Made by a program: the position numbers and the translations under genes | Notes under the pieces: generated by a model | The model's input: only the letters and a program-made list of their open reading frames with translations | What the model was told of the DNA's origin: nothing | Database searches by the model: none | Shown here: piece by piece, positions 1-64,000 of the stretch | Position numbering within the stretch: the stretch's first letter is position 1 | How the letters are laid out: every line of letters starts with the position of its first letter | Origin: Candidatus Microgenomates bacterium | GTDB lineage: Bacteria > Patescibacteriota > Microgenomatia > UBA8517 | Reading direction: 5' to 3' | Assembly (NCBI GenBank): GCA_049523135.1 | Contig: JBEKNE010000001.1 | Coordinates: 455,009-519,008, forward strand | DNA length: 64,000 nucleotides

Positions 1-2
1 AG

Positions 3-3000
3 TACTCGCTTCTCGACGGCCTTAGCAATATTTCAAAGCTCTTAGCTCATATTAAAGAAAACGGAATGGATTCGGTGGCCATTACCGACCATGGGGTGAT
101 GTACGGGGAAATTGAATTTTATAAAGAAGCTTTAAAGCAGGGAGTTAAACCAATACTTGGCATGGAGGGCTACATTACTACCGGAAAATTAACCGATAGA
201 CCTGCTCGTGGAGAACTTCAAAATTATCATTTGATACTTTTGGCAAAAAATCATGAGGGCTATCAGAATTTAATGAAAATTTCTTCAATTGCACATCTTG
301 AAGGTTATTATTATCGACCCAGGTTTGATAGAGAAGTTTTGGAAAAGTATTCGAAAGGTTTAATTTGTACTTCGGCTTGTTCATCCGGTGAAATCGGCAG
401 GGCTCTTATTAATGACGAACCGAAAAAAGCTAAAGAGGCTGCGGAGTGGTATCAGAATTTATTCGGTGAAGATTATTATTTGGAGGTTCAGCGGCACGAA
501 TTTGATAAATGGGTAGAAAAATCTAACGATCAGGAAATTAAAACTTCTCTTCGTGACTTAGCGGAGAACGAAAGAAAGTGGGTGGAGGGTATTAAAAAGT
601 TGAGTAGGGAGTTGGGAATTCCCCTGGTTGCCACTAACGACGCACATTATATTAAGCCGGGTGATGCTCTGGCTCAGGATGTTTTGGTATGTATCTCTAC
701 GGGTAAAGTTATTAATGATACTAAAAGAATGCGTTATATTGATGCGCAAACTTTTTATGTCAGAAATCCTGATGAAATGATAGGACTTTTTCGTGATATT
801 CCGGATGCGATTGAGAATACGGTTAAAATTGCTGATAAATGTAATGTTGAGGTTAAGTTGGGAAGCTGGAGTTTTCCGAAGTTTCCCCTTCCAGCAGGTG
901 TTACGGCAGATGAACAACTTAGAAGACTAGCAAAAGAAGGCTTAATAATAAAAATTCCTAAACCCGATAAGGAAACTAACGACAGGCTAGAGTATGAACT
1001 TGGGATTATTTGCAAAAAAGGATATTCTCCCTACTTTCTTATTGTAAGGGATTTGGCCAATTGGACAAAATCACAAGGAATTATTACTAATACAAGAGGT
1101 TCTGCGGCAGGTAGTTTGGTTTCTTATGTCTTGGGGATTACAACGGTTAATCCTCTTAAATATTACTTGCCTTTTGAGAGGTTTCTGAACCCATATAGGC
1201 CGAGCCCTCCCGATATCGATTTTGACGTTGCAGATAACAGAAGAGACGAAATAATCGGTTATATAACCAAAACTTATGGAAAAGAAAGAGTGGCCCAGGT
1301 TTGTACTTTTGGAAGAATGCTAAGCCGGGCTGCCGTTAGGGATGTTGCCAGAGTTTTGGGATACCCTTATTCAACCGGTGACAGAATCGCAAAAATAATT
1401 CCGCCCCCGAAACAGGGTTTTCCGATAACTATTCCGAGAGCGCTTGATGAAGTTATGGAACTTCGGAATTTATATAATGCAGATGCCGATACTAAAAAAG
1501 TGTTGGATTTGGCAATTCAAATTGAAGGAAATGCGAGACACGTTTCTGTCCATGCGGCCGGTGTTGTCGTAGCTCCGACAGAAATAACCGATTTTTCTCC
1601 TGTCCAAAAAGAACCATCCGGAGAAAAAGTAATAACGCAATACGAAATGCATGCCAGCGAGGATGTTGGTTTAATAAAATTTGATATTCTTGGAATTAGG
1701 AATTTATCCATACTTGGGGCAGCGGTTGATATTGTTCAACGTCTTCATAATGTGCAAATAGATTTGCATAAAATTCCGCTTGATGACAAAAAAACTTTTG
1801 AAATGCTGGCAAAAGGAGAGACAATGGGTGTTTTTCAGTTTGCAAGCGGTGGAATGACTAAATATTTAGTGGAGCTTAAACCTACTCAAATCGAAGATCT
1901 TATGGCTATGGTTGCTCTTTACAGACCGGGACCTATATCGCAAATCCCCGAGTATATAAAAAGAAAACATAATCCTAAATTGGTTAAATATTTGGATCCG
2001 AGAATGGAAAAATTCTTAGGTAAATCCTATGGCCTGATTGTTTATCAGGATGATCTTCTTTTCTGTGCTTTGGACTTGGCGGGATATACATGGGAAGAGG
2101 CGGATAAATTTAGAAAAGCCGTTGGTAAAAAGATTCCTGAAGAAATGGCCGCACAAAAAGAAAAATTCATAAAAGGTATTGTTGCTCACGGGCAAACGGA
2201 AAAATTTGCGGAAGACCTTTGGAAACTGTTTGAGCCTTTCCAATCATATGGTTTTAATAAAGCTCATGCAGCTTCTTACGGCATGATTGCTTATCAAACA
2301 GCCTATATGAAAGCTAATTATCCGGTTGAATATATGGCTGCACTTCTTACGGCGGAGTCCGACGATAAAGATAAAATTTCAGCCGCTGTAAGTGAATGCA
2401 AAAGAATGAAAGTAAAAGTATTACCGCCCGATATTAATGAGTCGCAAATAGGTTTTAGTATTGTTAACGATAAAGATTCACTTGAGGGCAAGGCGATTAG
2501 ATTTGGTCTTTCGGCTATTAAAAATGTTGGAGAGGCTGCAATTTCCGCGATTCTTTTATCCCGTAAAGACGGTAAATTTGAATCATTTGCGGATTTTCTG
2601 GGCAGGGTTGATGCCAGAAAAACAAACAAAAAGGTATTGGAAAGTCTGATAAAAGTCGGCGCAATGTCTTCTTTTGGCGGAAGAGCGGCTCTTTTATCTC
2701 TTATGGACTCGATTCGGGATAAGGTTGTTAAAAAAAAGTCGGACGATAATCAACAAGGGCTGTTTGCCACAGGAGAGCTTAAGAAAACGGAATCAGCATC
2801 ATTTGTGAATATTTCCAATGTTCAGGAATTTTCTGATGAGGAAATGGAATCACTTGAGAGGCAACTTTTGGGGCTTTCGCTTTCGGCAAAGCCGGTTAGC
2901 GAGTTAATCGGTTCTCTTAGCTTCCAGTCAACTCATAAGATTGACGAAATTTTAACTGCGGTTGTTATCCCGGATCATGTGCGGGTTGCGGGTGTTGTAA

Positions 3001-3443
3001 GTACCGTCAGGGTAATTGTGACTAAAAAATCAGGTGCTGAAATGGCTTTTGCCAAGATAGATGACGGGACAGGAACCATTGAAGTCGTTGTATTTCCGAG
3101 CATTTTTAAAGAAACCCGTGATTTTTGGGCTGAAGGTCAGCCCTTACTCCTTGTCGGTAAGGTCGATGTCCGTGACGAGACCCCAGGAATTATAGTTGAA
3201 TCAATCGAAACTCTCTCCAGTTTGAGTGAGAAAAAAGAAAGGGAAGTTTTTATTAAAGTCCCCAAAAGTACAGACGTAAACTCTCTAAAAAGACTTAAAA
3301 CTCTTTTAACCGAGAATTTAGGCGAGCACACGGCGTTTTTGATTTTTGATGAAGGTAAAAAAGTTGCACTGCCTTTTAAGATAGCTTGGGATGAATCTTT
3401 GGCTAAACAAATATCCGAAATTCTGGAAAATACATCTTCTTGA
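3..3443 (+). CDS. dnaE: DNA polymerase III alpha subunit (5' end truncated by window edge)
   Basis: Frame continues upstream of ORF 66..3443 (YSLLDGLSNI...HIKENGMDSVAITDHG is the PHP domain start). Polymerase core motifs run throughout; C-terminal OB fold. Stop is TGA at 3441-3443. Confidence 0.93.
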   Translation, partial: YSLLDGLSNISKLLAHIKENGMDSVAITDHGVMYGEIEFYKEALKQGVKPILGMEGYITTGKLTDRPARGELQNYHLILLAKNHEGYQNLMKISSIAHLEGYYYRPRFDREVLEKYSKGLICTSACSSGEIGRALINDEPKKAKEAAEWYQNLFGEDYYLEVQRHEFDKWVEKSNDQEIKTSLRDLAENERKWVEGIKKLSRELGIPLVATNDAHYIKPGDALAQDVLVCISTGKVINDTKRMRYIDAQTFYVRNPDEMIGLFRDIPDAIENTVKIADKCNVEVKLGSWSFPKFPLPAGVTADEQLRRLAKEGLIIKIPKPDKETNDRLEYELGIICKKGYSPYFLIVRDLANWTKSQGIITNTRGSAAGSLVSYVLGITTVNPLKYYLPFERFLNPYRPSPPDIDFDVADNRRDEIIGYITKTYGKERVAQVCTFGRMLSRAAVRDVARVLGYPYSTGDRIAKIIPPPKQGFPITIPRALDEVMELRNLYNADADTKKVLDLAIQIEGNARHVSVHAAGVVVAPTEITDFSPVQKEPSGEKVITQYEMHASEDVGLIKFDILGIRNLSILGAAVDIVQRLHNVQIDLHKIPLDDKKTFEMLAKGETMGVFQFASGGMTKYLVELKPTQIEDLMAMVALYRPGPISQIPEYIKRKHNPKLVKYLDPRMEKFLGKSYGLIVYQDDLLFCALDLAGYTWEEADKFRKAVGKKIPEEMAAQKEKFIKGIVAHGQTEKFAEDLWKLFEPFQSYGFNKAHAASYGMIAYQTAYMKANYPVEYMAALLTAESDDKDKISAAVSECKRMKVKVLPPDINESQIGFSIVNDKDSLEGKAIRFGLSAIKNVGEAAISAILLSRKDGKFESFADFLGRVDARKTNKKVLESLIKVGAMSSFGGRAALLSLMDSIRDKVVKKKSDDNQQGLFATGELKKTESASFVNISNVQEFSDEEMESLERQLLGLSLSAKPVSELIGSLSFQSTHKIDEILTAVVIPDHVRVAGVVSTVRVIVTKKSGAEMAFAKIDDGTGTIEVVVFPSIFKETRDFWAEGQPLLLVGKVDVRDETPGIIVESIETLSSLSEKKEREVFIKVPKSTDVNSLKRLKTLLTENLGEHTAFLIFDEGKKVALPFKIAWDESLAKQISEILENTSS

Positions 3444-3476
3444 AGCTAAAGCTACTTTCCTGTACAATATCAATCT

Positions 3477-3848
3477 ATGGCACTAACAATTACAATTAAA
3501 GACACGGAATTTGGAATTGGCGATAGGGTGCGTGTTGTCCAGAAAATTAAAGAAGGAGATAAATCCCGTGAGGCCATTTTTGAAGGAATGGTAATTGGTA
3601 TTAAAGGCAGGGAGCCCGGAAAAACATTTCTTGTTAGAAGGACGGGTGAAGCAGGCATCGGTATCGAAAGAATCTTTCCTGTCAACTTACCCACTATCAG
3701 CAAAATTACCATTGTTAAAAGTGGAGTAAAAGGTGTCAAAAGAGCCAAACTCTACTATATAAGAAATAAAGCACTTACAGAAATAGAAACGATCTTCAAG
3801 AGAGCGGCTTTAAGAACAAAAAGTCGTGGCGATAAGAGCAACAAGTAA
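3477..3848 (+). CDS. rplS: 50S ribosomal protein L19 (bL19)
   Basis: GDRVRVVQKIKEGDK..FEGMVIGIKG...FLVRRTGEAGIGIERIFPVN..KRAKLYYIR matches the bL19 signature. Confidence 0.85.
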   Translation: MALTITIKDTEFGIGDRVRVVQKIKEGDKSREAIFEGMVIGIKGREPGKTFLVRRTGEAGIGIERIFPVNLPTISKITIVKSGVKGVKRAKLYYIRNKALTEIETIFKRAALRTKSRGDKSNK

Positions 3849-4032
3849 ATTTGGAAAATTTTCGGAAGACTTCGCGGTAAGATTTCTTGGTGAAAAAAGG
3901 ATGTAAAATTATTGACAGGAACTTTAGCGGAAGGGTTAATTCCCCCAGAATTATAATTGTGGATTAAAATCCTTGTTGCGGACTATTTTCATATAGTCTA
4001 AATTGAATATATAAGGAAGGTGGTGATAAAAA

Positions 4033-4293
4033 ATGAATAGTTATTTTTATGGAAATCCTACAGCGTTAATGTTTCCTGGGATTATGGCAGGATGGTTAAG
4101 TGCTTTTTTGATTCCGGTTACACTTTGGAGTCTTTTTTGGATGGGTTGGGCTCTTTGGAGAGCGGCTAAAAATGGCAGTAAAATCTGGTTTATAGTTTTA
4201 TTGCTTGTCCATACAATGGGAATTCTAGACATTTTGTATATTTTTATATTTTCCCAAAAAAGTTGGACAAAATCTGGTAAGAAATCCAAGTAA
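4033..4293 (+). CDS. small integral membrane protein (hypothetical)
   Basis: Two hydrophobic helices. Strong SD (aaggaaggtggtga) before the ATG. A TTGACA-like -35 lies upstream. Confidence 0.4.
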   Translation: MNSYFYGNPTALMFPGIMAGWLSAFLIPVTLWSLFWMGWALWRAAKNGSKIWFIVLLLVHTMGILDILYIFIFSQKSWTKSGKKSK

Positions 4294-4488
4294 CTTCTTG
4301 ACAACAATATAAGGGCTGATAAAATCCTATTCATCGGTAGCAGTTGTGGTATCGAGATAATGAGACTAACGCTCGGTGGTTGCAATGCCCACATCCTCCG
4401 AAGGGTTGCTCGTGTCATGTGAGAGAAAGATGAGTCTCGATCTTTCTCTGTAATAATTGCACATTTATTTTTTATTGTGCGAGTGTAG

Positions 4489-4578
4489 CTCAGAGGTGAA
4501 GAGCGGGAGATATAACTACTCAAAAACTTTTGAGGAGGGTAATCTCTAAATCGGTGGGTTCGAATCCCCCCACTTGCG
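4489..4578 (+). ncRNA. tRNA-like gene with ~30-nt insertion in the anticodon arm (isotype not assignable)
   Basis: Acceptor GCGAGTG/CACTTGC (one G-U). D-arm GCTC-AGAGGTGAA-GAGC. T-arm GTGGG-TTCGAAT-CCCCC. A GGAGAT/ATCTCT helix encloses 32 nt that contain a perfect CTCAAAA/TTTTGAG hairpin and no canonical 7-nt anticodon loop. Confidence 0.45.
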
Positions 4579-4965
4579 ATTGGTAAGCGCTATGGAATAC
4601 TGCTGGAAGTGAAAGATCTTTTATGATCAGCTGGGTTGCGCGCGCTTACAAAAATCTCGGTACCCGATACCGAGTCCTTTAGACAGATATAGGTTAGATG
4701 TTTGCGTCTAAAGGCGGCGGCAAGAAGAGGTCAAGGAAGCGAATCGGGCGTGGAGGCCTCTTCTTACGTGTATGATGTTTTACATAAACTTGCCAAAATA
4801 TGCGGCAGAATAAGTGTAGAACACCTAAAGATTTTTGCGGGCAGGCTACTGTCACGAGATTTTTCTTGATGTCTTTTCGACATTTTGAGATTTTTTGTGA
4901 TAGTAATACCTGCCCGTGTTCGTTTTAATGGTATATAATTGCGTTGAGGTGCTTTCAATCAAAAA

Positions 4966-5478
4966 ATGTTAATACTTGGAATCGATCCCGGTACTGCTAC
5001 AACCGGTTTTGGATTGGTAAATTTTACCAAAAAAGGTAACGAAGTTATCGAGTGGGGACTTATTGAGACAGACAAAAAACTTCTTAAAGAAAAACGTCTT
5101 GACTTCATTTTTGAAGAAACATTGAAACTTATTAAAAAACATAATCCTGATGTGTTTGTTTTTGAAAAGGTTTTTTTCTCCAATAATGCCAAAACAGTAA
5201 TAGCGGTTGGACAGGCTCAAGGTGTAATGCTTTTAGCGGCAGGTAAAATGGGAGTACATATTGAAGAATATGCACCAGGAACTATTAAAAAGATGATTAC
5301 TGGAAATGGTCGTGCCAAGAAAAAGGAAGTTCAGGAGCATTTGAGAAAAATTTTAGGTTCCCGTGTAAAAAGCGAGGCGCATAAAAAAACTCATTTTGAC
5401 GATGCCGCCGATGCTTTGGCGATTGCACTTACTCACGCATTTAAATTAGGAGAAAAAGGGGGTGATAAAGTTGTTTAA
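4966..5478 (+). CDS. ruvC: Holliday junction resolvase RuvC
   Basis: MLILGIDPGTATTGFGLV...DALAIALTHAF gives the RuvC catalytic D/E layout. Confidence 0.9.
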   Translation: MLILGIDPGTATTGFGLVNFTKKGNEVIEWGLIETDKKLLKEKRLDFIFEETLKLIKKHNPDVFVFEKVFFSNNAKTVIAVGQAQGVMLLAAGKMGVHIEEYAPGTIKKMITGNGRAKKKEVQEHLRKILGSRVKSEAHKKTHFDDAADALAIALTHAFKLGEKGGDKVV

Positions 5479-5716
5479 AGTCGGTCGTGTTACTCATTAT
5501 TATGACAAAATCGGAGTTGCTATAGTTGAGGTTGATGCTCCTCTGGCTGTGGGGGATGAAATTAAATTTGTTCGTGGAGGAGAAGATGTAGGAAAAGAAA
5601 AGGTTGAGTCCATTCAAATAGAACACGAAAAAAAGGATTCCGCAGGGAAAGGGGATGTGGTAGGATTGAAAGTCAATGAAGCGGTCAAGGAAGGCACGGA
5701 AGTATTCAAAATTTGA
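5462..5716 (+). CDS. small EF-Tu domain-2-like beta-barrel protein
   Basis: GRVTHYYDKIGVAIVEV...GDEIKF...GDVVGLKV resembles translation-factor domain 2 stand-alone proteins. Confidence 0.45.
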   Translation: MIKLFKVGRVTHYYDKIGVAIVEVDAPLAVGDEIKFVRGGEDVGKEKVESIQIEHEKKDSAGKGDVVGLKVNEAVKEGTEVFKI

Positions 5717-6098
5717 GTGGGCTGAAGCACCCGATATAAGAAAACGGGTTCTTCGTTTGATGGAAGATCTTCAGTTGGATTATCTTTTGGGTGAAAGATT
5801 GTTCTTTTACCGTTCACAAGGTTCTAAAGCACGGGCTTATGCCAGAACATGGGGGTTGCCAAAGCTTTGGCAGAATGCACTCAAAGTAGAGCCCGCGTAC
5901 ATTATCGAAGTAATTTCCAAGTATTTTGATAAGCTTCCGCAGCGTGAACAGGATAAAGTTCTTCTTCATGAAATAAGTCATATCCCAAAAAACTTTTCGG
6001 GTGCGTTAGTGGCACATACCCATAGACGCAAAGGAAGTTTTAAGGACAAGCTTGACGATTTAGTAGCAAGATATTTGGAAGATTCTCGAAAGATATGA
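5676..6098 (+). CDS. predicted zinc metallopeptidase (HExxH; DUF45/SprT-like)
   Basis: LLHEISHI HExxH motif near the C-terminus. Overlaps the previous ORF; the true start is possibly the internal Met at ~5760. Confidence 0.4.
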   Translation: MKRSRKARKYSKFEWAEAPDIRKRVLRLMEDLQLDYLLGERLFFYRSQGSKARAYARTWGLPKLWQNALKVEPAYIIEVISKYFDKLPQREQDKVLLHEISHIPKNFSGALVAHTHRRKGSFKDKLDDLVARYLEDSRKI

Positions 6099-6769
6099 AG
6101 ATCATTATTTTACACGGTGACGACGAGAAAAAAATTTATGAACGTATACAGAAATTCATACATGTAACGAAAGAGCGCGGTTGGGAAGTTGCCTATCTTG
6201 ATGAATCCGTCAGCCCTATTCAGGAGCAACTAAGCGCCACATCACTTTTCAGTAAAAACAGGTTTTTTATCTTAAGCGACACCTCAAAACTAGGAAAAAA
6301 AGAGGTTCAATGGCTGAATAAAAATTATGAAAACCTGGACGGAACTCTGATTATTTATCACGAAGGAGCTCTCAGTATAACCTTCCTTAAATCATTGCCA
6401 AAAGAAAGTAAGATTGAGGAATTTAAATTGCCGGTGATTCTTTGGAACTTTTTGGACAATCTTATTCCAGGAAATTCAGTAAAAAGTATAAAGGATTTTC
6501 ATAAAATTATCGAAAAACAGGCTCCGGAATTTATTATTACTTTGATTGCTAAACTGTTTCGTGATCTTTATTGGATTAAAATGGACCCAAAAAGTGTCCA
6601 GTTGCCTCCGTGGCGTGTTCAAAAACTAAAAAATCAAGCATCGCATTTTACGGCTCAACAGCTGAATCAGTTTATCAGTTGTCTCTCAGACATTGATATT
6701 AAAGTTAAATCATCAAAGGCAAATTTAACTGATGAGCTTGACCTACTCATTATTAAACAATTAGAATAA
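6095..6769 (+). CDS. holA: DNA polymerase III delta subunit-like (HolA)
   Basis: Size and the N-terminal MKIIILHGDD...LFSKNRFFIL pattern fit HolA. The ATGA overlap with the upstream gene indicates translational coupling. Confidence 0.45.
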   Translation: MKIIILHGDDEKKIYERIQKFIHVTKERGWEVAYLDESVSPIQEQLSATSLFSKNRFFILSDTSKLGKKEVQWLNKNYENLDGTLIIYHEGALSITFLKSLPKESKIEEFKLPVILWNFLDNLIPGNSVKSIKDFHKIIEKQAPEFIITLIAKLFRDLYWIKMDPKSVQLPPWRVQKLKNQASHFTAQQLNQFISCLSDIDIKVKSSKANLTDELDLLIIKQLE

Positions 6770-6782
6770 TATAAGCTAAAAA

Positions 6783-8147
6783 ATGATAATAGACCCTACA
6801 ATTTTTAAAGACTACGATATCAGAGCCATTGCCGGGAAACAGGTCGATGAAGAAGGAATGGTTCGTATCGCCCAGGCGATTATCAAAGTATTTTCTCCTA
6901 AACAAGTTCAAATTGGTCACGATATGCGAATAACTTCTCCCTTATACCACAGATTGTTCATTGAAACATTTATTAATGCTGGTATTAATGTTTTTGACTT
7001 GGGTTTTGTTTCTACGGACATGCTTTACTATGCGGCCGGTGTTTATGATGAAGATTTATCGATAACAATTAGTGCGTCGCATAACCCCCCTGAATATAAC
7101 GGAATAAAAATGGCCAAGAAAGGCTCTCTTCCTGTTAGCGAGACTTATCAAATTAGAGATCTTGCTATTTCGAACGAAGATCTGACTTCGAAATCTGATA
7201 AAAAGGGAGTTTTGAAAAAAAGAGACATTAAAGAAGAATGGGTAAATCATCTCTTGAAATTTATTGACGTATCTAAAATGAAACCATTTAAGGTTGTTTG
7301 TGATACGGGAAACGGAATGGCTGGGTATTATTTGCCTCGATTAGAAGAAAAGCTTCCATGGAAAGTAACACGTCTTTTTTATAAATTGGACGGAACATTT
7401 CCCAATCATCCTGCGAGTCCAATTGAAGAAAAAAATCGGTTGGATTGTGTTAATAAGGTTAAGAGTGAGAGCGCGGACTTTGGTTTAGTGTTTGACGGAG
7501 ATGGTGATCGTGTATTTATGATTGATGAAAAAGGCAGAGCTCTTTCAGGAACGATAATGACTGCGATAGTTGCAGAGAACGTTCTTAAGAATAAACCAGG
7601 ATCAATAATTATGTACAATGCCATAGTGGGTCGTGTAGTGCCTGAAGTTATAATCCGAAATGGAGGCAAGCCGGTTCGCGTACGTGTTGGTTATACGTTA
7701 ATCAAAAAGGCAATGAGAGAACAAGATGCTGAATTTTGCGGAGAACACTCCGGACATTATTTCTTTAAGGATAATTTCTTTGCGGATTCGGCTATTATTG
7801 CGGCGCTTCTTGTTGCAGAGATGATGTCAGTGAAGAATAAAAAATTGTCCGAACTTTATGATGAATATGATAAATATAAGAGCTCTCAGGAAATAAATTT
7901 CACTGTCGATGATAAAGAAAAAGTTATGAAGTCCATTGAAGCTGAGTTCAAAGATTCCGCCGATTCTATAGACTGGCTTGATGGGGTCTCTGTATGGTTT
8001 AAGGACTATTGGTTTAATGTCAGACCTTCCAATACGGAGCCGCTATTAAGATTAAATGTCGAGGCGGACAATTCAATCCTTTTGGAGGAAAAGATTAAAG
8101 AACTGGTAGCAAAGATTAAATCACTGGGAGGAAAAGAAAAAATATGA
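6783..8147 (+). CDS. phosphomannomutase/phosphoglucomutase (alpha-D-phosphohexomutase)
   Basis: Active-site SASHNPPEYNG, metal-binding FDGDGDR, and sugar-binding loop GEHSGH. Confidence 0.85.
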   Translation: MIIDPTIFKDYDIRAIAGKQVDEEGMVRIAQAIIKVFSPKQVQIGHDMRITSPLYHRLFIETFINAGINVFDLGFVSTDMLYYAAGVYDEDLSITISASHNPPEYNGIKMAKKGSLPVSETYQIRDLAISNEDLTSKSDKKGVLKKRDIKEEWVNHLLKFIDVSKMKPFKVVCDTGNGMAGYYLPRLEEKLPWKVTRLFYKLDGTFPNHPASPIEEKNRLDCVNKVKSESADFGLVFDGDGDRVFMIDEKGRALSGTIMTAIVAENVLKNKPGSIIMYNAIVGRVVPEVIIRNGGKPVRVRVGYTLIKKAMREQDAEFCGEHSGHYFFKDNFFADSAIIAALLVAEMMSVKNKKLSELYDEYDKYKSSQEINFTVDDKEKVMKSIEAEFKDSADSIDWLDGVSVWFKDYWFNVRPSNTEPLLRLNVEADNSILLEEKIKELVAKIKSLGGKEKI

Positions 8148-9145
8148 CTGATACCCTCGGAATAGAAGAAGCTTTAAATTTATTTCCGGACCAACTGAGA
8201 GAGGCTTGGAGTCAGGCGGCGTCTTTCGAACTGCCAAAAATTACTTCCAAAAAAATAATAATAAGCGGAATGGGTGGTTCTTCTCTTGCCGGAAGAATTA
8301 TTTCTTCACTCTATGAAAGAGAAGGTGATATTGAAATCTCTGTTTTTAACGATTATGGAATGCCTTCCTATATCGATTCTTCCTGGACTTTAATTGCCAA
8401 TAGTTATTCTGGCAGTACCGAGGAAACTCTCTCGGCAATAAATGTTGCGAAAGAAAAAGGAATTAAAATTTACGGAGTTAGCACCGGAGGAAAAATTGGA
8501 GAAATGATAAAATCCGGTGAAATTTACGGTGTAGTTCTGATACCTACAACCAATCCTTCTAATTATCCGAAATCTGCACTTGGAGTTTCTTTGGGAGGAC
8601 TTCTCGGATTAATGTCAAAGTTGGGAGTAATAAATTTGTCTGCCGAAAAATTTGAAAAATCCGTCAATGAACTAATCGAAATCAGAAAAAATTGGGATGT
8701 TAAGTCAGAGGCTTCAAAAATGAGTCAAAAAATTCCGGCTCTTATAGCCGCACGGCCGCTTTTGGGATCTCTTCATGCAGGCAGAAATGTTATTAATGAA
8801 ATTGGTCGTACTTTCGCCACATTTTTTGATCTACCTGAACTGGATCACCATCTTGTTGAAGCAACGATGTTTCCTAGGAATTTATATAAAGATATCTATT
8901 ATTTATTCTTTATAAGTGATCTATATCCGGAGAGAATTAAAACCAGAATTAAAATTTCGGAAGATTTGTTTACCGAACAAAAGTTAAATTTTGGTGAAAT
9001 GAAACTCTCAGGATCTAATTTTTTAACACAGGCCTTGGAAATTCCCCACTTTTGTGCATGGCTAGCTTTTCGCCTATCCGAATTAAATGGGTTAGATCCC
9101 GGTCCTGAACCTTGGATTATTAAGCTCAAAGAATCTCTTTCGTAG
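8144..9145 (+). CDS. bifunctional phosphoglucose/phosphomannose isomerase (archaeal-type PGI/PMI, SIS domain)
   Basis: IIISGMGGSSLAGRI SIS motif and ~330 aa size typical of the PGI/PMI family. Overlaps the previous stop. Confidence 0.7.
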   Translation: MTDTLGIEEALNLFPDQLREAWSQAASFELPKITSKKIIISGMGGSSLAGRIISSLYEREGDIEISVFNDYGMPSYIDSSWTLIANSYSGSTEETLSAINVAKEKGIKIYGVSTGGKIGEMIKSGEIYGVVLIPTTNPSNYPKSALGVSLGGLLGLMSKLGVINLSAEKFEKSVNELIEIRKNWDVKSEASKMSQKIPALIAARPLLGSLHAGRNVINEIGRTFATFFDLPELDHHLVEATMFPRNLYKDIYYLFFISDLYPERIKTRIKISEDLFTEQKLNFGEMKLSGSNFLTQALEIPHFCAWLAFRLSELNGLDPGPEPWIIKLKESLS

Positions 9146-9172
9146 CCTGTTCATTAATGGTATAGTTAGTTT

Positions 9173-11443
9173 ATGCCCATTCTGCCAAATATTGCTTTCT
9201 TCAAGGATATAGATAAAAACGACACCCCTCTTGTTGGTGGTAAGGGGGCAAATTTGGGTGAAATGACCCGTGCAGGATTTCCTGTTCCTCCAGGTTTTGC
9301 AATTACTGTTCAAGCTTATGATACTTTCCTAAAGGGGAACGGAATAGCTGATAAAATTTATGGTCTTTTGGCCGCTACTGATGTTAATAACCCCGACCAA
9401 TTAGCCGATACGGAGAAAAAAGTTCAAAAGATGATCCTCACAGGCAAATTTCCGGATGAAATAACTCAAGAAATAATTAATTCTTATAAAAAACTCTCGG
9501 GGAGATTTAAAAGTGCTCTTGTGGCAGTTAGAACCTCAGCTACTGCTGAAGATATGCCGGATAATTCCTTTGCCGGAATGGGATGGACTTCTCTTAACAT
9601 TAAAGGCGAAGCGAATGTACTTAATGCTGTTCGTGAATGTTGGGCATCGCTTTTTACAGGCCGTTCAATATATTACCGTGTTATTAATAAAATTCCTCAT
9701 GAAAAAGTCAAAATTTGTGTGATTGTTATGAAGATGGTTGAATCGGATGTTTCCGGAGTGATGTTTTCGATAGATCCTGTAAAAAATGACAAAGATAGAA
9801 TTATTATCGAATCCGTCTGGGGACTTGGGGAAATGATAGTCCAGGGTGAGGTTGTACCAGATACGTATGTCGTACAGAAAGATACTTTTGCGATTCTTTC
9901 AAAAGAAATTTCCGATCAATCTGTTCAGCTTGTCAGAATGAAAAATGGGGAAAATAAACATATCGAAGTCCCAAAAAACATCAGACAAAAACAAAAGATT
10001 ACAGATAAAGAAATAGTTGAACTTGCCCACCTTGCGGATAAACTGCAGAAACATTATTACTTTCCGCAGGATGCCGAATGGGCAAAGGAAAAGGGGAAGA
10101 TATATCTTGTTCAGACCAGGCCGGTTACTACAATAGCTGAGACTACAAAAATTGAAAAAGGCGATAAAGGTGAATTTAAAATTGCTACATCACCAATTTT
10201 GACAGGAAGTCCGGCTTCACCCGGAATTGGAACAGGACCCGTCAAAATTCTTAAAAACCCTAAAGAGATTGATAAAATTCAAAAGGGTGATGTACTTGTT
10301 GCTCCGATGACCTCGCCTGACTATGTTCCTGCAATGAAAAAATCGGCTGCGATAATTACCGATGAAGGCGGACAAACCTCACACGCCGCAATAGTTTCCA
10401 GAGAACTCGGAATTCCTTGTGTAGTAGGAACCCAATATGCAACCAAGAAATTAACTGATGGTCAAATTGTAACAGTCAACGGTGAAGCCGGAGAAATATT
10501 CTTGGGTGCCAATATTAAAACTCAGGATTCAAATCTGAAGTCTACCGAAAAACCGAAATTCAGTAAAGTTAAAACTGCTACAAAGGTTTACGTAAATTTA
10601 GCTGAACCGGAGAGGGCTAAAGAAATCGCCAAGTTGAATGTAGACGGTGTTGGACTTCTTAGAGCCGAATTTATGATTGCCAATATCGGGATTCACCCCA
10701 AAGAAGCTATAAGAAGAAAAGAACAGGCTAAATTTATTAAAAAATTGGCAAGTGACCTGGAAATCTTTTGTAAAGCATTTTATCCCAGACCGGTTACTTA
10801 TAGGGCTACGGATTTTAAAACAAATGAATATAGGAGCCTTCCCGGAGGAAAATATTGGGAACCCATTGAACCCAATCCGCTACTTGGTTTTCGGGGTGCC
10901 TTCCGTTATGTCGGAAGTCCAGAAGCTTTTAATCTTGAACTTGAGGCAATTAAAGCTGTTAGGGAAAAATATGATAATTTGCATTTAATGATTCCGTTTG
11001 TCAGGTCTCCTGAGGAACTTGGCAAGGTAAGAAGACTTGTAGCCAGTTCGGGACTTTTTGAAAAACCTACGTTTAAGTTTTTGATGATGTGTGAAATTCC
11101 TGTGAACGTCATTCAAATAGAAGACTTTATTAAAGTCGGAATAGACGGGGTTTCCATCGGAAGTAATGATTTGACTATGTTAATTGAAGGAACCGACCGT
11201 GACAATTCCGAAGTTGCACAGGAATTTAATGAACGGACACCTGCTGTTTTATGGGCACTTAAACGAGTAATAACAAAGTGCGCTGAAGTCGGTGTTACAA
11301 GTTCTATTTGCGGACAGGCTCCCAGCGAGTATGAAGATTTAGTTAAAAAATTGGTAAGATGGGGTATAACCAGTGTTTCAATAAACTCCGATTCTATTGA
11401 TAGAGTCAGAGGTGTTATTGCTGAAGCTGAGAAGGAAATATAA
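9173..11443 (+). CDS. ppsA: phosphoenolpyruvate synthase (pyruvate, water dikinase)
   Basis: N-terminal ATP-grasp GGKGANLGEM; phospho-His domain TDEGGQTSHAAIVSRELGIPCVVG; C-terminal PEP-utilizing TIM barrel. Confidence 0.9.
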   Translation: MPILPNIAFFKDIDKNDTPLVGGKGANLGEMTRAGFPVPPGFAITVQAYDTFLKGNGIADKIYGLLAATDVNNPDQLADTEKKVQKMILTGKFPDEITQEIINSYKKLSGRFKSALVAVRTSATAEDMPDNSFAGMGWTSLNIKGEANVLNAVRECWASLFTGRSIYYRVINKIPHEKVKICVIVMKMVESDVSGVMFSIDPVKNDKDRIIIESVWGLGEMIVQGEVVPDTYVVQKDTFAILSKEISDQSVQLVRMKNGENKHIEVPKNIRQKQKITDKEIVELAHLADKLQKHYYFPQDAEWAKEKGKIYLVQTRPVTTIAETTKIEKGDKGEFKIATSPILTGSPASPGIGTGPVKILKNPKEIDKIQKGDVLVAPMTSPDYVPAMKKSAAIITDEGGQTSHAAIVSRELGIPCVVGTQYATKKLTDGQIVTVNGEAGEIFLGANIKTQDSNLKSTEKPKFSKVKTATKVYVNLAEPERAKEIAKLNVDGVGLLRAEFMIANIGIHPKEAIRRKEQAKFIKKLASDLEIFCKAFYPRPVTYRATDFKTNEYRSLPGGKYWEPIEPNPLLGFRGAFRYVGSPEAFNLELEAIKAVREKYDNLHLMIPFVRSPEELGKVRRLVASSGLFEKPTFKFLMMCEIPVNVIQIEDFIKVGIDGVSIGSNDLTMLIEGTDRDNSEVAQEFNERTPAVLWALKRVITKCAEVGVTSSICGQAPSEYEDLVKKLVRWGITSVSINSDSIDRVRGVIAEAEKEI

Positions 11444-11448
11444 AACAT

Positions 11449-12720
11449 ATGAGTAAGATTAAAAAAATTTGGGCTCGTGAAATACTTGATTCAAGGGCTA
11501 TTCCAACCGTTGAAACTGCCTGCATGCTTGATAACGGACAAGTCGCAGTTTCATCTGTTCCCGCGGGCACGTCAACAGGAACACATGAAGCGCTGGAGCT
11601 TAGGGATGAAAATAATCCCAGATATCTCGGGTTTGGGGTTTTGCAAGCCGTGAACAATGTTAATTCTTTTCTTGGACCTGCCGTTACCGGAATGGATCCG
11701 GCCAATCAATCTGAAATTGACAAAAAATTGATTGAAATGGACGGAACGGAAAATAAATCAAAGTATGGAGCCAATGCTATTCTTTCAATTTCCGAAGTTG
11801 TCGTAAAAGCCGGTGCAATAGCCGCAAAACAATCACTTTACGGTTGGATTTTTTCAATGGCTTCAAGAGCCGGAATTACTCAGACAGTCAAAGTTCCAAC
11901 TCCTCTTTTTAATATGATTAACGGAGGCAAACATGGTGCGGGGAATCTTGATTTTCAGGAATTTTGGGTAATACCCGGGTCTTCAAAGAAATATTCCGAA
12001 AGTTTGCAGATGGGTGTTGAAATTTATCTGACTATCGGTAGAAATTTGGCACACCGCGGGGCTATTCATTCCGTAGGAGACGAAGGCGGATATGCACCGA
12101 ATTTATTTACCAATGCGGATGCACTGGAGGTCTTTGTTGAATCCATCCGCCAGACCAAATATTCCCTAGGACGGGATGTATTTTTGGGATTGGATGTTGC
12201 GGCAAACAGTTTTTATAAAAACGGAGAGTATTTAATAAAAGACCGTTCCTCAACTTTAAGTGATTCCCAGCTTTTGGATTTTTACAAAGCTCTTTGTGAT
12301 CAATATAAACTTGCAATTTTGGAAGATCCCTTTCAGGAAGATGCGTGGAGCAGCTGGGCCAGTCTTACCAGTGAACTTTCTCAAAGTGTGGTTATTGTCG
12401 GAGATGATCTTTTGGCAACAAATCCGAACCGTGTAGAAAAAGCAATTAAAGAAAAATCCTGCAACGCAATCCTTATTAAGCCAAACCAAATAGGAACAAT
12501 ATCGGAAACCCTTAATGTAATAAAAATGGCAAGAGACGCAAAATGGACTGTTATTGTTTCCCACAGATCCGGTGAAACAAACGACAGCTTCATTGCGGAT
12601 TTCGGCGTGGGAGTTGCGGCTGATTATGTAAAATTCGGTGCTCCGGCCCGCGGTGAACGTGTTGCCAAATACAACAGGCTTTCTACAATAGAAACGGAAT
12701 TATCTAGGATTAACAAATGA
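11449..12720 (+). CDS. eno: enolase
   Basis: IWAREILDSRAIPTVE...SVPAGTSTGTHEALELRD; full-length enolase signature. Ends with an ATGA overlap into gpmI. Confidence 0.95.
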   Translation: MSKIKKIWAREILDSRAIPTVETACMLDNGQVAVSSVPAGTSTGTHEALELRDENNPRYLGFGVLQAVNNVNSFLGPAVTGMDPANQSEIDKKLIEMDGTENKSKYGANAILSISEVVVKAGAIAAKQSLYGWIFSMASRAGITQTVKVPTPLFNMINGGKHGAGNLDFQEFWVIPGSSKKYSESLQMGVEIYLTIGRNLAHRGAIHSVGDEGGYAPNLFTNADALEVFVESIRQTKYSLGRDVFLGLDVAANSFYKNGEYLIKDRSSTLSDSQLLDFYKALCDQYKLAILEDPFQEDAWSSWASLTSELSQSVVIVGDDLLATNPNRVEKAIKEKSCNAILIKPNQIGTISETLNVIKMARDAKWTVIVSHRSGETNDSFIADFGVGVAADYVKFGAPARGERVAKYNRLSTIETELSRINK

Positions 12721-14384
12721 ACGAAGAACCTTCAAAACTCGTGATACTGGTTGTAATGGACGGTTGGGGAATAGCGGCTCCGGGGCCGGGAAATCCAATA
12801 TCGCAAGCAAATATACCGAATATGAATAAATTCATGGCCTCATATCCCCACACTCAATTGCAGGCTTCTGGAGAAGCTGTGGGTCTGCCCAGAGGTGAGG
12901 TTGGAAATACCGAAACGGGGCATCTTAATATCGGTGCTGGCAGAATTGTCTATCAGGATTTGCAAAGAATAAATATGAGTATTGCTGAAGGCAGTTTTTA
13001 TGAAAACCCGGTACTTATCGGAGCAATAGATCATGCCCGCTCATTTAACAGTAATCTTCACTTAATTGGGCTTATCGGTGCCGGAGGAGTTCACAGCAAT
13101 ATTGAGCATCTTTTTGCTCTTATCGAACTTGTTAAAAGACATGAATTTAACAGAGTTTATTTGCATCTTTTTACGGACGGGCGCGATTCGCCTCCTACTG
13201 CCGCAAAAATTTATATTTCAGAACTTCGTAAGGTTATGGCAAGAGAAGGTGTTGGTCAAATTGCTTCAATAATGGGCAGATATTGGGCGATGGATAGGGA
13301 TAGACGTTGGGACAGAACCGCAAAAGCATATTTTGCATTGACTAAAGGCGAAGGTCGGCTGGTTAAAACACCCGAGGAAGGAATTGATGCGTCTTATGCT
13401 GAAGCGAAAACTGACGAGTTTATAGAGCCTTGCATAATCACGGCTCCTGACGGAAAACCGCTCGCACTGATTAAAGAAAATGATTCCGTAATCTTTTTTA
13501 ATTTTAGAATAGACAGACCAAGACAACTGACAAGTGCTTTTGTTTTTGAAGATTTTAGCAAGGCAAATCAAACTGTTGGTTTTGATCCATATCTGGTTAA
13601 ATATCAAAAATCCCATTTGGCTACTCAGCCAACTCAAGTTACGGAACCCTTCGCAAGGGGTCCAAGAATTAATAATCTGTATTTTGCCACAATGACTGAA
13701 TATGGAAAAGCTATTGTTGAATCCGGTGCAAAAGTCGCTTACCCTCCTGAAATTGTTAAATTACCCTTAGGTCTGGTAATTTCAGAAGCCGGATATAAGC
13801 AGTTGAGAGCGGCAGAAAGTGAAAAGGAAAGATTTGTAACTTTCTATTTTAACGGTCAGCAGGAAGCTGCGTTTGAAGGGGAAGACCGACTGATAGTTCC
13901 TTCTCCGAAAGTTGCAACTTATGATTTGAAACCCGAGATGAGTGCAAGAGAACTAACCGAGGGAGTCTTGCAGAAGCTTAAAGAATCTCCGGATTACAAA
14001 TTTGTTTTAATTAATTTTGCAAACCCTGACATGGTCGGCCACACCGGAAATATCGGAGCGGCCGTTAAAGCATGTCAAGTCGTTGACGAGTGTTTAGGCA
14101 AACTTAGCGATTGGGTTCTTGCTTATGGCGGCTATATGATTGTAACTGCAGATCACGGAAATGTTGAGGAAATGATTGACCAAAAGACGGGAGCAATCGA
14201 AACGGAACACAGCAGTAACCCCGTACCTTTTATCGTGGTTTCTCAAAAACTTATGGGAAACCCCGTTACCCTGATGACAGGAATTTTGGCGGATATCGCA
14301 CCAACTGTTTTAAAACTGATGGATTTGGAGGTTCCTTCCACAATGACCGGCCATAATTTATTGGATTCACAATTTAAGCTTTAA
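12717..14384 (+). CDS. gpmI: 2,3-bisphosphoglycerate-independent phosphoglycerate mutase
   Basis: VVMDGWGIA...NTETGHLNIGAGR...TADHGN matches iPGM motifs. Confidence 0.93.
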   Translation: MNEEPSKLVILVVMDGWGIAAPGPGNPISQANIPNMNKFMASYPHTQLQASGEAVGLPRGEVGNTETGHLNIGAGRIVYQDLQRINMSIAEGSFYENPVLIGAIDHARSFNSNLHLIGLIGAGGVHSNIEHLFALIELVKRHEFNRVYLHLFTDGRDSPPTAAKIYISELRKVMAREGVGQIASIMGRYWAMDRDRRWDRTAKAYFALTKGEGRLVKTPEEGIDASYAEAKTDEFIEPCIITAPDGKPLALIKENDSVIFFNFRIDRPRQLTSAFVFEDFSKANQTVGFDPYLVKYQKSHLATQPTQVTEPFARGPRINNLYFATMTEYGKAIVESGAKVAYPPEIVKLPLGLVISEAGYKQLRAAESEKERFVTFYFNGQQEAAFEGEDRLIVPSPKVATYDLKPEMSARELTEGVLQKLKESPDYKFVLINFANPDMVGHTGNIGAAVKACQVVDECLGKLSDWVLAYGGYMIVTADHGNVEEMIDQKTGAIETEHSSNPVPFIVVSQKLMGNPVTLMTGILADIAPTVLKLMDLEVPSTMTGHNLLDSQFKL

Positions 14385-14402
14385 TCGGTATACTTTAAAA
14401 AT

Positions 14403-15029
14403 ATGTCTCATCTTTCTCAAAGTATTGCTATATTTCTAACTACATTTATTTCATCCTACGGCTATTTGGCTATTTTTGTTTTTATGACGGCAGAAAGTGC
14501 CTTGATTCCAATTCCCTCGGAAGTGACAATGACTTTTGCCGGTTTTCTTTGCGGAATAGGCATAATAAATATTTGGATTGCAATTCTTATCGGAACATTG
14601 GGAAATTTAACCGGCTCGCTTTTGTCCTTTTGGTTGGGGAGAGCCATGGGGGAGGAGTGGATAAGAATTGCGATTAAAAAATGGGGAAAGTTTCTACTGA
14701 TGCATGAAAAGGATTTTGACAGAGCGATACAATGGTTTGATAAGTACGATCAAGGAATTACTTTCGCCAGCCGACTTCTGCCGATTGTTCGCACATTTAT
14801 TTCGCTTCCTGCCGGGATTTCAGATATGAGTGTTAAAAAATTTGCAATATTTACCTTTTTAGGCTCGTTTTTATGGACGACCGCATTGGCATTTATTGGA
14901 CTTAAGCTCGGTCAAAACTGGAATGCGGTGGAACCCTTCTTTAGAAAATTCCAGTTTGTAATAATCGGTTTTGTAATTCTGGCTGTATTTATCTACATTT
15001 ACAAACACGTTAAAAGAGGAAAAGATTAA
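14403..15029 (+). CDS. DedA/VTT-domain membrane protein
   Basis: TAESALIPIPSEV...LLPIVRTFISLPAG is the DedA signature. Confidence 0.8.
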   Translation: MSHLSQSIAIFLTTFISSYGYLAIFVFMTAESALIPIPSEVTMTFAGFLCGIGIINIWIAILIGTLGNLTGSLLSFWLGRAMGEEWIRIAIKKWGKFLLMHEKDFDRAIQWFDKYDQGITFASRLLPIVRTFISLPAGISDMSVKKFAIFTFLGSFLWTTALAFIGLKLGQNWNAVEPFFRKFQFVIIGFVILAVFIYIYKHVKRGKD

Positions 15030-15656
15030 CTAGTTTTTTCCGTATCTTCGGATGAGGCCGACAACTCTTCCCTGAATTTTTACATTTTTAACAAAAATCG
15101 GCTGCATTGCTGCATTTGCGGGCTGAAGACGGATTCGTGTGGCTTCTTTAAAAAATCTTTTAAGAGTGGCCATGCCGTTATCAAGAAGCGCCACAACAAC
15201 TTCCCCGTTATTTGCATTTTCTGTTTGTTCAACAATTACATTATCTCCGTCCATTATTCCGTCTTCGATCATACTTTCACCACGGACCTGGAGAATATAA
15301 GTTCTTTTACTGCCGCTGGCAAACGTCGCGGGAATATTCATTGAGGCATTTGGATCTGTGTAGGGTTCAATTGGTGCCCCTGCCGCAATGAAACCCAAAA
15401 TCGGAGCGTCAAAACCCTCTGGCTGTCCTAGATTAACGTCCGATTCGACCAGTTCTATTGACCTGACTTTGCCTGATTTTTTCTTAATAAGCCCTTTCGC
15501 TTCAAGAGATTGAAGGTGTTCATGAACAGTGGCCAAAGAGGATACTCCAATTGCGTCAGCTATTTGCTTAAGAGTCGGAGCTGTGCCGTTTGACTGGATA
15601 AATTGTTTAATAAATCCAAGTATTTGTTTTTGCCTTTTGTAGACGATCAGAGCCAT
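15030..15656 (-). CDS. lexA: LexA repressor
   Basis: N-terminal wHTH. Cleavage and catalytic region AAGAP...RGESMIEDGIMDGD...ATLKRF (S24 peptidase Ser/Lys). Confidence 0.9.
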   Translation of the reverse strand: MALIVYKRQKQILGFIKQFIQSNGTAPTLKQIADAIGVSSLATVHEHLQSLEAKGLIKKKSGKVRSIELVESDVNLGQPEGFDAPILGFIAAGAPIEPYTDPNASMNIPATFASGSKRTYILQVRGESMIEDGIMDGDNVIVEQTENANNGEVVVALLDNGMATLKRFFKEATRIRLQPANAAMQPIFVKNVKIQGRVVGLIRRYGKN

Positions 15657-15729
15657 ATCTTTTTATACAAATAATACCCGAAGTCGTCAACTGGAACTTT
15701 TCATATCAAACCCAAACATATAGCGAACT

Positions 15730-16050
15730 TTAGGAGTGGACTTTATCAGTGGTAAGCAATTTATTAACCTGCCTTGCGTATTCTGTAAGAGCTTCCTGAT
15801 CATGAACGGTTGTTGTGCCTATGTATCCACCGTCTTCTTCCGGATCGGTATAATAAGAGAAGACTACACCTTCTACTTTGCGTGCAACGTTTTCACGGAC
15901 TAATGCCTCTTTTCTGGTCATACGGCAAGTAAAGATATTCCCCTCCTCATCTCTTTCTTGTTTTGTAAGAAACGCCCTACCTACCGGTCTTTCTCTATAC
16001 ATAGGGGACATTATATAACAAAATGCAAATAATGATAAAATTGTCAACAA
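15730..16050 (-). CDS. hypothetical protein (divergent from uvrB, next to lexA)
   Basis: ORF only. Start is probably an internal Met (~16011). Confidence 0.3.
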   Translation of the reverse strand: MLTILSLFAFCYIMSPMYRERPVGRAFLTKQERDEEGNIFTCRMTRKEALVRENVARKVEGVVFSYYTDPEEDGGYIGTTTVHDQEALTEYARQVNKLLTTDKVHS

Positions 16051-19000
16051 TGGGGCAATTTAAGCTACACTCAAACTTTAAACCAATTCCCGATCAGGCT
16101 CGTGCAATTGAAGAATTGTCTGAGGGAATTACGAGTAGTAAAAAATACCAAACATTATTGGGGGTGACAGGGAGTGGTAAAAGTATAGATTACAATGATT
16201 ATGTTTTAATAAAAACTATTGGCAATGGATTTAAATTCAATTTGGTTGAAATTGGCGACTTCATAGATAAAATATTTGAAAACAATGTACATCTAAGTAC
16301 CCATGATTCCGAAATGGTTTATACAAATTCATTAAAAGATAACTATGAAACCTATACAATAAATCCAATAAGTGGAGAGTTTGAATATAAAAAAATTACT
16401 GCGCTTATTAGACATCAAGCGCCTAAACGACTCTATAAAATAACTACTTCTTGCGGTAGGCAAGTTACTATTACTAAAGATCATAATCTCTGGGTATTAA
16501 GAGATGGCCACCTTACTTTAATTAGAACCCAAGATGTACATAGAGGCGATTTTTTACCGATTCCTAGAAATTTAGGATTTATAGCAAATGGTATGGATGG
16601 TATATGGGTAAATGATTATTTGATTAAAAGAAAAATTTATTTTAGCTTAGATGAGCTAACAAAAAGGATATTTATACCTAAAGATAGATTAGTCAGTATT
16701 TTGGGAAATAAATATAATGGTGCAATTACAAGGCATGAAAGGGTTAATATATCTTTTCTGAAAGATCTTATTGGATATGAAAATTTGCATTTAATTAAAG
16801 ATTTGGTAATAAGTCCAAGAATCGGAAATAAAACAACCTTGTATATACCTTTAACTAACAGTTACTTAAATCTTTTAGGAATCTATCTGGCTGAAGGATG
16901 TGTTGCAAATAATTATCTTTTATTAAGTATCCACGAGTCTGAAGCAAAAAGAATACTATTTAGAACATTTAAGAATTTAAATTTACGTTATCACGAGAGA
17001 AAAAATCGTAAAGGTGATTTTCAAATAGATAATTTAATTCTTGCAAAAATATTCAAAGTTTTATGTGGAAATGGTTCAGTAAATAAGCATCTTCCTCCTT
17101 GGTTTTTTAACTTAAGTAAAGATCAAATGGTAAGAATCATTTCTGCCTATTTTGATGGAGATGGATATGTGAGTCGGAATGAAGTAAGTACAACTACTAA
17201 AAGCAAGAAATTAGCATCAGAGCTTATGTATACTTTAAGTATTTTTGATATTGTTGCCAGGTGTAGAAAGGTATTCAAAAGGGCCACAAACAGCAATATG
17301 AAGAAACAATTATATTATGAAGTGGTTATATCGGGTCAAGGGAATATAGATAAATTTAGAGAACATATAGGATTTAATTTAAAGAGAAAAAAGCATTTGC
17401 TTTTAGGTACTTTTAGGGTCAATGAAAATACAAATGTCGATTTGATACCAATAAAGCCATCCGAGTTTATAAATCTTCGCAAAAACGCAAATATTTCTCA
17501 GGAAAAATTAGCTAATCTATCTAGTTGTTCGAGAAGCTTTGTGTCAATGATAGAAAGTGGAAAAAGATTACCTTCGCAAGAAGTCTGCAAATCTATATTA
17601 GATGTTTTTAAAAATATTTTAGAAAATGAAACCGACTTTAAAATATTAGATAAATATTATTCACTTTTAAAAGCCTTTTGGACACCCATAAAGAACATAA
17701 GTTATGTAAGACCATCTACTCCTTTCATTTACGATTTTTCAGTTGATAAAAATGAAACTTTCTTAGCAGGTTTTGGTGGAATTTTTGTGCATAATACTTT
17801 TACAATGGCTGGAGTTATTGAAAAAGTCCAGCGTCCGACATTAATTATTTCCCACAATAAAACTCTGGCCGCCCAGCTTTATCAGGAGCTTAGGGATTTT
17901 TTCCCAAATAATGCGGTTTCTTACTTTGTTTCCTATTATGATTACTACCAGCCGGAGGCTTACATTCCTTCAACCGATACATATATCGAAAAAGACGCGG
18001 ATATTAATGAAACCATTGATAAACTCCGTCTTGCGGCAACCACAAATCTCTTAACGCGATGCGATACAATTGTCGTTGCTTCGGTTTCCTGCATATATAA
18101 CATAGGTTCTCCCCGAGAATACGGACATTTTGTCTTGGAGTTTACGGAAGGAATGAAGATAAATCGTGAACAAATAATTGATCGAATAGTGGACTTGCAA
18201 TATGAGCGAAGCGATTTCGGATTTAATAGGGGTACTTTCAGGGTTCGGGGTAATGCTATTGATATTTATCCTGCCTATCTTGATCAGGGAGTCCATGTAG
18301 AATTCGGTGAGGATAAAATTGAAAAAATTGAGTTAATAAATCCCGTTACGGGAAATAGCGTTCCGAAAAAAGAAGGTTTTGACCCGACGAACTTCATACT
18401 TTATCCCGCCAAACATTTTATGACTAATCCGACAACCTACGATGACGCTTTCGATGCAATCAAAAAGGATTTGGAAAGCCGTGTTTCTCAACTTAAAAAA
18501 GAAGGAAAAGATTTGGAAGCTCATAGGATTGCCCAAAAAGTTACTTACGACATGGAAATGATCAAAGAAGTGGGGTATGTCAAAGGAATTGAAAATTATT
18601 CCAGATATTTTGACGGTCGTTCCCCCGGGGACGCACCCTTTTCGCTTCTGGATTATTTTAACGAGCCCTACAAAGACAAATGGCTTCTCCTTGTCGATGA
18701 ATCTCACATGACTTTTCCGCAAATAAGGGGAATGTTTAATGGCGACTTGTCCAGAAAACAAACGTTAATCGATTACGGTTTCAGACTTCCTTCGGCACTT
18801 GATAACAGGCCTTTGAGATTTGAGGAATTTATGAGAAGAGTTCCTAATTTTATTGCGTCTTCCGCAACACCCAATGAATGGGAAATAAGCATGAGCGGAG
18901 GCAAAGTTGCGGAGCTTTTGGTCAGGCCCACGGGGATTCCCGATCCGGAAGTTGAAATTAGACCTATTAAAAATCAGGTAGCCGATGTTATAGAGGAGAT

Positions 19001-19688
19001 CAAAAAAACCACGGCCAAACACCAGAGGACTCTGGTCACAACCATGACCAAACGTACTGCCGAAGACCTTTCCGCCTATTTGAATGAGCAGGGTCTGAAA
19101 GTTCAATATTTACACTCAGATATAGCCACGCTCGATAGAACCGATATTCTGGATGATCTCAGGAACGGCAAATACGATGTTTTGGTTGGAATTAATCTTC
19201 TTAGGGAAGGCTTGGACCTTCCCGAGGTTAGCCTCGTAGCCATACTAGATGCCGATAAAGAGGGTTTCCTCCGAAGTGACGTAACCCTTGTCCAGACGAT
19301 GGGTAGGGCCGCCAGACACGTTGAGGGGCGTGTAATTATGTATGCCGATAAGATAACCGGCTCGATGGAGAGAGCTCTTTCCGAGGTCAAGAGACGTCGT
19401 GCCTATCAGTTAGAATATAACAAAAATCACAACATTACGCCCGTTAGCATAAGTAAGCCTATCCGCGAGAAACTTATTGAGCATGAAACGGACAAACGTG
19501 CCCCTTGGGTTTTTGGCAGTAAAGAGCCTGTTTACGAAAGCCTTCCGCATCTTGAAATTGATTCAATGACTCCGATGGAGAAAAAGAGGTTGGTTAAAAA
19601 TTTGACCACCGAAATGCGCCTTGCCGCACAGGATCTCAATTTCGAGCTTGCGGCGGAGATAAGGGACAAAATTAAGGAGATTATTTAA
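16023..19688 (+). CDS. uvrB: excinuclease ABC subunit B, interrupted by an in-frame intein (precursor 1221 aa; mature ~683 aa)
   Basis: GVTGSGK | S...intein...VHN | TFTMAGVIE reconstitutes the UvrB Walker A GVTGSGKTFTMA. Downstream helicase motifs, the beta-hairpin and a C-terminal UVR domain follow. The true start may be Met10 (16050). Confidence 0.93.
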   Translation: MQIMIKLSTMGQFKLHSNFKPIPDQARAIEELSEGITSSKKYQTLLGVTGSGKSIDYNDYVLIKTIGNGFKFNLVEIGDFIDKIFENNVHLSTHDSEMVYTNSLKDNYETYTINPISGEFEYKKITALIRHQAPKRLYKITTSCGRQVTITKDHNLWVLRDGHLTLIRTQDVHRGDFLPIPRNLGFIANGMDGIWVNDYLIKRKIYFSLDELTKRIFIPKDRLVSILGNKYNGAITRHERVNISFLKDLIGYENLHLIKDLVISPRIGNKTTLYIPLTNSYLNLLGIYLAEGCVANNYLLLSIHESEAKRILFRTFKNLNLRYHERKNRKGDFQIDNLILAKIFKVLCGNGSVNKHLPPWFFNLSKDQMVRIISAYFDGDGYVSRNEVSTTTKSKKLASELMYTLSIFDIVARCRKVFKRATNSNMKKQLYYEVVISGQGNIDKFREHIGFNLKRKKHLLLGTFRVNENTNVDLIPIKPSEFINLRKNANISQEKLANLSSCSRSFVSMIESGKRLPSQEVCKSILDVFKNILENETDFKILDKYYSLLKAFWTPIKNISYVRPSTPFIYDFSVDKNETFLAGFGGIFVHNTFTMAGVIEKVQRPTLIISHNKTLAAQLYQELRDFFPNNAVSYFVSYYDYYQPEAYIPSTDTYIEKDADINETIDKLRLAATTNLLTRCDTIVVASVSCIYNIGSPREYGHFVLEFTEGMKINREQIIDRIVDLQYERSDFGFNRGTFRVRGNAIDIYPAYLDQGVHVEFGEDKIEKIELINPVTGNSVPKKEGFDPTNFILYPAKHFMTNPTTYDDAFDAIKKDLESRVSQLKKEGKDLEAHRIAQKVTYDMEMIKEVGYVKGIENYSRYFDGRSPGDAPFSLLDYFNEPYKDKWLLLVDESHMTFPQIRGMFNGDLSRKQTLIDYGFRLPSALDNRPLRFEEFMRRVPNFIASSATPNEWEISMSGGKVAELLVRPTGIPDPEVEIRPIKNQVADVIEEIKKTTAKHQRTLVTTMTKRTAEDLSAYLNEQGLKVQYLHSDIATLDRTDILDDLRNGKYDVLVGINLLREGLDLPEVSLVAILDADKEGFLRSDVTLVQTMGRAARHVEGRVIMYADKITGSMERALSEVKRRRAYQLEYNKNHNITPVSISKPIREKLIEHETDKRAPWVFGSKEPVYESLPHLEIDSMTPMEKKRLVKNLTTEMRLAAQDLNFELAAEIRDKIKEII
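16182..17795 (+). mobile_element. intein (538 aa) with LAGLIDADG homing endonuclease domain and XRE-type HTH
   Basis: Begins with Ser after GSGK; block B TITKDHNLW; LAGLIDADG-like LLGIYLAEGCV and ISAYFDGDGYV; HTH ISQEKLANLSSCSRSFVSMIESGKRLPS; ends FIYDFSV...GGIFVHN followed by +1 Thr. Confidence 0.8.
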
Positions 19689-20111
19689 CCTGTTTTTGCT
19701 GTTGCTTTGCCATCAACCTGCGCCCATCCACACCATCCTCTGGCTGCATATCTTGCTTGGTCATTAGAATCAACTTTTTTACAAGGACGCCTTCTTTAAA
19801 AGAATCGCATCCTTGGAAAAATTTGTAATTTGTGATTCTTCAATAGCCATGTCACCTCCATGTTTGAGACCAAGTTTAGCTGCTTTTATTAATCCATCAT
19901 TTGGAAACATGATGTCTTGTAGTTCGGGTTGAAAATATTTTAATTTTTATGACATAAAATTGATCTCAAATTTACTATATGCGGATATTACATTTTAATT
20001 ATCAGAAAAGCAAATATTATTCTGGCCTGGGTAACAAAATTATAAAGATTCCTCAATAGTAATTTTTAATCCTTTTCTGTTGAGAACATCTGTAAGTGTA
20101 TTCATAAACTC

Positions 20112-20498
20112 TTACTGTGTTGCAAAGTGTCCTTCCGGGTATATATGCACAGCCACAATGGTTTCATTGCCTATTGCGCTTCCGTCACTGAAAAAGCCAT
20201 CAGTTAAACCATTGAATGGCAAACCTATTAAATGGCAGGCCTTTTGTGAAACGTTTTCACCGTGATTTAGTTCCAATTCGAGTAGGTTTGTTTGGACAAG
20301 TGTTTTAAGGGAATCTTCACTTTCACTATTGACGGAAAGGGGGATCGCAATTGATTTATCTACCAAAATTCCCAAAAGTGATTTACCTTCTTCATTTTCA
20401 ATTTTCACCAACTTAGCGTGAGTAGAAAAGGTAACTTCCTTGTTTTTCTTGTCGAGTAATTCATTTATTACACCAACATATTTAGGATTAAGTTCCAT
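20112..20498 (-). CDS. hypothetical protein
   Basis: ORF only. The C-terminal ETIVAVHIYPEGH motif is reminiscent of, but does not fit, pyruvoyl-enzyme motifs. Confidence 0.3.
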   Translation of the reverse strand: MELNPKYVGVINELLDKKNKEVTFSTHAKLVKIENEEGKSLLGILVDKSIAIPLSVNSESEDSLKTLVQTNLLELELNHGENVSQKACHLIGLPFNGLTDGFFSDGSAIGNETIVAVHIYPEGHFATQ

Positions 20499-20559
20499 AG
20501 GAGCACATATTGTAGCACCCTTTATGTATTTTGTAAATACTACAGGATAAAAGTGGGGT

Positions 20560-21045
20560 TTATAAATTATTAAGTGTCCAAAATGCTGTTGCAGGAATTG
20601 GACAGAAAAAAGAAAGGGTAACGGGTTTTATTTGATATTTGATATTCGATTCACCGGAAACCCTTCTGTTAATTATTACCAACAGGTTGGCCGTATTAAT
20701 TACCGGACACGGATCGGAAAGACTAAGGCATACGGGGACTGTCCTGTCAAATCTGTTTAAAATATTAGTGTAATAATTTTGTATCATCTTGCCGTTTGCA
20801 TATTCTGTATCGGCATTTTCGTTATAAGGCATATTTGTGTGGATATATATTCCGGGTTTGTAATGGTAATAATTGGGTGTGCTTAAGACACTTACAAAGG
20901 AAAAGGATAGATCCTTTGTTAGGCGAACATTGTCCGAGATATAGGTATATGAATCGATTCTGTTTCCGTCAATAGTTTGTCGGATAGCATCGTGCCACCA
21001 TTTAGGCGCATAATACTCGTTTTTATCATCATACCTTTCCAACAT
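20560..21045 (-). CDS. hypothetical protein
   Basis: ORF only. Lies upstream of 20112..20498 on the same strand. Confidence 0.3.
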   Translation of the reverse strand: MLERYDDKNEYYAPKWWHDAIRQTIDGNRIDSYTYISDNVRLTKDLSFSFVSVLSTPNYYHYKPGIYIHTNMPYNENADTEYANGKMIQNYYTNILNRFDRTVPVCLSLSDPCPVINTANLLVIINRRVSGESNIKYQIKPVTLSFFCPIPATAFWTLNNL

Positions 21046-21128
21046 GGTTGCATCTTACACTTATTTTCGACCATTTTCAGAATGTTGTATAATTGTGAAC
21101 CACCGAATGAAACCGGCGGGAACATTGC

Positions 21129-24041
21129 ATGGAGAACTATATCAAAATACGCGGGGCCAGACAGCACAATCTTAAAAATATTGATTTGGATATTCCAAAA
21201 AATAAGCTCGTTATTTTAACGGGCGTATCCGGGAGTGGAAAAAGCTCTTTGGCTTTCGATACATTGTATGCGGAAGGTCAGAGACGTTATGTTGAATCTC
21301 TTTCTTCATATGCCCGTCAATTTTTGGGGATAATGGAAAAGCCCGATGCGGATTCAATTGAGGGGCTTTCTCCGGCAATTTCAATAGACCAAAAGACGAC
21401 TTCCCACAATCCACGTTCAACTGTCGGAACGGTTACCGAAATTTACGATTATTTAAGGCTTCTTTTTGCCAGAATCGGGCATCCCCATTGTCCTATCTGT
21501 GGAAGAGAAATTTCTCATCAAACACTTGATCAGATTGTTGATCAAGCACTCGGTTTAATAGAAAAAACTGCCAAAGAAGATAAAAAAGCCTGGTTTTTGG
21601 TTCTTTCCCCAATGGTTGAAGCCCGAAAAGGAGAATTCTCACAGCTTTTTGAAAATTTAAAAAGCAAAGGCTACAGACAAGTCAGAATTGACGGCTATAT
21701 TCACGATTTATCGGAAGACCTTATTTTAATCAAAACAAATAAACATACAATTGAAGCTGTAACCGACAGGATTGTTCTCTCCTTAGACAGTTTTAAGAAG
21801 CCGGATTCAAAATCGGAAATTAAGAATAGATTAGCGGATTCAATCCAGCAAGCACTTAATTTATCAGAAGGTGTGGCCAAACTTACTCATGTTCTTGATA
21901 AGGAGTTTACAATGCCGGTTTCTCCAAAGAAATTTGAAGATCATCTTTTCTCAGAGCGCTTTGCCTGTCCAGTGGACAATATCAGTCTTCCAGAAATAGA
22001 ACCAAGATCTTTTTCCTTTAACTCACCACAAGGCGCATGCCCAACATGTACGGGACTTGGGAAAATCTTAAAGGCAGAGCCCGATCTTATTTTTTCACCC
22101 GAACTTTCAATAATGGAGGGGGGAATTTTACCTTTTTCCAATATGTATGAGCATGAAACCTGGTACGGAAGAATAATTAAACAAATGTGTGAGGATAACG
22201 GAATTAATATGCATAAAGCCATCAAGGATTTGCCGGAAAAAGAAATGAATATTTTATTGTATGGTACCGGGGACCGGAAATACCATGTTTACGGAACGAA
22301 CAGGTTTGGCCGTGAGACCTATATTTGGCAGGATTTCCACGGATTTGTTGCTGAGCTAGAAAGAAGGTATTCGGAATCCGAAAGCGATTGGGTTAAAGAA
22401 GAAATCAGAAAGTATATGAGAGAAAAACTTTGCCCCGAATGTAACGGATTAAGACTTAAAAAGGAAGCCCTTTCCATAACGATAGGAGGGTTTTCCATCG
22501 CAGATGTTACGGCGTTTTCCATACTTACGGCTATTGACTGGGTAAAATCCCTTGAGCAAACAAACATAACCAATACAAGAGAAAAAGAAATAGCAAGACT
22601 AATCATTAAAGAAACGGTGGGAAGACTTAAGTTTTTGGTATCGGTCGGACTGGAGTATTTAACCCTTAATAGAGTTGCAGGTTCTCTTTCCGGGGGAGAA
22701 GCGCAAAGAATCAGACTGGCAAGTCAGATCGGTTCTGGGTTAACCGGTGTTCTTTATGTTTTGGACGAACCTACAATAGGTCTTCACCCCAGAGATGATC
22801 AGAAACTAATCGATACGCTTAAAAACCTTCGGGATTTGGGAAATTCCGTAATCGTGGTCGAGCATGATGCGACAATGATGAAGCAAAGCGATTGGATTGC
22901 CGATTTTGGACCTGGTGCAGGCAAACGTGGCGGTGAAGTCGTTGCGGTCGGAACCCCCAGGGAGATTATGAATAACCCTAAATCGTTAACCGGCAAATAT
23001 TTATCGGGTAAGAAAAAAATCGAATTGCCTTCAAATCAGCTTAAAATTGAGAATACACAAAAATTAAAGCTCATTGGCGCAAATTTATATAATTTAAAAA
23101 ATATCGATGTCGGATTTCCTCTTGGTAAACTTGTGGCTATAACGGGAGTCTCAGGATCGGGTAAATCAACACTGCTTGTTGAAACGCTTTTCCCCGCATT
23201 GCAAAAAGAGCTTAATCCAAACTATCGCGGTGAAACGGGCGGTTATAAAAAGATTGAAGGTCTGGAAAACATCGATAAAGCCATACTAATCGACCAAAGT
23301 CCGATAGGAAGAACCCCAAGAAGCAACCCCGCAACGTACACGGGGCTTTTTGATCCGATCCGGGATGTTTTTACAGCAACTCATGACGCCAAGGCTGCAG
23401 GATTCAAAAAAGGGAGATTTTCTTTTAATGTCAGAGGCGGAAGATGTGAGGCTTGCGAGGGCCAAGGACAAATAAAAATTGAAATGCAGTTCATGAGCGA
23501 TATCTGGGTTACATGCGATGTCTGTCACGGAAAGCGCTACAACGAGCAAACCTTGGAAATTACATATAGAGGTAAGAATATTGCGGAAGTACTTGGAATG
23601 ACTGTTGATGAAGCCTTGGAGTTTTTCCATGCGCACCTGCAAATTGAAAGCAAACTTGAGACATTATCTCTTGTCGGACTTGGATATATAGAATTGGGAC
23701 AACCGGCAACAACACTTTCCGGTGGGGAAGCACAAAGAGTTAAACTGGCAACGGAACTTTCTAGGAGGGAAACCGGCCGAACAGTTTATATACTCGATGA
23801 ACCGACAACCGGCCTTCACTTTGCCGATGTTGAAAGGCTAATGCGAGTATTAAAATTACTCGTATCTAAGGGTAACTCGGTTTTTGTAATTGAGCACAAC
23901 TTAGACGTAATTAGAAACAGTGATTATATTATTGATTTGGGACCTGAAGGGGGAGACGCAGGGGGAAAAGTTGTAGCAACTGGAAAACCTTCCGATGTTG
24001 CAAAGGTTAAAACTTCATATACAGGAGAATATTTAAAGTAA
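21129..24041 (+). CDS. uvrA: excinuclease ABC subunit A
   Basis: Two ABC modules (GVSGSGKSSL and GVSGSGKSTL), LSGGEAQR signatures, and zinc-finger cysteines. Confidence 0.95.
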   Translation: MENYIKIRGARQHNLKNIDLDIPKNKLVILTGVSGSGKSSLAFDTLYAEGQRRYVESLSSYARQFLGIMEKPDADSIEGLSPAISIDQKTTSHNPRSTVGTVTEIYDYLRLLFARIGHPHCPICGREISHQTLDQIVDQALGLIEKTAKEDKKAWFLVLSPMVEARKGEFSQLFENLKSKGYRQVRIDGYIHDLSEDLILIKTNKHTIEAVTDRIVLSLDSFKKPDSKSEIKNRLADSIQQALNLSEGVAKLTHVLDKEFTMPVSPKKFEDHLFSERFACPVDNISLPEIEPRSFSFNSPQGACPTCTGLGKILKAEPDLIFSPELSIMEGGILPFSNMYEHETWYGRIIKQMCEDNGINMHKAIKDLPEKEMNILLYGTGDRKYHVYGTNRFGRETYIWQDFHGFVAELERRYSESESDWVKEEIRKYMREKLCPECNGLRLKKEALSITIGGFSIADVTAFSILTAIDWVKSLEQTNITNTREKEIARLIIKETVGRLKFLVSVGLEYLTLNRVAGSLSGGEAQRIRLASQIGSGLTGVLYVLDEPTIGLHPRDDQKLIDTLKNLRDLGNSVIVVEHDATMMKQSDWIADFGPGAGKRGGEVVAVGTPREIMNNPKSLTGKYLSGKKKIELPSNQLKIENTQKLKLIGANLYNLKNIDVGFPLGKLVAITGVSGSGKSTLLVETLFPALQKELNPNYRGETGGYKKIEGLENIDKAILIDQSPIGRTPRSNPATYTGLFDPIRDVFTATHDAKAAGFKKGRFSFNVRGGRCEACEGQGQIKIEMQFMSDIWVTCDVCHGKRYNEQTLEITYRGKNIAEVLGMTVDEALEFFHAHLQIESKLETLSLVGLGYIELGQPATTLSGGEAQRVKLATELSRRETGRTVYILDEPTTGLHFADVERLMRVLKLLVSKGNSVFVIEHNLDVIRNSDYIIDLGPEGGDAGGKVVATGKPSDVAKVKTSYTGEYLK

Positions 24042-24123
24042 AAATTACTTGCCTGGATGAACATATTGATTTCGATTTCTCGATTTCTTTATATCCATCC
24101 AGGACTTTAGTCGCTTGCAAATG

Positions 24124-24810
24124 TTACTTTACTTTTTTGGGCAATTCGCACAACTTTATATAAAAATCATCAAGAGGATATTTTGATTTTGCTAGATAAA
24201 AAAGTCTTATCCTTGGTTCATTTGGAAAGGTTTCATCTACACAGCAAAATAGGGAATTATCAACATACTTGATTATAGAGTTAATTGACTCAGTCGTATA
24301 ATCCATGCGTATTGCTATGTAAATTTTCTTGATTAATTCACTTGCCTGATCATACCCCGGATTGCCTCTTTTTATTCGGCGCATAAAATTATTTGCTGCC
24401 TGACATAATGAAGCTTCTACCAATGTTTGATCGGTAAGTTTAAGACGTTTCCATGTTGGTATATATTTAATGAACTTCTTTGCTGCAGAGAACGTATAGT
24501 AGACATAGAAACAAAATACAATTGTCACAATCAAAAACCAAATAGTTTCTATAGACAGCAAGGGTAGATACGCCACATGCTCTAAAAAAACAGATACCAT
24601 CATGTTTCCTAACATGAACAAAGTAAAGATTGTCCAATAAACTAAATCAGTTATCAGATATCGGAAATAACTTCTTTCAAACATTTTTACCTCCCGGCAT
24701 TTCGCCAAATAGTTGTAGTCTGTATTCAGGCTATATCCGCCAAACAGACTTTTTAATGTAAACGTGCAAGCGACTGTGGGGATATTACCACAAACTATAG
24801 GTTTTGTCAA
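24124..24810 (-). CDS. hypothetical membrane protein
   Basis: Two TM helices. The likely start is an internal Met (~24684). Confidence 0.35.
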   Translation of the reverse strand: MTKPIVCGNIPTVACTFTLKSLFGGYSLNTDYNYLAKCREVKMFERSYFRYLITDLVYWTIFTLFMLGNMMVSVFLEHVAYLPLLSIETIWFLIVTIVFCFYVYYTFSAAKKFIKYIPTWKRLKLTDQTLVEASLCQAANNFMRRIKRGNPGYDQASELIKKIYIAIRMDYTTESINSIIKYVDNSLFCCVDETFPNEPRIRLFYLAKSKYPLDDFYIKLCELPKKVK

Positions 24811-24851
24811 GGCTAATGGGAACGCAAAAGGTTTTAGGTTATACTTAGATT

Positions 24852-26756
24852 ATGAAATTTTGGAGAATTTTAATTGTTTTAATAATTACCATCTTTTTAT
24901 TTCTATTTAATGCAGGTTTTGTCCACGCTGATGATAATTTTTCTGTTGATTCAAACGTTACCTATGATGTTCAGTCTTCAGGAACAACTTTTGTAAGTCA
25001 CAACGTAACTTTGGAGAATAATTTTTCGACTCTTTACGCCACGACTTATACGCTTGATTTGGAAAATATCGACGCACAAAATATACAAGCTAAAGATTCC
25101 GCAGGAAATATTCTGACAACGGATGTTCAAAAAAACGGCAACCAGACAAATATAAATGTCACTTTTTCGGATGCCGTTGTTGGTAAGGGTGCCCAAAGGC
25201 ATTTTACAATCACCTACCAAAACAACAGTTTTGCAGTAAAAACCGGTGAGATATGGGAAATTTCTATACCAAAACTTGATCAGAATAGTGACTTTAGAAA
25301 TTATCAGGTTGTATTAGAGGTACCCACGGCATTTGGTATGGAAGCTTATATTTCGCCAAAAGCCGAAAATACTCAAAATACAGGTCAGGAGTATATCTAT
25401 ACATTTAGCAAAAATGACATTACTCAAACCGGAGTTACTGCCGGTTTCGGACAATTCCAGGTTTTTTCGTTTAATCTAACCTACCACCTAGAAAATGCTT
25501 TATCAAAGAGCGCACAAACACAAATTGCACTTCCACCCGATACTGCTTTCCAAAAAGTATATTTGCAAAAAATAGACCCCAAACCAGTAAATGTTACTGT
25601 TGATCCGGACGGAAACTGGATTGCTATATACAATCTTTCCGCAAGACAGAGGGTGGATGTTAACGCTTTAGGTTCCGTACAAATTTTTGCAAGTTACAGA
25701 TCATTTCCAAAACCTACAGCCCAAGAACTGGCAGATGATCTAAAACCTACTGAATATTGGCAAGTAAATGATCCTCAAATAAAAGCCTTGGCTGCGCAAC
25801 TTAAAACTCCGAAAGCAATTTATGATTATGTTTCTACAACTCTTAAATATGATGTTGCCAGAGTTCAGCCTGATGTTCAGAGAATGGGGGCGGTTAAAGC
25901 GCTTCAGAATCCCGATCAGGCAATTTGTATGGAATATACGGATCTTTTTATAGCTATTGCCAGAGCTGCCGGAATCCCTGCGCGCGAGATCAATGGTTAT
26001 GCCTATACGGAAAATCCCGATTTACAACCTCTTAGCCTTGTTGCTGATGTTCTTCATTCATGGCCGGAATACTATGATAAAGAAAACCAAGTTTGGGTTC
26101 CGATTGACCCGACCTGGGCATCAACCAGCGGAGGAGTTGATTATTTTGATAAACTTGATTTAAGGCATTTTGTATTCGTGGTTCATGGTGAAAGCGATAC
26201 AACTCCTTACCCGCCCGGTTCATATAAACTTGGACCGAATCCTCAAAAAGATGTTTATGTTTCTTTTGGTACGCTTCCGAACGATAGAACAAGTACTCCC
26301 GGTGTCTCAATTACTGCCGTAAGAACCCTCCCTTTCTTTAGCTCCATTTATTCGGCTGCTATTCAAAACCCGGGCCCTGAAGCTTTATATTCAATTTACC
26401 CGACCGTATACTTCGACGGAAAAGAAACAAGCCGCGATTATGTTCAAGTATTGCCACCTTTTTCCAATTATCAAATGTCGATTAATGTTCCGTTTTCGCT
26501 GCTCGGTAAGAATTCTCCAAGTGTGATTGCTGTAGAAGTGGGCGTAACTACTGCAAAAGTTCCGACCAATAAAAATCAAATAATAATAAATAGTCTTTTA
26601 GTTATATCGATTCTCCTGATACTAATAATATTTGTTGTTTTGATTAGACTTAAAAAAATAACATTTAGCCGGTTTTTTGCTACAATAGCCTCTGTAAAGC
26701 AAAAAATACATGACAAATTTATTAAAAGACCTCCCCAAGATCGGGTTAACACCTAA
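24852..26756 (+). CDS. secreted/membrane-anchored transglutaminase-like cysteine protease domain protein
   Basis: Signal peptide and a C-terminal TM helix. Cys-His-Asp core: QAICMEYTDLF ... HSWPEYY ... IDPTW. Confidence 0.65.
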   Translation: MKFWRILIVLIITIFLFLFNAGFVHADDNFSVDSNVTYDVQSSGTTFVSHNVTLENNFSTLYATTYTLDLENIDAQNIQAKDSAGNILTTDVQKNGNQTNINVTFSDAVVGKGAQRHFTITYQNNSFAVKTGEIWEISIPKLDQNSDFRNYQVVLEVPTAFGMEAYISPKAENTQNTGQEYIYTFSKNDITQTGVTAGFGQFQVFSFNLTYHLENALSKSAQTQIALPPDTAFQKVYLQKIDPKPVNVTVDPDGNWIAIYNLSARQRVDVNALGSVQIFASYRSFPKPTAQELADDLKPTEYWQVNDPQIKALAAQLKTPKAIYDYVSTTLKYDVARVQPDVQRMGAVKALQNPDQAICMEYTDLFIAIARAAGIPAREINGYAYTENPDLQPLSLVADVLHSWPEYYDKENQVWVPIDPTWASTSGGVDYFDKLDLRHFVFVVHGESDTTPYPPGSYKLGPNPQKDVYVSFGTLPNDRTSTPGVSITAVRTLPFFSSIYSAAIQNPGPEALYSIYPTVYFDGKETSRDYVQVLPPFSNYQMSINVPFSLLGKNSPSVIAVEVGVTTAKVPTNKNQIIINSLLVISILLILIIFVVLIRLKKITFSRFFATIASVKQKIHDKFIKRPPQDRVNT

Positions 26757-28053
26757 AATTTACCTTTCTTTGCCGGAAACAGCAGGAATTTATGTCTTTT
26801 TCAAAGATTCCAAACCTATTTATATAGGCAAGGCAATAAATCTTAAAAGAAGGGTTTCTTCATATTTTGATATTAATTTAGAGATCAAAACAGGCAGGAT
26901 GATCAGTGAGGCCGACGAACTATCCTTTATTCAAGTTGAGTCTGAACTGGAAGCGCTTTTACTTGAAGCAAAATTAATTCATACATACATGCCAAAATAT
27001 AATATTGTTGCAAAAGACGATAAACACCCACTTTATATTCAAATAACAAGGGAAAAATACCCCAGAATTGTAACCGCCAGAAAAATCTCCGAGAAACAAA
27101 AAAATATAGCTTTTTACGGACCCTTTCCCTCAACAAGAAACATCACATCGGTTTTAAGGATGCTTAGACATATTTTTCCCTTTTCTGATCATAAAATCGG
27201 TAAGCGCGCCTGTCTTTATTCACACATTGGTCTTTGTAACCCATGTCCGAATGAGATAGAAATTTTGACTGATGTTAGCCTTAAGGAAAGCAAAAGAAAA
27301 ATCTATCTTAAAAATATTAGCAATTTAAAGTCGGTTTTGGACGGAAATATTTTTACCGTTAAAACACATTTAACACACGATATGGAAGGATATTCAAATA
27401 AAAAAGACTTTGAAAATGCGGCGACGGTCCGTGATCAAATTCAGAAGCTCATATATATAACACAGTCACAAATGCCGACGGAATATTATATGGAAAACCC
27501 CAATTTATTGGAAGATGTTCGAAAAAAGGAATTGAGGGAATTAGCCAATATTCTAAATAAATATAAACTGGGAATCAAAAGGCTTAAACGGGTGGAATGC
27601 TTCGATGTTGCACACCTTGCCGGTGCAAACGCTACGGCCTCAATGGTTACTTTTACTAATGGCGAACCCGATAAAACCTATTACCGGCATTTCAGAATCA
27701 GGCAAGGCGCGTCACAGGATGACTATGCTTCCATGAAAGAAGTCATCGCAAGACGCAAAAAACATTTCACCGATTGGGGAAGACCGGATCTTGTTATCGT
27801 AGACGGCGGGAAAGGGCAAGTTTCTGTATTTCTTAGAGAATTGCAGGGAGAAGAAATTCTTGTTATCGGTCTTGCCAAGAAATTTGAGACTTTGGTAATT
27901 CCAACAAAAGTCAGAAATACTATTAATCTTTCCGAGTTCAGACTAAAAAAGGGATGTGCGCTTAACTTTGTACAAAGGATCCGTGACGAAGCACACAGGT
28001 TTGCGCGCGAATATCATCACAAACTTTTTACCAGATCCTTAATTGGAAGCTAA
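26710..28053 (+). CDS. uvrC: excinuclease ABC subunit C (short form lacking HhH)
   Basis: GIY-YIG N-terminus (GIYVFF...IYIGKAINLKRRVSSY), UVR motif ATVRDQIQKL, and C-terminal RNase H-like endonuclease VIVDGGKGQ. Confidence 0.85.
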   Translation: MTNLLKDLPKIGLTPKIYLSLPETAGIYVFFKDSKPIYIGKAINLKRRVSSYFDINLEIKTGRMISEADELSFIQVESELEALLLEAKLIHTYMPKYNIVAKDDKHPLYIQITREKYPRIVTARKISEKQKNIAFYGPFPSTRNITSVLRMLRHIFPFSDHKIGKRACLYSHIGLCNPCPNEIEILTDVSLKESKRKIYLKNISNLKSVLDGNIFTVKTHLTHDMEGYSNKKDFENAATVRDQIQKLIYITQSQMPTEYYMENPNLLEDVRKKELRELANILNKYKLGIKRLKRVECFDVAHLAGANATASMVTFTNGEPDKTYYRHFRIRQGASQDDYASMKEVIARRKKHFTDWGRPDLVIVDGGKGQVSVFLRELQGEEILVIGLAKKFETLVIPTKVRNTINLSEFRLKKGCALNFVQRIRDEAHRFAREYHHKLFTRSLIGS

Positions 28054-28483
28054 ATTTCCTCCATGTTATACTGATTTAATGATAAGAGGATCCTTGAAAC
28101 ACTTTCTAATAAATTCTGCTGCACTTTATCTTGTATCCCTTACAGTCTCCGGAATGAGTTTTGAGAACGGCATAATCACACTGTTTTTAACAGGAATTGC
28201 TTTAACTTTAACCACTTTAATTGTCCGCCCTCTAATAAATATTTTATTATTACCAATAAATCTTGTTACTTTCGGATTTTTTAGATGGGTAGGTTTTGCA
28301 ATAGCTTTGTATGTCGTAACTTTGATTATCCCCGATTTTAAGATTGTGGAATTTGCTTTTAAAGGTCTTACCACTTATTGGGCTATAATTCCACCCGTCT
28401 ATTTAAGCGGAATACTTGCATTTATTGCCTTTTCTTTCGTGATTTCGTTTATATCTTCAATTGTTGCCTGGGTTCTCAAATAG
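28043..28483 (+). CDS. phage holin family 4-like (DUF360) membrane protein
   Basis: 4-TM pattern LINSAALYLVS...IVRPLINILLLPINLVTFGFF..VGF typical of this family. Confidence 0.5.
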   Translation: MEAKFPPCYTDLMIRGSLKHFLINSAALYLVSLTVSGMSFENGIITLFLTGIALTLTTLIVRPLINILLLPINLVTFGFFRWVGFAIALYVVTLIIPDFKIVEFAFKGLTTYWAIIPPVYLSGILAFIAFSFVISFISSIVAWVLK

Positions 28484-28513
28484 AGTCTTTTTAGAGTATA
28501 ATGAGCTTAGAAT

Positions 28514-28729
28514 ATGAAGGAGATTCTGACGATTGCACAAATCATTATTTCGCTTATTTTAGTGGGACTGATATTGATTCAGGCCCGAGGAACGGGATTT
28601 GGTAGATCTTCCGGATTTGGAGGAAGCACTTCTTTTAGCCGTAGGGGATTGGAAAAACTTGTTTTTCGACTCACTTTCATAACGGCTTTCTTATTCCTAG
28701 CTGTCGCAATCTTGCAGCTACTTTTCTAA
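28514..28729 (+). CDS. secG: preprotein translocase subunit SecG
   Basis: 71 aa, two TM helices flanking the Gly-rich loop GTGFGRSSGFGGSTSF. Confidence 0.75.
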   Translation: MKEILTIAQIIISLILVGLILIQARGTGFGRSSGFGGSTSFSRRGLEKLVFRLTFITAFLFLAVAILQLLF

Positions 28730-28735
28730 TTTTAA

Positions 28736-30055
28736 ATGCCAAATTTCCGATACATTGTAAGACTTATTGGAGCCTTTTTCTCAAGGTTCAAAATTTTAAT
28801 ATTGGCCGGGTTTTTTGTCGGGATTCTGTCTTTCTTTCTTTTGAAATTTATAACCCCACTAATAAATAACTCGCGAACGGAACGTATTGGTTTTACCGGT
28901 AGGTATACGGTAGACAGCTTGCCTCAATCTATTTTAGATATGGTTGGGAACGGATTAACCAAACTTGATGAAAATGGAAATGTAATTCCCGACCTTGCGT
29001 CTTCTTGGGAAACAACAGACGGGGGCAAAACCTGGATATTCACACTTAAAAATGAGCTTACATGGCAGGACGGTAAAAAAGTTATAAGTAAGGACATCAA
29101 TTACCAATTTTCGGATGTAACCGTCAGCAGGCCTGATGACAAAACAATTGTTTTTAAACTGCAAAGTGCATATTCGGCTTTTCCGTCTGTTGTTTCAAAA
29201 CCTACTTTTAAATCCGGACTTTTGGGAACGGGAAAGTGGAAAGTTACGGGCCTTTCACTAAACGGATCTATTGTTGAACAAATAGACATGACCTCCAGCG
29301 ATGAAGGTAATATTTCGTATAAATTTTATCCCACGGAGGACCTAACCAAACTGGCTTTTGAACTTGGAGAGGTGAACAAGTTAACCGATATTTTGGATCC
29401 TTCCCCTTTTGATTCGTGGTCTAAAGTTAAAATAGATAAAACTACAAATACAGGAGAATTTGTGGCTGTATTTTTCAATACACAATCTCTTTCCGATAAG
29501 AATTTACGCCAAGCACTATCTTATGCCATTAATAAAGATTCTTTGGGCGGCGAGAGGGCAATTAGTCCCATTTCGATAAGCTCATGGGCTTATAACTCCC
29601 AAGTAAAGCCTTACGATTACGATCCGGTCAAGGCCAAACAAATGATCGGTGATTACGAGAAAACCAATAAAGTCGATAGCGTTTCTCTAACGCTAACTAC
29701 TCCTCCGCTACTTCTTTCTCAGGCAGAAAGCATAACCAATGACTGGCAGGCTGTAGGTATTAATGTTAATTTGCAGGTTATTTCGGCAATTCCGACCGAT
29801 TATCAGGCTTTGCTTGCTATTTACGACATTCCTGATGACCCTGACCAATATTCAATTTGGCATTCAACTCAAGTTGCAACCAATATTACCCACTATTCAA
29901 ATGCCAGAATCGATAAACTCCTTGAAGACGGCAGAAGTGAAATTAATATTGAGGATAGAAAGCAAACCTACTTGGATTTTCAAAGATATTTGGTAGAAGA
30001 TTCTCCTGCAGCTTTTCTGTATTATCCTTTTAATTATACGATATCCAGAAGGTAA
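28736..30055 (+). CDS. membrane-anchored solute-binding protein family 5-like (oligopeptide-binding fold)
   Basis: N-terminal TM helix. LASSWETTDGGKTWIFTLKNELTWQDGK resembles the SBP_bac_5 N-lobe. Confidence 0.55.
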   Translation: MPNFRYIVRLIGAFFSRFKILILAGFFVGILSFFLLKFITPLINNSRTERIGFTGRYTVDSLPQSILDMVGNGLTKLDENGNVIPDLASSWETTDGGKTWIFTLKNELTWQDGKKVISKDINYQFSDVTVSRPDDKTIVFKLQSAYSAFPSVVSKPTFKSGLLGTGKWKVTGLSLNGSIVEQIDMTSSDEGNISYKFYPTEDLTKLAFELGEVNKLTDILDPSPFDSWSKVKIDKTTNTGEFVAVFFNTQSLSDKNLRQALSYAINKDSLGGERAISPISISSWAYNSQVKPYDYDPVKAKQMIGDYEKTNKVDSVSLTLTTPPLLLSQAESITNDWQAVGINVNLQVISAIPTDYQALLAIYDIPDDPDQYSIWHSTQVATNITHYSNARIDKLLEDGRSEINIEDRKQTYLDFQRYLVEDSPAAFLYYPFNYTISRR

Positions 30056-30058
30056 AAA

Positions 30059-30754
30059 TTACTTTGCGATTAGAGCCGATTGTACGGCATTCAATAGTTG
30101 ATCGGAGGCACCGGAAAGATTTATCTTTTGACCGTTAAGATAAAAGGTCGGAGTTTCCGTAAGTCCCACAGTGTTTCCGTCATCAACCCCCTTTTGAACA
30201 ATATCTTTAACCGTGCTTCCGTTCATGTCCGAATCAAATTTGCCTACATCTAATCCTAATTCTTTAGCATATCCGTCAAATACGGCTTGTGTATCGGATG
30301 CATTAACCCAATCATTTTGATTGGCATAAAGCTTGTCATGCATTTGCCAAAATTTTCCTTGAAGTCCGGCGGCGTCCGCGGCATACGAGGAAATGTCTGC
30401 TTTTGAATGCTGGGAAAGCGGGTAATCTCTAAAAGTAAAATTAACTTTGTCGGCAAAGGTCGTTAAAACATTTGTAACAATCGGATTGTATGTACCGCAG
30501 GCAGGGCATTCATAATCTCCAAACTCAACAATTGAAATTGTTGCTGAAGGAGTCGCCGGAAGATACTGACCATTTATAATCCCTGAGGTAGTATTTGCGC
30601 CTTGGGGAACAAGAATGGATCTGTCGATTTTAATTACAGGTGTTACTGGGTTATTTCCCGAATTGGAAAAAAGAACTATTCCGCCAAAACACAGAATACA
30701 GGTTACTAAAACTATAAATATAAAGATTTTATTTCTTTGTAAAAAGGCAATCAT
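30059..30754 (-). CDS. DsbA-family thiol:disulfide oxidoreductase
   Basis: N-terminal TM helix and a thioredoxin fold with the FGDYECPAC active site. Confidence 0.75.
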   Translation of the reverse strand: MIAFLQRNKIFIFIVLVTCILCFGGIVLFSNSGNNPVTPVIKIDRSILVPQGANTTSGIINGQYLPATPSATISIVEFGDYECPACGTYNPIVTNVLTTFADKVNFTFRDYPLSQHSKADISSYAADAAGLQGKFWQMHDKLYANQNDWVNASDTQAVFDGYAKELGLDVGKFDSDMNGSTVKDIVQKGVDDGNTVGLTETPTFYLNGQKINLSGASDQLLNAVQSALIAK

Positions 30755-30959
30755 AATAAAGATGACTAATGACCAATGTTCGAACTAATTTTAATCCTAA
30801 TTTGTCTGATTACCAAATGTTAAAAAAGTCTTTTGATAGCCAAGGAAACAACAAACAATTTTATATTGAGTGTACGATTTTCCCAAAAAAACATCCTCCG
30901 GATGGAAAATTGATTCCGATTCCCAGAGGGCTTGTTACTATATTTCTGTTGAACGTTTG

Positions 30960-31286
30960 TTACAGGAGAGCATCTGCTATTTTACCAACCACAGCTGTAG
31001 TCACATTTTGTTTTGCAGCTTTTATGGCAGTCTTCAGCAAAGATATTACCGTTTTTACTTCTTCCTCATCAAACCAGATCCTACGGTCAGCCAATTTTAG
31101 ACATACATATTGGTTGTTCCAATTTTCTTCCTTGATTTGATCAATATCTGCGGGGGTTATCTCCAACACATCGAGTTGACCCTCTGCGGTTACAACAGAC
31201 AGGTGATCTATTGCACCACCTAAAATCCTTTCTTCGTGAGTTTCATCATTTTTTTCGATAAGACTACGAAATTGCCAAGCTTCCAT
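30960..31286 (-). CDS. hypothetical acidic protein
   Basis: ORF only. Overlapping + strand ORF 30769..31140 judged less protein-like. Confidence 0.3.
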   Translation of the reverse strand: MEAWQFRSLIEKNDETHEERILGGAIDHLSVVTAEGQLDVLEITPADIDQIKEENWNNQYVCLKLADRRIWFDEEEVKTVISLLKTAIKAAKQNVTTAVVGKIADALL

Positions 31287-31408
31287 TTCGGCCTCCTTTT
31301 GGCTATAAAGTAAGATTTTAATATTTCAAACCTACGCAGTGTAAGTTGGGAGGATATTATCACAAATGAAGCATTACTGACAGCATATATGACAAATTCT
31401 GTACAAGC

Positions 31409-31675
31409 TTGAAGGAAGAAGATGTGGAAGTTGATAGCCGACTAACCGCTCTTCAAAACGCACAAGATAACTACTACATCACGGCTAATTACATCTTAGA
31501 ATTGTCAAAACGAGCTTATAAATTATTCCTAAGTTCGGAAATGGAAGAAAGAAGGCAACTTTTGAAATTAGTATTCTCGAACCTTACCATAGACGGCAAA
31601 AGTGTCCGTATTCAAGCCCAAAAACCCTTTGATACTATCTTCAAATGCGCTAACAGTCTCTCTTGGGGTGGCTGA
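31409..31675 (+). pseudogene. C-terminal remnant of a large serine recombinase
   Basis: RRQLLKLVFSNLTIDGKSVRIQAQKPFDTIF parallels the C-terminal region of the intact recombinase at 45666..47267. No catalytic domain. The 3' end overlaps tRNA-His. Confidence 0.5.
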
Positions 31676-31740
31676 CGCGATTCGAACGCGCAACCCCTAG
31701 GTCCACAACCTAGTGCTCTAACCATTGAGCTACAGCCACC
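31664..31740 (-). tRNA. tRNA-His(GUG), CCA encoded, G-1 present
   Basis: Manual fold: G-1 + GTGGCTG acceptor; anticodon stem CTAGG/CCTAG with loop TTGTGGA; T-arm GTTCGAATC. Confidence 0.88.
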
Positions 31741-31800
31741 AAGTCACAACGATATTTTACCATTTAGGCAGATATATAACCAATTATAGAAATGTTCCCT

Positions 31801-34800
31801 TTAGAAACACCACCAGAGGAGGCAGAATTTTTGGAGTGTGGAAGTTGAACTTGGAGCTTCTGTTGTTTCCGTCTGTGTTTGATCGTATGTGTTTGTGGTT
31901 ACGGGTTGGAATGTCGGTGACGCTGTCGAGGTGGGTTGGATTATTTCTGTGGGTTTAATTATTGAAGATAGATAATTTAATATTTGATTAACCACAACGC
32001 CCGTGTTTTCATAATAGAACATACTTTTACTGCTTGATTTTGAAACGGTTGTAACAGCCGCCGTGTTGCTCCAATTTCCTGTAGCACATCCATTCCCGGA
32101 TCTAACGGTAAAATAATATTTTGTTACCGGCTGAAGCATGTAAATTGTGTATTTTATTGCACCATTGGAATAACCTTGAGGAAATTCAACACCATATTGC
32201 CAAATACCAGGTTTGGAAGAATAACTTATATAAAAAGAGGAGTATGGGGGATATGGTGGAGCAAAATACAGAGTGGCGCTATTTTTGGTAGCCATTATTT
32301 CATAAAGATCGGGGGTTCCCGGCCCGATGGTATTCCCGCAACTTGGTGCACCGACGTTTGAATTGAAAGGTGAGTTATTATCAGTTGTTAAACTTGACTC
32401 TTCGGGAGTCGGTGTTGGAGATTCTGTCGGCACAGGAGTTGCAGTAGGTGTCTCTGTCGGAGACTCGGTTGGTGTTGGTATTCCAGCCAATGGATCTTTA
32501 TATATCATTATTTTCCATCTATTAATATCGGCTACAAACATGTTATTAGATGAGTCAAAAGTAATTGAATAAGGCATAGCATAAAAATCATTAAATTCTC
32601 CGGAATATGTTATATGAGCCGGAACGCCGGTAAAGTAATCGAGTGAATGATTACTGTTTTGATATTCGCCCATCGAGTTGTAACCGACAACCATATTGTT
32701 ATTAGAATCAAACGCCGGCTGGAATACGTGTCGATCGTTTATGACAATGTTGTCTGCTGGTACATCAAAAACGGTAGTATCGCTATCGGCAGGAAAATCC
32801 GAAGCGTTGTATTCCAAAAGTCTGGCATTACCTTCTAATTCAAGCGAATTATCCGAAACATATATATTTCCATAATTATCAATGGTAACCGCTCCGGGCG
32901 CACATAAAGTTGAGTTGGTTGCTTCAGATGATGATGGGGTATCACTGGATTGGTTGCATAAAACCCCTGAAATACTGGTTTGGCCAAGTACGACATCAAC
33001 CTGAGGATCGGTAATGGGATTCCTTATTCTTACAACCCTATTACTGAAGTTATAAGCAACCCAAAGGTAATTTCCGTCGGAAGACGGATAAAGGCCGTCT
33101 GGCGATATATTGTCTAAAGATATAGGATTAACATCCTCTCCGTCGATATCCTTAAGCGATCTTCCGGAAATTGTAGCAATCGGGGATTGGTTATTGCCAA
33201 CAAGAGGAAGGTCGTAAATTTCAATATCATAGTTATGTGCAACATAAAGATGTCCTGATTTATCAATCGCTATACGGCCATAAAGAGGGTTACTTGAGTT
33301 AAAATCGTTTACACCAACAACACCAGAAGCTAGAGATCCATTAGCGGCATCCAATGGATTGTTCCAATAAAGAATCCTATCGGTATCACCGACAATAAGC
33401 TGATGGGTATCCCCATTATCATACACAGCAACTCCATCCGGACCTAAAAGTCCTTTTCCCGACAGATAATTATATCCACCTGCTTGAATACCATAAAGAT
33501 TATAATCGGCACGTACAAGTTCTCCATATGTAGGTGTAGGAATTGGCGCATGGTATCGAATGACGTTCTGATTTCCACCGTCAGAAATAGTGAAAAGGTC
33601 ATCACTGCTGCTTATTCCAATTGAAGCACCGGTATCCTGATAGCAAATACCAATGGAAGATAAACAACTTGGAGAATCTGGACTTCTATCACTGGGGTTA
33701 TATTCATCTTCATTAATAACCTTTTTTACTGTAGTTCCTGCAGTATCCCAAAGTTCTATCATGTGATTGCCTTCATCGTTAATCCAAATTCCTCCGCTAT
33801 TTGCATCTCCCGGAATTTGTACATCAAATTCAATACCTGTCGGATTATTAAATCCAATTCCACCGGATCCCCAAATCGTCCCAGCAGCATCATCTACAAG
33901 ATTATCCTTAGAAAAAAATAAAATTCTATTATTCCCGGTGTCAGCTACGTATACATTACCGCTCGTGTCAACCCTGACGGCTGTAGGATGTGACATTTCG
34001 TCAATATTACATACGGGTGGGTTTAAAGAACATGTACCGTCATCGCAATCACCGTCCGATATACAAAATCTGCCAATATCAGTTGTACCACCGACACAAG
34101 AGCCGTACGGTGTACAATCGGAACCCGTCGAACAACTATTATTGAAATGGTCACAGGATCCCTGACCGCCATTCCCCGTATCCATTGATTGTTGGCCTAG
34201 AACAAGATCTGCAGTGCTTGAAGCGTGTCCTAACCCTGAATCATAAGGAAAACGTAAAACACGGTTATTGAGCGAGTCCGCTACCCAAAGATTTCCAGCC
34301 GAGTCTACATCGACACCCATACCAAAAGAATCGTGGTATGAGTCATTAACACCCAAACAGAGAGTATTATCAGAGGGTGCGTCCTGACCGCGGTTACATT
34401 GATAATCGCTAAAAAGTGCTTGTCCCCAAACCACGGTTGCGGATTGACCCGAGCTTCCATCGGCAGGATTACTGTACATTAAGACTCTGTTATTTAACCA
34501 ATCTGGAAAATAAAGATTATGATTGGAATCCACAGCAAAACTTTGAAAAGAACCTCCTTCAAGAGGACTTGTTTGAATTGGGGGCATTCCACAAAGAGTG
34601 GAGGCTGAAGGAACGGGAAATGCGGGATAAGTTTGATATCCTGAATCCCCGTTACAAGCACTTCTGGTAAAATCGGGTTGACCCAGAACATGGTCGGCAC
34701 CTTTATTGGTGTTCAAATCACAAGTTGAACCGGGGCAATCATCATCTGATGTGCAGGCAGTTGAACCATCGTTATGACAGACCCCTAACGATTTGTAGAC

Positions 34801-35091
34801 TAATATTCGACTATTAGCGCTATCGGAAACATATAAAGTATTGGGGTGAGTACCCCTGTCCATTAGGGCGCCACCGGGATTATTTACTTTAAATGCAGTT
34901 TTTTCATTTCTTGTCCCTTCAGTAAAATCTAATTGACCCAAAACTTTATCTGCCCAAAAATCACCGGAGGTACCTCTAACTGCGTCGGCATTTGTTACGT
35001 TAATAAAATTGAAAATAAAAACAAGACCAAGAAGAACTGCAACAACAGGAAAAATAAAAATTAAATTCAGCCTTTTAGGCAGTATTTTCAC
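31801..35091 (-). CDS. large secreted NHL-repeat surface protein (1096 aa) with Cys-rich inserts, Pro/Thr linker and FN3-like C-terminal region
   Basis: Signal/TM N-terminus. Repeated NHL motifs (YVSDSANSRILVY, WVADSLNNRVLRF, YVADTGNNRILFF). PTPTESPTETPTATPVPTESPTPTPEE linker. Hydrophobic C-terminus. Confidence 0.7.
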   Translation of the reverse strand: MKILPKRLNLIFIFPVVAVLLGLVFIFNFINVTNADAVRGTSGDFWADKVLGQLDFTEGTRNEKTAFKVNNPGGALMDRGTHPNTLYVSDSANSRILVYKSLGVCHNDGSTACTSDDDCPGSTCDLNTNKGADHVLGQPDFTRSACNGDSGYQTYPAFPVPSASTLCGMPPIQTSPLEGGSFQSFAVDSNHNLYFPDWLNNRVLMYSNPADGSSGQSATVVWGQALFSDYQCNRGQDAPSDNTLCLGVNDSYHDSFGMGVDVDSAGNLWVADSLNNRVLRFPYDSGLGHASSTADLVLGQQSMDTGNGGQGSCDHFNNSCSTGSDCTPYGSCVGGTTDIGRFCISDGDCDDGTCSLNPPVCNIDEMSHPTAVRVDTSGNVYVADTGNNRILFFSKDNLVDDAAGTIWGSGGIGFNNPTGIEFDVQIPGDANSGGIWINDEGNHMIELWDTAGTTVKKVINEDEYNPSDRSPDSPSCLSSIGICYQDTGASIGISSSDDLFTISDGGNQNVIRYHAPIPTPTYGELVRADYNLYGIQAGGYNYLSGKGLLGPDGVAVYDNGDTHQLIVGDTDRILYWNNPLDAANGSLASGVVGVNDFNSSNPLYGRIAIDKSGHLYVAHNYDIEIYDLPLVGNNQSPIATISGRSLKDIDGEDVNPISLDNISPDGLYPSSDGNYLWVAYNFSNRVVRIRNPITDPQVDVVLGQTSISGVLCNQSSDTPSSSEATNSTLCAPGAVTIDNYGNIYVSDNSLELEGNARLLEYNASDFPADSDTTVFDVPADNIVINDRHVFQPAFDSNNNMVVGYNSMGEYQNSNHSLDYFTGVPAHITYSGEFNDFYAMPYSITFDSSNNMFVADINRWKIMIYKDPLAGIPTPTESPTETPTATPVPTESPTPTPEESSLTTDNNSPFNSNVGAPSCGNTIGPGTPDLYEIMATKNSATLYFAPPYPPYSSFYISYSSKPGIWQYGVEFPQGYSNGAIKYTIYMLQPVTKYYFTVRSGNGCATGNWSNTAAVTTVSKSSSKSMFYYENTGVVVNQILNYLSSIIKPTEIIQPTSTASPTFQPVTTNTYDQTQTETTEAPSSTSTLQKFCLLWWCF

Positions 35092-35155
35092 AGATTCATC
35101 TTATCATTATATTTATGGCCAAAACAAGCTTCTTATAACCGACTTCACGAAGAAA

Positions 35156-35668
35156 TTATATTTTAGAGGAAGGGTCGATCCAAAGCATCCAACCTTCAAC
35201 CCATGTCCGGTCATGAACATCGAGTGTGTCGTACCATTTTTTACGAAATTCATTATCTGAAATTGTCCAAATTCCGGGCCGGGAATTGGAAGGATCAACA
35301 AGAGTAAGAGCCCTCAATTTATGATCGTAATCTCCTGCAATAGAGTAGTGACCATCTGCCTTATCTTCTTTATCTACGTCATCCCACCAGTCAAGAATTA
35401 CGATATGACCATTTTTTAAATGAGATGAAATGTCTTTAAATGTGGCATTGTGTTTGTAATTGACAATCTTAAAAAATTTACTTAAATAGGCAAGGATTAT
35501 TTGCTGAGTTGTACCCCACCAATCTTTATATACATCGCGGGCAATTTCAACCTGAGTTTTATTTATTCCACAGGCAAGAAGCACCATTTGAATAACTGCA
35601 GGACCGCAAAATCCGGGTTTTTCCTGAAATCTATGATATTTTTTCCAAGCCTCAATACTTATTTGCAC
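35156..35668 (-). CDS. peptidase C39-like (papain-fold cysteine protease) domain protein
   Basis: PGFCGPAVIQMVL (Cys) ... GHYSIAGDYD (His) pattern of the Peptidase_C39_2 family. Confidence 0.55.
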   Translation of the reverse strand: MQISIEAWKKYHRFQEKPGFCGPAVIQMVLLACGINKTQVEIARDVYKDWWGTTQQIILAYLSKFFKIVNYKHNATFKDISSHLKNGHIVILDWWDDVDKEDKADGHYSIAGDYDHKLRALTLVDPSNSRPGIWTISDNEFRKKWYDTLDVHDRTWVEGWMLWIDPSSKI

Positions 35669-35725
35669 ATTAAAATTATATCATTCTTCTTGCTATTAAA
35701 GTGAAATTATCTATATAATTACTTA

Positions 35726-36391
35726 ATGGCAGATAAAGAGGAAATAAAAGAAAGAAAGAGAATGATTGTGGAAGAAGTTAAGGAACCCACAACCACAACT
35801 CCCCAAATATTACCCGAGGCTGCTAAAGTATCATCAACGGTTCTTGAAGAGGAAGATAAAAGCGGAGAAAAAAGTATTATTGATGAAAATGTAGCGCCTG
35901 TTCCCACTCAACCTAAAAAATCTTCTTCACTCGCTCTTTGGATAATTATCCCCCTTATTTTTATATTGGGAGCGATTCTTGGAGGTGTTGTTTTTTATTT
36001 AAAGGGTGTAAATAAAGGACAGGAAGAATCCAATACTCCTACACCGGAAGCCTCTATCGCCACACCGGCTCCTTTAGCCAGTCCTTCCGCTACTATTGAT
36101 CTGACAAAATACTCAATTACCGTTTTTAATGGTTCCGGAATAGCAGGTGAAGCCGGTAAAGTTAAAGATTTGCTGACATCTGCGGGGTTTACGGTAGGAT
36201 CAACCGGAAATGCGGCTACATATGACTACACAAAAACAATTATTAAAGCCAAAACTACCGTTGATGCAGATTTCCTTACACAACTTTCCATGACCTTGAG
36301 TAAAAACTATGTTTTGGATTCAAATCAAACATTGGCAACTTCTTCCGCAGTTGATGTACAGGTTTTTGTAGGATCTTCAAAAGCGCAATAA
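35726..36391 (+). CDS. membrane-anchored LytR_C (LCP C-terminal) domain protein
   Basis: TM helix, Pro/Thr/Ala linker, then ITVFNGSGIAGEAGKVKDLLTSAGFTVGSTGNA...YDYTKT, which is the LytR_C signature. Confidence 0.6.
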   Translation: MADKEEIKERKRMIVEEVKEPTTTTPQILPEAAKVSSTVLEEEDKSGEKSIIDENVAPVPTQPKKSSSLALWIIIPLIFILGAILGGVVFYLKGVNKGQEESNTPTPEASIATPAPLASPSATIDLTKYSITVFNGSGIAGEAGKVKDLLTSAGFTVGSTGNAATYDYTKTIIKAKTTVDADFLTQLSMTLSKNYVLDSNQTLATSSAVDVQVFVGSSKAQ

Positions 36392-36405
36392 TAAAATTTT
36401 TCTTG

Positions 36406-36476
36406 AGCGGGTAGGGGGAATCGAACCCCCGTCAAAAGCTTGGAAAGCTCCTATTCTACCATTGAACCATACCCGC
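36406..36476 (-). tRNA. tRNA-Gly(UCC)
   Basis: Manual fold: acceptor GCGGGTA/TACCCGC; anticodon loop TTTCCAA; T-arm GGGGGTTCGATTCCCCC. Confidence 0.88.
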
Positions 36477-36501
36477 GAGTTGTAATATTATATCAAATTT
36501 G

Positions 36502-36574
36502 TCGGAGTGCCCGGGCTCGAACCGGGGACCTCCACGTCCCAAACGTGGCGCGCTACCAACTGCGCTACACTCCG
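36502..36574 (-). tRNA. tRNA-Pro(UGG)
   Basis: Manual fold: acceptor CGGAGTG/CACTCCG; anticodon stem CACGT../..ACGTG with loop TTTGGGA; T-arm CCCGGTTCGAGCCCGGG. Confidence 0.88.
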
Positions 36575-36764
36575 TGGTGCCGAACTCGGTGTTATACTCG
36601 GACCTGTTCAGCTACTTCAATGATACCACACCTGAGGCTGGGATTCTGGCCGGACAGTTGGAACTTTTGAAGGCTCACCTGGGTGAAAGTTTTGCGATTG
36701 TTCATTAGTATTGTTTTCTTAGAGCCCTTGTGCTACATTCGACTCATCTTCTGCCTGGGTATAT

Positions 36765-38003
36765 ATGTTTCGCGAACTTAATTTTGTTTTAACATTTATT
36801 CGGGATTTTATTGTCAAAAATGATTTGATTGCAAAATATTCCGTTCTGTCTGGGCACTACAGTAAAGCACAAGAAACAGGAACTGCGGGATCTGGGGAAG
36901 GTCTAAAGGACGAAATAGATACAGTTAAGAAACAAATTTTTGAAATACACGCTTCCGTAAATTTTGAGGTTTGGAGTTCTCCCAAAATAAGCATTCTGGA
37001 GCGGATGGTGGCTAAAGACTATATAGGGCCAGGTGCCATGACTGCGTTAAATAAGATTTTGAATGATAGCATCGGAAATCCCCTTAAAATCTCACAGGCA
37101 ATAACGGTTTTTCAAAATTCCACAAACGAACTCTTGACCCGGACGAACCAGGCGATTGCTACTTTAGGCTTAACAAATTTTACCGAGGACGTCCCAGCGG
37201 ACCGGCAACTATTGGAAATCAGTTTCTCCGATAACTCTCTAACCAAAAATTTCTGGTATCTAAAGGATACGGCTGCCGGATGGAGCACAATAATACGTGC
37301 CGTAACTAGACTAACTGGTGACAACTTTGAGACTGTTGAGATTCTCTCTCAAACCAGCGGCTCTCCCGATTGGGGTATTTTAATTTCTTCAACCAAAGCC
37401 GCTAGTGGGGTTTTAATTCAGCTCGTAGATTTTGCAATGAAACTTAAAACTATAAAAGATACCTTTTTCAAAAAGAAGGCCAAAGTTGAGGATGTTGGAC
37501 TTCCCAATAAAAAGACGCTTGAACTTGCAATAAAAGATTTGGAAGTAGAAAGGGATGACGGCTTCAAAGCAAAGCTTGGAGAATTTTCCATAAAAATGGT
37601 TAATGAAAGTAAGGGTGAAATTAAAGGTGAAAACAAGAACGAACTGAATACACTCACCCAAACAGCACTGAAAATTTTAGAGAATTTTGCAAGTTCGGGA
37701 GTAAAAGTTGTAGACCCGAGAGAAATAGTTCCTGTCCCGGAAGCGGACACGCCAACAACTCTTGGTCCAATCTATTCGGAAGATAAGGTCCTTAGTGATG
37801 AAGTTCGTGTTTTGTCAGAAGCTGAAAAACAAAAGTTTCTTGAAGCAAAACATGAAGAAATGGTGGACGAAATGGAAGTTTCAAAAGTACAGAAGCCAAC
37901 AGAAGAAATCGTTGAAGTTAAAAAAGGCCCGGGAAGACCACCCAAAACAAAACCAGCTACAGTAGTAGAGAAAAAGGTCAAAATTGTAGAAAAGAAAATT
38001 TAA
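36765..38003 (+). CDS. hypothetical protein with C-terminal Lys-rich AT-hook-like (GRPPK) tail
   Basis: No recognisable catalytic motif. C-terminal KKGPGRPPKTKP. Confidence 0.4.
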   Translation: MFRELNFVLTFIRDFIVKNDLIAKYSVLSGHYSKAQETGTAGSGEGLKDEIDTVKKQIFEIHASVNFEVWSSPKISILERMVAKDYIGPGAMTALNKILNDSIGNPLKISQAITVFQNSTNELLTRTNQAIATLGLTNFTEDVPADRQLLEISFSDNSLTKNFWYLKDTAAGWSTIIRAVTRLTGDNFETVEILSQTSGSPDWGILISSTKAASGVLIQLVDFAMKLKTIKDTFFKKKAKVEDVGLPNKKTLELAIKDLEVERDDGFKAKLGEFSIKMVNESKGEIKGENKNELNTLTQTALKILENFASSGVKVVDPREIVPVPEADTPTTLGPIYSEDKVLSDEVRVLSEAEKQKFLEAKHEEMVDEMEVSKVQKPTEEIVEVKKGPGRPPKTKPATVVEKKVKIVEKKI

Positions 38004-38551
38004 GCCTGCATCAGTCGTTGTTGGAATCTTTTTTCAATTTCTTCCATTTTCCATTGATTATCTTTTATCTTTGAAAGTTTTTCTTTAGCCTCCCTCTTTT
38101 TTATGGAATAGGTACCTGGGTCTTTAAGCTGGACCTTATAGGTAGTGTTATCAAGTTCATTAATACATTGCACAAGAGACGAGTAATCGCAAGCATAATT
38201 TATAAAATAGCGTGCATAATCTGCCCAATCTTGATAAACAAAACTCTTTTCATCTGCTGTACTATATTTATATTTTTCTTCAAGTCTTATAAATTTCTCT
38301 CTCAACGCAAGAGAAGTCTTTAATTGTTTAACTGTATTTTCTATTCGTTCCTTTTTACTTGCCTTAGACCCATCAAAAAGAAGATTTTCTGGTATATCAC
38401 TTACGTCTATCGGTTGTATAGTTTCCCAATTTTTTCCTGATAGAGTTGTATAAATCTCACTATTTATACTATTCTCAAGAGTAAGTTTTGCCACATGATA
38501 GTATTTATCTCCATATTCAGTAAGTTGTTTTATGTTTTTTCTAGCTTTCAT
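38000..38551 (-). CDS. hypothetical protein (last gene of the ftsK-like/Mrr-cat operon)
   Basis: ORF only. 35-nt gap to the upstream Mrr-cat gene on the same strand. Confidence 0.35.
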   Translation of the reverse strand: MKARKNIKQLTEYGDKYYHVAKLTLENSINSEIYTTLSGKNWETIQPIDVSDIPENLLFDGSKASKKERIENTVKQLKTSLALREKFIRLEEKYKYSTADEKSFVYQDWADYARYFINYACDYSSLVQCINELDNTTYKVQLKDPGTYSIKKREAKEKLSKIKDNQWKMEEIEKRFQQRLMQA

Positions 38552-38586
38552 TAATCACGATTATACACTTGTTTTAAATATCGTAT

Positions 38587-39345
38587 TTAGGACAGACTTT
38601 CTAGTATACTTCCAATTTCGGGCAACTGATCACCCTCAATTAACAAAACATTATTTTTTTGAGCAAGGGCTTTTGCAGACCTGGTAAATGTAGAATTTGT
38701 GACAACGATAGCAAAGTCACCTTGATAATAATTTTTAGCTGCTACAATTTCCTGTACAGCTTTATTGCCAACCGGTTTTGTATAACGCTTCGCTTGTATA
38801 ATATATTTTCTGTTATTTTTTGAGGCTATCACATCTGCTCCCTGATCACCGGTTTTTGGAGTTCCCCTAACATCGTAGCCCAAATCTTTTAAATTGTGTT
38901 CAATGAATCCTTCAAAATCTACTCCACTCATATCATTAAGTGATGTCTCTTTAGGCAAATTTTTACCCTTTGTCTTGTAAAAATCTTTAAATATTTTATC
39001 AAGATCTTCAAAATATAGTTTGATAAAAAACTGGGATAAATCTATATATTCATCATTTGTTTTAGAAAGTGCAAATCTAAGATATTGACCCATCTGTGAA
39101 ATCAAGATATCTCTAGGTGCTCCCGAGACTTCCATTCGTTCATTTTCTAAAAAAAGATTGTCCATAAATCTTTGGGAAATGCCAAGCGTCGAAGAAATTT
39201 TTTCAATACATCTTTGCTTTTCGGCCGCAACAGATTCCCAGTCCTCTTGCCCGTATTCATCAATGATTCCGACTTTCCTGGACGTTATTTCACAAAACTT
39301 GTTTATAACATCTCTGTTTTTATCCAAAAAACTTTTATATTCCAT
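38587..39345 (-). CDS. Mrr-cat (restriction endonuclease-like) domain protein with unknown N-terminal domain
   Basis: C-terminal FEGFIEHNLKDLGYDV...GDQGADVIASKNNRKYIIQAKRY...NKAVQEIVAA matches the PD-(D/E)xK Mrr catalytic core. Confidence 0.65.
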   Translation of the reverse strand: MEYKSFLDKNRDVINKFCEITSRKVGIIDEYGQEDWESVAAEKQRCIEKISSTLGISQRFMDNLFLENERMEVSGAPRDILISQMGQYLRFALSKTNDEYIDLSQFFIKLYFEDLDKIFKDFYKTKGKNLPKETSLNDMSGVDFEGFIEHNLKDLGYDVRGTPKTGDQGADVIASKNNRKYIIQAKRYTKPVGNKAVQEIVAAKNYYQGDFAIVVTNSTFTRSAKALAQKNNVLLIEGDQLPEIGSILESLS

Positions 39346-39349
39346 ATTT

Positions 39350-40789
39350 TTATTTGTTTTTATTACGCCACTTACCCCTTGTAAATTCCAAACCCCTGTT
39401 TCTCATGTCCCTTAAGTGCGATATCTCACTTTCAAAAGCTACATCCTTATCTACAATATCTTTTGGATATTTGGCCGCAGTCCCTTCGTGTTCATTTTTT
39501 CCATAAGTATCAAAAAATTCTTGAGCATTTTGTATCAAAACCTCCTGGGGTTTACTAGATCCATCAGCCGCTGCAATTACCCCCGCTGCTACAAGTTGGT
39601 CCATCATTCTTGCCGCACGAGCGTAGCCTATCGATAGCCTTCTCTGTAAAAGCGAGGCTGTAGCTCTATCATATTGGCAAACAGTTTTAACGGCTTCAGG
39701 AAAAAGATCGTCAACTCCGCTGGATGTTGAACTTACTGCCTTTTCTGAATACTGGCTAGGAATACCCTGATCTTTTATAAATGTAATTAACCTTATAAGG
39801 TCTTTATCAATTAACTTTGGGCTTTGTAAACAAGTGGGGAAGATCTCTTTGTTTTTAACGAACACGAAATCATGGGGAGCAAGGAATGATACCGATCGTG
39901 CTATTGTAGATTGATTTTCATTTCTTGCCTCGGATGAAAACGCAATTCTAGATTGAATCATGTTTACAAACTCCCTATCTGGCTTTGTACTTGATAAAAC
40001 AGCATAAATTCCAGTTTTTTGTCCAGTTTCAAAAATTCTACCTAGTCCGTCTCTGTACTCCATTGGTGAGAAGGCGTCAATTTCTAAACAATCGTCAATA
40101 AATGTAACTATGTAGGGTAGTGCTTGGAAGCCAGACATTTCATTATATACATCAATATTTTTAGCTCCTGCTTCTACAAAAAGTTTATACCGCCTACTCA
40201 TTTCTGCCATTAACCACCTAAGGGCGGAGATTACTTTTTCCGGTTCAACAATTACAGGCGATAGAAGATGGGGAATACCGTTAAAACAGGTTAAACCAAG
40301 TTTAGATGGATCAACAATTATGAGTTTTACCTCACTTGGTGAAGCCCTGAATAGTAAAGATGCTAAAAATATTTTTATTAAAGAAGTCTTACCTGAATTG
40401 TCATTTCCAGTAATCAATAAGTTTGAAGTAATTGCGAGATCACTTGATATGGGATTTCCTAGAGCGTCAAAGCCCAAGGCCACTCCCAACTTTGAAGTAA
40501 TTTTTCGCATAGGTTCACTTAACAGAATTGAATAGAATGAACTTTGCTCACCGTCAAGTAAGGACACCGGCGGATACTTCCAAATTCTCTCTTTCCCCGG
40601 AACATTACTGACTAGTTTTTGCTCGAGTGGCTCCTTAGGGACGTAGTTGATTCGAGGCGAAACCTGTTTGTAGGCCGTAAAAAGAGGCTTTGTCTCTAAT
40701 GCTGATATACCCTTATTCTTTCGTTTGGAACTGACCGCTAGAACAAGAATAACTAAAATAGCAAGTACTACCCAACCCATTTGAAACAA
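39350..40789 (-). CDS. ftsK: FtsK/SpoIIIE-family DNA translocase (short, single TM, gamma winged-helix present)
   Basis: Walker A ITGNDNSGKTSLI; motor-domain motifs; C-terminal gamma-domain LLQRRLSIGYARAARMMDQLVAAGVI. Confidence 0.78.
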   Translation of the reverse strand: MFQMGWVVLAILVILVLAVSSKRKNKGISALETKPLFTAYKQVSPRINYVPKEPLEQKLVSNVPGKERIWKYPPVSLLDGEQSSFYSILLSEPMRKITSKLGVALGFDALGNPISSDLAITSNLLITGNDNSGKTSLIKIFLASLLFRASPSEVKLIIVDPSKLGLTCFNGIPHLLSPVIVEPEKVISALRWLMAEMSRRYKLFVEAGAKNIDVYNEMSGFQALPYIVTFIDDCLEIDAFSPMEYRDGLGRIFETGQKTGIYAVLSSTKPDREFVNMIQSRIAFSSEARNENQSTIARSVSFLAPHDFVFVKNKEIFPTCLQSPKLIDKDLIRLITFIKDQGIPSQYSEKAVSSTSSGVDDLFPEAVKTVCQYDRATASLLQRRLSIGYARAARMMDQLVAAGVIAAADGSSKPQEVLIQNAQEFFDTYGKNEHEGTAAKYPKDIVDKDVAFESEISHLRDMRNRGLEFTRGKWRNKNK

Positions 40790-40982
40790 TTATAACTCTA
40801 TTATTAAATTTGCGTAGATGTTTTTGTGTTTCGGTCGGATTAGCCGTACAACCGCCATTTTGCGACGCAAATTCGAGGCTAACAACTTAATTTTCAATCG
40901 CCTCAGGCATAAACCCAATTAATTTACAGCCTATAATTAGAGCTTTTTGATTATGTACCTATGTTAAAATAGATGTGGATAA

Positions 40983-41822
40983 ATGTTAAACGGAACGCTA
41001 CAAAAAATTAAAGACACAGGATCTGAGGACCCATTCAATGCTCGACTTATGTTCGAAATTTTTAGTTTGCGTGACAAGATGGTAAAGAGTGATCAAGAAC
41101 GCCTACTTTTCGATAATTTCTACAATCCGATCCTGGAAACCATGGAGGAGACAGAGGATGCTTTTAAAAATGTAGTTAATATTATTAATAACCACAAGGC
41201 AAAAGTTGAAAACGGCTCAATTATAAAATTTCAGCATGATGTAATCGAGGTGAGTGAATCGATTGATAAGGAACTGAAGAAAAATTTTAAAGACTTTTTT
41301 GTAAAAGGCAATCGTGCAATGGATTTACTTGTCCCCTTCTTCAAGAATTACGGGTATTCAATTGGATTTGTTTTTAAGAATGACAAGGATTTTCTCGCAG
41401 GAGCAAGAAAATTTTCGGAAAAACATAATGAAGAAAAACACTCCAACTTTTTGAAGATGATTGAAGCTGACAGAAAACTATGGTTGCCACTTTTTGTTTC
41501 ACAAAGACAAGAGATAGAACACGAGGGTACGTCGCTTCCCGGTACGAAATATATGAAGACAAGGCCGGGTGAAGTTGCAGCTGTTTTTCCGAAAATTGAC
41601 GGCATCGAAATAACTGAACTTTTAAAAGGTAAATGGTGGACGCTTTTCGAGTTTGTCGAAGACTGCGTGGTAGCTTTAATAGACTTTAAACTTGAAGACC
41701 CCTGGATTATTGTACAAATTCCAGAAGGAAAACGGGATATAACTATGCCGTTGAAATATACCACCTCCGTTAAAGGATTTGCAGAATTTTTAGAAGCTGA
41801 AAGATTGAAAAAATCGCAATAA
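40983..41822 (+). CDS. hypothetical protein (first gene of putative integrative element)
   Basis: ORF only. Confidence 0.35.
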   Translation: MLNGTLQKIKDTGSEDPFNARLMFEIFSLRDKMVKSDQERLLFDNFYNPILETMEETEDAFKNVVNIINNHKAKVENGSIIKFQHDVIEVSESIDKELKKNFKDFFVKGNRAMDLLVPFFKNYGYSIGFVFKNDKDFLAGARKFSEKHNEEKHSNFLKMIEADRKLWLPLFVSQRQEIEHEGTSLPGTKYMKTRPGEVAAVFPKIDGIEITELLKGKWWTLFEFVEDCVVALIDFKLEDPWIIVQIPEGKRDITMPLKYTTSVKGFAEFLEAERLKKSQ

Positions 41823-42038
41823 AATGAGCTATAATGCGGTAGTTAGGACCTAACCCTATTCAAATAGGTATGGTTAAAGAAAACCAGTAACGAGCAGAAA
41901 GCTCTCGTTGGAGCATCGTTACTGGTCACGGTTCCGAAAGGAATTGTGGGTGCCGCAAGGCATCGCCGACGGGAGCTTTTTATTTTGTATATATAAAAGT
42001 CTTCCTTCGGCCACCTTGTAACGAAAGAGGGTGAGGGT

Positions 42039-42674
42039 ATGGAAACACAAACAACCAAGAAAGACGAATGGTACAAGAAACCCTTTGGGGTGGTTTTAAT
42101 GCTACTTCTCTTTTTCCCAATAGGTCTTTACTTGATGTGGAAGTATACAAATTGGAATTCAAGGGTTAAATGGGGAATAACCGGTTTCTTTGGATTAATG
42201 ATTGTTATTGAAGGTGTGGTTAGCAATTTCCAAACAAGTAGTCAGACAAACCCAGTAGCAACAGGCCAATCTCCTAGTTCCGAGGCTACAACGACGCCCA
42301 GTCCAACTCCTGTAAAACAATTGGATTTGAAAGTAACCAACCTGGTAGTTAAAAAAATTAATATGGACCAGTGTCGATATTTTTTTAACATTAAAAATGG
42401 AGAACCGAATAACTTTTCAGGAAAAGTTGGTGTAGCTTTACATAAACTTGATAGTGTCTGGCCTGAAGATGGAAGTGAAGTACAGATTGATCAACTTGAA
42501 CCAAATTTATACAAAGTCTTTTATTTAGACAGTTCGCTTTGTCCGAATACTGTCGAGAAAGGTGGAGCTGCAACTTTTAGCTATACTGTAGAGGATGTAA
42601 ACGGGAATAAAGTTTTTGGAGAAGATCAGATACCGGTCACTAATCAATTTGAGGATGACACTATTAGTTATTAA
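42039..42674 (+). CDS. hypothetical membrane-anchored protein with Ser/Thr/Pro linker
   Basis: Two N-terminal TM helices, an S/T/P-rich linker, and a beta-rich C-terminal domain. RBS AGGGTGAGGG. Confidence 0.35.
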   Translation: METQTTKKDEWYKKPFGVVLMLLLFFPIGLYLMWKYTNWNSRVKWGITGFFGLMIVIEGVVSNFQTSSQTNPVATGQSPSSEATTTPSPTPVKQLDLKVTNLVVKKINMDQCRYFFNIKNGEPNNFSGKVGVALHKLDSVWPEDGSEVQIDQLEPNLYKVFYLDSSLCPNTVEKGGAATFSYTVEDVNGNKVFGEDQIPVTNQFEDDTISY

Positions 42675-42739
42675 AAATCTGAAAAATATAGGGTTATTAC
42701 AAACTATTCAGGTTTGCTTACCTAGACTATAATTTCCCT

Positions 42740-43258
42740 ATGAGAAAATATGACTGGCCCAACCTGAAGCAGGAATTCCTCACAGGGAAGTGGCTAAGTG
42801 TGGCCACTTTCTTTCGGGAAAAGGGTATCAGAAACAACTCACGCAGTAGGCTCAACGCTTCAGGATGGATTAAAGAAAGAAAAAACGATTTAGAACAGAT
42901 CGTCTCAAAATCCAAGGAAAGGATTATTGAAAGTGAGGTGGAGATCAGAATAAGGCAAGCTGAGGCTGCTAAGACGATGCAGCGGGTTGGATTAGAGAGA
43001 TTGGATAAACTATCCCCTGAGACGGCTGAAGACGCCAGAAAGCTCGTTACATCAGGCCTGGAACAGGAGCGTAGAGCTCTTGGACTTGAAGGCACGACTC
43101 ACCCTCAAAGACTGACACAAATCAATTTCAATGAACTTCCAAAGACTAAATTTGATGCAATGTTAGACGGCAAAAGTGCAGAGGAACTTTTGGAATTGCT
43201 AGCTGAAATAAGAAAGGAAAGAGAGCGAAGAAGAAATCTCGCAGTGACAGTGAAGTGA
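42740..43258 (+). CDS. phage terminase small subunit-like HTH protein
   Basis: N-terminus KYDWPNLKQEFLTGKWLSVATFFREKGI...ASGWIKERK follows the KxDWxxIKxEYxxG...GW pattern of XtmA/YqaS-type small terminases. Coiled-coil C-terminus. Confidence 0.4.
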   Translation: MRKYDWPNLKQEFLTGKWLSVATFFREKGIRNNSRSRLNASGWIKERKNDLEQIVSKSKERIIESEVEIRIRQAEAAKTMQRVGLERLDKLSPETAEDARKLVTSGLEQERRALGLEGTTHPQRLTQINFNELPKTKFDAMLDGKSAEELLELLAEIRKERERRRNLAVTVK

Positions 43259-43517
43259 CAGAACAGTGACAATTTCATCTCCATCCCCCTACCCCCGGTA
43301 TTCTCGAAGGCTGTCTGTGCGTGCATACGTATGGCACTTCAAAAACATGAGCAATTTTTTGAAAAGTTATGCTTTTTGTAAAATTTAGGCACGGTATTTT
43401 TGTAACTTCAACCTTTTTAGCTTCGTTTTGTTGTGAGAGTCACAAATCTTGACACGAAAACTGCTATCGGTCTAAAGTTGGGGTAATAGGTGTAGATCTG
43501 TAGAAATGCAGCGATCA

Positions 43518-43547
43518 GCACAGGCCTTGAACGGTCTGTGCTTTTTT
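43518..43547 (+). terminator. rho-independent terminator-like hairpin
   Basis: GCACAG-(12 nt)-CTGTGC followed by TTTTTT. Confidence 0.4.
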
Positions 43548-43734
43548 GATGCCTAAACAAATGAAAGATAGAGTAACACAGACAGAACCAAACGTTATCG
43601 CCCAAAAGTGCCCGGTGTGCAACGGCTTCGGCACGGTTTCATTCCAGAAAATTAAATGTCATGCCTGTGACGGTAAAGGTTTTATTTTAATCCCCGCAGA
43701 GATAGATAGAAAGAAATATGAAACAACCTTCTAA
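43546..43734 (+). CDS. small zinc-finger protein (two CxxCxGxG repeats, DnaJ-CR-like)
   Basis: CPVCNGFG and CHACDGKG. Likely ATG start at 43549. Confidence 0.4.
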   Translation: MMPKQMKDRVTQTEPNVIAQKCPVCNGFGTVSFQKIKCHACDGKGFILIPAEIDRKKYETTF

Positions 43735-44023
43735 AACATTTACACCTGAAATATCAAGAGTCCTCGAGCTTTATGAAGAAGCTGACAACCTGGCTAAAGA
43801 TTTGTTGATAAAAAGTTGGAAATTAAAGAATGAGGACAAGCAAATCGCAAGACTCTATTACCAAAAAGCCTGTAGAGAGCGACAGAAGCTAGCTGAGCGT
43901 TTGGTTGATATAACAAAAGGATGGGAGCTGCGAGAGACCAGGGGCTTTGAAAGAGTCGGAGAGACTTTGATCCGCATGATTAAGGACGGATATTTAGATT
44001 TGGAGGTTAAAAATGAGAGTTAG
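43718..44023 (+). CDS. hypothetical protein
   Basis: ORF only. Confidence 0.3.
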   Translation: MKQPSKTFTPEISRVLELYEEADNLAKDLLIKSWKLKNEDKQIARLYYQKACRERQKLAERLVDITKGWELRETRGFERVGETLIRMIKDGYLDLEVKNES

Positions 44024-44507
44024 AGAATGGTTTGTAATTCTACAGCAGAGTGAAGTTGAAAAATGTAAAACACCATCTCAATTACTCGTCTACGCTTCAA
44101 TTAAAAGCTTTTGCGGTAACGGAAAAATTCATGCAGCATTATCCTACCGCGATATCTCTAATAGATCAAAGTTTTCTGTCGGATGGACAAAACCGGTAAT
44201 TGAACAATTAAAAAAATTAGGACTTGTGTTTACTCACGGAACAGAAATAAGGAGAGGCGGAACTGTGGAAGTGTTTAGTGTTGGAACAGTAGATAGCGAC
44301 CAAGGTGTTCCGTCCGTCTCAATTAGTGTTCCGCAAGCAGGCACCAAAAACCAGCAAAGTAAAAAAGTAAATAAAAACAAACAACATCCTTATAAGAATC
44401 AGAAAGAATCCCTGACTGCCGCCCCGCAAGCATTGCCCAGCGACTTAAAAGAAAAATTATGGAGCTGGGCTGAAATAATTTCCGAGAAGGGAGGCGGTCA
44501 TGTCTGA
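44013..44507 (+). CDS. hypothetical DNA-binding (possible winged-helix replication) protein
   Basis: ORF immediately upstream of, and overlapping, the ATPase gene. Basic, Lys-rich C-terminal half. Confidence 0.3.
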   Translation: MRVREWFVILQQSEVEKCKTPSQLLVYASIKSFCGNGKIHAALSYRDISNRSKFSVGWTKPVIEQLKKLGLVFTHGTEIRRGGTVEVFSVGTVDSDQGVPSVSISVPQAGTKNQQSKKVNKNKQHPYKNQKESLTAAPQALPSDLKEKLWSWAEIISEKGGGHV

Positions 44508-45432
44508 CTTTTTCGATATTGTTTCAAAAAAAGATCTCTCCGAAAAGATAACTTGCGGGATCTCTTCAATTGATAATTCTATTAAAGGTTTTACTGTCGG
44601 GGGCAATTACCTATTATCCGGGCCTAGAAAGTCAGGGAAAAGTAGTTTGTTGGTTGGCTTCGTAAATCATTGGTTGTCAAAATCGCTCGTTGTCGGCTAC
44701 ATAAATTCCGAGATGGATGAAAAACATCTCAACGACATGCTCCAGTCTAATTTCTTTGACAAGCGAAAAGATGAATTAACTGCAAACAACGATATGGAAT
44801 ATAAAAACAGATTTCGTTCAAGTTTTTTATATTCCGGACCGACGGATATTCGTGGTAGTCAGGGTATAAGTTTGGATGGCTTGGAATCAGAAATTAGAAG
44901 ACTGATTAAAGCAGGTGCAAAAATCATAGTGATCGACAATCTTACAAAACTACAGGAATCAGCTCCAAGCGGGACACCGGGATATCAGAATTTGGCAAAA
45001 GGTGTTTCCATAGTTACCACTTTATGCAGAGATAATAACGTTCTGGGTTTTACTGTAATTCATACAAAGGATGAGCTCACTTTTACTGAAACTCCTGAAG
45101 GAATAGCCAAGGCAGTTGAAGACCATCTTCCTGAAAAGATATTTGAAAAATCTGTAACGATTTTAAGAAAACCAAGTTCTTCTTCAATTTACGGAGGGGG
45201 TAGTACAAAAACAGATTTACTCGGAACAATGCTCTTATGGAGGCCGTATCAATTCTTTTCCGATCCAAGTTATTCTTCGCTCGCAGCATTAATATTTGAA
45301 GATTTTAGAGGAGAAGCTCCGTTGGAAATGGTACGACTGATGTTTGACGGTTCTAAAAGTGTTTTTAAGGAAGATCTTTTGGAAAAGAATATCCGGAAAA
45401 TATTTGGAACGGAGGAAGCAGATGGAAAATAA
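44500..45432 (+). CDS. RecA-superfamily ATPase (DnaB C-terminal/KaiC/AAA_25-like), putative element replication helicase/loader
   Basis: GISSIDNSIKGFTVGGNYLLSGPRKSGKSSLLVGF is the Walker A layout typical of the DnaB-C/RepA family. Walker B IIVIDNLT. Confidence 0.55.
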   Translation: MSDFFDIVSKKDLSEKITCGISSIDNSIKGFTVGGNYLLSGPRKSGKSSLLVGFVNHWLSKSLVVGYINSEMDEKHLNDMLQSNFFDKRKDELTANNDMEYKNRFRSSFLYSGPTDIRGSQGISLDGLESEIRRLIKAGAKIIVIDNLTKLQESAPSGTPGYQNLAKGVSIVTTLCRDNNVLGFTVIHTKDELTFTETPEGIAKAVEDHLPEKIFEKSVTILRKPSSSSIYGGGSTKTDLLGTMLLWRPYQFFSDPSYSSLAALIFEDFRGEAPLEMVRLMFDGSKSVFKEDLLEKNIRKIFGTEEADGK

Positions 45433-45628
45433 AAAATCTGCTCCCCAATCACCTGACAGCTTCTTAACAAAGATTGAGGTAGAAGAGTTTAAAAAAATCG
45501 TAAAGGAATTATACGGGTTTGATCTTAATAATTCAGAGGCTGAAGATCAAGGTAGAAGATTAATCCAAATATTCGAGCTCATACAAAGGTTCGAACTGAA
45601 TCCCGATGTCGGGAAAAGATATAGTTGA
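45422..45628 (+). CDS. small hypothetical protein upstream of integrase (candidate directionality factor)
   Basis: ATG overlaps the stop of the ATPase gene. 68 aa, acidic. Confidence 0.25.
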   Translation: MENKKSAPQSPDSFLTKIEVEEFKKIVKELYGFDLNNSEAEDQGRRLIQIFELIQRFELNPDVGKRYS

Positions 45629-45665
45629 AAGGTGTTAAGAAAGGATTAAAGATTGGTTAAGAACT

Positions 45666-47267
45666 ATGAAAGCGACAATTATTGCTAGAGTTAGCAAAGA
45701 CGAACAAAAAGAAAATTCACCAGAAGCCCAAAGAGCAAGACTTTTAGCATATATAAAACGGTCAAATAAACTGATTTTGGATAGGGAATTTAATTTTGAA
45801 GAATCGGCCCATAGAGCAAAAGACCGAAAAAAATTTAATAATGAAGTTATTCCGTATCTTAAAAGCCAAAAAGAAACTATCGCTGTATGTTGTGACAAGG
45901 TAGACAGATTGTCTCGAGATTTTTTAGTGGGTCTACCCGCTCTTGAGGAACTTAGAAGAGAAGGAAAAATTGAAATTCATTGCCCATCGGACAATTTGAT
46001 TATACATAAAAATTCCCCTGCGACAGACCTTTTTCATTACAATATAGCATTAGCTCTCGCTCAGTATTATTCGGATAGTACTAGCGACAATGTCAAACGA
46101 GCTTTTGAGAGAAAAATTGCCCGGGGTGTTTATCCAAACCATGTGCCATTGGGATACTTAAATACGCCAGAGTTAGAAAAGGGTCACAGAGAAGTCCACG
46201 ATGATAAGGAAAGATGGCATCTTTGTCGAAAATGGTGGGATTTGATGCTGACCGGAATTTACACAGTAGAGGGCTCCCTTGAAGAAATTACTCGATTAGG
46301 ATTACGAAATTTGAGAGGCAACCCAATCTCAAGAACAACAGCTTACCGGTATTTTAGGGATATTTTTTACACCGGTAACTTCAAATTTAACAATATTGTT
46401 TATCCGGGTAGCCATGTTCCGATGATTACAATGACTGAGTGGATTAAAGTACAACATATTCTCGATAGTAAAGGTAAAAGAGGTAACGGAACAATTGACG
46501 ATTCATTCCAAAAAGCGTTTGAAGGAATGCTTAGGTGCGGTGAATGCAAGGCGAGTATCACGATGGAAAGGAAAATTAAGCATTACAAAAATGGTACAAC
46601 TCAGGTTATTTGGTATTATAGGTGTACGAAAAAGAAAGGACATTGTTCTCAACCATACTTAAATGCTAAAGATTTTGACCCTCAAATCCATAAATATATA
46701 TCAAGTTTAGAGATCAACCCAAAATTTGGAGATTGGATTAAGAAAGTACTTAAAAGGCGTAATGCATATGAATATGAATTTTCTCGTAAAAATAGGGAAA
46801 TAATTACTAAAAGACTAAATGAACTAGATACAAAGAAAGAGATACTTACGAAAATGAAGATGGATGGAATGGTTGACGAGGAGAAGTATCAAACTAAAAA
46901 GAATGCGTACTTAATAGAAGAGAAAGAGTTATTGGAGGAACAATTAGTGAAAACCACTGAAAAATGGGAATCTGTAGTAGACAATTTAATCAATTTCGCC
47001 TCTAATGTTAATAAATTATTCGAGTTTGGAGATATTTACACAAGGCAGTATGTATTAAAAATACTTGGCTCGGACCTGATTTTACTAGACAGAAAAGTTA
47101 AAATTGAGGCTAAAAAAGCGTTTATTTTCCTCCGGGACTATCAAGACAACTCACACACGGAAGATCTATGGCTCGAACCCAAGAATATGCCGTATTCTAG
47201 GACAAAAGAGGACTCTGCCTCTAAAAAATCCCTTACTGTGCCGAGGGCGGGACTCGGACCCGCATGA
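45666..47267 (+). CDS. large serine recombinase (integrase)
   Basis: Resolvase catalytic domain IIARVSKDEQ (Ser nucleophile) and Arg residues. Recombinase domain. Zinc ribbon CGECK...YYRCTKKKGHC. Coiled-coil. C-terminal codons PRAGLGPA lie inside tRNA-Leu. Confidence 0.9.
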   Translation: MKATIIARVSKDEQKENSPEAQRARLLAYIKRSNKLILDREFNFEESAHRAKDRKKFNNEVIPYLKSQKETIAVCCDKVDRLSRDFLVGLPALEELRREGKIEIHCPSDNLIIHKNSPATDLFHYNIALALAQYYSDSTSDNVKRAFERKIARGVYPNHVPLGYLNTPELEKGHREVHDDKERWHLCRKWWDLMLTGIYTVEGSLEEITRLGLRNLRGNPISRTTAYRYFRDIFYTGNFKFNNIVYPGSHVPMITMTEWIKVQHILDSKGKRGNGTIDDSFQKAFEGMLRCGECKASITMERKIKHYKNGTTQVIWYYRCTKKKGHCSQPYLNAKDFDPQIHKYISSLEINPKFGDWIKKVLKRRNAYEYEFSRKNREIITKRLNELDTKKEILTKMKMDGMVDEEKYQTKKNAYLIEEKELLEEQLVKTTEKWESVVDNLINFASNVNKLFEFGDIYTRQYVLKILGSDLILLDRKVKIEAKKAFIFLRDYQDNSHTEDLWLEPKNMPYSRTKEDSASKKSLTVPRAGLGPA

Positions 47268-47322
47268 GTTATGCACTCGAGGGCTCTTAAGGCCCTTGCG
47301 TATACCATTTCGCCACCTCGGC
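47239..47322 (-). tRNA. tRNA-Leu(UAA), class II
   Basis: Manual fold: acceptor GCCGAGG/CCTCGGC; anticodon stem AGGGC/GCCCT with loop CTTAAGA; long variable arm. The T-loop is TCCGAGT with an unusual C at position 55. The 3' 29 nt overlap the integrase CDS. Confidence 0.8.
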
Positions 47323-47349
47323 TCGATTGAATTCTATCACAAATCAAGG

Positions 47350-48954
47350 CTATTTTTTAGCTGCAGCTTTCAAAAACTCAACAAAAATTGGGTGGGGAGA
47401 AAGAGGACGACTGATATACTCCGGGTGAAACTGTGTTCCTACAAAAAACGGGTGATCTTTTAGTTCAATTGCCTCAACCAATTTTCCATCAGGGGAAGTG
47501 CCGCTAATTATAAATCCGGCTTTCTCAAAACTCTCCCTGTATTTATTATTGAATTCATATCTGTGTCTATGTCTTTCATTTAAAACATTATCTTTTCCGT
47601 AGATTTTATGAAGTAAAGTTCCTTTTTTAATTTTAAGTTGCCAGGCTCCAAGTCTGATCGTTCCCCCGAACTGCTTATTTTTTATAAGTTCTTTTTGATA
47701 ATCCATTGTATGGATAACCGGATGTTTTGTTCCGTCTTCTGCCTCTTCCGTATTGGCATCTTTCAAACCCAAAACATCACGAGCAAACTCAATTGTTGCC
47801 ATCTGCATTCCAAAACAAAGTCCAAGATAGGGAATATTATTCTCGCGGGCATATTTTATTGCGGAAACTTTGCCTTCAATCCCACGTTTTCCCCATCCTT
47901 GAGGAACCAAAATTGCATCCATTTGGGAAAGATCCATTTTTTCATCTTCCGAATCAACCCAATTTATATTTATTCCTATTCCCGTTTTGGCCGAAGCATG
48001 TCTCAAAGCTTCAACTACGCTCACATACGCATCTTGCAGAATATAGTCCCCGCTTCTTTGGTATTTTCCGACAATTCCGATTTTTACAGTTTTTTGTTTC
48101 TTGGCTTGAACTTTCTTTACCATCTCGATCCATTTTTCCAAATCCGATTTTCCCGCTTTAAATCCAAGTTTTTTCAACACTTTCAAATCCAATTTTTCTT
48201 TTTTGAGAAATAAAGGAACTTTATACACAGAGTCCAAATCGGGGTTACTGATAATGTTCTCAATAGGAAGACCAGATGCAAGGGCAATTTTTTCTTTTCT
48301 TTTATCGTCAACAACTCTTTCGGCTCTGCCAACCACGAAATCCGGCATAATTCCCAATGAATTAAGAGTAGATATCGATTGTTGGAGAGGCTTGCTTTTA
48401 AGTTCCCCAATATTTCCTGGGGCAGGCAGATAACCTACATGAACCAAGACAACATCTTTAGGATATTGAAGTTTTAGTCTTCTGTAGGACTCAAAAAATA
48501 AAAGTCCTTCATATTCGCCAACTGTGCCCCCAAGCTCTATTATGATTATATCCGCTTTGTTTATTTCCCCCGCTTTCTGCCACCTTTTTATAATCTCCGG
48601 AGGGATATGGTGATAAGGCTCAACACACTTGCCTTCATAGTCGAGCGCCCGCTCTTTATCTAAAACAAATTTGTAAATTAACCCGTTTGTTAGGTAATTA
48701 TCGCGGGATAAATTAACTCCCAGAAATCTTTCATAATGCCCGAGATCCTGATCGGTTTCGATTCCGTCATTGGTAACAAAAACTTCCCCGTGTTCAATTG
48801 GATTCATTGTACCCGCGTCAATATTAAGGTACATATCACATTTCATTATGGTAACTTTGTAGCCCCTGCTTTGAAGAAGGAGTCCGAGGGAGGCGGCGGT
48901 TATGCCTTTACCGAGGCCGGAGAGAACACCACCAGAAACAATAATATACTTCAC
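47350..48954 (-). CDS. pyrG: CTP synthase
   Basis: KYIIVSGGVLSGLGKG synthase N-terminus and a C-terminal GATase (GLCFGMQ, HPE). The ORF track start at 49014 is also GTG and would overlap tRNA-Arg, so the GTG at 48954 is preferred. Confidence 0.9.
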   Translation of the reverse strand: MKYIIVSGGVLSGLGKGITAASLGLLLQSRGYKVTIMKCDMYLNIDAGTMNPIEHGEVFVTNDGIETDQDLGHYERFLGVNLSRDNYLTNGLIYKFVLDKERALDYEGKCVEPYHHIPPEIIKRWQKAGEINKADIIIIELGGTVGEYEGLLFFESYRRLKLQYPKDVVLVHVGYLPAPGNIGELKSKPLQQSISTLNSLGIMPDFVVGRAERVVDDKRKEKIALASGLPIENIISNPDLDSVYKVPLFLKKEKLDLKVLKKLGFKAGKSDLEKWIEMVKKVQAKKQKTVKIGIVGKYQRSGDYILQDAYVSVVEALRHASAKTGIGININWVDSEDEKMDLSQMDAILVPQGWGKRGIEGKVSAIKYARENNIPYLGLCFGMQMATIEFARDVLGLKDANTEEAEDGTKHPVIHTMDYQKELIKNKQFGGTIRLGAWQLKIKKGTLLHKIYGKDNVLNERHRHRYEFNNKYRESFEKAGFIISGTSPDGKLVEAIELKDHPFFVGTQFHPEYISRPLSPHPIFVEFLKAAAKK

Positions 48955-49009
48955 TCTGGAACTACTTATATCACATTCGCTTGAGAAGATGTCAAGAGGA
49001 AAATTTTTG

Positions 49010-49081
49010 TGCACCTGGGGGGAATTGAACCCTCATCAATAGTTCCGAAGACTATTGCTTTATCCGTTAAGCTACAGGTGC
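49010..49081 (-). tRNA. tRNA-Arg(UCG)
   Basis: Manual fold: acceptor GCACCTG/CAGGTGC; anticodon stem ATAGT/ACTAT with loop CTTCGGA; T-loop TTCAATT. Confidence 0.8.
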
Positions 49082-49107
49082 TAGTTTCAGCTATAATTGT
49101 ATCAAAT

Positions 49108-50184
49108 ATGCTAACAATTGACGAACAAATCGCCCAAATCGAGGAAACACTCAGTAAAACTCCGCACCATAAAGCCACAAACGGATTTATCGGGGCAATG
49201 AGAGCAAAGATAGCGCGTCTAAGAGATGAAGAGGTAGAAAAGGCAAGTAAAGGAAAAGGCGGCGGCGGCGGATACCAGGTTAAAAAACAAGGAGATGCAA
49301 CTGTTGTTTTGGTCGGACCACCTTCTTCGGGAAAATCCACTCTTATCAACCAACTGACCAATGCGGAGAGTAAAGTTGCTCCTTATGAATTTACCACGGT
49401 TACCGTTGTTCCGGGAATGCTTAAATATAGGCAGGCCTACATTCAAATCCTGGATATTCCAGGACTCATTGAAGGAGCAAAGGAAGGAAAAGGAAGGGGC
49501 AAAGAAGTTTTGTCTGTCGCCAGAGCCGCTGATTTATTAATCATCATGACCGATGCTAAAAGAATAAATCTATTTGCGGGCATGTATAAAGAATTGACCG
49601 ACTTTGGAATAAGAATTAATGAAATTCCTCCAAAGGTGTTAATCGATAGAAAATCCGAAGGAGGACTTGATGTATTCTCAAATATTAAACAAATAATCGA
49701 TAAAGAAACAATTAAGAATATTGCCCGTGAATACGGAATTAAAAATGGCACAATAACTCTTCTTGAAAAAGTTAGTTTAAACCGTCTTTTTGATGCTTTT
49801 TCAGTAAATAGGGTTTATATTCCTGCAATTTTCATTATTAATAAAATTGATGAAGAACCAAATTACAAAGAATTGATTGACGGAGAATATGTAGCAATAA
49901 GCGCGGATAGGGGAGACAATATTGACGAATTAATAAATGAAATGTGGAAAGCCTTAAAATTTGTTACTGTATATTTAGTAAAACCTAATGAAGAAATCGG
50001 ACTCGGAAGTCCTATTGTTATGAAACAGTCGGAAACCATAAGAGATGTTGCACTAAAAATCGGACCGGACTTTGCGGAAAGAAACAAACTTGTTAAAATC
50101 TGGGGAGTGGGCGCAAAATTTGACGGTCAGGAAGTTTCTTTCGATACAAAAGTTGAGGAGGGAATGCAAATCCGATTTTTTTAA
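49108..50184 (+). CDS. DRG-family (developmentally regulated GTP-binding protein-like) GTPase with C-terminal TGS domain
   Basis: N-terminal helix KTPHHKATNGFIGAMRAKIARLR as in Drg/Rbg1. G1 motif VGPPSSGKSTL. C-terminal TGS. The start is an internal Met because the track ORF begins inside tRNA-Arg. Confidence 0.78.
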   Translation: MLTIDEQIAQIEETLSKTPHHKATNGFIGAMRAKIARLRDEEVEKASKGKGGGGGYQVKKQGDATVVLVGPPSSGKSTLINQLTNAESKVAPYEFTTVTVVPGMLKYRQAYIQILDIPGLIEGAKEGKGRGKEVLSVARAADLLIIMTDAKRINLFAGMYKELTDFGIRINEIPPKVLIDRKSEGGLDVFSNIKQIIDKETIKNIAREYGIKNGTITLLEKVSLNRLFDAFSVNRVYIPAIFIINKIDEEPNYKELIDGEYVAISADRGDNIDELINEMWKALKFVTVYLVKPNEEIGLGSPIVMKQSETIRDVALKIGPDFAERNKLVKIWGVGAKFDGQEVSFDTKVEEGMQIRFF

Positions 50185-50185
50185 T

Positions 50186-51028
50186 ATGGAACTATTTTAT
50201 GAACTAGTTGACAGCGGAAACGGAAAACGTTTGGAAAGATACGGAAAGTATCTTCTTGATCGGCCTGATCCTCAAATAATCTGGAAAAAGACTTTGTCTG
50301 AAGACGATTGGCAAAAAGCTGATGCTATCTTTCAAAAACTAACCGAGAATAAAGGTAGGTGGATTGTTAAAACAAATATCCCGGAAAAATGGGAACTGGA
50401 ATATAACGATATTAAATTCTGGTCAAAACTTTCTCCTTTTAAACACACCGGAGTTTTCCCTGAGCAAACCGAACAATGGGATTATATTTATGAAAAGATA
50501 AAAGGTGAGAGTCATGAGGTAAAAGTTCTGAATCTTTTTGCGTACACGGGCATAGCCAGCCTCTTTGCGGCAAAAGCGGGTGCAAAAGTAACACATGTTG
50601 ATGCAAGTAAACCTGCAATTACATGGGCGAATGAAAATAGAGAACTTAACGACAAAAATTTACCGATCAGATGGATTATTGATGATGCAATTAAATTTAC
50701 CTCGAGGGAAATCAAAAGGGGAATTAAATATGATGCCATCATCATGGATCCTCCCATTTACGGACACGGACCAGCAGGTGAAATTTGGGATTTTAACAAA
50801 GATTTTCCGATACTTCTTTTCAATTGCAAACAAATTTTATCTGATAATCCGTTATTCGTATTGGTAAATGCTTATGCAATTTCATCTTCATCTATTACTT
50901 TGGCTAATACCTTAAATGACTATTTCGGATCACTTGGCGGGAATATTGAAAATGGAGAACTTACATTAAAAGAGAAAAGTGCCGGTCGCCTTCTTTCCAC
51001 AGGCATTTGGGCAAGATGGTCTAAATAG
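50186..51028 (+). CDS. class I SAM-dependent methyltransferase (RlmI/YcbY-like, DPPxY motif)
   Basis: LFAYTGIASL and DAIIMDPPIYGHG motifs. The ATG follows immediately after the GTPase stop. Confidence 0.65.
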   Translation: MELFYELVDSGNGKRLERYGKYLLDRPDPQIIWKKTLSEDDWQKADAIFQKLTENKGRWIVKTNIPEKWELEYNDIKFWSKLSPFKHTGVFPEQTEQWDYIYEKIKGESHEVKVLNLFAYTGIASLFAAKAGAKVTHVDASKPAITWANENRELNDKNLPIRWIIDDAIKFTSREIKRGIKYDAIIMDPPIYGHGPAGEIWDFNKDFPILLFNCKQILSDNPLFVLVNAYAISSSSITLANTLNDYFGSLGGNIENGELTLKEKSAGRLLSTGIWARWSK

Positions 51029-51222
51029 CAGAGAGTCTCCAAATTTTGACTTCTGACATACCTGAGACTACACTTTTAAAGATTTTCAATTAACCATATT
51101 TTGCTTGGTTAAACATGAAATAATTCGCTCATTTATATTAAGAAAGGTAGGTGCAAACGAAAAGAAGTTAACAGATTTAACTATAACCAATTTTTATTAT
51201 GTTCCCGAAAAGGAGGGGAACT

Positions 51223-51777
51223 ATGAAAAACAATCGTTTTACGCTGCTTTCTCTATCGCTAATCTTATTTGTATGCATGACTGGATGTGGAACTTTACAG
51301 ACGCCACCTACGGCAACACCCGTACCGACTACGGTACCTGTTCCGACAGAAACGCCCGTTCCTACATTAACGCCAATGCCTACAAATACACCCACCAATA
51401 CGCCTGTTCCCATAATGCTCTATATTGGGACAAACCCGGATGTTAGTTTTGACGTAACGTCATCAAATGTAGAAAATTTGAAGATCACCGTTCCGTTCGG
51501 CAAGAACGAGACCTGTACGATCGGACCTCTCGAAGACCTGTTTGTCGCCTCGGACGGTTCCTTCTTCTACACATTTAAGATCCAGAGTGATACTTCAAAA
51601 CCTGACATCTATATTACCGGTAAGATTAGTGGAGATAGTGCCGAAGGAAACTACTCGCTGGATATTTGCGAAATCAGCGGAGTTGTTCCAACGCCCTTAC
51701 CTGCTCCCAGCGGTATTTATACATGGTCATTTACACCTGTTTACTCAGGTAGCTGGAGTGCAGTTTACAGCAATTAG
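51223..51777 (+). CDS. lipoprotein with Pro/Thr-rich linker and C-terminal beta domain (paralog family member 1)
   Basis: Signal peptide + lipobox (LFVCMTGCG). PT-rich linker. Domain conserved with 54869..55420. Confidence 0.6.
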   Translation: MKNNRFTLLSLSLILFVCMTGCGTLQTPPTATPVPTTVPVPTETPVPTLTPMPTNTPTNTPVPIMLYIGTNPDVSFDVTSSNVENLKITVPFGKNETCTIGPLEDLFVASDGSFFYTFKIQSDTSKPDIYITGKISGDSAEGNYSLDICEISGVVPTPLPAPSGIYTWSFTPVYSGSWSAVYSN

Positions 51778-51992
51778 TTGTTTGTAAGATTTTCTGCTAT
51801 CAACCCCGCATTTTTACGTCGAATGTCGACAAAAAGTACGGGGTTCATTTTTAAGGAAAAACCTCGATCCGAAAGTAAAAGCAATATATAGAAAGTGGAA
51901 TAACTTAAAACAATAGGTAAGACCAGCTAATTTACCAAAAATTTGAATAAAAACATATTCTCAAATACAATATACTAGCTGATTAGCCAAAA

Positions 51993-52065
51993 GGGCCGCT
52001 AGCTCAACTGGTAGAGCACCACTCTCTTAAAGTGATGGTTCTGGGTTCGAGTCCCAGGCGGCTCA
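51993..52065 (+). tRNA. tRNA-Lys(CUU)
   Basis: Manual fold: acceptor GGGCCGC/GCGGCTC; D-arm GCTCAACTGGTAGAGC; anticodon loop CTCTTAA; T-arm CTGGGTTCGAGTCCCAG. Confidence 0.88.
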
Positions 52066-52066
52066 C

Positions 52067-53455
52067 TTAAAACTTCAAATTGAGTGAAGTTTGTAAATAT
52101 GATCCAATTTTCTCAAAAAAGGTATTAAGTTGCATTTTATCTACAATTACACTTTCAATAGGAAAGCTATTTGTAATTCTTTTACCCAACTTGTCCTTTA
52201 AATATATAGATTTTATAAAAATCCCGGTTTCATCGGGAGCGGGCGACTTAAAGACGATTAAACCAACCCTCATTGGATCTATTTCAGTAAACACTAAATT
52301 TTCAAAATTAGTATTACCGGAATCACTTGTAATCGAAACCTCATTAGAATTCCAAATAGATTGACCCGTGTTCTTGGCCAATATCGCACCAAAATAATTA
52401 CTTCCGGGGTAAACTACCGGTTGAGCAAAAGCACCAAGAATTTGACCGCTTTCAATTTGTACAGGAGCCCCCGCAACTTTAGGAATTTCCTGAAGTCCTT
52501 GATAATAAGGATAAAATGTTCCGTCCCTTTTTTCCCACGAAAATTGCGAAAACGGAGATTCCGGATAATTCAAAATAAAGGGAGTTACCGCAACAACTCT
52601 TGGATCGTTCCAAACATTACTAAATGCATAGGAGTACATGGAAGAAATTTCATTTGGGTCAACACTTTGATTAGACCAACCCGTCTCCGTAATAAAAACG
52701 GGTAAATCCTTTTCAATACCAAGAGATTTAAGGTAGGTAAGCTCCCAGTCAAAAGTGTCTATCGATCCACGGCCTGTATCCGTTGCCTTTCCGGCAAAAC
52801 CGGGATTTGGATAGGAATGCGAAGTCCAGCCGTTCAGATTATCAAAAAGATTAGGCTCCGCGGCAAGCATTTTTTTAATAAATTGCCCTTCATCCATTGT
52901 TGTTGATGTATTTTTTGCAGAAGCGTCAAGCCCTGCAGGCAAAACAAAAAAATCAGGAGAAGCCGCGTGAAGTTTTGCCGCAAATTCATTCAGATAAGTT
53001 GCATAATCTGCCGGATCAATTTTTCCTCCCCACTCGGTTGCATGATTCGGCTCATTGTATATAACAATATACCTATTCTCGGTAACCCAATTTAAAGAAT
53101 TTAAAAACGCTATCCAATTATTTATTTCCGCTTCCTGAGGAGCATCCCAAGTATCACCACTTGCGCGCGTTGCTATTCTTACAATCGGAATTAAATGAAG
53201 TTTTCTCATTTGATCAAAAATTTGTTGCCAGCGGTCATGATCACGGTCAGCTTCGGTAATTACAAACGTTACGTAACCCCAATCTCCTCCGTTGGAATTT
53301 ACCAAGTTGACGGCATTCGTTAAATCCCTTTCATCGGTAATATGGATTCCTACTTTATTATTATTAACAGAAAGGGGATTATTTTCAGCAAAAACACAGG
53401 AATTTATAGTAAAAAATATAAAGATAAAAAGAGTTACTGAAAGAAACTTTTTCAT
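52067..53455 (-). CDS. secreted clan GH-A glycoside hydrolase (GH5-like)
   Basis: Signal peptide. Acid/base IVIYNEPNHA and nucleophile VFITETGWS motifs. Confidence 0.55.
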   Translation of the reverse strand: MKKFLSVTLFIFIFFTINSCVFAENNPLSVNNNKVGIHITDERDLTNAVNLVNSNGGDWGYVTFVITEADRDHDRWQQIFDQMRKLHLIPIVRIATRASGDTWDAPQEAEINNWIAFLNSLNWVTENRYIVIYNEPNHATEWGGKIDPADYATYLNEFAAKLHAASPDFFVLPAGLDASAKNTSTTMDEGQFIKKMLAAEPNLFDNLNGWTSHSYPNPGFAGKATDTGRGSIDTFDWELTYLKSLGIEKDLPVFITETGWSNQSVDPNEISSMYSYAFSNVWNDPRVVAVTPFILNYPESPFSQFSWEKRDGTFYPYYQGLQEIPKVAGAPVQIESGQILGAFAQPVVYPGSNYFGAILAKNTGQSIWNSNEVSITSDSGNTNFENLVFTEIDPMRVGLIVFKSPAPDETGIFIKSIYLKDKLGKRITNSFPIESVIVDKMQLNTFFEKIGSYLQTSLNLKF

Positions 53456-53510
53456 ACTGAATATACATTTTAGCAACAAATTGGCAAAGTTGTAATGAAG
53501 CAAAGAACAA

Positions 53511-53813
53511 ATGCAAATGAAGAAAATCCAAAATGAATCCGCATATACCAAAGAATTCTACGAAAAAAGCGCCGATCTTTTTAAAATTCTGTCCAACGCT
53601 AAAAGACTTGAAGTACTTAATTTAATCAAAGATAAAGAAGTTACCGTTAATGACCTTTCCAAAATACTCGGAACTAGAAAATCAAATACTTCACAACACC
53701 TTGCATACTTAAGATATACAGGACTTGTCAAAACCAGAAGACAGGGTAAAAATGTTTTCTATAAACTTGCAGATCCCAAAATTGTCAAACTCTGCAAAAT
53801 TTTAACTGAGTAA
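53511..53813 (+). CDS. ArsR/SmtB-family transcriptional regulator
   Basis: LFKILSNAKRLEVLNLIKDKEVTVNDLSKILGTRKSNTSQHLAYLRYTGLV is an HTH_5 signature. Confidence 0.75.
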   Translation: MQMKKIQNESAYTKEFYEKSADLFKILSNAKRLEVLNLIKDKEVTVNDLSKILGTRKSNTSQHLAYLRYTGLVKTRRQGKNVFYKLADPKIVKLCKILTE

Positions 53814-53826
53814 AATCTTCTTTTTG

Positions 53827-53898
53827 TGACCCTGGGAAGAATCGAACTTCCATCTCGTTCTTAGAAGGAACTTGCTCTATCCGTTGAGCTACAGGGCC
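53827..53898 (-). tRNA. tRNA-Arg(UCU)
   Basis: Manual fold: acceptor GGCCCTG/CAGGGTC; anticodon loop CTTCTAA; T-arm GGAAGTTCGATTCTTCC. Confidence 0.82.
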
Positions 53899-53965
53899 TC
53901 GTGAGCGGGCGATGGGAGTCAGACCCACCCTCTTCTTCTTGGCAAGAAGACGTTTATTCGATAAA

Positions 53966-54646
53966 CTACGCCCGCATTTCAGTTGCTAACAAATCTATCC
54001 ACTGCTTCATTTTAATATTATCCTCGACACTCGAATAGTATATATCACACATTCCATTTATTACTTTATGTTTCGTAATTCCACTCTTACTTGGTAAGAC
54101 TTGGGTTTTAATAAATTGTCGTTTATCCAAATTCAAACTTTTTGCCCAAAAATCTAACGCCTTTTTTTCATTTATGTCATTATAAATAAAAATCTCCGCT
54201 CTCAATTTATCTTCCGGTATATTCAGTACTTCACGATAAAACCTAATCATCACTTTTAGCATTCTTACATCAGAATTAACAAAAGCAATTCTACCGCATT
54301 CAGTTTTATTACCTTCTCCCCAATAAATTGCCAAGCCTAGTACGAAAAGTCTATCTTCTTTTAATTTTAAATATTCATCTTTTGCACTATACCTATAATT
54401 TTCATATTTTATTAAAGTCTGAAGATGTTTTATTCTGTTGATTTTTCTCAAATAGTTAGAACTTCTTCTTTCATTTTCGGCAATTAATTGAATTTTAATT
54501 GTCTCGGACCAACTTTTATCAGATAATCAATTACTTATTGTACTCTTAGCTAAGTTTAAATTATTGCTGATTTCAGAGTAACTCTTTCCACTTTTTCTAA
54601 ACTCAATAACCTTTTTGTATAAACGTTTATTACGCACAATTGACAT
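53966..54646 (-). pseudogene. HTH + LAGLIDADG-like homing endonuclease-like gene interrupted by an in-frame TGA
   Basis: ATG at 54646 gives 39 codons (HTH-like KVIEFRKSGKSYSEISNNLNLAKSTIS), then TGA at 54527-54529, then the same frame continues into ORF 53966..54451 (LGLAIYWGEGNK is a LAGLIDADG-like motif). Confidence 0.4.
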
Positions 54647-54868
54647 ACATATAATATGTTAATACGAAAGTTCGAAATTTCAATGTACAAATAACTATGT
54701 CGAGAACGATGCTGTACTAGAACATTCTCGACAGGCTTAATTTTACAACAAAAGACCGGGAAACTCTATATTTGAACAGTTTGACTATATTCATATTATA
54801 AGGTACACTCGGCCGGTAAGTACTTTTGCTCATTAAAATCTATTTTATTCACATCAAGGAGGTGTGAA

Positions 54869-55420
54869 ATGAAAATAAAAGTTTTGCTTTTTGTATTTGT
54901 ATTAACATCAGTTATCAGTTTGTATTCGTGTGGACAAGCTCCCGCAACAGAATTACATGAAGCGGCAGACACACCACTACCGATAAATACACCCGTACCC
55001 ACGGGGACATCCGTTGCGACCGTAATACCGTCCGCAACAAAAACATTCGGTCCGACCGAAACTCCAACAAGAATTCCGGTAATAAACGGTCATTTTATAG
55101 GGACTAACCCAATAGTTTCGTTTGATGAAATTTTATGGGAAATAACAAACTTTAAAATTACCGTTCCTTTTAAAAACAATACAACCTGTACTCTTAGTCA
55201 CCCGTATTTTATGGACATAGATTCGAAGGGTACTTTTTCATACTCTGTCTATGTATGGGGGAATTCTAAAGAACCGGACATTATTGTTACGGGTAAATTA
55301 AACGATAATTCCATAAGCGGAACATATTCTATAGATATCTGTTATGGAAATGAATACTCAGATAAGACAATTTCTCCATATACAGGTACTTGGAATGCAA
55401 TTTTGAATGGCTCCGACTAA
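54869..55420 (+). CDS. lipoprotein, paralog family member 2
   Basis: Signal + lipobox (ISLYSCG), PT-rich linker, and a domain homologous to 51223..51777 (IGTNP.VSFD...KITVPF...C..IDIC). Confidence 0.6.
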   Translation: MKIKVLLFVFVLTSVISLYSCGQAPATELHEAADTPLPINTPVPTGTSVATVIPSATKTFGPTETPTRIPVINGHFIGTNPIVSFDEILWEITNFKITVPFKNNTTCTLSHPYFMDIDSKGTFSYSVYVWGNSKEPDIIVTGKLNDNSISGTYSIDICYGNEYSDKTISPYTGTWNAILNGSD

Positions 55421-55443
55421 AGGCTACGAAAGGGGTATTAATA

Positions 55444-56136
55444 ATGATAATAAGAAAGTTAATACAAATTATCTTTATGGCTGTGTTACTTGTACCGATA
55501 TACAGTTGTGGAATTGCAAAAACACAAGTCACAAGTACACCGGCGCCAACGATAACTCCCACCACAATGGAGGATTTTAGTTCTATATTTCCTACAGCGC
55601 TTCCTCCTGGTAAACCGGTAATAGACGTTACTTTGCAAATAAAGAATATGCCTGATAATGGTGTAGGACTCGGTGGTTACTGGGCTAATTTAACGTTTAA
55701 TACTTATGCGAAATTCTGGGCACTGGGTAACGGGAAATATGAATGTTACGAATATGACAATGGTAACTTCATAACATTCGGGGGACTAAGTCCTGGCCTT
55801 ACGGGTACCGTAGCAGCTGGAATACAAGGGCGTTATATCGTCAAATCCATAGGAATAATAACCGGAATGTTACTGTCTTCTCCCATGAAACCTACAAGTG
55901 GTTTTATCGGCTCATTTGATGCCAAGGGAGATGAGAAGGGTAATACCCCCGGATTTATGGACAATCCAATGGATTGGTATTTTAAGCCCGGATGGTCCGA
56001 AACAGATTTTCCGCTTTATGAGGTTGATTATTCAACTTGCGGAAACGGCAGTTTTGGGTGGATTCTTGGCAAAGAAGGAATGCCTGTAGTCAACGGGGAT
56101 ATTGTTGGTGAGCAAACTGAGTGTCTCAATGGATAG
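55444..56136 (+). CDS. lipoprotein with PT linker (distinct C-terminal domain)
   Basis: Signal + lipobox (VPIYSCG) and a TPAPTITPTT linker. Start taken at an internal Met. Confidence 0.5.
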   Translation: MIIRKLIQIIFMAVLLVPIYSCGIAKTQVTSTPAPTITPTTMEDFSSIFPTALPPGKPVIDVTLQIKNMPDNGVGLGGYWANLTFNTYAKFWALGNGKYECYEYDNGNFITFGGLSPGLTGTVAAGIQGRYIVKSIGIITGMLLSSPMKPTSGFIGSFDAKGDEKGNTPGFMDNPMDWYFKPGWSETDFPLYEVDYSTCGNGSFGWILGKEGMPVVNGDIVGEQTECLNG

Positions 56137-56227
56137 TAAGAGATCGATCGTTTTACCCCGCATTTTTGCGTTTTACCAGAATTTCTGGATGCAAAGGTGC
56201 GGGATTTTTTTGGGTAAAATTTACTAG

Positions 56228-56300
56228 TGCTGGGAGTGTGAGTCGAACACACATCTGGGCTTCTTCAGAGCTCCGCCGTGACCACCTTGGCTATCCCAGC
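56228..56300 (-). tRNA. tRNA-Phe(GAA), atypical D-arm
   Basis: Manual fold: acceptor GCTGGGA/TCCCAGC; anticodon loop CTGAAGA; T-arm GTGTGTTCGACTCACAC; 3-bp D-stem with an 11-nt loop. One A-C mismatch in the anticodon stem. Confidence 0.55.
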
Positions 56301-56725
56301 ATTCTTTTATACGTTCGTATCCTATGACAGTTAGCGCAAACTAAATCACATTTTTTTATTTCTTTTAGGATTTTACTTTTTGCCCACCCTCCTGCTGCCA
56401 TTCCGGCAATTTCTTTTTCCTTGATTTGGCCCTCCCTATGGTCAAAGTCCATAGCACAGGGGGGATAAACTCCCCCACAATCTTTGCAAGGTTTACTCTT
56501 GACCAAATCTAAAAATTGTCTTATTTCTTTTCTGTATTTAGCTCTTCTCTTAAGAGCTAAACTCAATTGTCGTTTATGATTTAAGTAATAGTATTTTCTT
56601 CCTCTTTCCTTCATACACTCGCTACATTTTTCATAGTATTCACCTTTCCGCGGTCCTTTTTTACGAAAATAGAACATAAAAACAGATTTTTTAATACCAC
56701 ATTTAGAACATATTTTAAAGTTCAT
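56291..56725 (-). CDS. HNH homing endonuclease-like protein with N-terminal zinc ribbon
   Basis: CSKCG...CSEC ribbon. HNH core DFDHREG...CANCHRIRT. The last codons overlap the tRNA-Phe 5' end. Confidence 0.78.
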   Translation of the reverse strand: MNFKICSKCGIKKSVFMFYFRKKGPRKGEYYEKCSECMKERGRKYYYLNHKRQLSLALKRRAKYRKEIRQFLDLVKSKPCKDCGGVYPPCAMDFDHREGQIKEKEIAGMAAGGWAKSKILKEIKKCDLVCANCHRIRTYKRMLG

Positions 56726-56777
56726 AACTAACCATAACTTATTGTATATCGAAATACAATACCGTTTTTCAGACGGG

Positions 56778-56851
56778 TGGACACTGGGGGGCTCGAACCC
56801 TCGACCTCATCGATGTAAACGATGCGCTCTGGCCAACTGAGCTAAGTGTCC
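56778..56851 (-). tRNA. tRNA-Val(UAC)
   Basis: Manual fold: acceptor GGACACT/AGTGTCC; D-arm GCTCAGTTGGCCAGAGC; anticodon stem CATCG/CGATG with loop TTTACAT. Confidence 0.82.
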
Positions 56852-56856
56852 TCAAG

Positions 56857-56937
56857 TGCACCCGGAGAGACTCGAACTCTCACGCCTTTCGGCATAGCTC
56901 CTTGGGCTACCGCGTATACCAATTCCGCCACGGGTGC
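56857..56937 (-). tRNA. class II tRNA, Leu-like D-arm, anticodon unresolved (loop CCAAGGA)
   Basis: Manual fold: acceptor GCACCCG/CGGGTGC; D-arm GCGGAATTGGTATACGC; long variable arm GCCGAAAGGCGT; T-arm GAGAGTTCGAGTCTCTC. The anticodon loop lacks U33 in the best register. Confidence 0.5.
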
Positions 56938-56945
56938 TTGTAAAG

Positions 56946-57027
56946 TGCAGGTGAGAGGACTCGAACCTCTATGGGTTGCCCCACACGCCCCTGAAGCGTG
57001 CGCGTCTGCCAATTCCGCCACATCTGC
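56946..57027 (-). tRNA. tRNA-Leu(CAG), class II
   Basis: Manual fold: anticodon stem CACGC/GCGTG with loop TTCAGGG; long variable arm; T-arm AGAGGTTCGAGTCCTCT. One A-C mismatch in the acceptor stem. Confidence 0.75.
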
Positions 57028-57097
57028 GTGTCTGTTCCGCAACTTTGCTTGTTGATTATATCAAAATACTCATAAACTTGACAGATTATCTCCTCTT

Positions 57098-57751
57098 ATG
57101 GCATTCTGGAAAATAATGGAAAGTGAAGATTTCAGTCGAGAAGAAAATATTAGCTTCTGGAAAAATCTAATACTTATAGTTATCTTCTTTGTGGTTACCC
57201 CGTTAGCTTTAGGGGTAAGTCTGTTTTCGCTTTTTTCTCTAAAATCCAATAACATTGCCCAGGAAACTCTTGCCAAGACGAACTTAATAATTTCCCCCCA
57301 ATCCGGAGTTAAAGTTTTTGCCTCTCTTCCTGCCAATCTTCCTTCGGTCTCGGGGTCGGTAGAATCTGCCGATGCCAGACCCGAAATCATCAAGCAATAT
57401 TTGGCTTCATATTCTTCTCCTCTTACTCCTTATGCGGATTTCATTGTTCAGGAAGCTGATAAATATTCGCTTGATTACCGTCTTATTACGGCTATTGCAC
57501 AGCAGGAAAGTAATCTTTGCAAGATTATTCCCCCCAATTCTTACAATTGCTGGGGATGGGGGATTACAAGTGTGGGAAGTCTTGGTTTTGATTCATATTC
57601 CGATGGAATCGATACGGTTTCTCAAGGACTAAGAGAAAACTATTTAAACAAAGGTTATACAACTATCGAAGAAATTATGTCCAAATATACCCCTCAAAGT
57701 AACGGCTCCTGGGCCAGCGGAGTTAATGAATTCATGACCGAAATGGAATAA
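57098..57751 (+). CDS. membrane-anchored GH73/glucosaminidase-like peptidoglycan hydrolase domain protein
   Basis: TM helix, then LDYRLITAIAQQESNLC...NSYNCWGWGI...FDSYSDGIDTV, which resembles the glucosaminidase catalytic-Glu region. Confidence 0.5.
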   Translation: MAFWKIMESEDFSREENISFWKNLILIVIFFVVTPLALGVSLFSLFSLKSNNIAQETLAKTNLIISPQSGVKVFASLPANLPSVSGSVESADARPEIIKQYLASYSSPLTPYADFIVQEADKYSLDYRLITAIAQQESNLCKIIPPNSYNCWGWGITSVGSLGFDSYSDGIDTVSQGLRENYLNKGYTTIEEIMSKYTPQSNGSWASGVNEFMTEME

Positions 57752-57929
57752 TTCCTTAAATAAGGATATCTTCTCCAAAGACTTGACAACCCCATAATAC
57801 TATGCTATAGTACAAGCACATTCCGAGGCTTAGCCATGGAAACATGAGCACGGCGTTGGAATTTATATTTGGGGGATACCTAACGGTATCCCCCTTCTTT
57901 TTAACCTAAAGGTAAACACTATAACAAGT

Positions 57930-58451
57930 ATGAGAAAAATTATTACATATATTCTTATAAATATCGCGTTTCTTTCTTTGACCGCGAGGACTTGCTATGC
58001 GGAAAGTATTTCCGAACAATCCGCAACGATTAAAACAGATACGCAAAACAGTTCTTATGATTACCGTGTGGAAAACCTCAGGGAATTCTTGGAAAAATAT
58101 AATTCACCTCTTGCTCCTTATGCGGAAGATTTTGTAGCCTATGCAGACGCAAACGGATTGGATTATAGACTTGTGCCTGCAATTTCCGGAGTTGAATCCA
58201 CATTCGGAAAAAACATTCCTTTTAATTCCTACAACGCCTACGGATGGGTGAATGGAAACTATGATTTTAGATCATGGCAGGATTCAATAGCGACTGTTTC
58301 CAGCACGCTTAAATATTCCTACATCGATAAGGGTGCCGTGTCCATCCCGCAAATTGCCAAAAGATACGCTCCTCCTTCCAGTACCTGGGGAAGCAAGGTT
58401 AAATATTTTGTATCCAAAATAGACACGCTACCTGTCGGCTTTGATATATAA
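57930..58451 (+). CDS. secreted GH73/glucosaminidase-like protein (paralog of 57098..57751)
   Basis: Signal peptide. LDYRLVPAISGVESTFG...NSYNAYGW...FRSWQDSIATV is collinear with the upstream paralog. Confidence 0.5.
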   Translation: MRKIITYILINIAFLSLTARTCYAESISEQSATIKTDTQNSSYDYRVENLREFLEKYNSPLAPYAEDFVAYADANGLDYRLVPAISGVESTFGKNIPFNSYNAYGWVNGNYDFRSWQDSIATVSSTLKYSYIDKGAVSIPQIAKRYAPPSSTWGSKVKYFVSKIDTLPVGFDI

Positions 58452-58460
58452 TATCGATAT

Positions 58461-58544
58461 GCCGGGGTGGTGAAATGGCATACACGCTAGGTTTAGGACC
58501 TAGTGCCCTTTAAAGGCGTGCAGGTTCAACTCCTGTCCCCGGCA
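58461..58544 (+). tRNA. tRNA-Leu(UAG), class II
   Basis: Manual fold: acceptor GCCGGGG/CCCCGGC; anticodon stem CTAGG/CCTAG with loop TTTAGGA; long variable arm. Confidence 0.88.
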
Positions 58545-58719
58545 CTTAGTTTTTTCAAGTCAACAATTAGCCCCATAGTTTGACTTTTATACGTTTCTGT
58601 GATACTATAAGCTCCTAAAACTATCAGGCTAATGCAGCTTGTTTTTTGTTTTAAAATCGGTCAGTTTGTACATTAAAATTGCGGAAAGTCGTCAATTCTA
58701 CATTTCCAAGGAGGATAAA

Positions 58720-59031
58720 ATGTCTAACATGTATTTCTTACTTACGCAAGTTTTGATTCTTCTTATAGGTTTTCTCATAAAACTAATTTATGAAGCAAAT
58801 ACTGGAAGAAAAGTAACCTATAGAATGTGGCAGCATTACTTATTAGGTATGGTGATTTCTCTGTTGCTTATTTGGCTAGTTTTTAATCAATCTTTTACAC
58901 AATTTAAAGGTTGGTGCATATTAATTATGCTACTGGCCTCAATTGTCTTAGAAGTATTTGAAGTAATTAGACCTAATAACAATGTAGCGTTACTTCCAGA
59001 CAAGAATTCTCACATACCCAAGGAGGAGTAG
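58720..59031 (+). CDS. hypothetical membrane protein
   Basis: Three predicted TM helices. SD aaggagga before the ATG at 58720. Confidence 0.35.
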   Translation: MSNMYFLLTQVLILLIGFLIKLIYEANTGRKVTYRMWQHYLLGMVISLLLIWLVFNQSFTQFKGWCILIMLLASIVLEVFEVIRPNNNVALLPDKNSHIPKEE

Positions 59032-59034
59032 AAA

Positions 59035-59322
59035 ATGCCCAGAATTGTATATGTAATTTTAATTTGTGCCTTAATGTTTAATGTTGTGTTCGCATCGTAT
59101 TTTATGATCTATAACTGGATAGCACGCATATCAAATAAGATACCACCAAAGACTTTGAAAATAAACAAAGCATGGGGAACCTTATTTTATTTTTTGTTTG
59201 TTTGCACAGCTATACCAGTGGCAATGCAGGGAACAGAAGTGTCACCGTATCTGTGGTTTACAATTGTCTTTTCCGGCATCCTCGGAGTCACAAACTTATA
59301 TGAACTGGCAAAAAGTGCCTAG
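59035..59322 (+). CDS. hypothetical membrane protein
   Basis: Three TM helices. SD aaggagg upstream. Confidence 0.35.
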   Translation: MPRIVYVILICALMFNVVFASYFMIYNWIARISNKIPPKTLKINKAWGTLFYFLFVCTAIPVAMQGTEVSPYLWFTIVFSGILGVTNLYELAKSA

Positions 59323-59532
59323 GTTCTTTCCGCAAGATCAAAAACCCTCTGAGTAATCAGAAAAGATGAAAGGAGGGTGTTTTTTTGGCTTAATATGCTA
59401 ATATAAAATCATGGAACCGAGTATTATTCACCTCAATAAATCCCAGAGATCAACACTTGAGCACATGCTTTTTATGTCTATTCCCATCCTTGCTTTTATA
59501 GCAACACTTTTAATCTCTTTAAAATTTCTTAA

Positions 59533-60030
59533 ATGGTAAAACAAATACTTCTTCCGATTTTGGCCGTAGTCGCATTTATCATAATAGTCGGAGTTTTTAC
59601 CCAAAAGTCGGGATTTTTGAACCTGAAAAGTCTTTCCGTCACTCAGCCGACACCCACACCGATGAAAACCCTAACAATAGGATCTAAGACCATTACTGTT
59701 CAAGTTGCCGATACCGAGGCAAAGCGTCAGCAGGGGCTTTCAGGGATAAGCTCCCTCGATGCCAGTTCCGGTATGCTTTTTATCTTCGATACCAAAGGCG
59801 TCGTTACAACTTTCTGGATGAAGGGAATGCTAATCCCACTCGATATGATTTGGATTGCAAACGGCAAAATTATACGGATTGATAAAAATATCCCGGTTCC
59901 CTCTCCAAACACGCCCGATAACAATTTGAAAAGATATTCCGCAGGGAAGCCCATCGATTATGTTCTGGAAGTTAATGCCGGCTTTTCCGATAAAAACAAT
60001 ATTAAAGTAGGCGACAGCGTCGGTATTTAA
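59533..60030 (+). CDS. DUF192 (COG1430) domain protein with signal anchor
   Basis: ITVQVADTEAKRQQGL...GMLFIF...FWMKGMLIPLDMIWI...YVLEVNAGF follows the DUF192 consensus. Confidence 0.7.
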   Translation: MVKQILLPILAVVAFIIIVGVFTQKSGFLNLKSLSVTQPTPTPMKTLTIGSKTITVQVADTEAKRQQGLSGISSLDASSGMLFIFDTKGVVTTFWMKGMLIPLDMIWIANGKIIRIDKNIPVPSPNTPDNNLKRYSAGKPIDYVLEVNAGFSDKNNIKVGDSVGI

Positions 60031-61268
60031 CTTAGGGTAAACTCTTCCAGTTCTTTAATTCCTCCGAATGCAATTCTATCCTGTACCATTTTGGCTCCGC
60101 CGAAGCTTCTGGCGCTCCCGATCGTAAATCCTCCCCATTTTTCATTAACCCTATCCAGAGACCGGACAAGATTCTCTTTCCGCAGGGTATCTTCAAACAT
60201 ATCAAGCTGAAGTGAATTTTCTGCCGTCAAACCAAAACAGGAAACGGCAATATTAAGAACAGGATTTTGAGGATTGGCTTCGGTTAGAAGCCTGAATGCC
60301 GCTTTATAAAAATCCCTTGAATCAAAACACAAGCGCGGCAGAAGTCTACCTTTGTGCCACCACGAGCCGTTTTTATAAACAAGCATAAGTGAAATGCCAC
60401 CTGCCTGGTATCCTGCGCCTCTCAATCTGCTACACATCTTCTCCGTGAGTCTGGCGAGGATTGGGGACAATCCCTCAATTTTGGACAGGTTTGCCCCTAC
60501 AGCTACGGAATTGCCGTAACTATGCCTGCCAAACTCAATTCCGTCAACTTCATAACCTCTAAGGCGTTCGTGCCAGTAGAGGCTATTAATCGAATGGAAA
60601 GCGGCTTTCAATTTCCAAATAGGAGCATTATAAAAATCCTGTACAGAATAAATTCCTACGCTTCCCAGCCTTGCGGCATTTCTTTCTTTTATACCGGTCA
60701 GGTCCGTCAGTTCCATGTGTGAATAAATATCCAAAAAGTTGTTTCTATTAATTTCGGTTAATCCATCCGGTTTATAAAGTCCGGCTGCAACTTTGGCCAA
60801 ATATCTATTGGGTGCAACACCAATTGAAACCGTCAACCAGTCTCCGATTTCTGTTTTTATCCTACTTTTAATTTCTTTAGCCACCTCAATCATGTTTTCC
60901 GATTTTAGTTTTGGGTAATTTTCCATATTTAGAGTAAATTCATCAATACTTTTGGGGACAAAATCATTTGTATAATCCGAGATTAATTTCCGGAGCCCAA
61001 GATGCACATTTCTGTATTTGGAAGGGTCAGGAGGAAGCACCACAAGTTTAGGGTAAATCTTTTTTCCGTCTATTACCCTCATTCCGGTTTTTATTCCCAG
61101 TCTTTTGGCTTCGACAGAAGCCGCCAGAATACAACCTTTATCGGTTACAAAAGCCGCAACCGCTACAGGCTTGCCTCTCAAGAAAGGATTTGCCTGCTGT
61201 TCAATAGAAGCAAAACAGGAATTGATATCGATATGCATTTTATAAGAAGGAGCAGTATTAAATTCCAT
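60027..61268 (-). CDS. dinB: DNA polymerase IV (Y-family)
   Basis: N-terminal IDINSCFASIEQ (Mg-binding Asp) and Y-family palm/fingers motifs. Confidence 0.9.
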   Translation of the reverse strand: MEFNTAPSYKMHIDINSCFASIEQQANPFLRGKPVAVAAFVTDKGCILAASVEAKRLGIKTGMRVIDGKKIYPKLVVLPPDPSKYRNVHLGLRKLISDYTNDFVPKSIDEFTLNMENYPKLKSENMIEVAKEIKSRIKTEIGDWLTVSIGVAPNRYLAKVAAGLYKPDGLTEINRNNFLDIYSHMELTDLTGIKERNAARLGSVGIYSVQDFYNAPIWKLKAAFHSINSLYWHERLRGYEVDGIEFGRHSYGNSVAVGANLSKIEGLSPILARLTEKMCSRLRGAGYQAGGISLMLVYKNGSWWHKGRLLPRLCFDSRDFYKAAFRLLTEANPQNPVLNIAVSCFGLTAENSLQLDMFEDTLRKENLVRSLDRVNEKWGGFTIGSARSFGGAKMVQDRIAFGGIKELEEFTLS

Positions 61269-61488
61269 TTTCTATTTCTTCAAGCTTCCAACCCAAAGTA
61301 TCCGTATTTAATTTAAGTTTGAGGAAAAGTGTGTCAGTCACAACCGAAAAAACATGATAAAGAGTTGAACCTTCACGAAAGTGATGATGCAAACCAATTC
61401 CCGTAATTGTGTAGTTTCTGCCTTTCCAGATAACATATTTCGGATTCCCATTAACCGATCCAACCGTGACAGGTTCGCCAATGATCAT
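61258..61488 (-). CDS. small hypothetical protein co-transcribed upstream of dinB
   Basis: 76-aa ORF overlapping the dinB start by ~10 nt. Confidence 0.3.
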   Translation of the reverse strand: MIIGEPVTVGSVNGNPKYVIWKGRNYTITGIGLHHHFREGSTLYHVFSVVTDTLFLKLKLNTDTLGWKLEEIENGI

Positions 61489-61622
61489 AATTAGTTTTAA
61501 CCCGAATAAAATACGAAGTCAATACATCTTTCTATTACAAATAGCATTCGACTCTGAGTGAAACGAGGTTATCAAGTACTATTATTATCATCTCCTTTGC
61601 CCCAATGTGTTAAAGTTAGTTA

Positions 61623-62621
61623 ATGAAGAAAATTTTGATTTATTTTCTAATTCCGGTTGTTTTTATCCTAATCGGCTGGTTTGCCAATACCGCTTATCAT
61701 TTGCCTAAAAATTCCAATCCGATCTCGCAAATCAAACCCACTCCACTTCTTAAATACACTATTGAAAATCTTTCCCAAAAAACTTTTACGCCATCAGAAA
61801 TAACAATCGTAAAAACGCTTAAAACTTATCCCAAATTCACTTCTTACGAATTTTCCATGAAGTTTTCACCTGATTTTTCGGACAGTTTTAAAACCACATC
61901 CGGAGTTGTTAATATTCCGGTTGGTTCAGGACCTTTTCCCGTAATTGTTATGTACCGCGGGTTTGTCGATCAGACGCAGTATTCAATCGGAGAGGGAACC
62001 CAGCCTGCCGCAACCGTTTTTGCCCAAAATGGTTTCATAACCGTTGCACCCGACTTTTTGGGTTACGGCGATAGCGATAAGGAATCGTCTGATGTTTTTG
62101 AATCACGCTTTCAGACTTATGTCACGGCCGCAACAGTTCTTAAATCGGTCAATTCAATAAAGGGGTGGGACAGAAAAAATATTTTCATTTGGGCACATTC
62201 AAATGGAGGGCAAATTGCCCTGACAACACTCGAAATCACGGGGGTAAACTATCCTACGGCTCTCTGGGCACCCGTAAGCATGCCTTTTCCGGGATCAATT
62301 CTTTATTATGCCTATGAGGCTGATGATCAGGGCAAATACCTTGTAAGTCAGCTTGCCGGTTTTGAAGACACTTATGACACAAATTTGTTTTCTCTAACAA
62401 ATTATTTGGATAAAATCAAAGCTCCAATTCAACTTAATCAAGGCACAGCAGATTCCGAAGTTCCATACTGGATTAGCGATACGCTCAATCAAAATTTAAA
62501 AACAGCAACAGTTTCGGCAGCTTATATTAAATATCCGAGTAACGATCACAATATGAGGCCAAACTGGAATGATGCCATCGAAAACAACCTCTCCTTTTAC
62601 AATTCGCACGTTACGAAGTAA
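61623..62621 (+). CDS. secreted alpha/beta hydrolase (S9/dienelactone hydrolase-like)
   Basis: Signal anchor. Nucleophile elbow IWAHSNGG. Asp/His toward the C-terminus (SNDHN). Confidence 0.6.
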   Translation: MKKILIYFLIPVVFILIGWFANTAYHLPKNSNPISQIKPTPLLKYTIENLSQKTFTPSEITIVKTLKTYPKFTSYEFSMKFSPDFSDSFKTTSGVVNIPVGSGPFPVIVMYRGFVDQTQYSIGEGTQPAATVFAQNGFITVAPDFLGYGDSDKESSDVFESRFQTYVTAATVLKSVNSIKGWDRKNIFIWAHSNGGQIALTTLEITGVNYPTALWAPVSMPFPGSILYYAYEADDQGKYLVSQLAGFEDTYDTNLFSLTNYLDKIKAPIQLNQGTADSEVPYWISDTLNQNLKTATVSAAYIKYPSNDHNMRPNWNDAIENNLSFYNSHVTK

Positions 62622-62641
62622 AATCCTCTTAAGCTAATTTT

Positions 62642-63109
62642 TTGCATAAGGAAAGACATAATGCTTTCAGTAATGCACGCATGAACGCCGTCTTTGACTC
62701 TATACGGCAAGGGAATTCCAGTCCTGATGAATTAATCAAAGCCGCGAGAGAAGCAGAGCTAGACAAAATTGTCGAGATTCGCATGAAATCGGAAAAAAGA
62801 TTTAAATACTACGCAAAGCGGCTAAAAGCCATTAAATCTTTCAGAGAAGCTGATCCTTTAGATGATGTTTACGAGGGAATAGACTTCTGGGTAAGTTTAG
62901 ACGAAAAATTTAACCTGCCGGAATTACCCGTACAAATAAAAAGCTCCTTCAAGGATGTTACTGCTTTCAAACAAGGCGTACCGTTTGAACGGCCTAAAGG
63001 AATAGAAATTGTTACAAATACCGGGCCTTCAACAAAATTTAAGGGCTTTAATCGCCAAATATTTGAAGAAATATCAAGAATTAAAGAAATACTGGAAAAT
63101 CGTAATTAA
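62642..63109 (+). CDS. hypothetical protein
   Basis: ORF only. Confidence 0.3.
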   Translation: MHKERHNAFSNARMNAVFDSIRQGNSSPDELIKAAREAELDKIVEIRMKSEKRFKYYAKRLKAIKSFREADPLDDVYEGIDFWVSLDEKFNLPELPVQIKSSFKDVTAFKQGVPFERPKGIEIVTNTGPSTKFKGFNRQIFEEISRIKEILENRN

Positions 63110-63179
63110 AGATAGTAACTCTTTCAAAATCCGCTAAAACTAGCTTTTTATTCCTATCTTTTGAAACTTTAGACAAATA

Positions 63180-63440
63180 TTACTGTCTTGGTTCCATCGG
63201 GCGAGCTATGTTGACGTTCAATTTGCGGCCTTTAAGGTCATATTGATTGAACATTTCGGTAGCTTTTTTAGCCTCTTCGTCACTGGACATGGTCACAAAA
63301 CCAAATCCACGGGACCTTCCGGTCATTTTGTCGCTTATAACGGCGGCGTCAACGACTGTTCCGGCACCTGCGAAAAGAGCTTTAAGGTCATCGGCTGTTA
63401 CTTCCCACGCCAAATTTCCTACAAAAAGTTTAGATTGCAT
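63180..63440 (-). CDS. RRM-type RNA-binding protein
   Basis: RNP-2 KLFVGNL and RNP-1 RGFGFVTM. Confidence 0.8.
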   Translation of the reverse strand: MQSKLFVGNLAWEVTADDLKALFAGAGTVVDAAVISDKMTGRSRGFGFVTMSSDEEAKKATEMFNQYDLKGRKLNVNIARPMEPRQ

Positions 63441-63558
63441 TTTAGATTAAATTTTCACCTCCCTGCTATTTCGAAGTCGGTCAAAGGCGAAGCTCAATCA
63501 CTTGAAGCTTTACTCTCCCTTGAAAACTCTGTGTATAGTATATAATAATAAACTGTAA

Positions 63559-63759
63559 ATGGCAAATATTGACAGCAAAGCTGATAAAACTATCAAGGTA
63601 ACAGAACCACCCAAAATCCCAACGTTAAATATCGGCGGCGGGAGGACGTCCACATTCTCTTTAGGGAAATCCTTTGCACCTAAAGGTGTCCCCAAAAGCA
63701 GATTTAACCAGGCCACATTCCATACTCAACATAAGGGTGGCACAGCCGGGGGAAAGTAG
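63559..63759 (+). CDS. small hypothetical protein
   Basis: ORF only, Lys/Gly-rich. Confidence 0.2.
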   Translation: MANIDSKADKTIKVTEPPKIPTLNIGGGRTSTFSLGKSFAPKGVPKSRFNQATFHTQHKGGTAGGK

Positions 63760-63773
63760 TATATAATAGCCAC

Positions 63774-64000
63774 ATGCCTGATAAAATCACTTCCGTTATT
63801 GCCCGAGAGTCCGACGGTAATATCCAAATAACTTTTACAATTCCCTTTTCCATGGTTAAGACAGCTGAAGAGGAAACTATAAAAGAATTTGCCAAAGATG
63901 CCGAAATCCCGGGATTCAGAAAAGGAATGGCTCCCCTCAGCAAAGTTGCAGAGAAAATTTCCCAAAGTCAGCTTGTTGAACACTCACTTACTCATATCTT
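63774..64000 (+). CDS. tig: trigger factor (3' end truncated by window edge)
   Basis: MPDKITSVIARESDGNIQITFTIP...IPGFRKGMAPLSKV matches the trigger-factor N-terminal ribosome-binding domain. The frame is open to the window end. Confidence 0.8.
   Translation, partial: MPDKITSVIARESDGNIQITFTIPFSMVKTAEEETIKEFAKDAEIPGFRKGMAPLSKVAEKISQSQLVEHSLTHI

Follow-up and report, generated by a model that had tools for sequence, protein, structure and literature searches.

The large serine integrases of phages (Listeria A118/LI, Bxb1, phiC31, SPbeta) have resolvase, recombinase and zinc-ribbon domains in that order and insert into the interior of protein-coding genes, and serine integrases that target tRNA genes are rare (14 of 297, "not reported previously"; PMC7192596). 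Islands and prophages at tRNA 3′ ends use tyrosine integrases, an unrelated recombinase family; there int lies at the element end beside the tRNA, a functional tRNA is kept with an element-supplied terminator downstream, and the repeat is a 15-50+ bp copy of the 3′ part of the tRNA. The SaPI/PICI and Vibrio PLE satellites measure about 10-15 kb and carry a terminal integrase, their own replication helicase and accessory nuclease-type cargo; PLE also uses a large serine recombinase, and in the SaPI strategy a homolog of the terminase small subunit (TerS) occurs without the large subunit (TerL) or capsid genes. Actinomycete AICEs such as pSAM2 and SLP1 are small tRNA-integrated replicons that have int and rep genes and encode an FtsK-domain protein ending in a DNA-binding winged helix; Spd, Pif and Kor are other AICE genes. 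The locus described here appears to be a phage-satellite-like integrative element, inserted at tRNA-Leu by a serine integrase, a reading to which we assign a probability of about 60%.

In the window (the whole 64-kb stretch of DNA analysed), the element occupies 10,661 bp (36577..47244) between two copies of the core GTGCCGA (36577..36583 and 47238..47244). It sits exactly between the tRNA-Leu and tRNA-Pro genes of an ultra-small, Woesebacteria-like bacterium of the CPR, a host that sets it apart from SaPI/PICI and PLE. The target, tRNA-Leu(UAA), is intact on the minus strand (47238..47322; ARAGORN Leu(taa); Rfam tRNA, 56.1 bits), and ARAGORN places tRNA-Pro(tgg) (36501..36574) and tRNA-Gly(tcc) (36405..36476), both on the minus strand, in the other host flank. 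As the original prediction had proposed, related genomes were searched for an uninterrupted tRNA-Leu, and the empty site was found. The Leu, Pro and Gly tRNA genes are grouped together in seven related genomes, span about 270 nt in L012, L026, L016 and L011, and are contiguous with pyrG in relatives whose pyrG is 82-86% identical. By tblastx, synteny with the relatives leaps from 47345 to 36448, and 36575..47237 has no counterpart in any of the seven. At least five assemblies contain identical copies of the element, and it is integrated at the same site in every contig that carries it. Sequence comparison thus identifies 36577..47244 as a single integrative element in a Woesebacteria-like (CPR/Patescibacteria) chromosome, and the empty sites support the earlier claim that a large serine integrase placed an element at tRNA-Leu(UAA). 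In the relatives, tRNA-Pro and tRNA-Gly come directly after tRNA-Leu(taa).

The extent first proposed does not hold. It comprised 6.3 kb (40983..47322), with a divergent tRNA 3′ half in the att site and with FtsK and its neighbours left as host genes. The plus-strand genes from 40983 on are indeed co-oriented with int, and the gamma domain of the FtsK-like gene resembles that of chromosomal FtsK. However, neither a core copy nor a tRNA fragment is present around 40790..40982, where a half-site was to be sought, and the FtsK-like, Mrr and two orphan genes (183 and 412 aa) are absent from the Leu-Pro site of the relatives, in which tRNA-Pro follows right after tRNA-Leu. The FtsK-like protein and the FtsK of the relative L020 share 51% identity, whereas true FtsK orthologs of the relatives share 75%. 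The T-loop does read TCCGAGT, but it is native and not element-derived: all 85 nt of the tRNA-Leu, T-loop included, are identical at the empty sites of L012 and L026, and the same 85 nt recur in L009, L010 and L011. The element supplies only the last few tRNA bases. The 6.3-kb model, refuted by the empty-site comparison, strikes us as very improbable. Since the distal junction lies at 36577..36604, abutting tRNA-Pro, the 10,661-bp element includes the FtsK-like, Mrr-fusion, 183-aa and 412-aa genes.

The two junctions differ in their spacing. At the distal one (36577..36604, plus strand), where an attP-type arm is joined to the host tRNA-Pro side, the core is followed by a 12-nt spacer and the motif ACTCGGACC (36596..36604); at the tRNA-side junction (47238..47260, plus strand), an attB-type arm, 7 nt separate the core from ACTCGGACC (47252..47260) in the tRNA T-loop region. 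GGTCCGAGT occurs twice in the 64 kb, once per junction. The host side of the distal junction (...TCGGCACCA followed by CGGAGTG) is the same as the native junction between Leu and Pro in L011 and L016, where ...GGCACCA precedes CGGAGTG. The 7 bp common to both junctions span the end of the acceptor stem together with the discriminator base and the initial C of CCA, whereas tyrosine-integrase islands carry the longer tRNA copy, and the displaced tRNA half is absent here. The arrangement had been called classic, a description that suits tyrosine integrases better than serine integrases, given how rarely the latter target tRNA (PMC7192596).

The position of the 9-bp motif differs by 5 bp between the arms, and this geometry appears to match that of the Listeria integrase, in which the zinc-ribbon-domain motif is likewise shifted by 5 bp (PMC3783163). 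Only one arm shows the shift perfectly; the other matches at 5 of 9 positions, and the attP-arm motif could be a vestige of a tRNA-like sequence. When the Listeria numbering is applied, the central dinucleotide falls within the 7-bp identity, and the crossover dinucleotide is probably CC at 47241..47242 by comparison with that geometry (PMC3783163). The large serine integrase would thus have recombined an attP within the 3′ end of int with an attB that combines the 3′-terminal bases of tRNA-Leu(UAA) with the beginning of the neighbouring tRNA-Pro, the exchange falling within GTGCCGA, probably at its central CC. Because the exchange would have occurred within the 7-bp identity, tRNA-Leu remains whole, and the replacement would be limited to its encoded CCA end. 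A terminator-like hairpin with a T-run, supplied by the element, lies immediately 3′ of tRNA-Leu (47207..47222, minus strand), as in the tyrosine-integrase islands, and a similar stretch (AGTCC..TTTTGTCC) is found 3′ of the tRNA in L009 and L089. The phage large serine integrases share the 7-bp junction identity and the shifted motif; in contrast to them, the target here is a preserved tRNA 3′ end and attP lies within the int reading frame, so that integration would swap the C-terminal tail of the protein, which measures 567 aa in the reconstructed circular form and 533 aa after integration.

The integrase gene (45666..47267, plus strand) is intact and encodes, as predicted, a large serine recombinase of 533 aa with a zinc ribbon. 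In Pfam it has matches to Resolvase (5.7e-15), to Zn_ribbon_recom (2.6e-8) and, with a score of 21.1 bits that just equals the cutoff, to Recombinase; it also matches PHROG 95 "integrase" (3e-50), and R8, S10, C291, C294, C320 and C327 are invariant in an alignment of 30 sequences. It shares the domain order of the phage enzymes, yet its identity to the integrases of GenBank phages does not exceed 28%, and it has no PDB match by sequence. ARAGORN and Rfam confirmed that int ends inside the minus-strand tRNA-Leu(UAA); the overlap (47238..47267) is 30 nt including the stop codon, and the last 8 codons plus the stop come from tRNA-Leu DNA. This is not a chance arrangement, since, of 63 homolog loci that could be evaluated, 51 have int running into a tRNA on the opposite strand, involving 27 tRNA species; the nearest homologs likewise end in tRNA-Leu genes. 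The integrase belongs to a large clade, mostly from CPR, whose int genes as a rule extend into a tRNA gene and which, unusually for serine integrases, targets tRNA gene ends. A small ORF directly upstream of int (45404..45628, plus strand; 68-74 aa as called) keeps this position in L089, L181/L182 and L183, with 54-59% identity over 31-48 aa. As with the small conserved ORF beside int in phages, it may encode a recombination directionality factor or a regulator of int, and excision would use the integrase together with this ORF.

The 172-aa protein e172 (42740..43258, plus strand) is the only virion- or packaging-related product of the element. It has no direct match to a TerS profile, the link being made through intermediate sequences and gene context: its close family is connected to members matching terminase-small-subunit PHROGs (hhalign probability 99.4%, E 1e-21), and in IMG/VR contigs homologs 35-43% identical to it lie directly upstream of large terminase, portal and head-morphogenesis genes, the large terminase being phrog_675 (down to 3e-117). 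Residues 3-164, nearly the full length, align with these phage proteins encoded beside TerL. The AlphaFold2 model (pLDDT 86) has a helix-turn-helix followed by a long helical hairpin, and its best match in a viral structure library is a terminase small subunit. We take e172 to be a homolog of the small terminases of uncultured tailed phages. Large terminase, portal, capsid and tail genes were not found in the element, and none of the ten element proteins searched matched a structural PHROG. Since a phage DNA-packaging subunit is present while other virion genes are absent, the element is probably a phage satellite, and since TerS is encoded without TerL, portal, capsid or tail genes, we propose that it would be packaged into helper-phage capsids, following the SaPI/PICI-type strategy. 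Unlike in SaPI/PICI and PLE, no Stl/AlpA-type or other master repressor, primase or capsid-size (remodelling) gene is recognisable in it. No TerS is present in the fetched DNA of the elements most closely related to this one, L089, L181-L183 and the P0011 locus; the clade as a whole is therefore not characterised by satellite behaviour.

The combination of a phage-type TerS with an integrase would also be expected of a decayed, immobile prophage remnant that had lost its virion genes. The excised form was seen in no assembly, and such elements do decay at this site, since L009 retains only a 45-aa int relic beside the same tRNA. However, all ORFs of the present element are intact and tightly packed and every invariant integrase residue is kept; no TerL or portal remnant was detected anywhere in the window, nor any trace of a head pseudogene; the circular map forms a coherent whole, having a single divergent control region and a helicase module of its own; and the element is identical in several assemblies. 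We therefore consider such a remnant quite unlikely.

The minus-strand side bears on another alternative, an integrative, self-replicating plasmid-like element comparable to AICEs, which would itself pass between cells as double-stranded DNA by means of its membrane-anchored FtsK/TraB-like translocase, the TerS-like protein being a DNA-binding regulator only. The size of 10.7 kb, the tRNA target, int and a replication gene all fit. So does the divergent, short FtsK-like ATPase (39350..40789, minus strand; 476-479 aa; Pfam FtsK_SpoIIIE 3.5e-35, FtsK_gamma 5.3e-21), whose N terminus carries one hydrophobic segment and whose C terminus forms a winged-helix (gamma) domain; a short FtsK-gamma gene 51% identical to it is found on a contig together with genes of T4SS pilin, relaxase and coupling-protein-like type. 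However, the protein lacks the alpha domain, as well as the 4-TM N-terminus, of chromosomal FtsK, and its activity is uncertain because the conserved TQRP motif is lost and reads SSTKPD. Its nearest non-self homologs are 48-54% identical, and we regard the gene as an element-borne paralog and not host ftsK, a degenerate CPR ftsK copy which, unlike its AICE counterparts, is paired with a nuclease. The partner (38587..39345, minus strand) is a 252-aa fusion of an N-terminal domain to an Mrr-type nuclease (Pfam Mrr_cat 6.4e-30); residues 1-122 are 51% identical to the gene after the short FtsK in L179 and L180, and the nuclease domain has PADLOC matches to ZorD, PDC-S02 and type IV REase. The conserved pair of FtsK-like protein and small domain thus looks more nuclease- or defence-like than transfer-like, and the fusion is likely accessory or defence cargo. 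No clt-like repeat array and no Spd, Pif or Kor homologs were found in the element, and the alignment of e172 with proteins encoded beside TerL also weighs against the AICE-like alternative, which we consider unlikely while granting it some weight.

Under the satellite reading, the FtsK-like/Mrr-nuclease pair, a 279-aa protein and the other orphans would be accessory genes, possibly for defence. The minus-strand operon ends with a 183-aa orphan (38000..38551), to which Pfam-, PHROG- and PADLOC-type profile searches assigned no family. A lysine/glutamate-rich orphan of 412 aa (36765..38003, plus strand), repetitive and coiled-coil-like by eye, had no Pfam, PHROG or PADLOC match and no close IMG/VR relative; in the circular form its gene comes right after int. 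The only divergent intergenic region (40790..40982), a candidate regulatory region, contains no att core.

The plus-strand ORFs at 40983..45628 are co-oriented and have no housekeeping matches, as first noted; a DnaB_C-like ATPase and a weak DnaD-like match are the only hits. The 310-aa ATPase (44500..45432), with a DnaB-C-terminal/RecA fold (Pfam DnaB_C 1.2e-7; phrog_19 "DnaB-like replicative helicase" 2.9e-16), is a candidate replicative helicase, and the element would replicate by this DnaB-like module. Two small overlapping ORFs of 101 and 164 aa precede it (43718..44507, plus strand); the second (44013..44507; phrog_186 0.0067, with weak HTH_36 and RPA_C matches) may tentatively be a winged-helix/DnaD-like helicase loader. 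Further upstream lies a 62-aa zinc-ribbon ORF (43546..43734, plus strand), in front of which are a promoter-like site (43449..43478) and a strong hairpin with a T-run (43517..43542). A 211-aa predicted membrane protein (42039..42674, plus strand), which has a hydrophobic segment at its N terminus and a linker rich in Ser/Thr/Pro, had no family match in Pfam and PHROG profile searches. The 279-aa orphan (40983..41822, plus strand) belongs to a very rare family, for which 5.8 billion sequences yielded 7 matches, six of them besides one that is identical to the query, and one homolog sits in a context of type I R-M, reverse transcriptase and DUF2779 genes.

Between these two genes lies a LOOT RNA (Rfam RF03000; 41847..41964, plus strand; 71.5 bits against a gathering score of 46.4), preceded by TATAAT (41830..41835) and followed by a hairpin with a T-run (41965..41983). 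To our knowledge, this motif was hitherto known solely from unclassified metagenomic sequence. A second copy (78.6 bits) occurs in the related element L089; LOOT RNA thus lies inside two CPR serine-integrase elements, and we infer that it is an element-borne small RNA.

The recombinase gene int (45666..47267, plus strand) encodes a 533-aa protein in which Pfam recognises a Resolvase domain (PF00239, 5.7e-15, residues 5-155), a Zn_ribbon_recom domain (PF13408, 2.6e-8) and a Recombinase domain (PF07508) whose score of 21.1 bits is equal to the cutoff, and which matches PHROG 95, 'integrase', at 3e-50 over residues 1-488. Across the alignment of Int with 29 homologs, four zinc-ribbon cysteines never vary, nor do R8 and S10. 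As judged from its sequence, a serine-nucleophile catalytic domain followed by recombinase and zinc-ribbon domains makes Int a large serine integrase; Pfam gave no Phage_integrase match, and the recombinase is of the serine and not the tyrosine type. The GenBank phages held no DNA match to the element and no integrase more than 28% identical to Int. On the minus strand, ARAGORN places tRNA-Leu(taa) at 47238..47322 (56.1 bits with the Rfam tRNA model), and the 30 nt at 47238..47267, stop codon included, are shared by this tRNA and the int ORF. ARAGORN, Rfam and Pfam thus agree with the original prediction that a serine integrase ORF ends inside a minus-strand tRNA-Leu(UAA).

The same prediction had read the T-loop TCCGAGT as a sign that the 3′ half of the tRNA was supplied by the element, which does not hold, as all 85 nt, T-loop included, are the same in five related host genomes (L009, L010, L011, L012 and L026). 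Since the tRNA-Leu is identical in these relatives, the C at position 55 is a lineage trait that did not come from the element, evidently native to this group of Woesebacteria and unconnected with the insertion. In the tRNA-Leu(UAA) of these five genomes, as in the window (47252..47260), C55 replaces a near-universal U; the relative L016 also has C55 (TCCGAAT), and L020 has the usual TTCGAGT.

When species-representative genomes were scanned with the neighbouring CTP synthase gene pyrG (47350..49014) as query, Woesebacteria and other Patescibacteria were recovered, the nearest being 82-86% identical. In L012, L026 and L016, pyrG, tRNA-Leu(taa), tRNA-Pro(tgg) and tRNA-Gly(tcc) are found inside about 270 nt, with a Leu-Pro gap of just 3 nt in L026, and these genomes provide the uninterrupted tRNA-Leu and empty site that had been proposed as a check. 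All three tRNAs are kept in the window, with 10.66 kb separating Leu (47322..47238) from Pro (36574..36501). In tblastx comparisons with seven relatives, synteny runs from window position 51040 down to 47345, resumes at 36448..36070 and then extends from 30673 down to 24921, while 36575..47237 has zero matches in any of the seven. The comparison points firmly to a clean insertion at 36577..47244, which also takes in a 412-aa ORF, a 183-aa ORF, an Mrr-domain gene and an FtsK-like gene. A smaller element of 6.3 kb (40983..47322), as first proposed, is refuted by this empty-site comparison, in which the Leu-Pro insertion spans 10,661 bp; near 40790..40982, where its other half-site was to be sought, there is neither a core copy nor a tRNA fragment.

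The composition profile shows no GC jump. Metagenome contigs scanned for an exact match to the pyrG/tRNA junction yielded none, and in exact look-ups of the Int and FtsK-like proteins every contig had the integrated element, with no empty site and no circle in this population. Two independent assemblies that carry part of the element break close to int: the Logan contig L003 terminates precisely with the stop of int in the tRNA (window 47267), and L004 starts at window 45629, 37 nt before int. These breaks could reflect junction heterogeneity in the population, or merely common tRNA k-mers.

Comparing the window with the empty-site sequence, we found that divergence starts right after ...CTCGGCAC, whereas the tRNA-Pro end reads ...GAGTTCGGCACCA|CGGAGTG, the right-hand part of which matches what L011 and L016 have at their native Leu-Pro junction (...CCCTCGGCACCA|CGGAGTG). 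The heptamer GTGCCGA (plus strand) is present at both junctions, at 36577..36583 and 47238..47244, with a spacing of 10,661 bp, and the exchange therefore took place within the final 7 nt of the tRNA, that is, in five acceptor-stem bases, the discriminator base and the first C of CCA. The tRNA body is wholly host DNA, with the encoded CCA end alone exchanged; an encoded CCA is absent from the tRNA of some relatives. A terminator-like hairpin immediately downstream of tRNA-Leu (47222..47207) is element DNA, and a comparable stretch follows the tRNA in L009 and in L089, one of the closest related elements. The tRNA 3′ part occurs just once in the 64 kb, as judged by repeat finding, word-7 blastn and patterns allowing 3 mismatches. 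The direct repeat of the tRNA 3′ half that we had considered is thus absent, and the junction was found from the empty-site comparison alone. Tandem or composite insertion was also rejected: the core is not repeated internally, and accretion in tandem is unlikely because serine integrases do not target attL or attR (PMC3783163).

From the two junctions we reconstructed attP (plus strand) as ...CTCTAAAAAATCCCTTACTGTGCCGAACTCGGTGTTATACTCGGACCTGTTC... and the empty attB as ...CGCTACACTCCGTGGTGCCGAGGGCGGGACTCGGACCCGC.... The 9-mer GGTCCGAGT occurs twice in the 64 kb, once per junction, 7 nt from the core on the attB-type (tRNA) arm and 12 nt from it on the attP-type (element) arm. At a shift of +5, the motif ACTCGGACC agrees at 9/9 positions of one arm and 5/9 of the other. 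In the Listeria integrase studied by Rutherford et al., the zinc-ribbon-domain motif occupies positions 11-19 of attB and 16-24 of attP, 5 bp nearer the centre in the former (PMC3783163), and application of that numbering here puts the central dinucleotide at the CC of GTG[CC]GA, within the 7-bp identity. The 5-bp shift is supportive of a Listeria-like att geometry rather than proof of it; dyad symmetry of the att arms is weak. There was no second att pair within the fetched DNA of the four closest elements (L181, L182, L183 and L089).

Because the crossover falls within the int reading frame, the final 8 codons of integrated int (RAGLGPA and the stop) are taken from tRNA DNA, and in the reconstructed circular form Int would have 567 aa as against 533 aa when integrated. 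If attP does lie inside the int frame, integration rewrites the integrase tail and a possible switch between integrated and excised states is at hand. A small ORF directly upstream of int, kept in the four closest elements, is a candidate directionality factor. The circular map is coherent: a single divergent control region separates the FtsK-like gene from the gene for a 279-aa protein, and the plus-strand genes end with int and attP, followed by the 412-aa gene converging on the minus-strand operon.

The tRNA-Leu/Pro/Gly cluster beside pyrG is a hot spot of rearrangement among the relatives. Relative to pyrG, tRNA-Leu is inverted in L010 and L020, and both Leu and Pro are inverted in L011. 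In the close host relative L009, a 45-aa int relic (11832..11966) adjoins the identical tRNA-Leu, and in L010 the sequence AGGATTT... after tRNA-Leu looks like the element-side arm. The rearrangements in these four genomes may be scars of old serine-integrase events.

Among the candidates scored, 697 homologs of Int were found at E <= 0.001, and those that are named come from CPR bacteria (Daviesbacteria, Pacebacteria, Parcubacteria, Ryanbacteria, Patescibacteria). The nearest, in L089 (61%), ends 20 nt into a tRNA-Leu(gag), and the int genes of L181/L182 and of L183 end in tRNA-Leu(taa) and tRNA-Leu(gag). Of 90 int loci collected from IMG/VR and JGI metagenomes, 63 were evaluable; in 51 of these, covering 27 tRNA species, the int frame enters a tRNA on the opposite strand. 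We put at about nine in ten the probability that this 10,661-bp element was placed at the extreme 3′ end of tRNA-Leu(UAA) by a large serine integrase belonging to a tRNA-targeting CPR clade. It differs from the classic tRNA island of tyrosine integrases both in its recombinase, which is of the serine type, and in having only 7 bp common to both junctions instead of a long tRNA 3′ repeat. Mageeney et al. found t(m)RNA sites in 44.5% of tyrosine-integrase islands and in 14/297 serine-integrase islands, the latter called previously unreported (PMC7192596), and serine recombinases are described in a review of mobilizable elements as inserting into genes and disrupting them (PMC5704250). The clade bears on the question raised in PMC7192596 of why tRNA genes are favoured by tyrosine and not serine integrases; our literature search found no description of this CPR integrase clade.

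Integrases about 40% identical to Int lie at the extreme end of 30-60 kb viral contigs (L090-L096 and L099-L108) and enter tRNA-Gly; larger (pro)phages therefore share the integrase clade and its arrangement. On contig L110, a group I intron (1858..2072, minus strand, 67.4 bits) lies about 1 kb from a tRNA-Gly overlapped by an integrase gene. Serine integrases are the main tools for large-DNA insertion, and a clade with varied, highly conserved, non-disruptive tRNA targets and att sites readable from genomes would offer more predictable landing sites.

Most of the element's proteins have no match in Pfam, PHROGs or PADLOC. A DnaB-C-terminal-like ATPase (44500..45432; phrog_19, 2.9e-16), preceded by a weak DnaD-like winged-helix candidate, is a candidate for the element's own replication function; no primase was found in the element. 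The 172-aa protein e172 (42740..43258) belongs to a family of 177 cluster representatives whose distant members match terminase small subunit (TerS) PHROGs (phrog_1206 best, 4.8e-14), and hhalign joins the close family to these distant members with a probability of 99.4% (E 1e-21, 143 columns). In 25 IMG/VR contigs, homologs 35-43% identical to e172 stand directly upstream of a large terminase (TerL) of about 570 aa (phrog_675, 1e-101 to 3e-117), with a portal (3e-58) and a head-morphogenesis gene also downstream. An AlphaFold2 model of e172 (pLDDT 86) has a three-helix DNA-binding head, a long helical hairpin and a C-terminal helix; a terminase small subunit tops its matches in a viral structure library, weakly (E 0.025), a Foldseek search of the PDB was uninformative, and a profile search of PDB sequences returned designed helical proteins only.

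By their sequences, the genes present are of satellite type: int at one end, a DnaB_C-like ATPase and TerS, without TerL, portal, capsid, tail or lysis genes. No trace of TerL or portal was seen in the window and no structural (virion) match among the element's proteins, although divergent virion genes among the orphans are conceivable. Because the element combines int with a helicase of its own and TerS, and TerS is the only virion gene seen, we give even odds to a phage satellite of the SaPI/PICI type; the FtsK-like/Mrr pair and the remaining orphan proteins would then serve as accessory or defence cargo. SaPIs and PICIs differ in having a master repressor or AlpA and capsid-remodelling genes; here no candidate for a master repressor, an AlpA-type regulator or a capsid-remodelling gene had a family match. 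A decayed prophage would be expected to leave hallmarks, whereas we found no virion structural or lysis genes, nor remnants of them. A self-transferring, AICE-like element is another rival reading: the FtsK-like protein has FtsK_SpoIIIE and gamma domains, but is missing the alpha domain and has an altered TQRP motif, and no repeat array (clt) was found in the element.

The FtsK-like protein (39350..40789) shares 51% identity with the canonical FtsK of L020 and 48-54% with the other homologs listed, nearly all of them CPR FtsK proteins of about 700 aa, while true FtsK orthologs between relatives are 75% identical and pyrG 82-86%. With the alpha domain and the multi-pass N-terminus gone and the TQRP motif changed, the gene is in all appearance an element-borne paralog, and the element would show a route by which a host ftsK fragment is captured and remodelled. 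Together with the N-terminal domain of the next gene, it forms a pair that recurs, each member at 51% identity, on a contig that also encodes T4SS pilin, relaxase and coupling-protein-like products. The pair lies at 38587..40789 (minus strand) in the window and at 5789..7277 and 5792..7280 in L179 and L180, contigs with a short FtsK, two unrelated mobile elements being involved. Its second domain, of about 120 aa, is fused to an Mrr nuclease in the window, and a PDDEXK nuclease gene adjoins the pair in L179; short FtsK-gamma and this domain may be an undescribed ATPase-nuclease module. For the 279-aa protein, six non-identical homologs were found in 5.8 billion sequences. A 40% homolog on contig L184 (1..12165) is the neighbour of a type I restriction-modification operon in which a reverse transcriptase gene separates hsdS from hsdR; DUF2779 and HD-domain genes are also present, and the locus has the look of a defence island. 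In IMG/VR, close relatives were lacking for the 412-aa protein, the helicase and the 211-aa predicted membrane protein.

Rfam detects a LOOT RNA (RF03000) at 41847..41964 on the plus strand, with 71.5 bits against a gathering score of 46.4 over model positions 1-121; TATAAT is found 12 nt upstream, and a hairpin and T-run follow immediately downstream. A second copy is carried by L089 (281..400, minus strand, 78.6 bits), and there was none in the more distant int loci or beside phage TerS genes. A MAFFT/RNAalifold consensus of the two copies did not recover the Rfam structure, and a literature search on LOOT gave nothing usable. This orphan motif is thereby placed for the first time in a taxonomic group and a genetic setting.

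To our knowledge, almost nothing is known of the mobile elements and phage biology of CPR bacteria. All parts taken jointly, they would describe a new class of small CPR elements with serine integrases at tRNA 3′ ends, an int-tail switch, the first CPR phage satellite and a regulatory LOOT, a combination we consider rather doubtful as a whole. If it were true, the element would parasitise the phage of a bacterium itself thought to live attached to other cells, and LOOT would be a satellite-borne regulatory RNA. An element whose sole virion gene is TerS points to an interplay of satellite, helper and host in ultra-small bacteria.

Promoter and terminator scans across the element were at chance level overall. 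The 460-nt gap ahead of the replication genes contains a promoter-like site close to the consensus, TTGACA-18-TAAAGT; about 40 nt beyond it come a GC-rich hairpin of 10 bp and a T-run (43449..43542, plus strand). This stretch could correspond to an attenuator or to a very short transcript. Elsewhere in the window, at 4479..4578 (plus strand), ARAGORN calls no tRNA and the Rfam tRNA model scores 39.9 bits over 100 nt; this may be an intron-containing or otherwise odd tRNA.

Follow-up and report, generated by a model that had tools for sequence, protein, structure and literature searches.

A TerS-bearing, satellite-like island at a tRNA-Leu gene of a Candidatus Microgenomates chromosome

An island of 10.66 kb in the chromosome of a Candidatus Microgenomates bacterium (CPR) carries a homologue of the phage terminase small subunit (TerS) and most likely behaves as a phage satellite, a reading to which we give a probability of about 0.6 and which, judged from sequence, is well supported by comparison. 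The window analysed is the whole 64-kb stretch of DNA in which the island lies; the ORFs at 42740-45628, on which an earlier note on this DNA had centred, belong to the right-hand half of the island. That note had proposed satellite logic for an integrative element which brings its own TerS and replication functions but no virion genes; this core idea is supported, the lack of virion genes as far as such genes could be detected, although support came from comparison with related loci and not from the HMM searches that the note had put forward.

The borders of the island are exact (Table 1). In three relatives (L012, L026, and L016; pyrG 84-86% identical) the gene order is pyrG, tRNA-Leu, tRNA-Pro, tRNA-Gly, LytR_C, and tRNA-Leu is separated from tRNA-Pro by 3 to 35 nt, an empty site, as against 10.66 kb in the window. 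The insert matches this empty site exactly at both ends, both att junctions are intact, and junction alignments place the same 7-mer core, GTGCCGA, at each; the att-bounded insert measures 10,661 bp (window 36584-47237 plus one 7-bp copy of the core) instead of the roughly 6 kb of the earlier note. No direct repeat longer than 7 bp was found at the junctions, attP and attB sharing a short core only, and no internal att-like copy was found inside the island. The reconstructed attP, consisting of right arm, GTGCCGA, and left arm, is found in a related element that is not integrated (L109/L110), and the 3′ end of the integrase gene of that element is contiguous with DNA homologous to window 36577-36668. 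Insertion was by a large serine recombinase, at the very end of tRNA-Leu(UAA), and the specific att site, intact integrase, and precise borders looked for in a satellite are all present.

Table 1. Features of the island and its flanks, in window coordinates.
Feature	Position	Strand	Basis or remark
tRNA-Pro(tgg), left host flank	36501..36574	-	ARAGORN and Rfam; 3-35 nt after tRNA-Leu in L012, L026, L016
attL core GTGCCGA	36577..36583	.	core and next two bases are the displaced tRNA-Leu 3′ end, TCGGCACCA on the tRNA strand
P′ arm of attP	36577..36708	+	in-frame code for the 41-aa C-terminal tail of the integrase, ...TVP then NSVLYSDLFSYFNDTTPEAGILAGQLELLKAHLGESFAIVH
Hypothetical ORF, 412 aa, Lys/Glu-rich C-terminus	36765..38003	+	ORF call
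Hypothetical ORF, 183 aa	38000..38551	-	ends the minus-strand cluster that has the FtsK-like and Mrr-like genes
Mrr-type restriction-endonuclease-domain protein, 252 aa, candidate defence cargo	38587..39345	-	Pfam Mrr_cat E=6e-30
FtsK/SpoIIIE-family ATPase, 479 aa, with FtsK gamma domain and a single TM helix at the N-terminus	39350..40789	-	Pfam, PHROGs, PADLOC
Hypothetical ORF, 279 aa	40983..41822	+	no significant match in Pfam, PHROGs, NCBIfam, PADLOC
LOOT RNA (Rfam RF03000), full-length match	41847..41964	+	71.5 bits against gathering score 46.4, E=4e-12
Predicted membrane protein, 211 aa	42039..42674	+	ORF call
TerS homologue, satellite clade, 172 aa	42740..43258	+	position of homologues, PHROG matches of distant members, AF2, BFVD
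Three AGTGACA heptamers, exact 11-bp phasing across terS stop codon	43243..43271	+	candidate protein-binding array
AT-rich stretch before replication operon	43350..43548	+	3x TTTTTGWAA; promoter-like site 43449-43478; strong terminator-like hairpin and T-run 43517-43548 (all consensus matches only)
Zinc-finger protein, 62 aa, CxxCxGxG x2	43546..43734	+	DnaJ_CXXCXGXG E=1.4e-4; anti-TRAP NCBIfam E=9e-8
Hypothetical ORF, 101 aa	43718..44023	+	ORF call
Putative HTH/helicase-loader-like protein, 164 aa	44013..44507	+	translational overlap with helicase gene
DnaB-type (SF4, RecA-fold) helicase domain protein, 310 aa	44500..45432	+	DnaB_C; phrog_19
68-aa ORF, candidate recombination directionality factor	45422..45628	+	ATG at 45422; upstream of int
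Large serine recombinase, 533 aa as integrated	45666..47267	+	Pfam Resolvase, Recombinase, Zn_ribbon_recom; phrog_95
attR core GTGCCGA, 3′ end of tRNA-Leu acceptor stem	47238..47244	.	junction analysis
tRNA-Leu(taa), integration target, intact	47238..47322	-	ARAGORN; Rfam 56.1 bits

The assignment of TerS rests on relatives of the 172-aa protein. The protein itself matches no curated terminase model in Pfam, PHROGs, or NCBIfam (E<=1), has no informative match among solved structures, and has no homologue that we could find in GenBank phages. Its family nevertheless comprises 401 members at E<=1e-3, and several lines of evidence support the assignment: i) homologues with 31-44% identity precede, by about 100 bp, the genes for a GpA-type large terminase (TerL; GpA_ATPase and GpA_nuclease domains) and a portal in at least 18 distinct uncultivated-phage contigs (L004-L007, L090-L095, L097-L102, L106, and L107; L089 and L096 are IMG/VR records of the L004 and L006 phages), occupying the position of TerS in phages, immediately upstream of TerL and portal; ii) in a further contig (L108), a homologue of the N-terminal domain precedes an SPP1-type portal; iii) among 87 family members scanned, PHROG families annotated as terminase small subunit were matched by 15 (phrog_1206), 7 (phrog_51), and 5 (phrog_2606); and iv) the AF2 model (pLDDT 80.7) shows an HTH followed by long helices, with a "Terminase small subunit" as its top BFVD match (prob 0.99). 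The predicted layout is an N-terminal 3-helix HTH, long helices, and a conserved C-proximal motif, LTQ(I/V)N..LPKTKFD. The description of the gene as terS-like therefore stands on the position of its homologues and the PHROG matches of distant members, although the query itself lacks any terminase HMM match. Between the satellite and phage TerS clades, the HTH is 29% conserved and residues 125-142 are 79% conserved, a pattern consistent with divergence in DNA specificity and a TerL partner in common.

The closest relatives of the protein (44-55% identity) occur in seven contexts that represent six distinct small elements (L001/L002, L003, L008, L115, L116, and L117; L001 and L002 are the same element), all without TerL or portal. 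A tyrosine or serine integrase, HTH_17, an HTH_3 repressor, and a primase/helicase occur in these TerS-bearing elements in differing combinations. Contigs of related small elements showed neither a circular nor a concatemer signature, a point against the satellite reading.

Every ORF listed earlier for this region is present (172, 62, 101, 164, 310, and 68 aa, and the serine integrase), and both the DnaB-C-like ATPase and the zinc-finger protein with its two CxxCxGxG motifs proved to be as described. The 310-aa ATPase scores 31.8 bits against DnaB_C (gathering score 27) and matches phrog_19, "DnaB-like replicative helicase", at E=2.9e-16, with weaker matches to KaiC and AAA_25; it has Walker A (GPRKSGKS) and Walker B (IIVID) motifs and lacks a primase or DnaB N-terminal domain. 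In the L008 helicase, residues 348-636 share 33% identity with it (E=1e-38), and the L001 primase-helicase shares 27% (E=7e-29); it corresponds to the helicase half of these primase-helicases. A housekeeping KaiC/RadA identity was ruled out by this homology and by the location in a mobile element. The small winged-helix-like protein of the earlier note is present as the 164-aa ORF, but its profile matches are weak (HTH_36 E=0.07; phrog_186, a DnaD-like loader, E=0.007); in L008, the ORF that immediately precedes the helicase gene shares 34% identity with it (E=8e-17). The zinc-finger protein has a homologue at the equivalent position in L001/L002 (48% over 46 aa), and the combination of DnaB-type helicase, small HTH protein, and zinc-finger protein is seen again in related elements. 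The island has a replication module of its own, as looked for in a satellite, with an origin that is a candidate only. The three AGTGACA heptamers at the terS stop codon are three of only five copies in 64 kb, and their pattern was reproduced in 0/100 shuffles; they are a candidate pac/cosB-like site or candidate replication iterons. A cos/pac-like repeat near terS thus exists as a candidate, but the array is not conserved in related elements.

The integrase has large-serine-recombinase architecture (PF00239 E=5.7e-15, PF07508 at threshold, PF13408 E=2.6e-8, phrog_95 E=3e-50), with a catalytic-type motif, RVSKDEQ, at residues 8-14 by sequence, and is 60% identical to the L109/L110 integrase over residues 135-530. 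Its last seven codons and stop codon are antisense to tRNA-Leu; attP lies inside the integrase ORF, and integration exchanges a conserved 41-aa C-terminal tail for seven antisense-tRNA residues. The P′ arm is 77% identical in DNA over 92 nt to the segment directly following the integrase body in L109/L110, and 12 of the 22 codons that differ among its first 35 are synonymous; across CPR, the C-termini of integrase homologues are antisense-tRNA peptides. We found no report, in the literature searched, of attP within the ORF of a natural serine integrase, an arrangement known for SSV-type archaeal tyrosine integrases (PMC8371274). The tail swap, from 41 to 7 aa, may bias the integrase between integrative and excisive states. 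Compared with large serine integrases of phages and ICEs (phiC31, Bxb1, TP901-1, CcrB, and XisF), the enzyme shares the Resolvase/Recombinase/Zn_ribbon_recom domains, a short attP-attB core, and an adjacent small partner ORF, but differs in its tRNA 3′-end target, its attP within the ORF, and its two C-termini, integrated and excised. That partner, the 68-aa ORF, ends 38 nt before the integrase start and is not, strictly, coupled to it as had been suggested; its candidacy as a directionality factor (RDF) is strengthened by homologues in L109/L110, L111, and L113/L114, which lie just before related integrase genes or overlap them. Since relatives sharing the integrase carry other cargo and no TerS, the pairing of TerS and integrase is modular rather than a fixed family trait.

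We were unable to detect TerL, portal, capsid, or tail genes in the island, or any TerL or portal homologue in the whole window; the absence of capsid and tail genes claimed earlier accordingly holds to the detection limit of PHROG and Pfam, with the 412-, 183-, 279-, and 211-aa ORFs left as hypothetical. No capsid-size-redirection gene was found in the island, and profile search recognised no master repressor or activator there (Stl/AlpA-type; HTH_3, HTH_17), both points against the satellite reading. Related TerS elements do carry HTH_3 and HTH_17 genes.

If the island is a satellite, excision would use the integrase with the 68-aa partner ORF as directionality factor; replication of the excised circle would start between terS and the zinc-finger gene; TerS would bind to DNA of the element, perhaps at the three phased AGTGACA repeats; and its C-proximal motif would recruit the GpA-type TerL of a helper phage from the clade whose own TerS is a homologue, whereby element DNA would be packaged into helper virions.

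The left half of the island has a different character. The FtsK-like ATPase (FtsK_SpoIIIE E=3.5e-35, FtsK_gamma E=5e-21, phrog_1358 E=9e-39, and the PADLOC SspH ATPase region) has no second copy in the 64-kb window; the neighboring Mrr-type protein matches the ZorD Mrr domain in PADLOC (E=7e-22), as well as mREase_IV and PDC-S02; the 412-aa ORF has no match in Pfam, PHROGs, NCBIfam, PADLOC, or PDB, and its single-sequence AF2 model is unusable (pLDDT 41); and a scan of related loci found no LOOT RNA. Together with the hypothetical ORFs, the two genes and the RNA may be accessory cargo, possibly for defence. It is quite possible that the island is composite, a satellite core of about 5.3 kb (42.0-47.2 kb) having acquired 5.4 kb of unrelated DNA, or been invaded by it (36.6-42.0 kb, with the FtsK-like and Mrr-like genes and the LOOT RNA), a segment with its own biology, e.g. 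defence, in which case the ancestral unit would be the 6-kb element of the earlier note. Consistent with this, related TerS elements are about 6-7 kb long (L001 runs from an integrase at 7927 to tRNA-Phe at 14111), their homology to the island covers only the 211-aa ORF (its C-terminal part weakly, in L008: tblastn 32% over 68 aa, E=3e-5), terS, the zinc finger, the winged-helix protein, and the helicase, and the left half combines opposite gene orientation with defence-like domains. Against it, the P′ arm, which is homologous to attP in L110, is at the extreme left of the island (36577-36668), so that the whole 10.66 kb is now one excisable unit, and the island contains no internal att-like copy. 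A composite origin is compatible with the satellite explanation, not opposed to it.

The FtsK-like translocase also suggests another possible transfer route. In actinomycete integrative and conjugative elements (AICEs), which are small islands integrated at tRNA genes, an integrase and a replication gene are accompanied by one FtsK/SpoIIIE-type translocase (TraB), and the island resembles them in each of these respects; it could be an integrative, self-replicating, plasmid-like element, spread by its dsDNA translocase or inherited only vertically, in which the TerS-like protein is a phage-derived HTH regulator or a partition or accessory factor with no packaging role. FtsK_SpoIIIE and FtsK_gamma domains, integrase, and replication module are indeed all present, the phased repeats (43243-43271) could be what a translocase or an initiator recognises, and the regulator or capsid-redirection gene typical of characterised satellites was not found. 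We nonetheless consider this explanation unlikely: no FtsK-family gene was seen in the six other TerS-bearing small elements, so TerS is retained independently of FtsK; 79% identity of the C-proximal motif between element and phage clades is hard to explain without a shared phage partner; and the FtsK-like gene, in a minus-strand cluster with the Mrr-like nuclease, looks more like cargo. Moreover, the FtsK-like protein differs from AICE translocases in its canonical gamma domain and Mrr-like neighbor, no spd, kor, or nudix gene was recognised in the island, and we know of no AICE with a TerS. That a complete temperate phage lost its structural genes and left int, replication genes, and terS as a decayed remnant is highly improbable, for although TerS and helicase are phage-type genes and decay does happen at this site (L009 keeps only a ~130-nt scar of a similar integrase beside tRNA-Leu), the att junctions are intact with identical cores, integrase and partner ORF are intact, the insert is exactly bounded, and six independent small elements, whose integrases differ and whose TerS proteins form a clade of their own, also have TerS without TerL, a pattern that random decay would not produce repeatedly.

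Among known satellites, SaPI-type PICIs resemble the island in plan, as chromosomal islands of about 10-15 kb with a fixed att site, integrase, autonomous replication, a TerS homologous to phage TerS, and no TerL, portal, capsid, or tail genes. They differ in using a tyrosine recombinase and a Pri-Rep (D5/SF3) protein where the island has a serine recombinase and a DnaB-type SF4 helicase; Stl/Str and AlpA regulators and cpm/ppi genes were not identified in the island, whose presumed helper terminase is of GpA (lambda) type and whose host is a CPR bacterium, and its genes showed no detectable sequence homology to those of PICIs. Use of a serine integrase by a satellite, which the earlier note thought would be unusual in a CPR-like host, has precedent in the Vibrio cholerae PLEs, phage satellites which are moved by a large serine recombinase needing an RDF for excision (PMC9638900) and which manipulate helper packaging (PMC11417361). 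PLE packaging involves Gpi/GpsA/GpsB and pac mimicry without a TerS homologue, whereas the island has one, and the two share no gene homology. The characterised RDF of the PLE1-type recombinase is supplied by the helper phage, and we know of no report of PLE integration in tRNA genes. PICMIs of Vibrionaceae are small islands with an integrase, an integrase-associated ORF (iolg) needed for excision, and a primase/replication gene; they lack capsid-remodelling genes, and their concatemers are packaged in full-size capsids (PMC10803314), a mode plausibly also open to the island by analogy. PICMIs differ in lacking terS, in their site next to fis, in their use of AlpA, and in their size of about 6 kb.

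No report of satellites in CPR (Patescibacteria) was found in the literature searched. We tentatively raise, while thinking it rather doubtful, the further idea that CPR have a satellite lineage of their own, a TerS clade with a kept TerL-docking motif and divergent HTH that pirates the GpA-terminase motor, joined here to a tRNA-targeting serine recombinase with attP in its ORF, whose 41-aa tail, present only when excised, would be a built-in sensor of integration state and could set directionality or enzyme stability. Serine integrases of CPR appear to include a large family that is directed at tRNA 3′ ends and has attP within the int ORF, which bears on recombination directionality and on the search for new serine integrases with defined, conserved targets. 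The TerS family, with its phage and satellite clades sharing about 79% of the C-proximal motif and differing in the DNA-binding domain, offers a testable handle. If the satellite reading is true, the island would add a third layer of parasitism, in which a satellite exploits a phage that infects an episymbiotic CPR cell, within a major and uncultivated part of the bacterial tree.

By the NCBI name given to the identical protein, the host is a Candidatus Microgenomates (CPR) bacterium. The closest genomes to the window (L012, L026, and L016, with pyrG 84-86% identical to its own) share the order pyrG, tRNA-Leu(taa), tRNA-Pro(tgg), tRNA-Gly(tcc), LytR_C, with only 3-35 nt separating tRNA-Leu from tRNA-Pro; in the window, the interval between the two extends from the end of tRNA-Pro at 36574 to the start of tRNA-Leu at 47238. 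The metagenome contigs L109 and L110 each encode an integrase 60% identical over residues 135-530 to the large serine recombinase of the window, with a homolog of the 68-aa ORF in front, and the 3′ end of their int continues directly into DNA 77% identical to window 36577-36668. In a four-way alignment L110 consists of the window right arm, GTGCCGA, and the window left arm, and therefore represents attP, while the attL and attR cores of the window are identical to each other. Because L110 has the attP form and the window has attL and attR, the mobile unit derived from the empty-site and attP comparisons is 10,661 bp long, superseding the estimate of about 6 kb in the earlier note; a search of the window for att sites as long direct repeats, or as a 3′ piece of tRNA-Leu displaced by the insertion, found none. 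Island and flanks have GC contents of 37.8% and 38.8%, which we take as equal, and a search of related small contigs found no circular-contig signatures. We conclude with high confidence that this is a complete serine-integrase island, bounded by att sites, with a gene of the TerS family.

Features of the island, and regions of its TerS-family protein with identity between the phage and small-element clades
Feature	Position	Strand	Remarks
attL core	36577-36583		GTGCCGA
Conserved 41-aa integrase tail, excised form	36577-36708		At island end opposite int
Minus-strand cluster	38000-40789	-	FtsK_SpoIIIE + FtsK_gamma ATPase, Mrr_cat nuclease, 183-aa ORF
412-aa ORF			Additional island content
279-aa ORF			Additional island content
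LOOT RNA (RF03000), full length	41847-41964	+	Rfam 71.5 bits vs gathering score 46.4
211-aa membrane protein			Additional island content
172-aa protein (TerS family)	42740-43258	+	
AGTGACA array	43243-43271		Three copies across terS stop codon
Promoter-like site	43449-43478		TTGACA-18-TAAAGT
Terminator-like hairpin	43517-43548		10-bp stem and T-run
310-aa ATPase	44500-45432	+	
68-aa ORF	45422-45628	+	Candidate RDF
Serine integrase	45666-47267	+	533 aa
attR core	47238-47244		GTGCCGA
Last 7 integrase residues, integrated form	47238-47267		Antisense to tRNA-Leu
TerS HTH	residues 1-42		29% between clades
TerS long helix	residues 43-91		28% between clades
TerS helix	residues 96-113		56% between clades
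TerS motif LTQVNVNLPKTKFD	residues 125-142		79% between clades

All ORFs named in the earlier note are present on the plus strand between 42740 and 47267. In line with its observation that capsid and tail genes are absent, no TerL or portal homolog was found anywhere in the 64-kb window; since the AF2 single-sequence model of the 412-aa ORF has a pLDDT of 41, "no structural gene" is a statement at the limit of detection. The FtsK/SpoIIIE ATPase with its gamma domain has 479 aa and a single TM, and the Mrr-type nuclease matches PADLOC ZorD-Mrr, mREase_IV, and PDC-S02; together with the 183-aa ORF they may serve in defense or in DNA transfer, or may represent a captured ftsK. Within the island, the LOOT RNA has the 279-aa ORF on one side and the gene for the 211-aa membrane protein on the other, and it was not found in the related elements and phage loci scanned.

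The 172-aa protein had been called terS-like, and the HMM check then proposed did not bear this out directly: profile searches of Pfam, PHROGs, NCBIfam, and PADLOC gave zero terminase-related matches, and tblastn against GenBank phages with either the 172-aa query or a phage-clade member found nothing. The call stands by way of its homologs, of which sequence search retrieved only 5, profile search 46, and exhaustive HMMER over 1.84 billion representatives 401 at E<=1e-3. More distant homologs (37-39% identity, tblastn) lie directly upstream of a GpA_ATPase/GpA_nuclease TerL in three long contigs, followed by the portal and often preceded by a ParB_N gene. Scanning IMG/VR with clade alignments supplied further viral contigs, and tblastn tabulation gave the order terS, a spacer of about 100 bp, terL, portal in L090-L095, L097-L102, L106, and L107 (L089 and L096 duplicate the L004 and L006 phages in IMG/VR); in L108, a homolog of the N-terminal domain precedes an SPP1-type portal. 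The phage contigs with TerS, TerL, and portal include IMGVR_UViG_3300029288_005871, 3300025015_000021, and 3300010938_000636. When 87 family members were scanned singly, 15 matched phrog_1206, 7 phrog_51, and 5 phrog_2606, all three annotated "terminase small subunit", and none of the 87 matched a Pfam terminase family. From the alignment of 46 sequences, AF2 predicts (pLDDT 80.7) a three-helix bundle at the N-terminus (residues 6-39), then long helices spanning 43-91 and 96-113, and a C-terminal part disordered at 120-132 and then helical; the top BFVD match of the model is annotated "Terminase small subunit" (prob 0.99, TM 0.49/0.56, E=0.16), and solved structures gave no useful match. The genomic context of the homologs settles the question, and we conclude from their gene position and from the transitive profile evidence, with weak structural support, that the 172-aa protein belongs to the TerS family. 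Around the packaging module of the phages L004, L005, and L006, which carry the TerS homolog, genes resembling glycosyltransferases, methyltransferases, and UDP-glucose dehydrogenases are abundant, and intein-containing genes follow the portal; an 82-kb contig of one such phage sits in NCBI within an "Actinomycetota" MAG.

The closest TerS homologs (44-55% identity) come from seven contexts, L001, L002, L003, L008, L115, L116, and L117, which make up six distinct elements because L001 and L002 share one, and none of the seven contains TerL or a portal. Instead, the TerS neighbors are a tyrosine integrase, an HTH_17 Xis/AlpA-like gene, an HTH_3 repressor, small cargo genes, and a primase/helicase. 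The exception is L115, where the integrase is a 579-aa serine recombinase (7747-9483); this is only 27% identical to that of the window, so that TerS-bearing small elements must have acquired serine integrases on more than one occasion. In the alignment, the nearest neighbor lies in the element clade for all but P0022 of 22 provisionally element-clade sequences and in the phage clade for 19 of 19 phage-clade sequences, clade assignment being verified by genomic context for 7 and 3 of them, respectively. Conservation between the clades depends strongly on region, as tabulated, and suggests that TerS has changed in the part that reads DNA but retained a part that binds a partner, for which TerL docking is the obvious candidate role. 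Such a pattern is expected of a satellite TerS that pirates the packaging motor of its helper, the SaPI strategy as summarized in PMC11417361.

Downstream of terS lies a replication module. The DnaB-C-like assignment of the 310-aa ATPase holds (DnaB_C 31.8 against a Pfam gathering score of 27; phrog_19 "DnaB-like replicative helicase", E=2.9e-16), with weaker matches to KaiC and AAA_25. Alignments of the protein cover residues 348-636 of the L008 helicase (694 aa; 33%, E=1e-38) and residues 277-542 of the L001 primase-helicase, a DnaG-Toprim-DnaB_C protein of 557 aa (27%, E=7e-29), and we therefore regard it as an element-borne SF4 helicase; a KaiC/RadA housekeeping ATPase is rejected, given the position of the gene within the att-bounded island and its match to the primase-helicases of elements. 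The 164-aa protein, described earlier as winged-helix-like, is 34% identical (E=8e-17) to the product of the ORF that immediately precedes the helicase gene in L008, and its matches to HTH_36 and DnaD-like loaders are weak. The 62-aa protein bears the expected DnaJ-type CxxCxGxG zinc-finger signature, and a homolog 48% identical to it lies just upstream of the corresponding gene pair in L001.

A search for cos- or pac-like repeats near terS found three AGTGACA copies at an exact 11-bp spacing; only 5 copies occur in 64 kb, and the array was reproduced in 0 of 100 shuffles, but it is not conserved in related elements, and a search of related elements and phages for conserved phased repeats close to terS found none. 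The array is followed by an AT-rich stretch with three TTTTTGWAA and by the promoter-like site; about 40 nt beyond the latter, a strong terminator-like hairpin abuts the zinc-finger ORF start. The array and downstream sites may be a pac/cosB-like site, an origin, or both, and the promoter-like site and hairpin may belong to an attenuator or to a small RNA. The zinc-finger ORF has weak PHROG matches to Q-like antiterminators.

The integrase has Resolvase, Recombinase, and Zn_ribbon_recom domains (phrog_95, E=3e-50) and matched nothing in an IMG/VR scan. Its attP core lies in frame within its own ORF: the integrated form ends ...TVP-RAGLGPA, whereas the excised form, joined across the core, ends ...TVP-NSVLYSDLFSYFNDTTPEAGILAGQLELLKAHLGESFAIVH and has 567 aa, matching the 568-aa L110 integrase with its tail ...VPSTVLNSNLLRYFNDTTDEARILAGQLELLREHL... 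Relative to L110, 22 of the first 35 tail codons differ, 12 of them synonymously, which argues for selection on the tail peptide and not only on the DNA site; the tail swap might affect integrase directionality or stability. For a natural serine integrase with attP inside its own ORF, our literature search gave only the precedent of archaeal SSV-type tyrosine integrases, and coverage being incomplete, its negatives are no proof of absence. Many of 656 integrase homologs end in peptides resembling translated antisense tRNA 3′ ends, as seen among the CPR homologs P0193-P0251 and L113 (10001-11587): VPRAGLGPA in P0204-P0206, elsewhere ...GIEPT..., ...GFEPV..., or ...RGRDSNPRP... A few (P0222, P0227, P0237) have attP-type tails with the same L..Q(L/I)..L..HL motif. 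These endings suggest a family-wide habit of tRNA-gene integration among CPR serine integrases, in which the tRNA overlaps the 3′ end of int.

The integrase module is portable between elements. Related integrases accompany a Prim-Pol/D5_N primase-helicase in L111 and a different 10-kb cargo in L112-L114, L113 occupying the same tRNA-Leu/pyrG site of another genome with cargo unlike that of the window, and none of these elements has a TerS. All keep a small homolog of the 68-aa ORF that either immediately precedes int or overlaps it, which supports an integrase-partner role for its product, a candidate RDF. In L009, a close relative, a remnant of about 130 nt of a similar integrase 3′ end lies beside tRNA-Leu (11773-11966; DNA 87% identical over 159 nt, tRNA included) with no intact integrase, and is the scar of a lost or decayed element. 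The tRNA-Leu/Pro/Gly cluster is a recombination hotspot. Downstream of pyrG it is rearranged among related Woesebacteria/Microgenomates genomes (L010 11692-12458, L011 11663-11948, L020 11692-14270, and L018 11731-15133), with tRNA-Leu or tRNA-Pro inverted in some and inserts of 0.4-3 kb.

The functionally closest system to the island is the TerS-encoding PICI of the SaPI type, but the island belongs to no described satellite family, and no sequence homology to their genes was detected. The known PICI and P4 integrases are tyrosine recombinases, unlike the serine recombinase of the island. Its SF4 helicase also sets it apart from described satellites, and no Stl/AlpA-type regulator was found in it. 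PLEs (PMC9638900) do share a serine recombinase integrase. PICMIs, packaged as concatemers (PMC10803314), lack terS. The same incomplete literature search gave nothing relevant on phage satellites in Patescibacteria/CPR.

Four observations underlie a satellite reading of the island: i) a serine integrase inserted it site-specifically at the tRNA-Leu 3′ end; ii) it carries its own SF4 helicase module; iii) it has a TerS homolog and, to the limit of detection, no other virion gene; and iv) this architecture recurs in several independent elements. The phage-satellite interpretation of the earlier note gains support in its gene content, and its mechanism is conjectural. The integrase and the 68-aa factor would excise the island; replication would start in the terS-proximal intergenic region; the left half would be cargo, possibly defense; and the TerS of the element would recruit the GpA-type TerL of a helper, with packaging into helper capsids as concatemers, as in PICMIs (PMC10803314), or by some capsid-size mechanism. 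We put the probability that the island lives by such a satellite mechanism at roughly 0.6.
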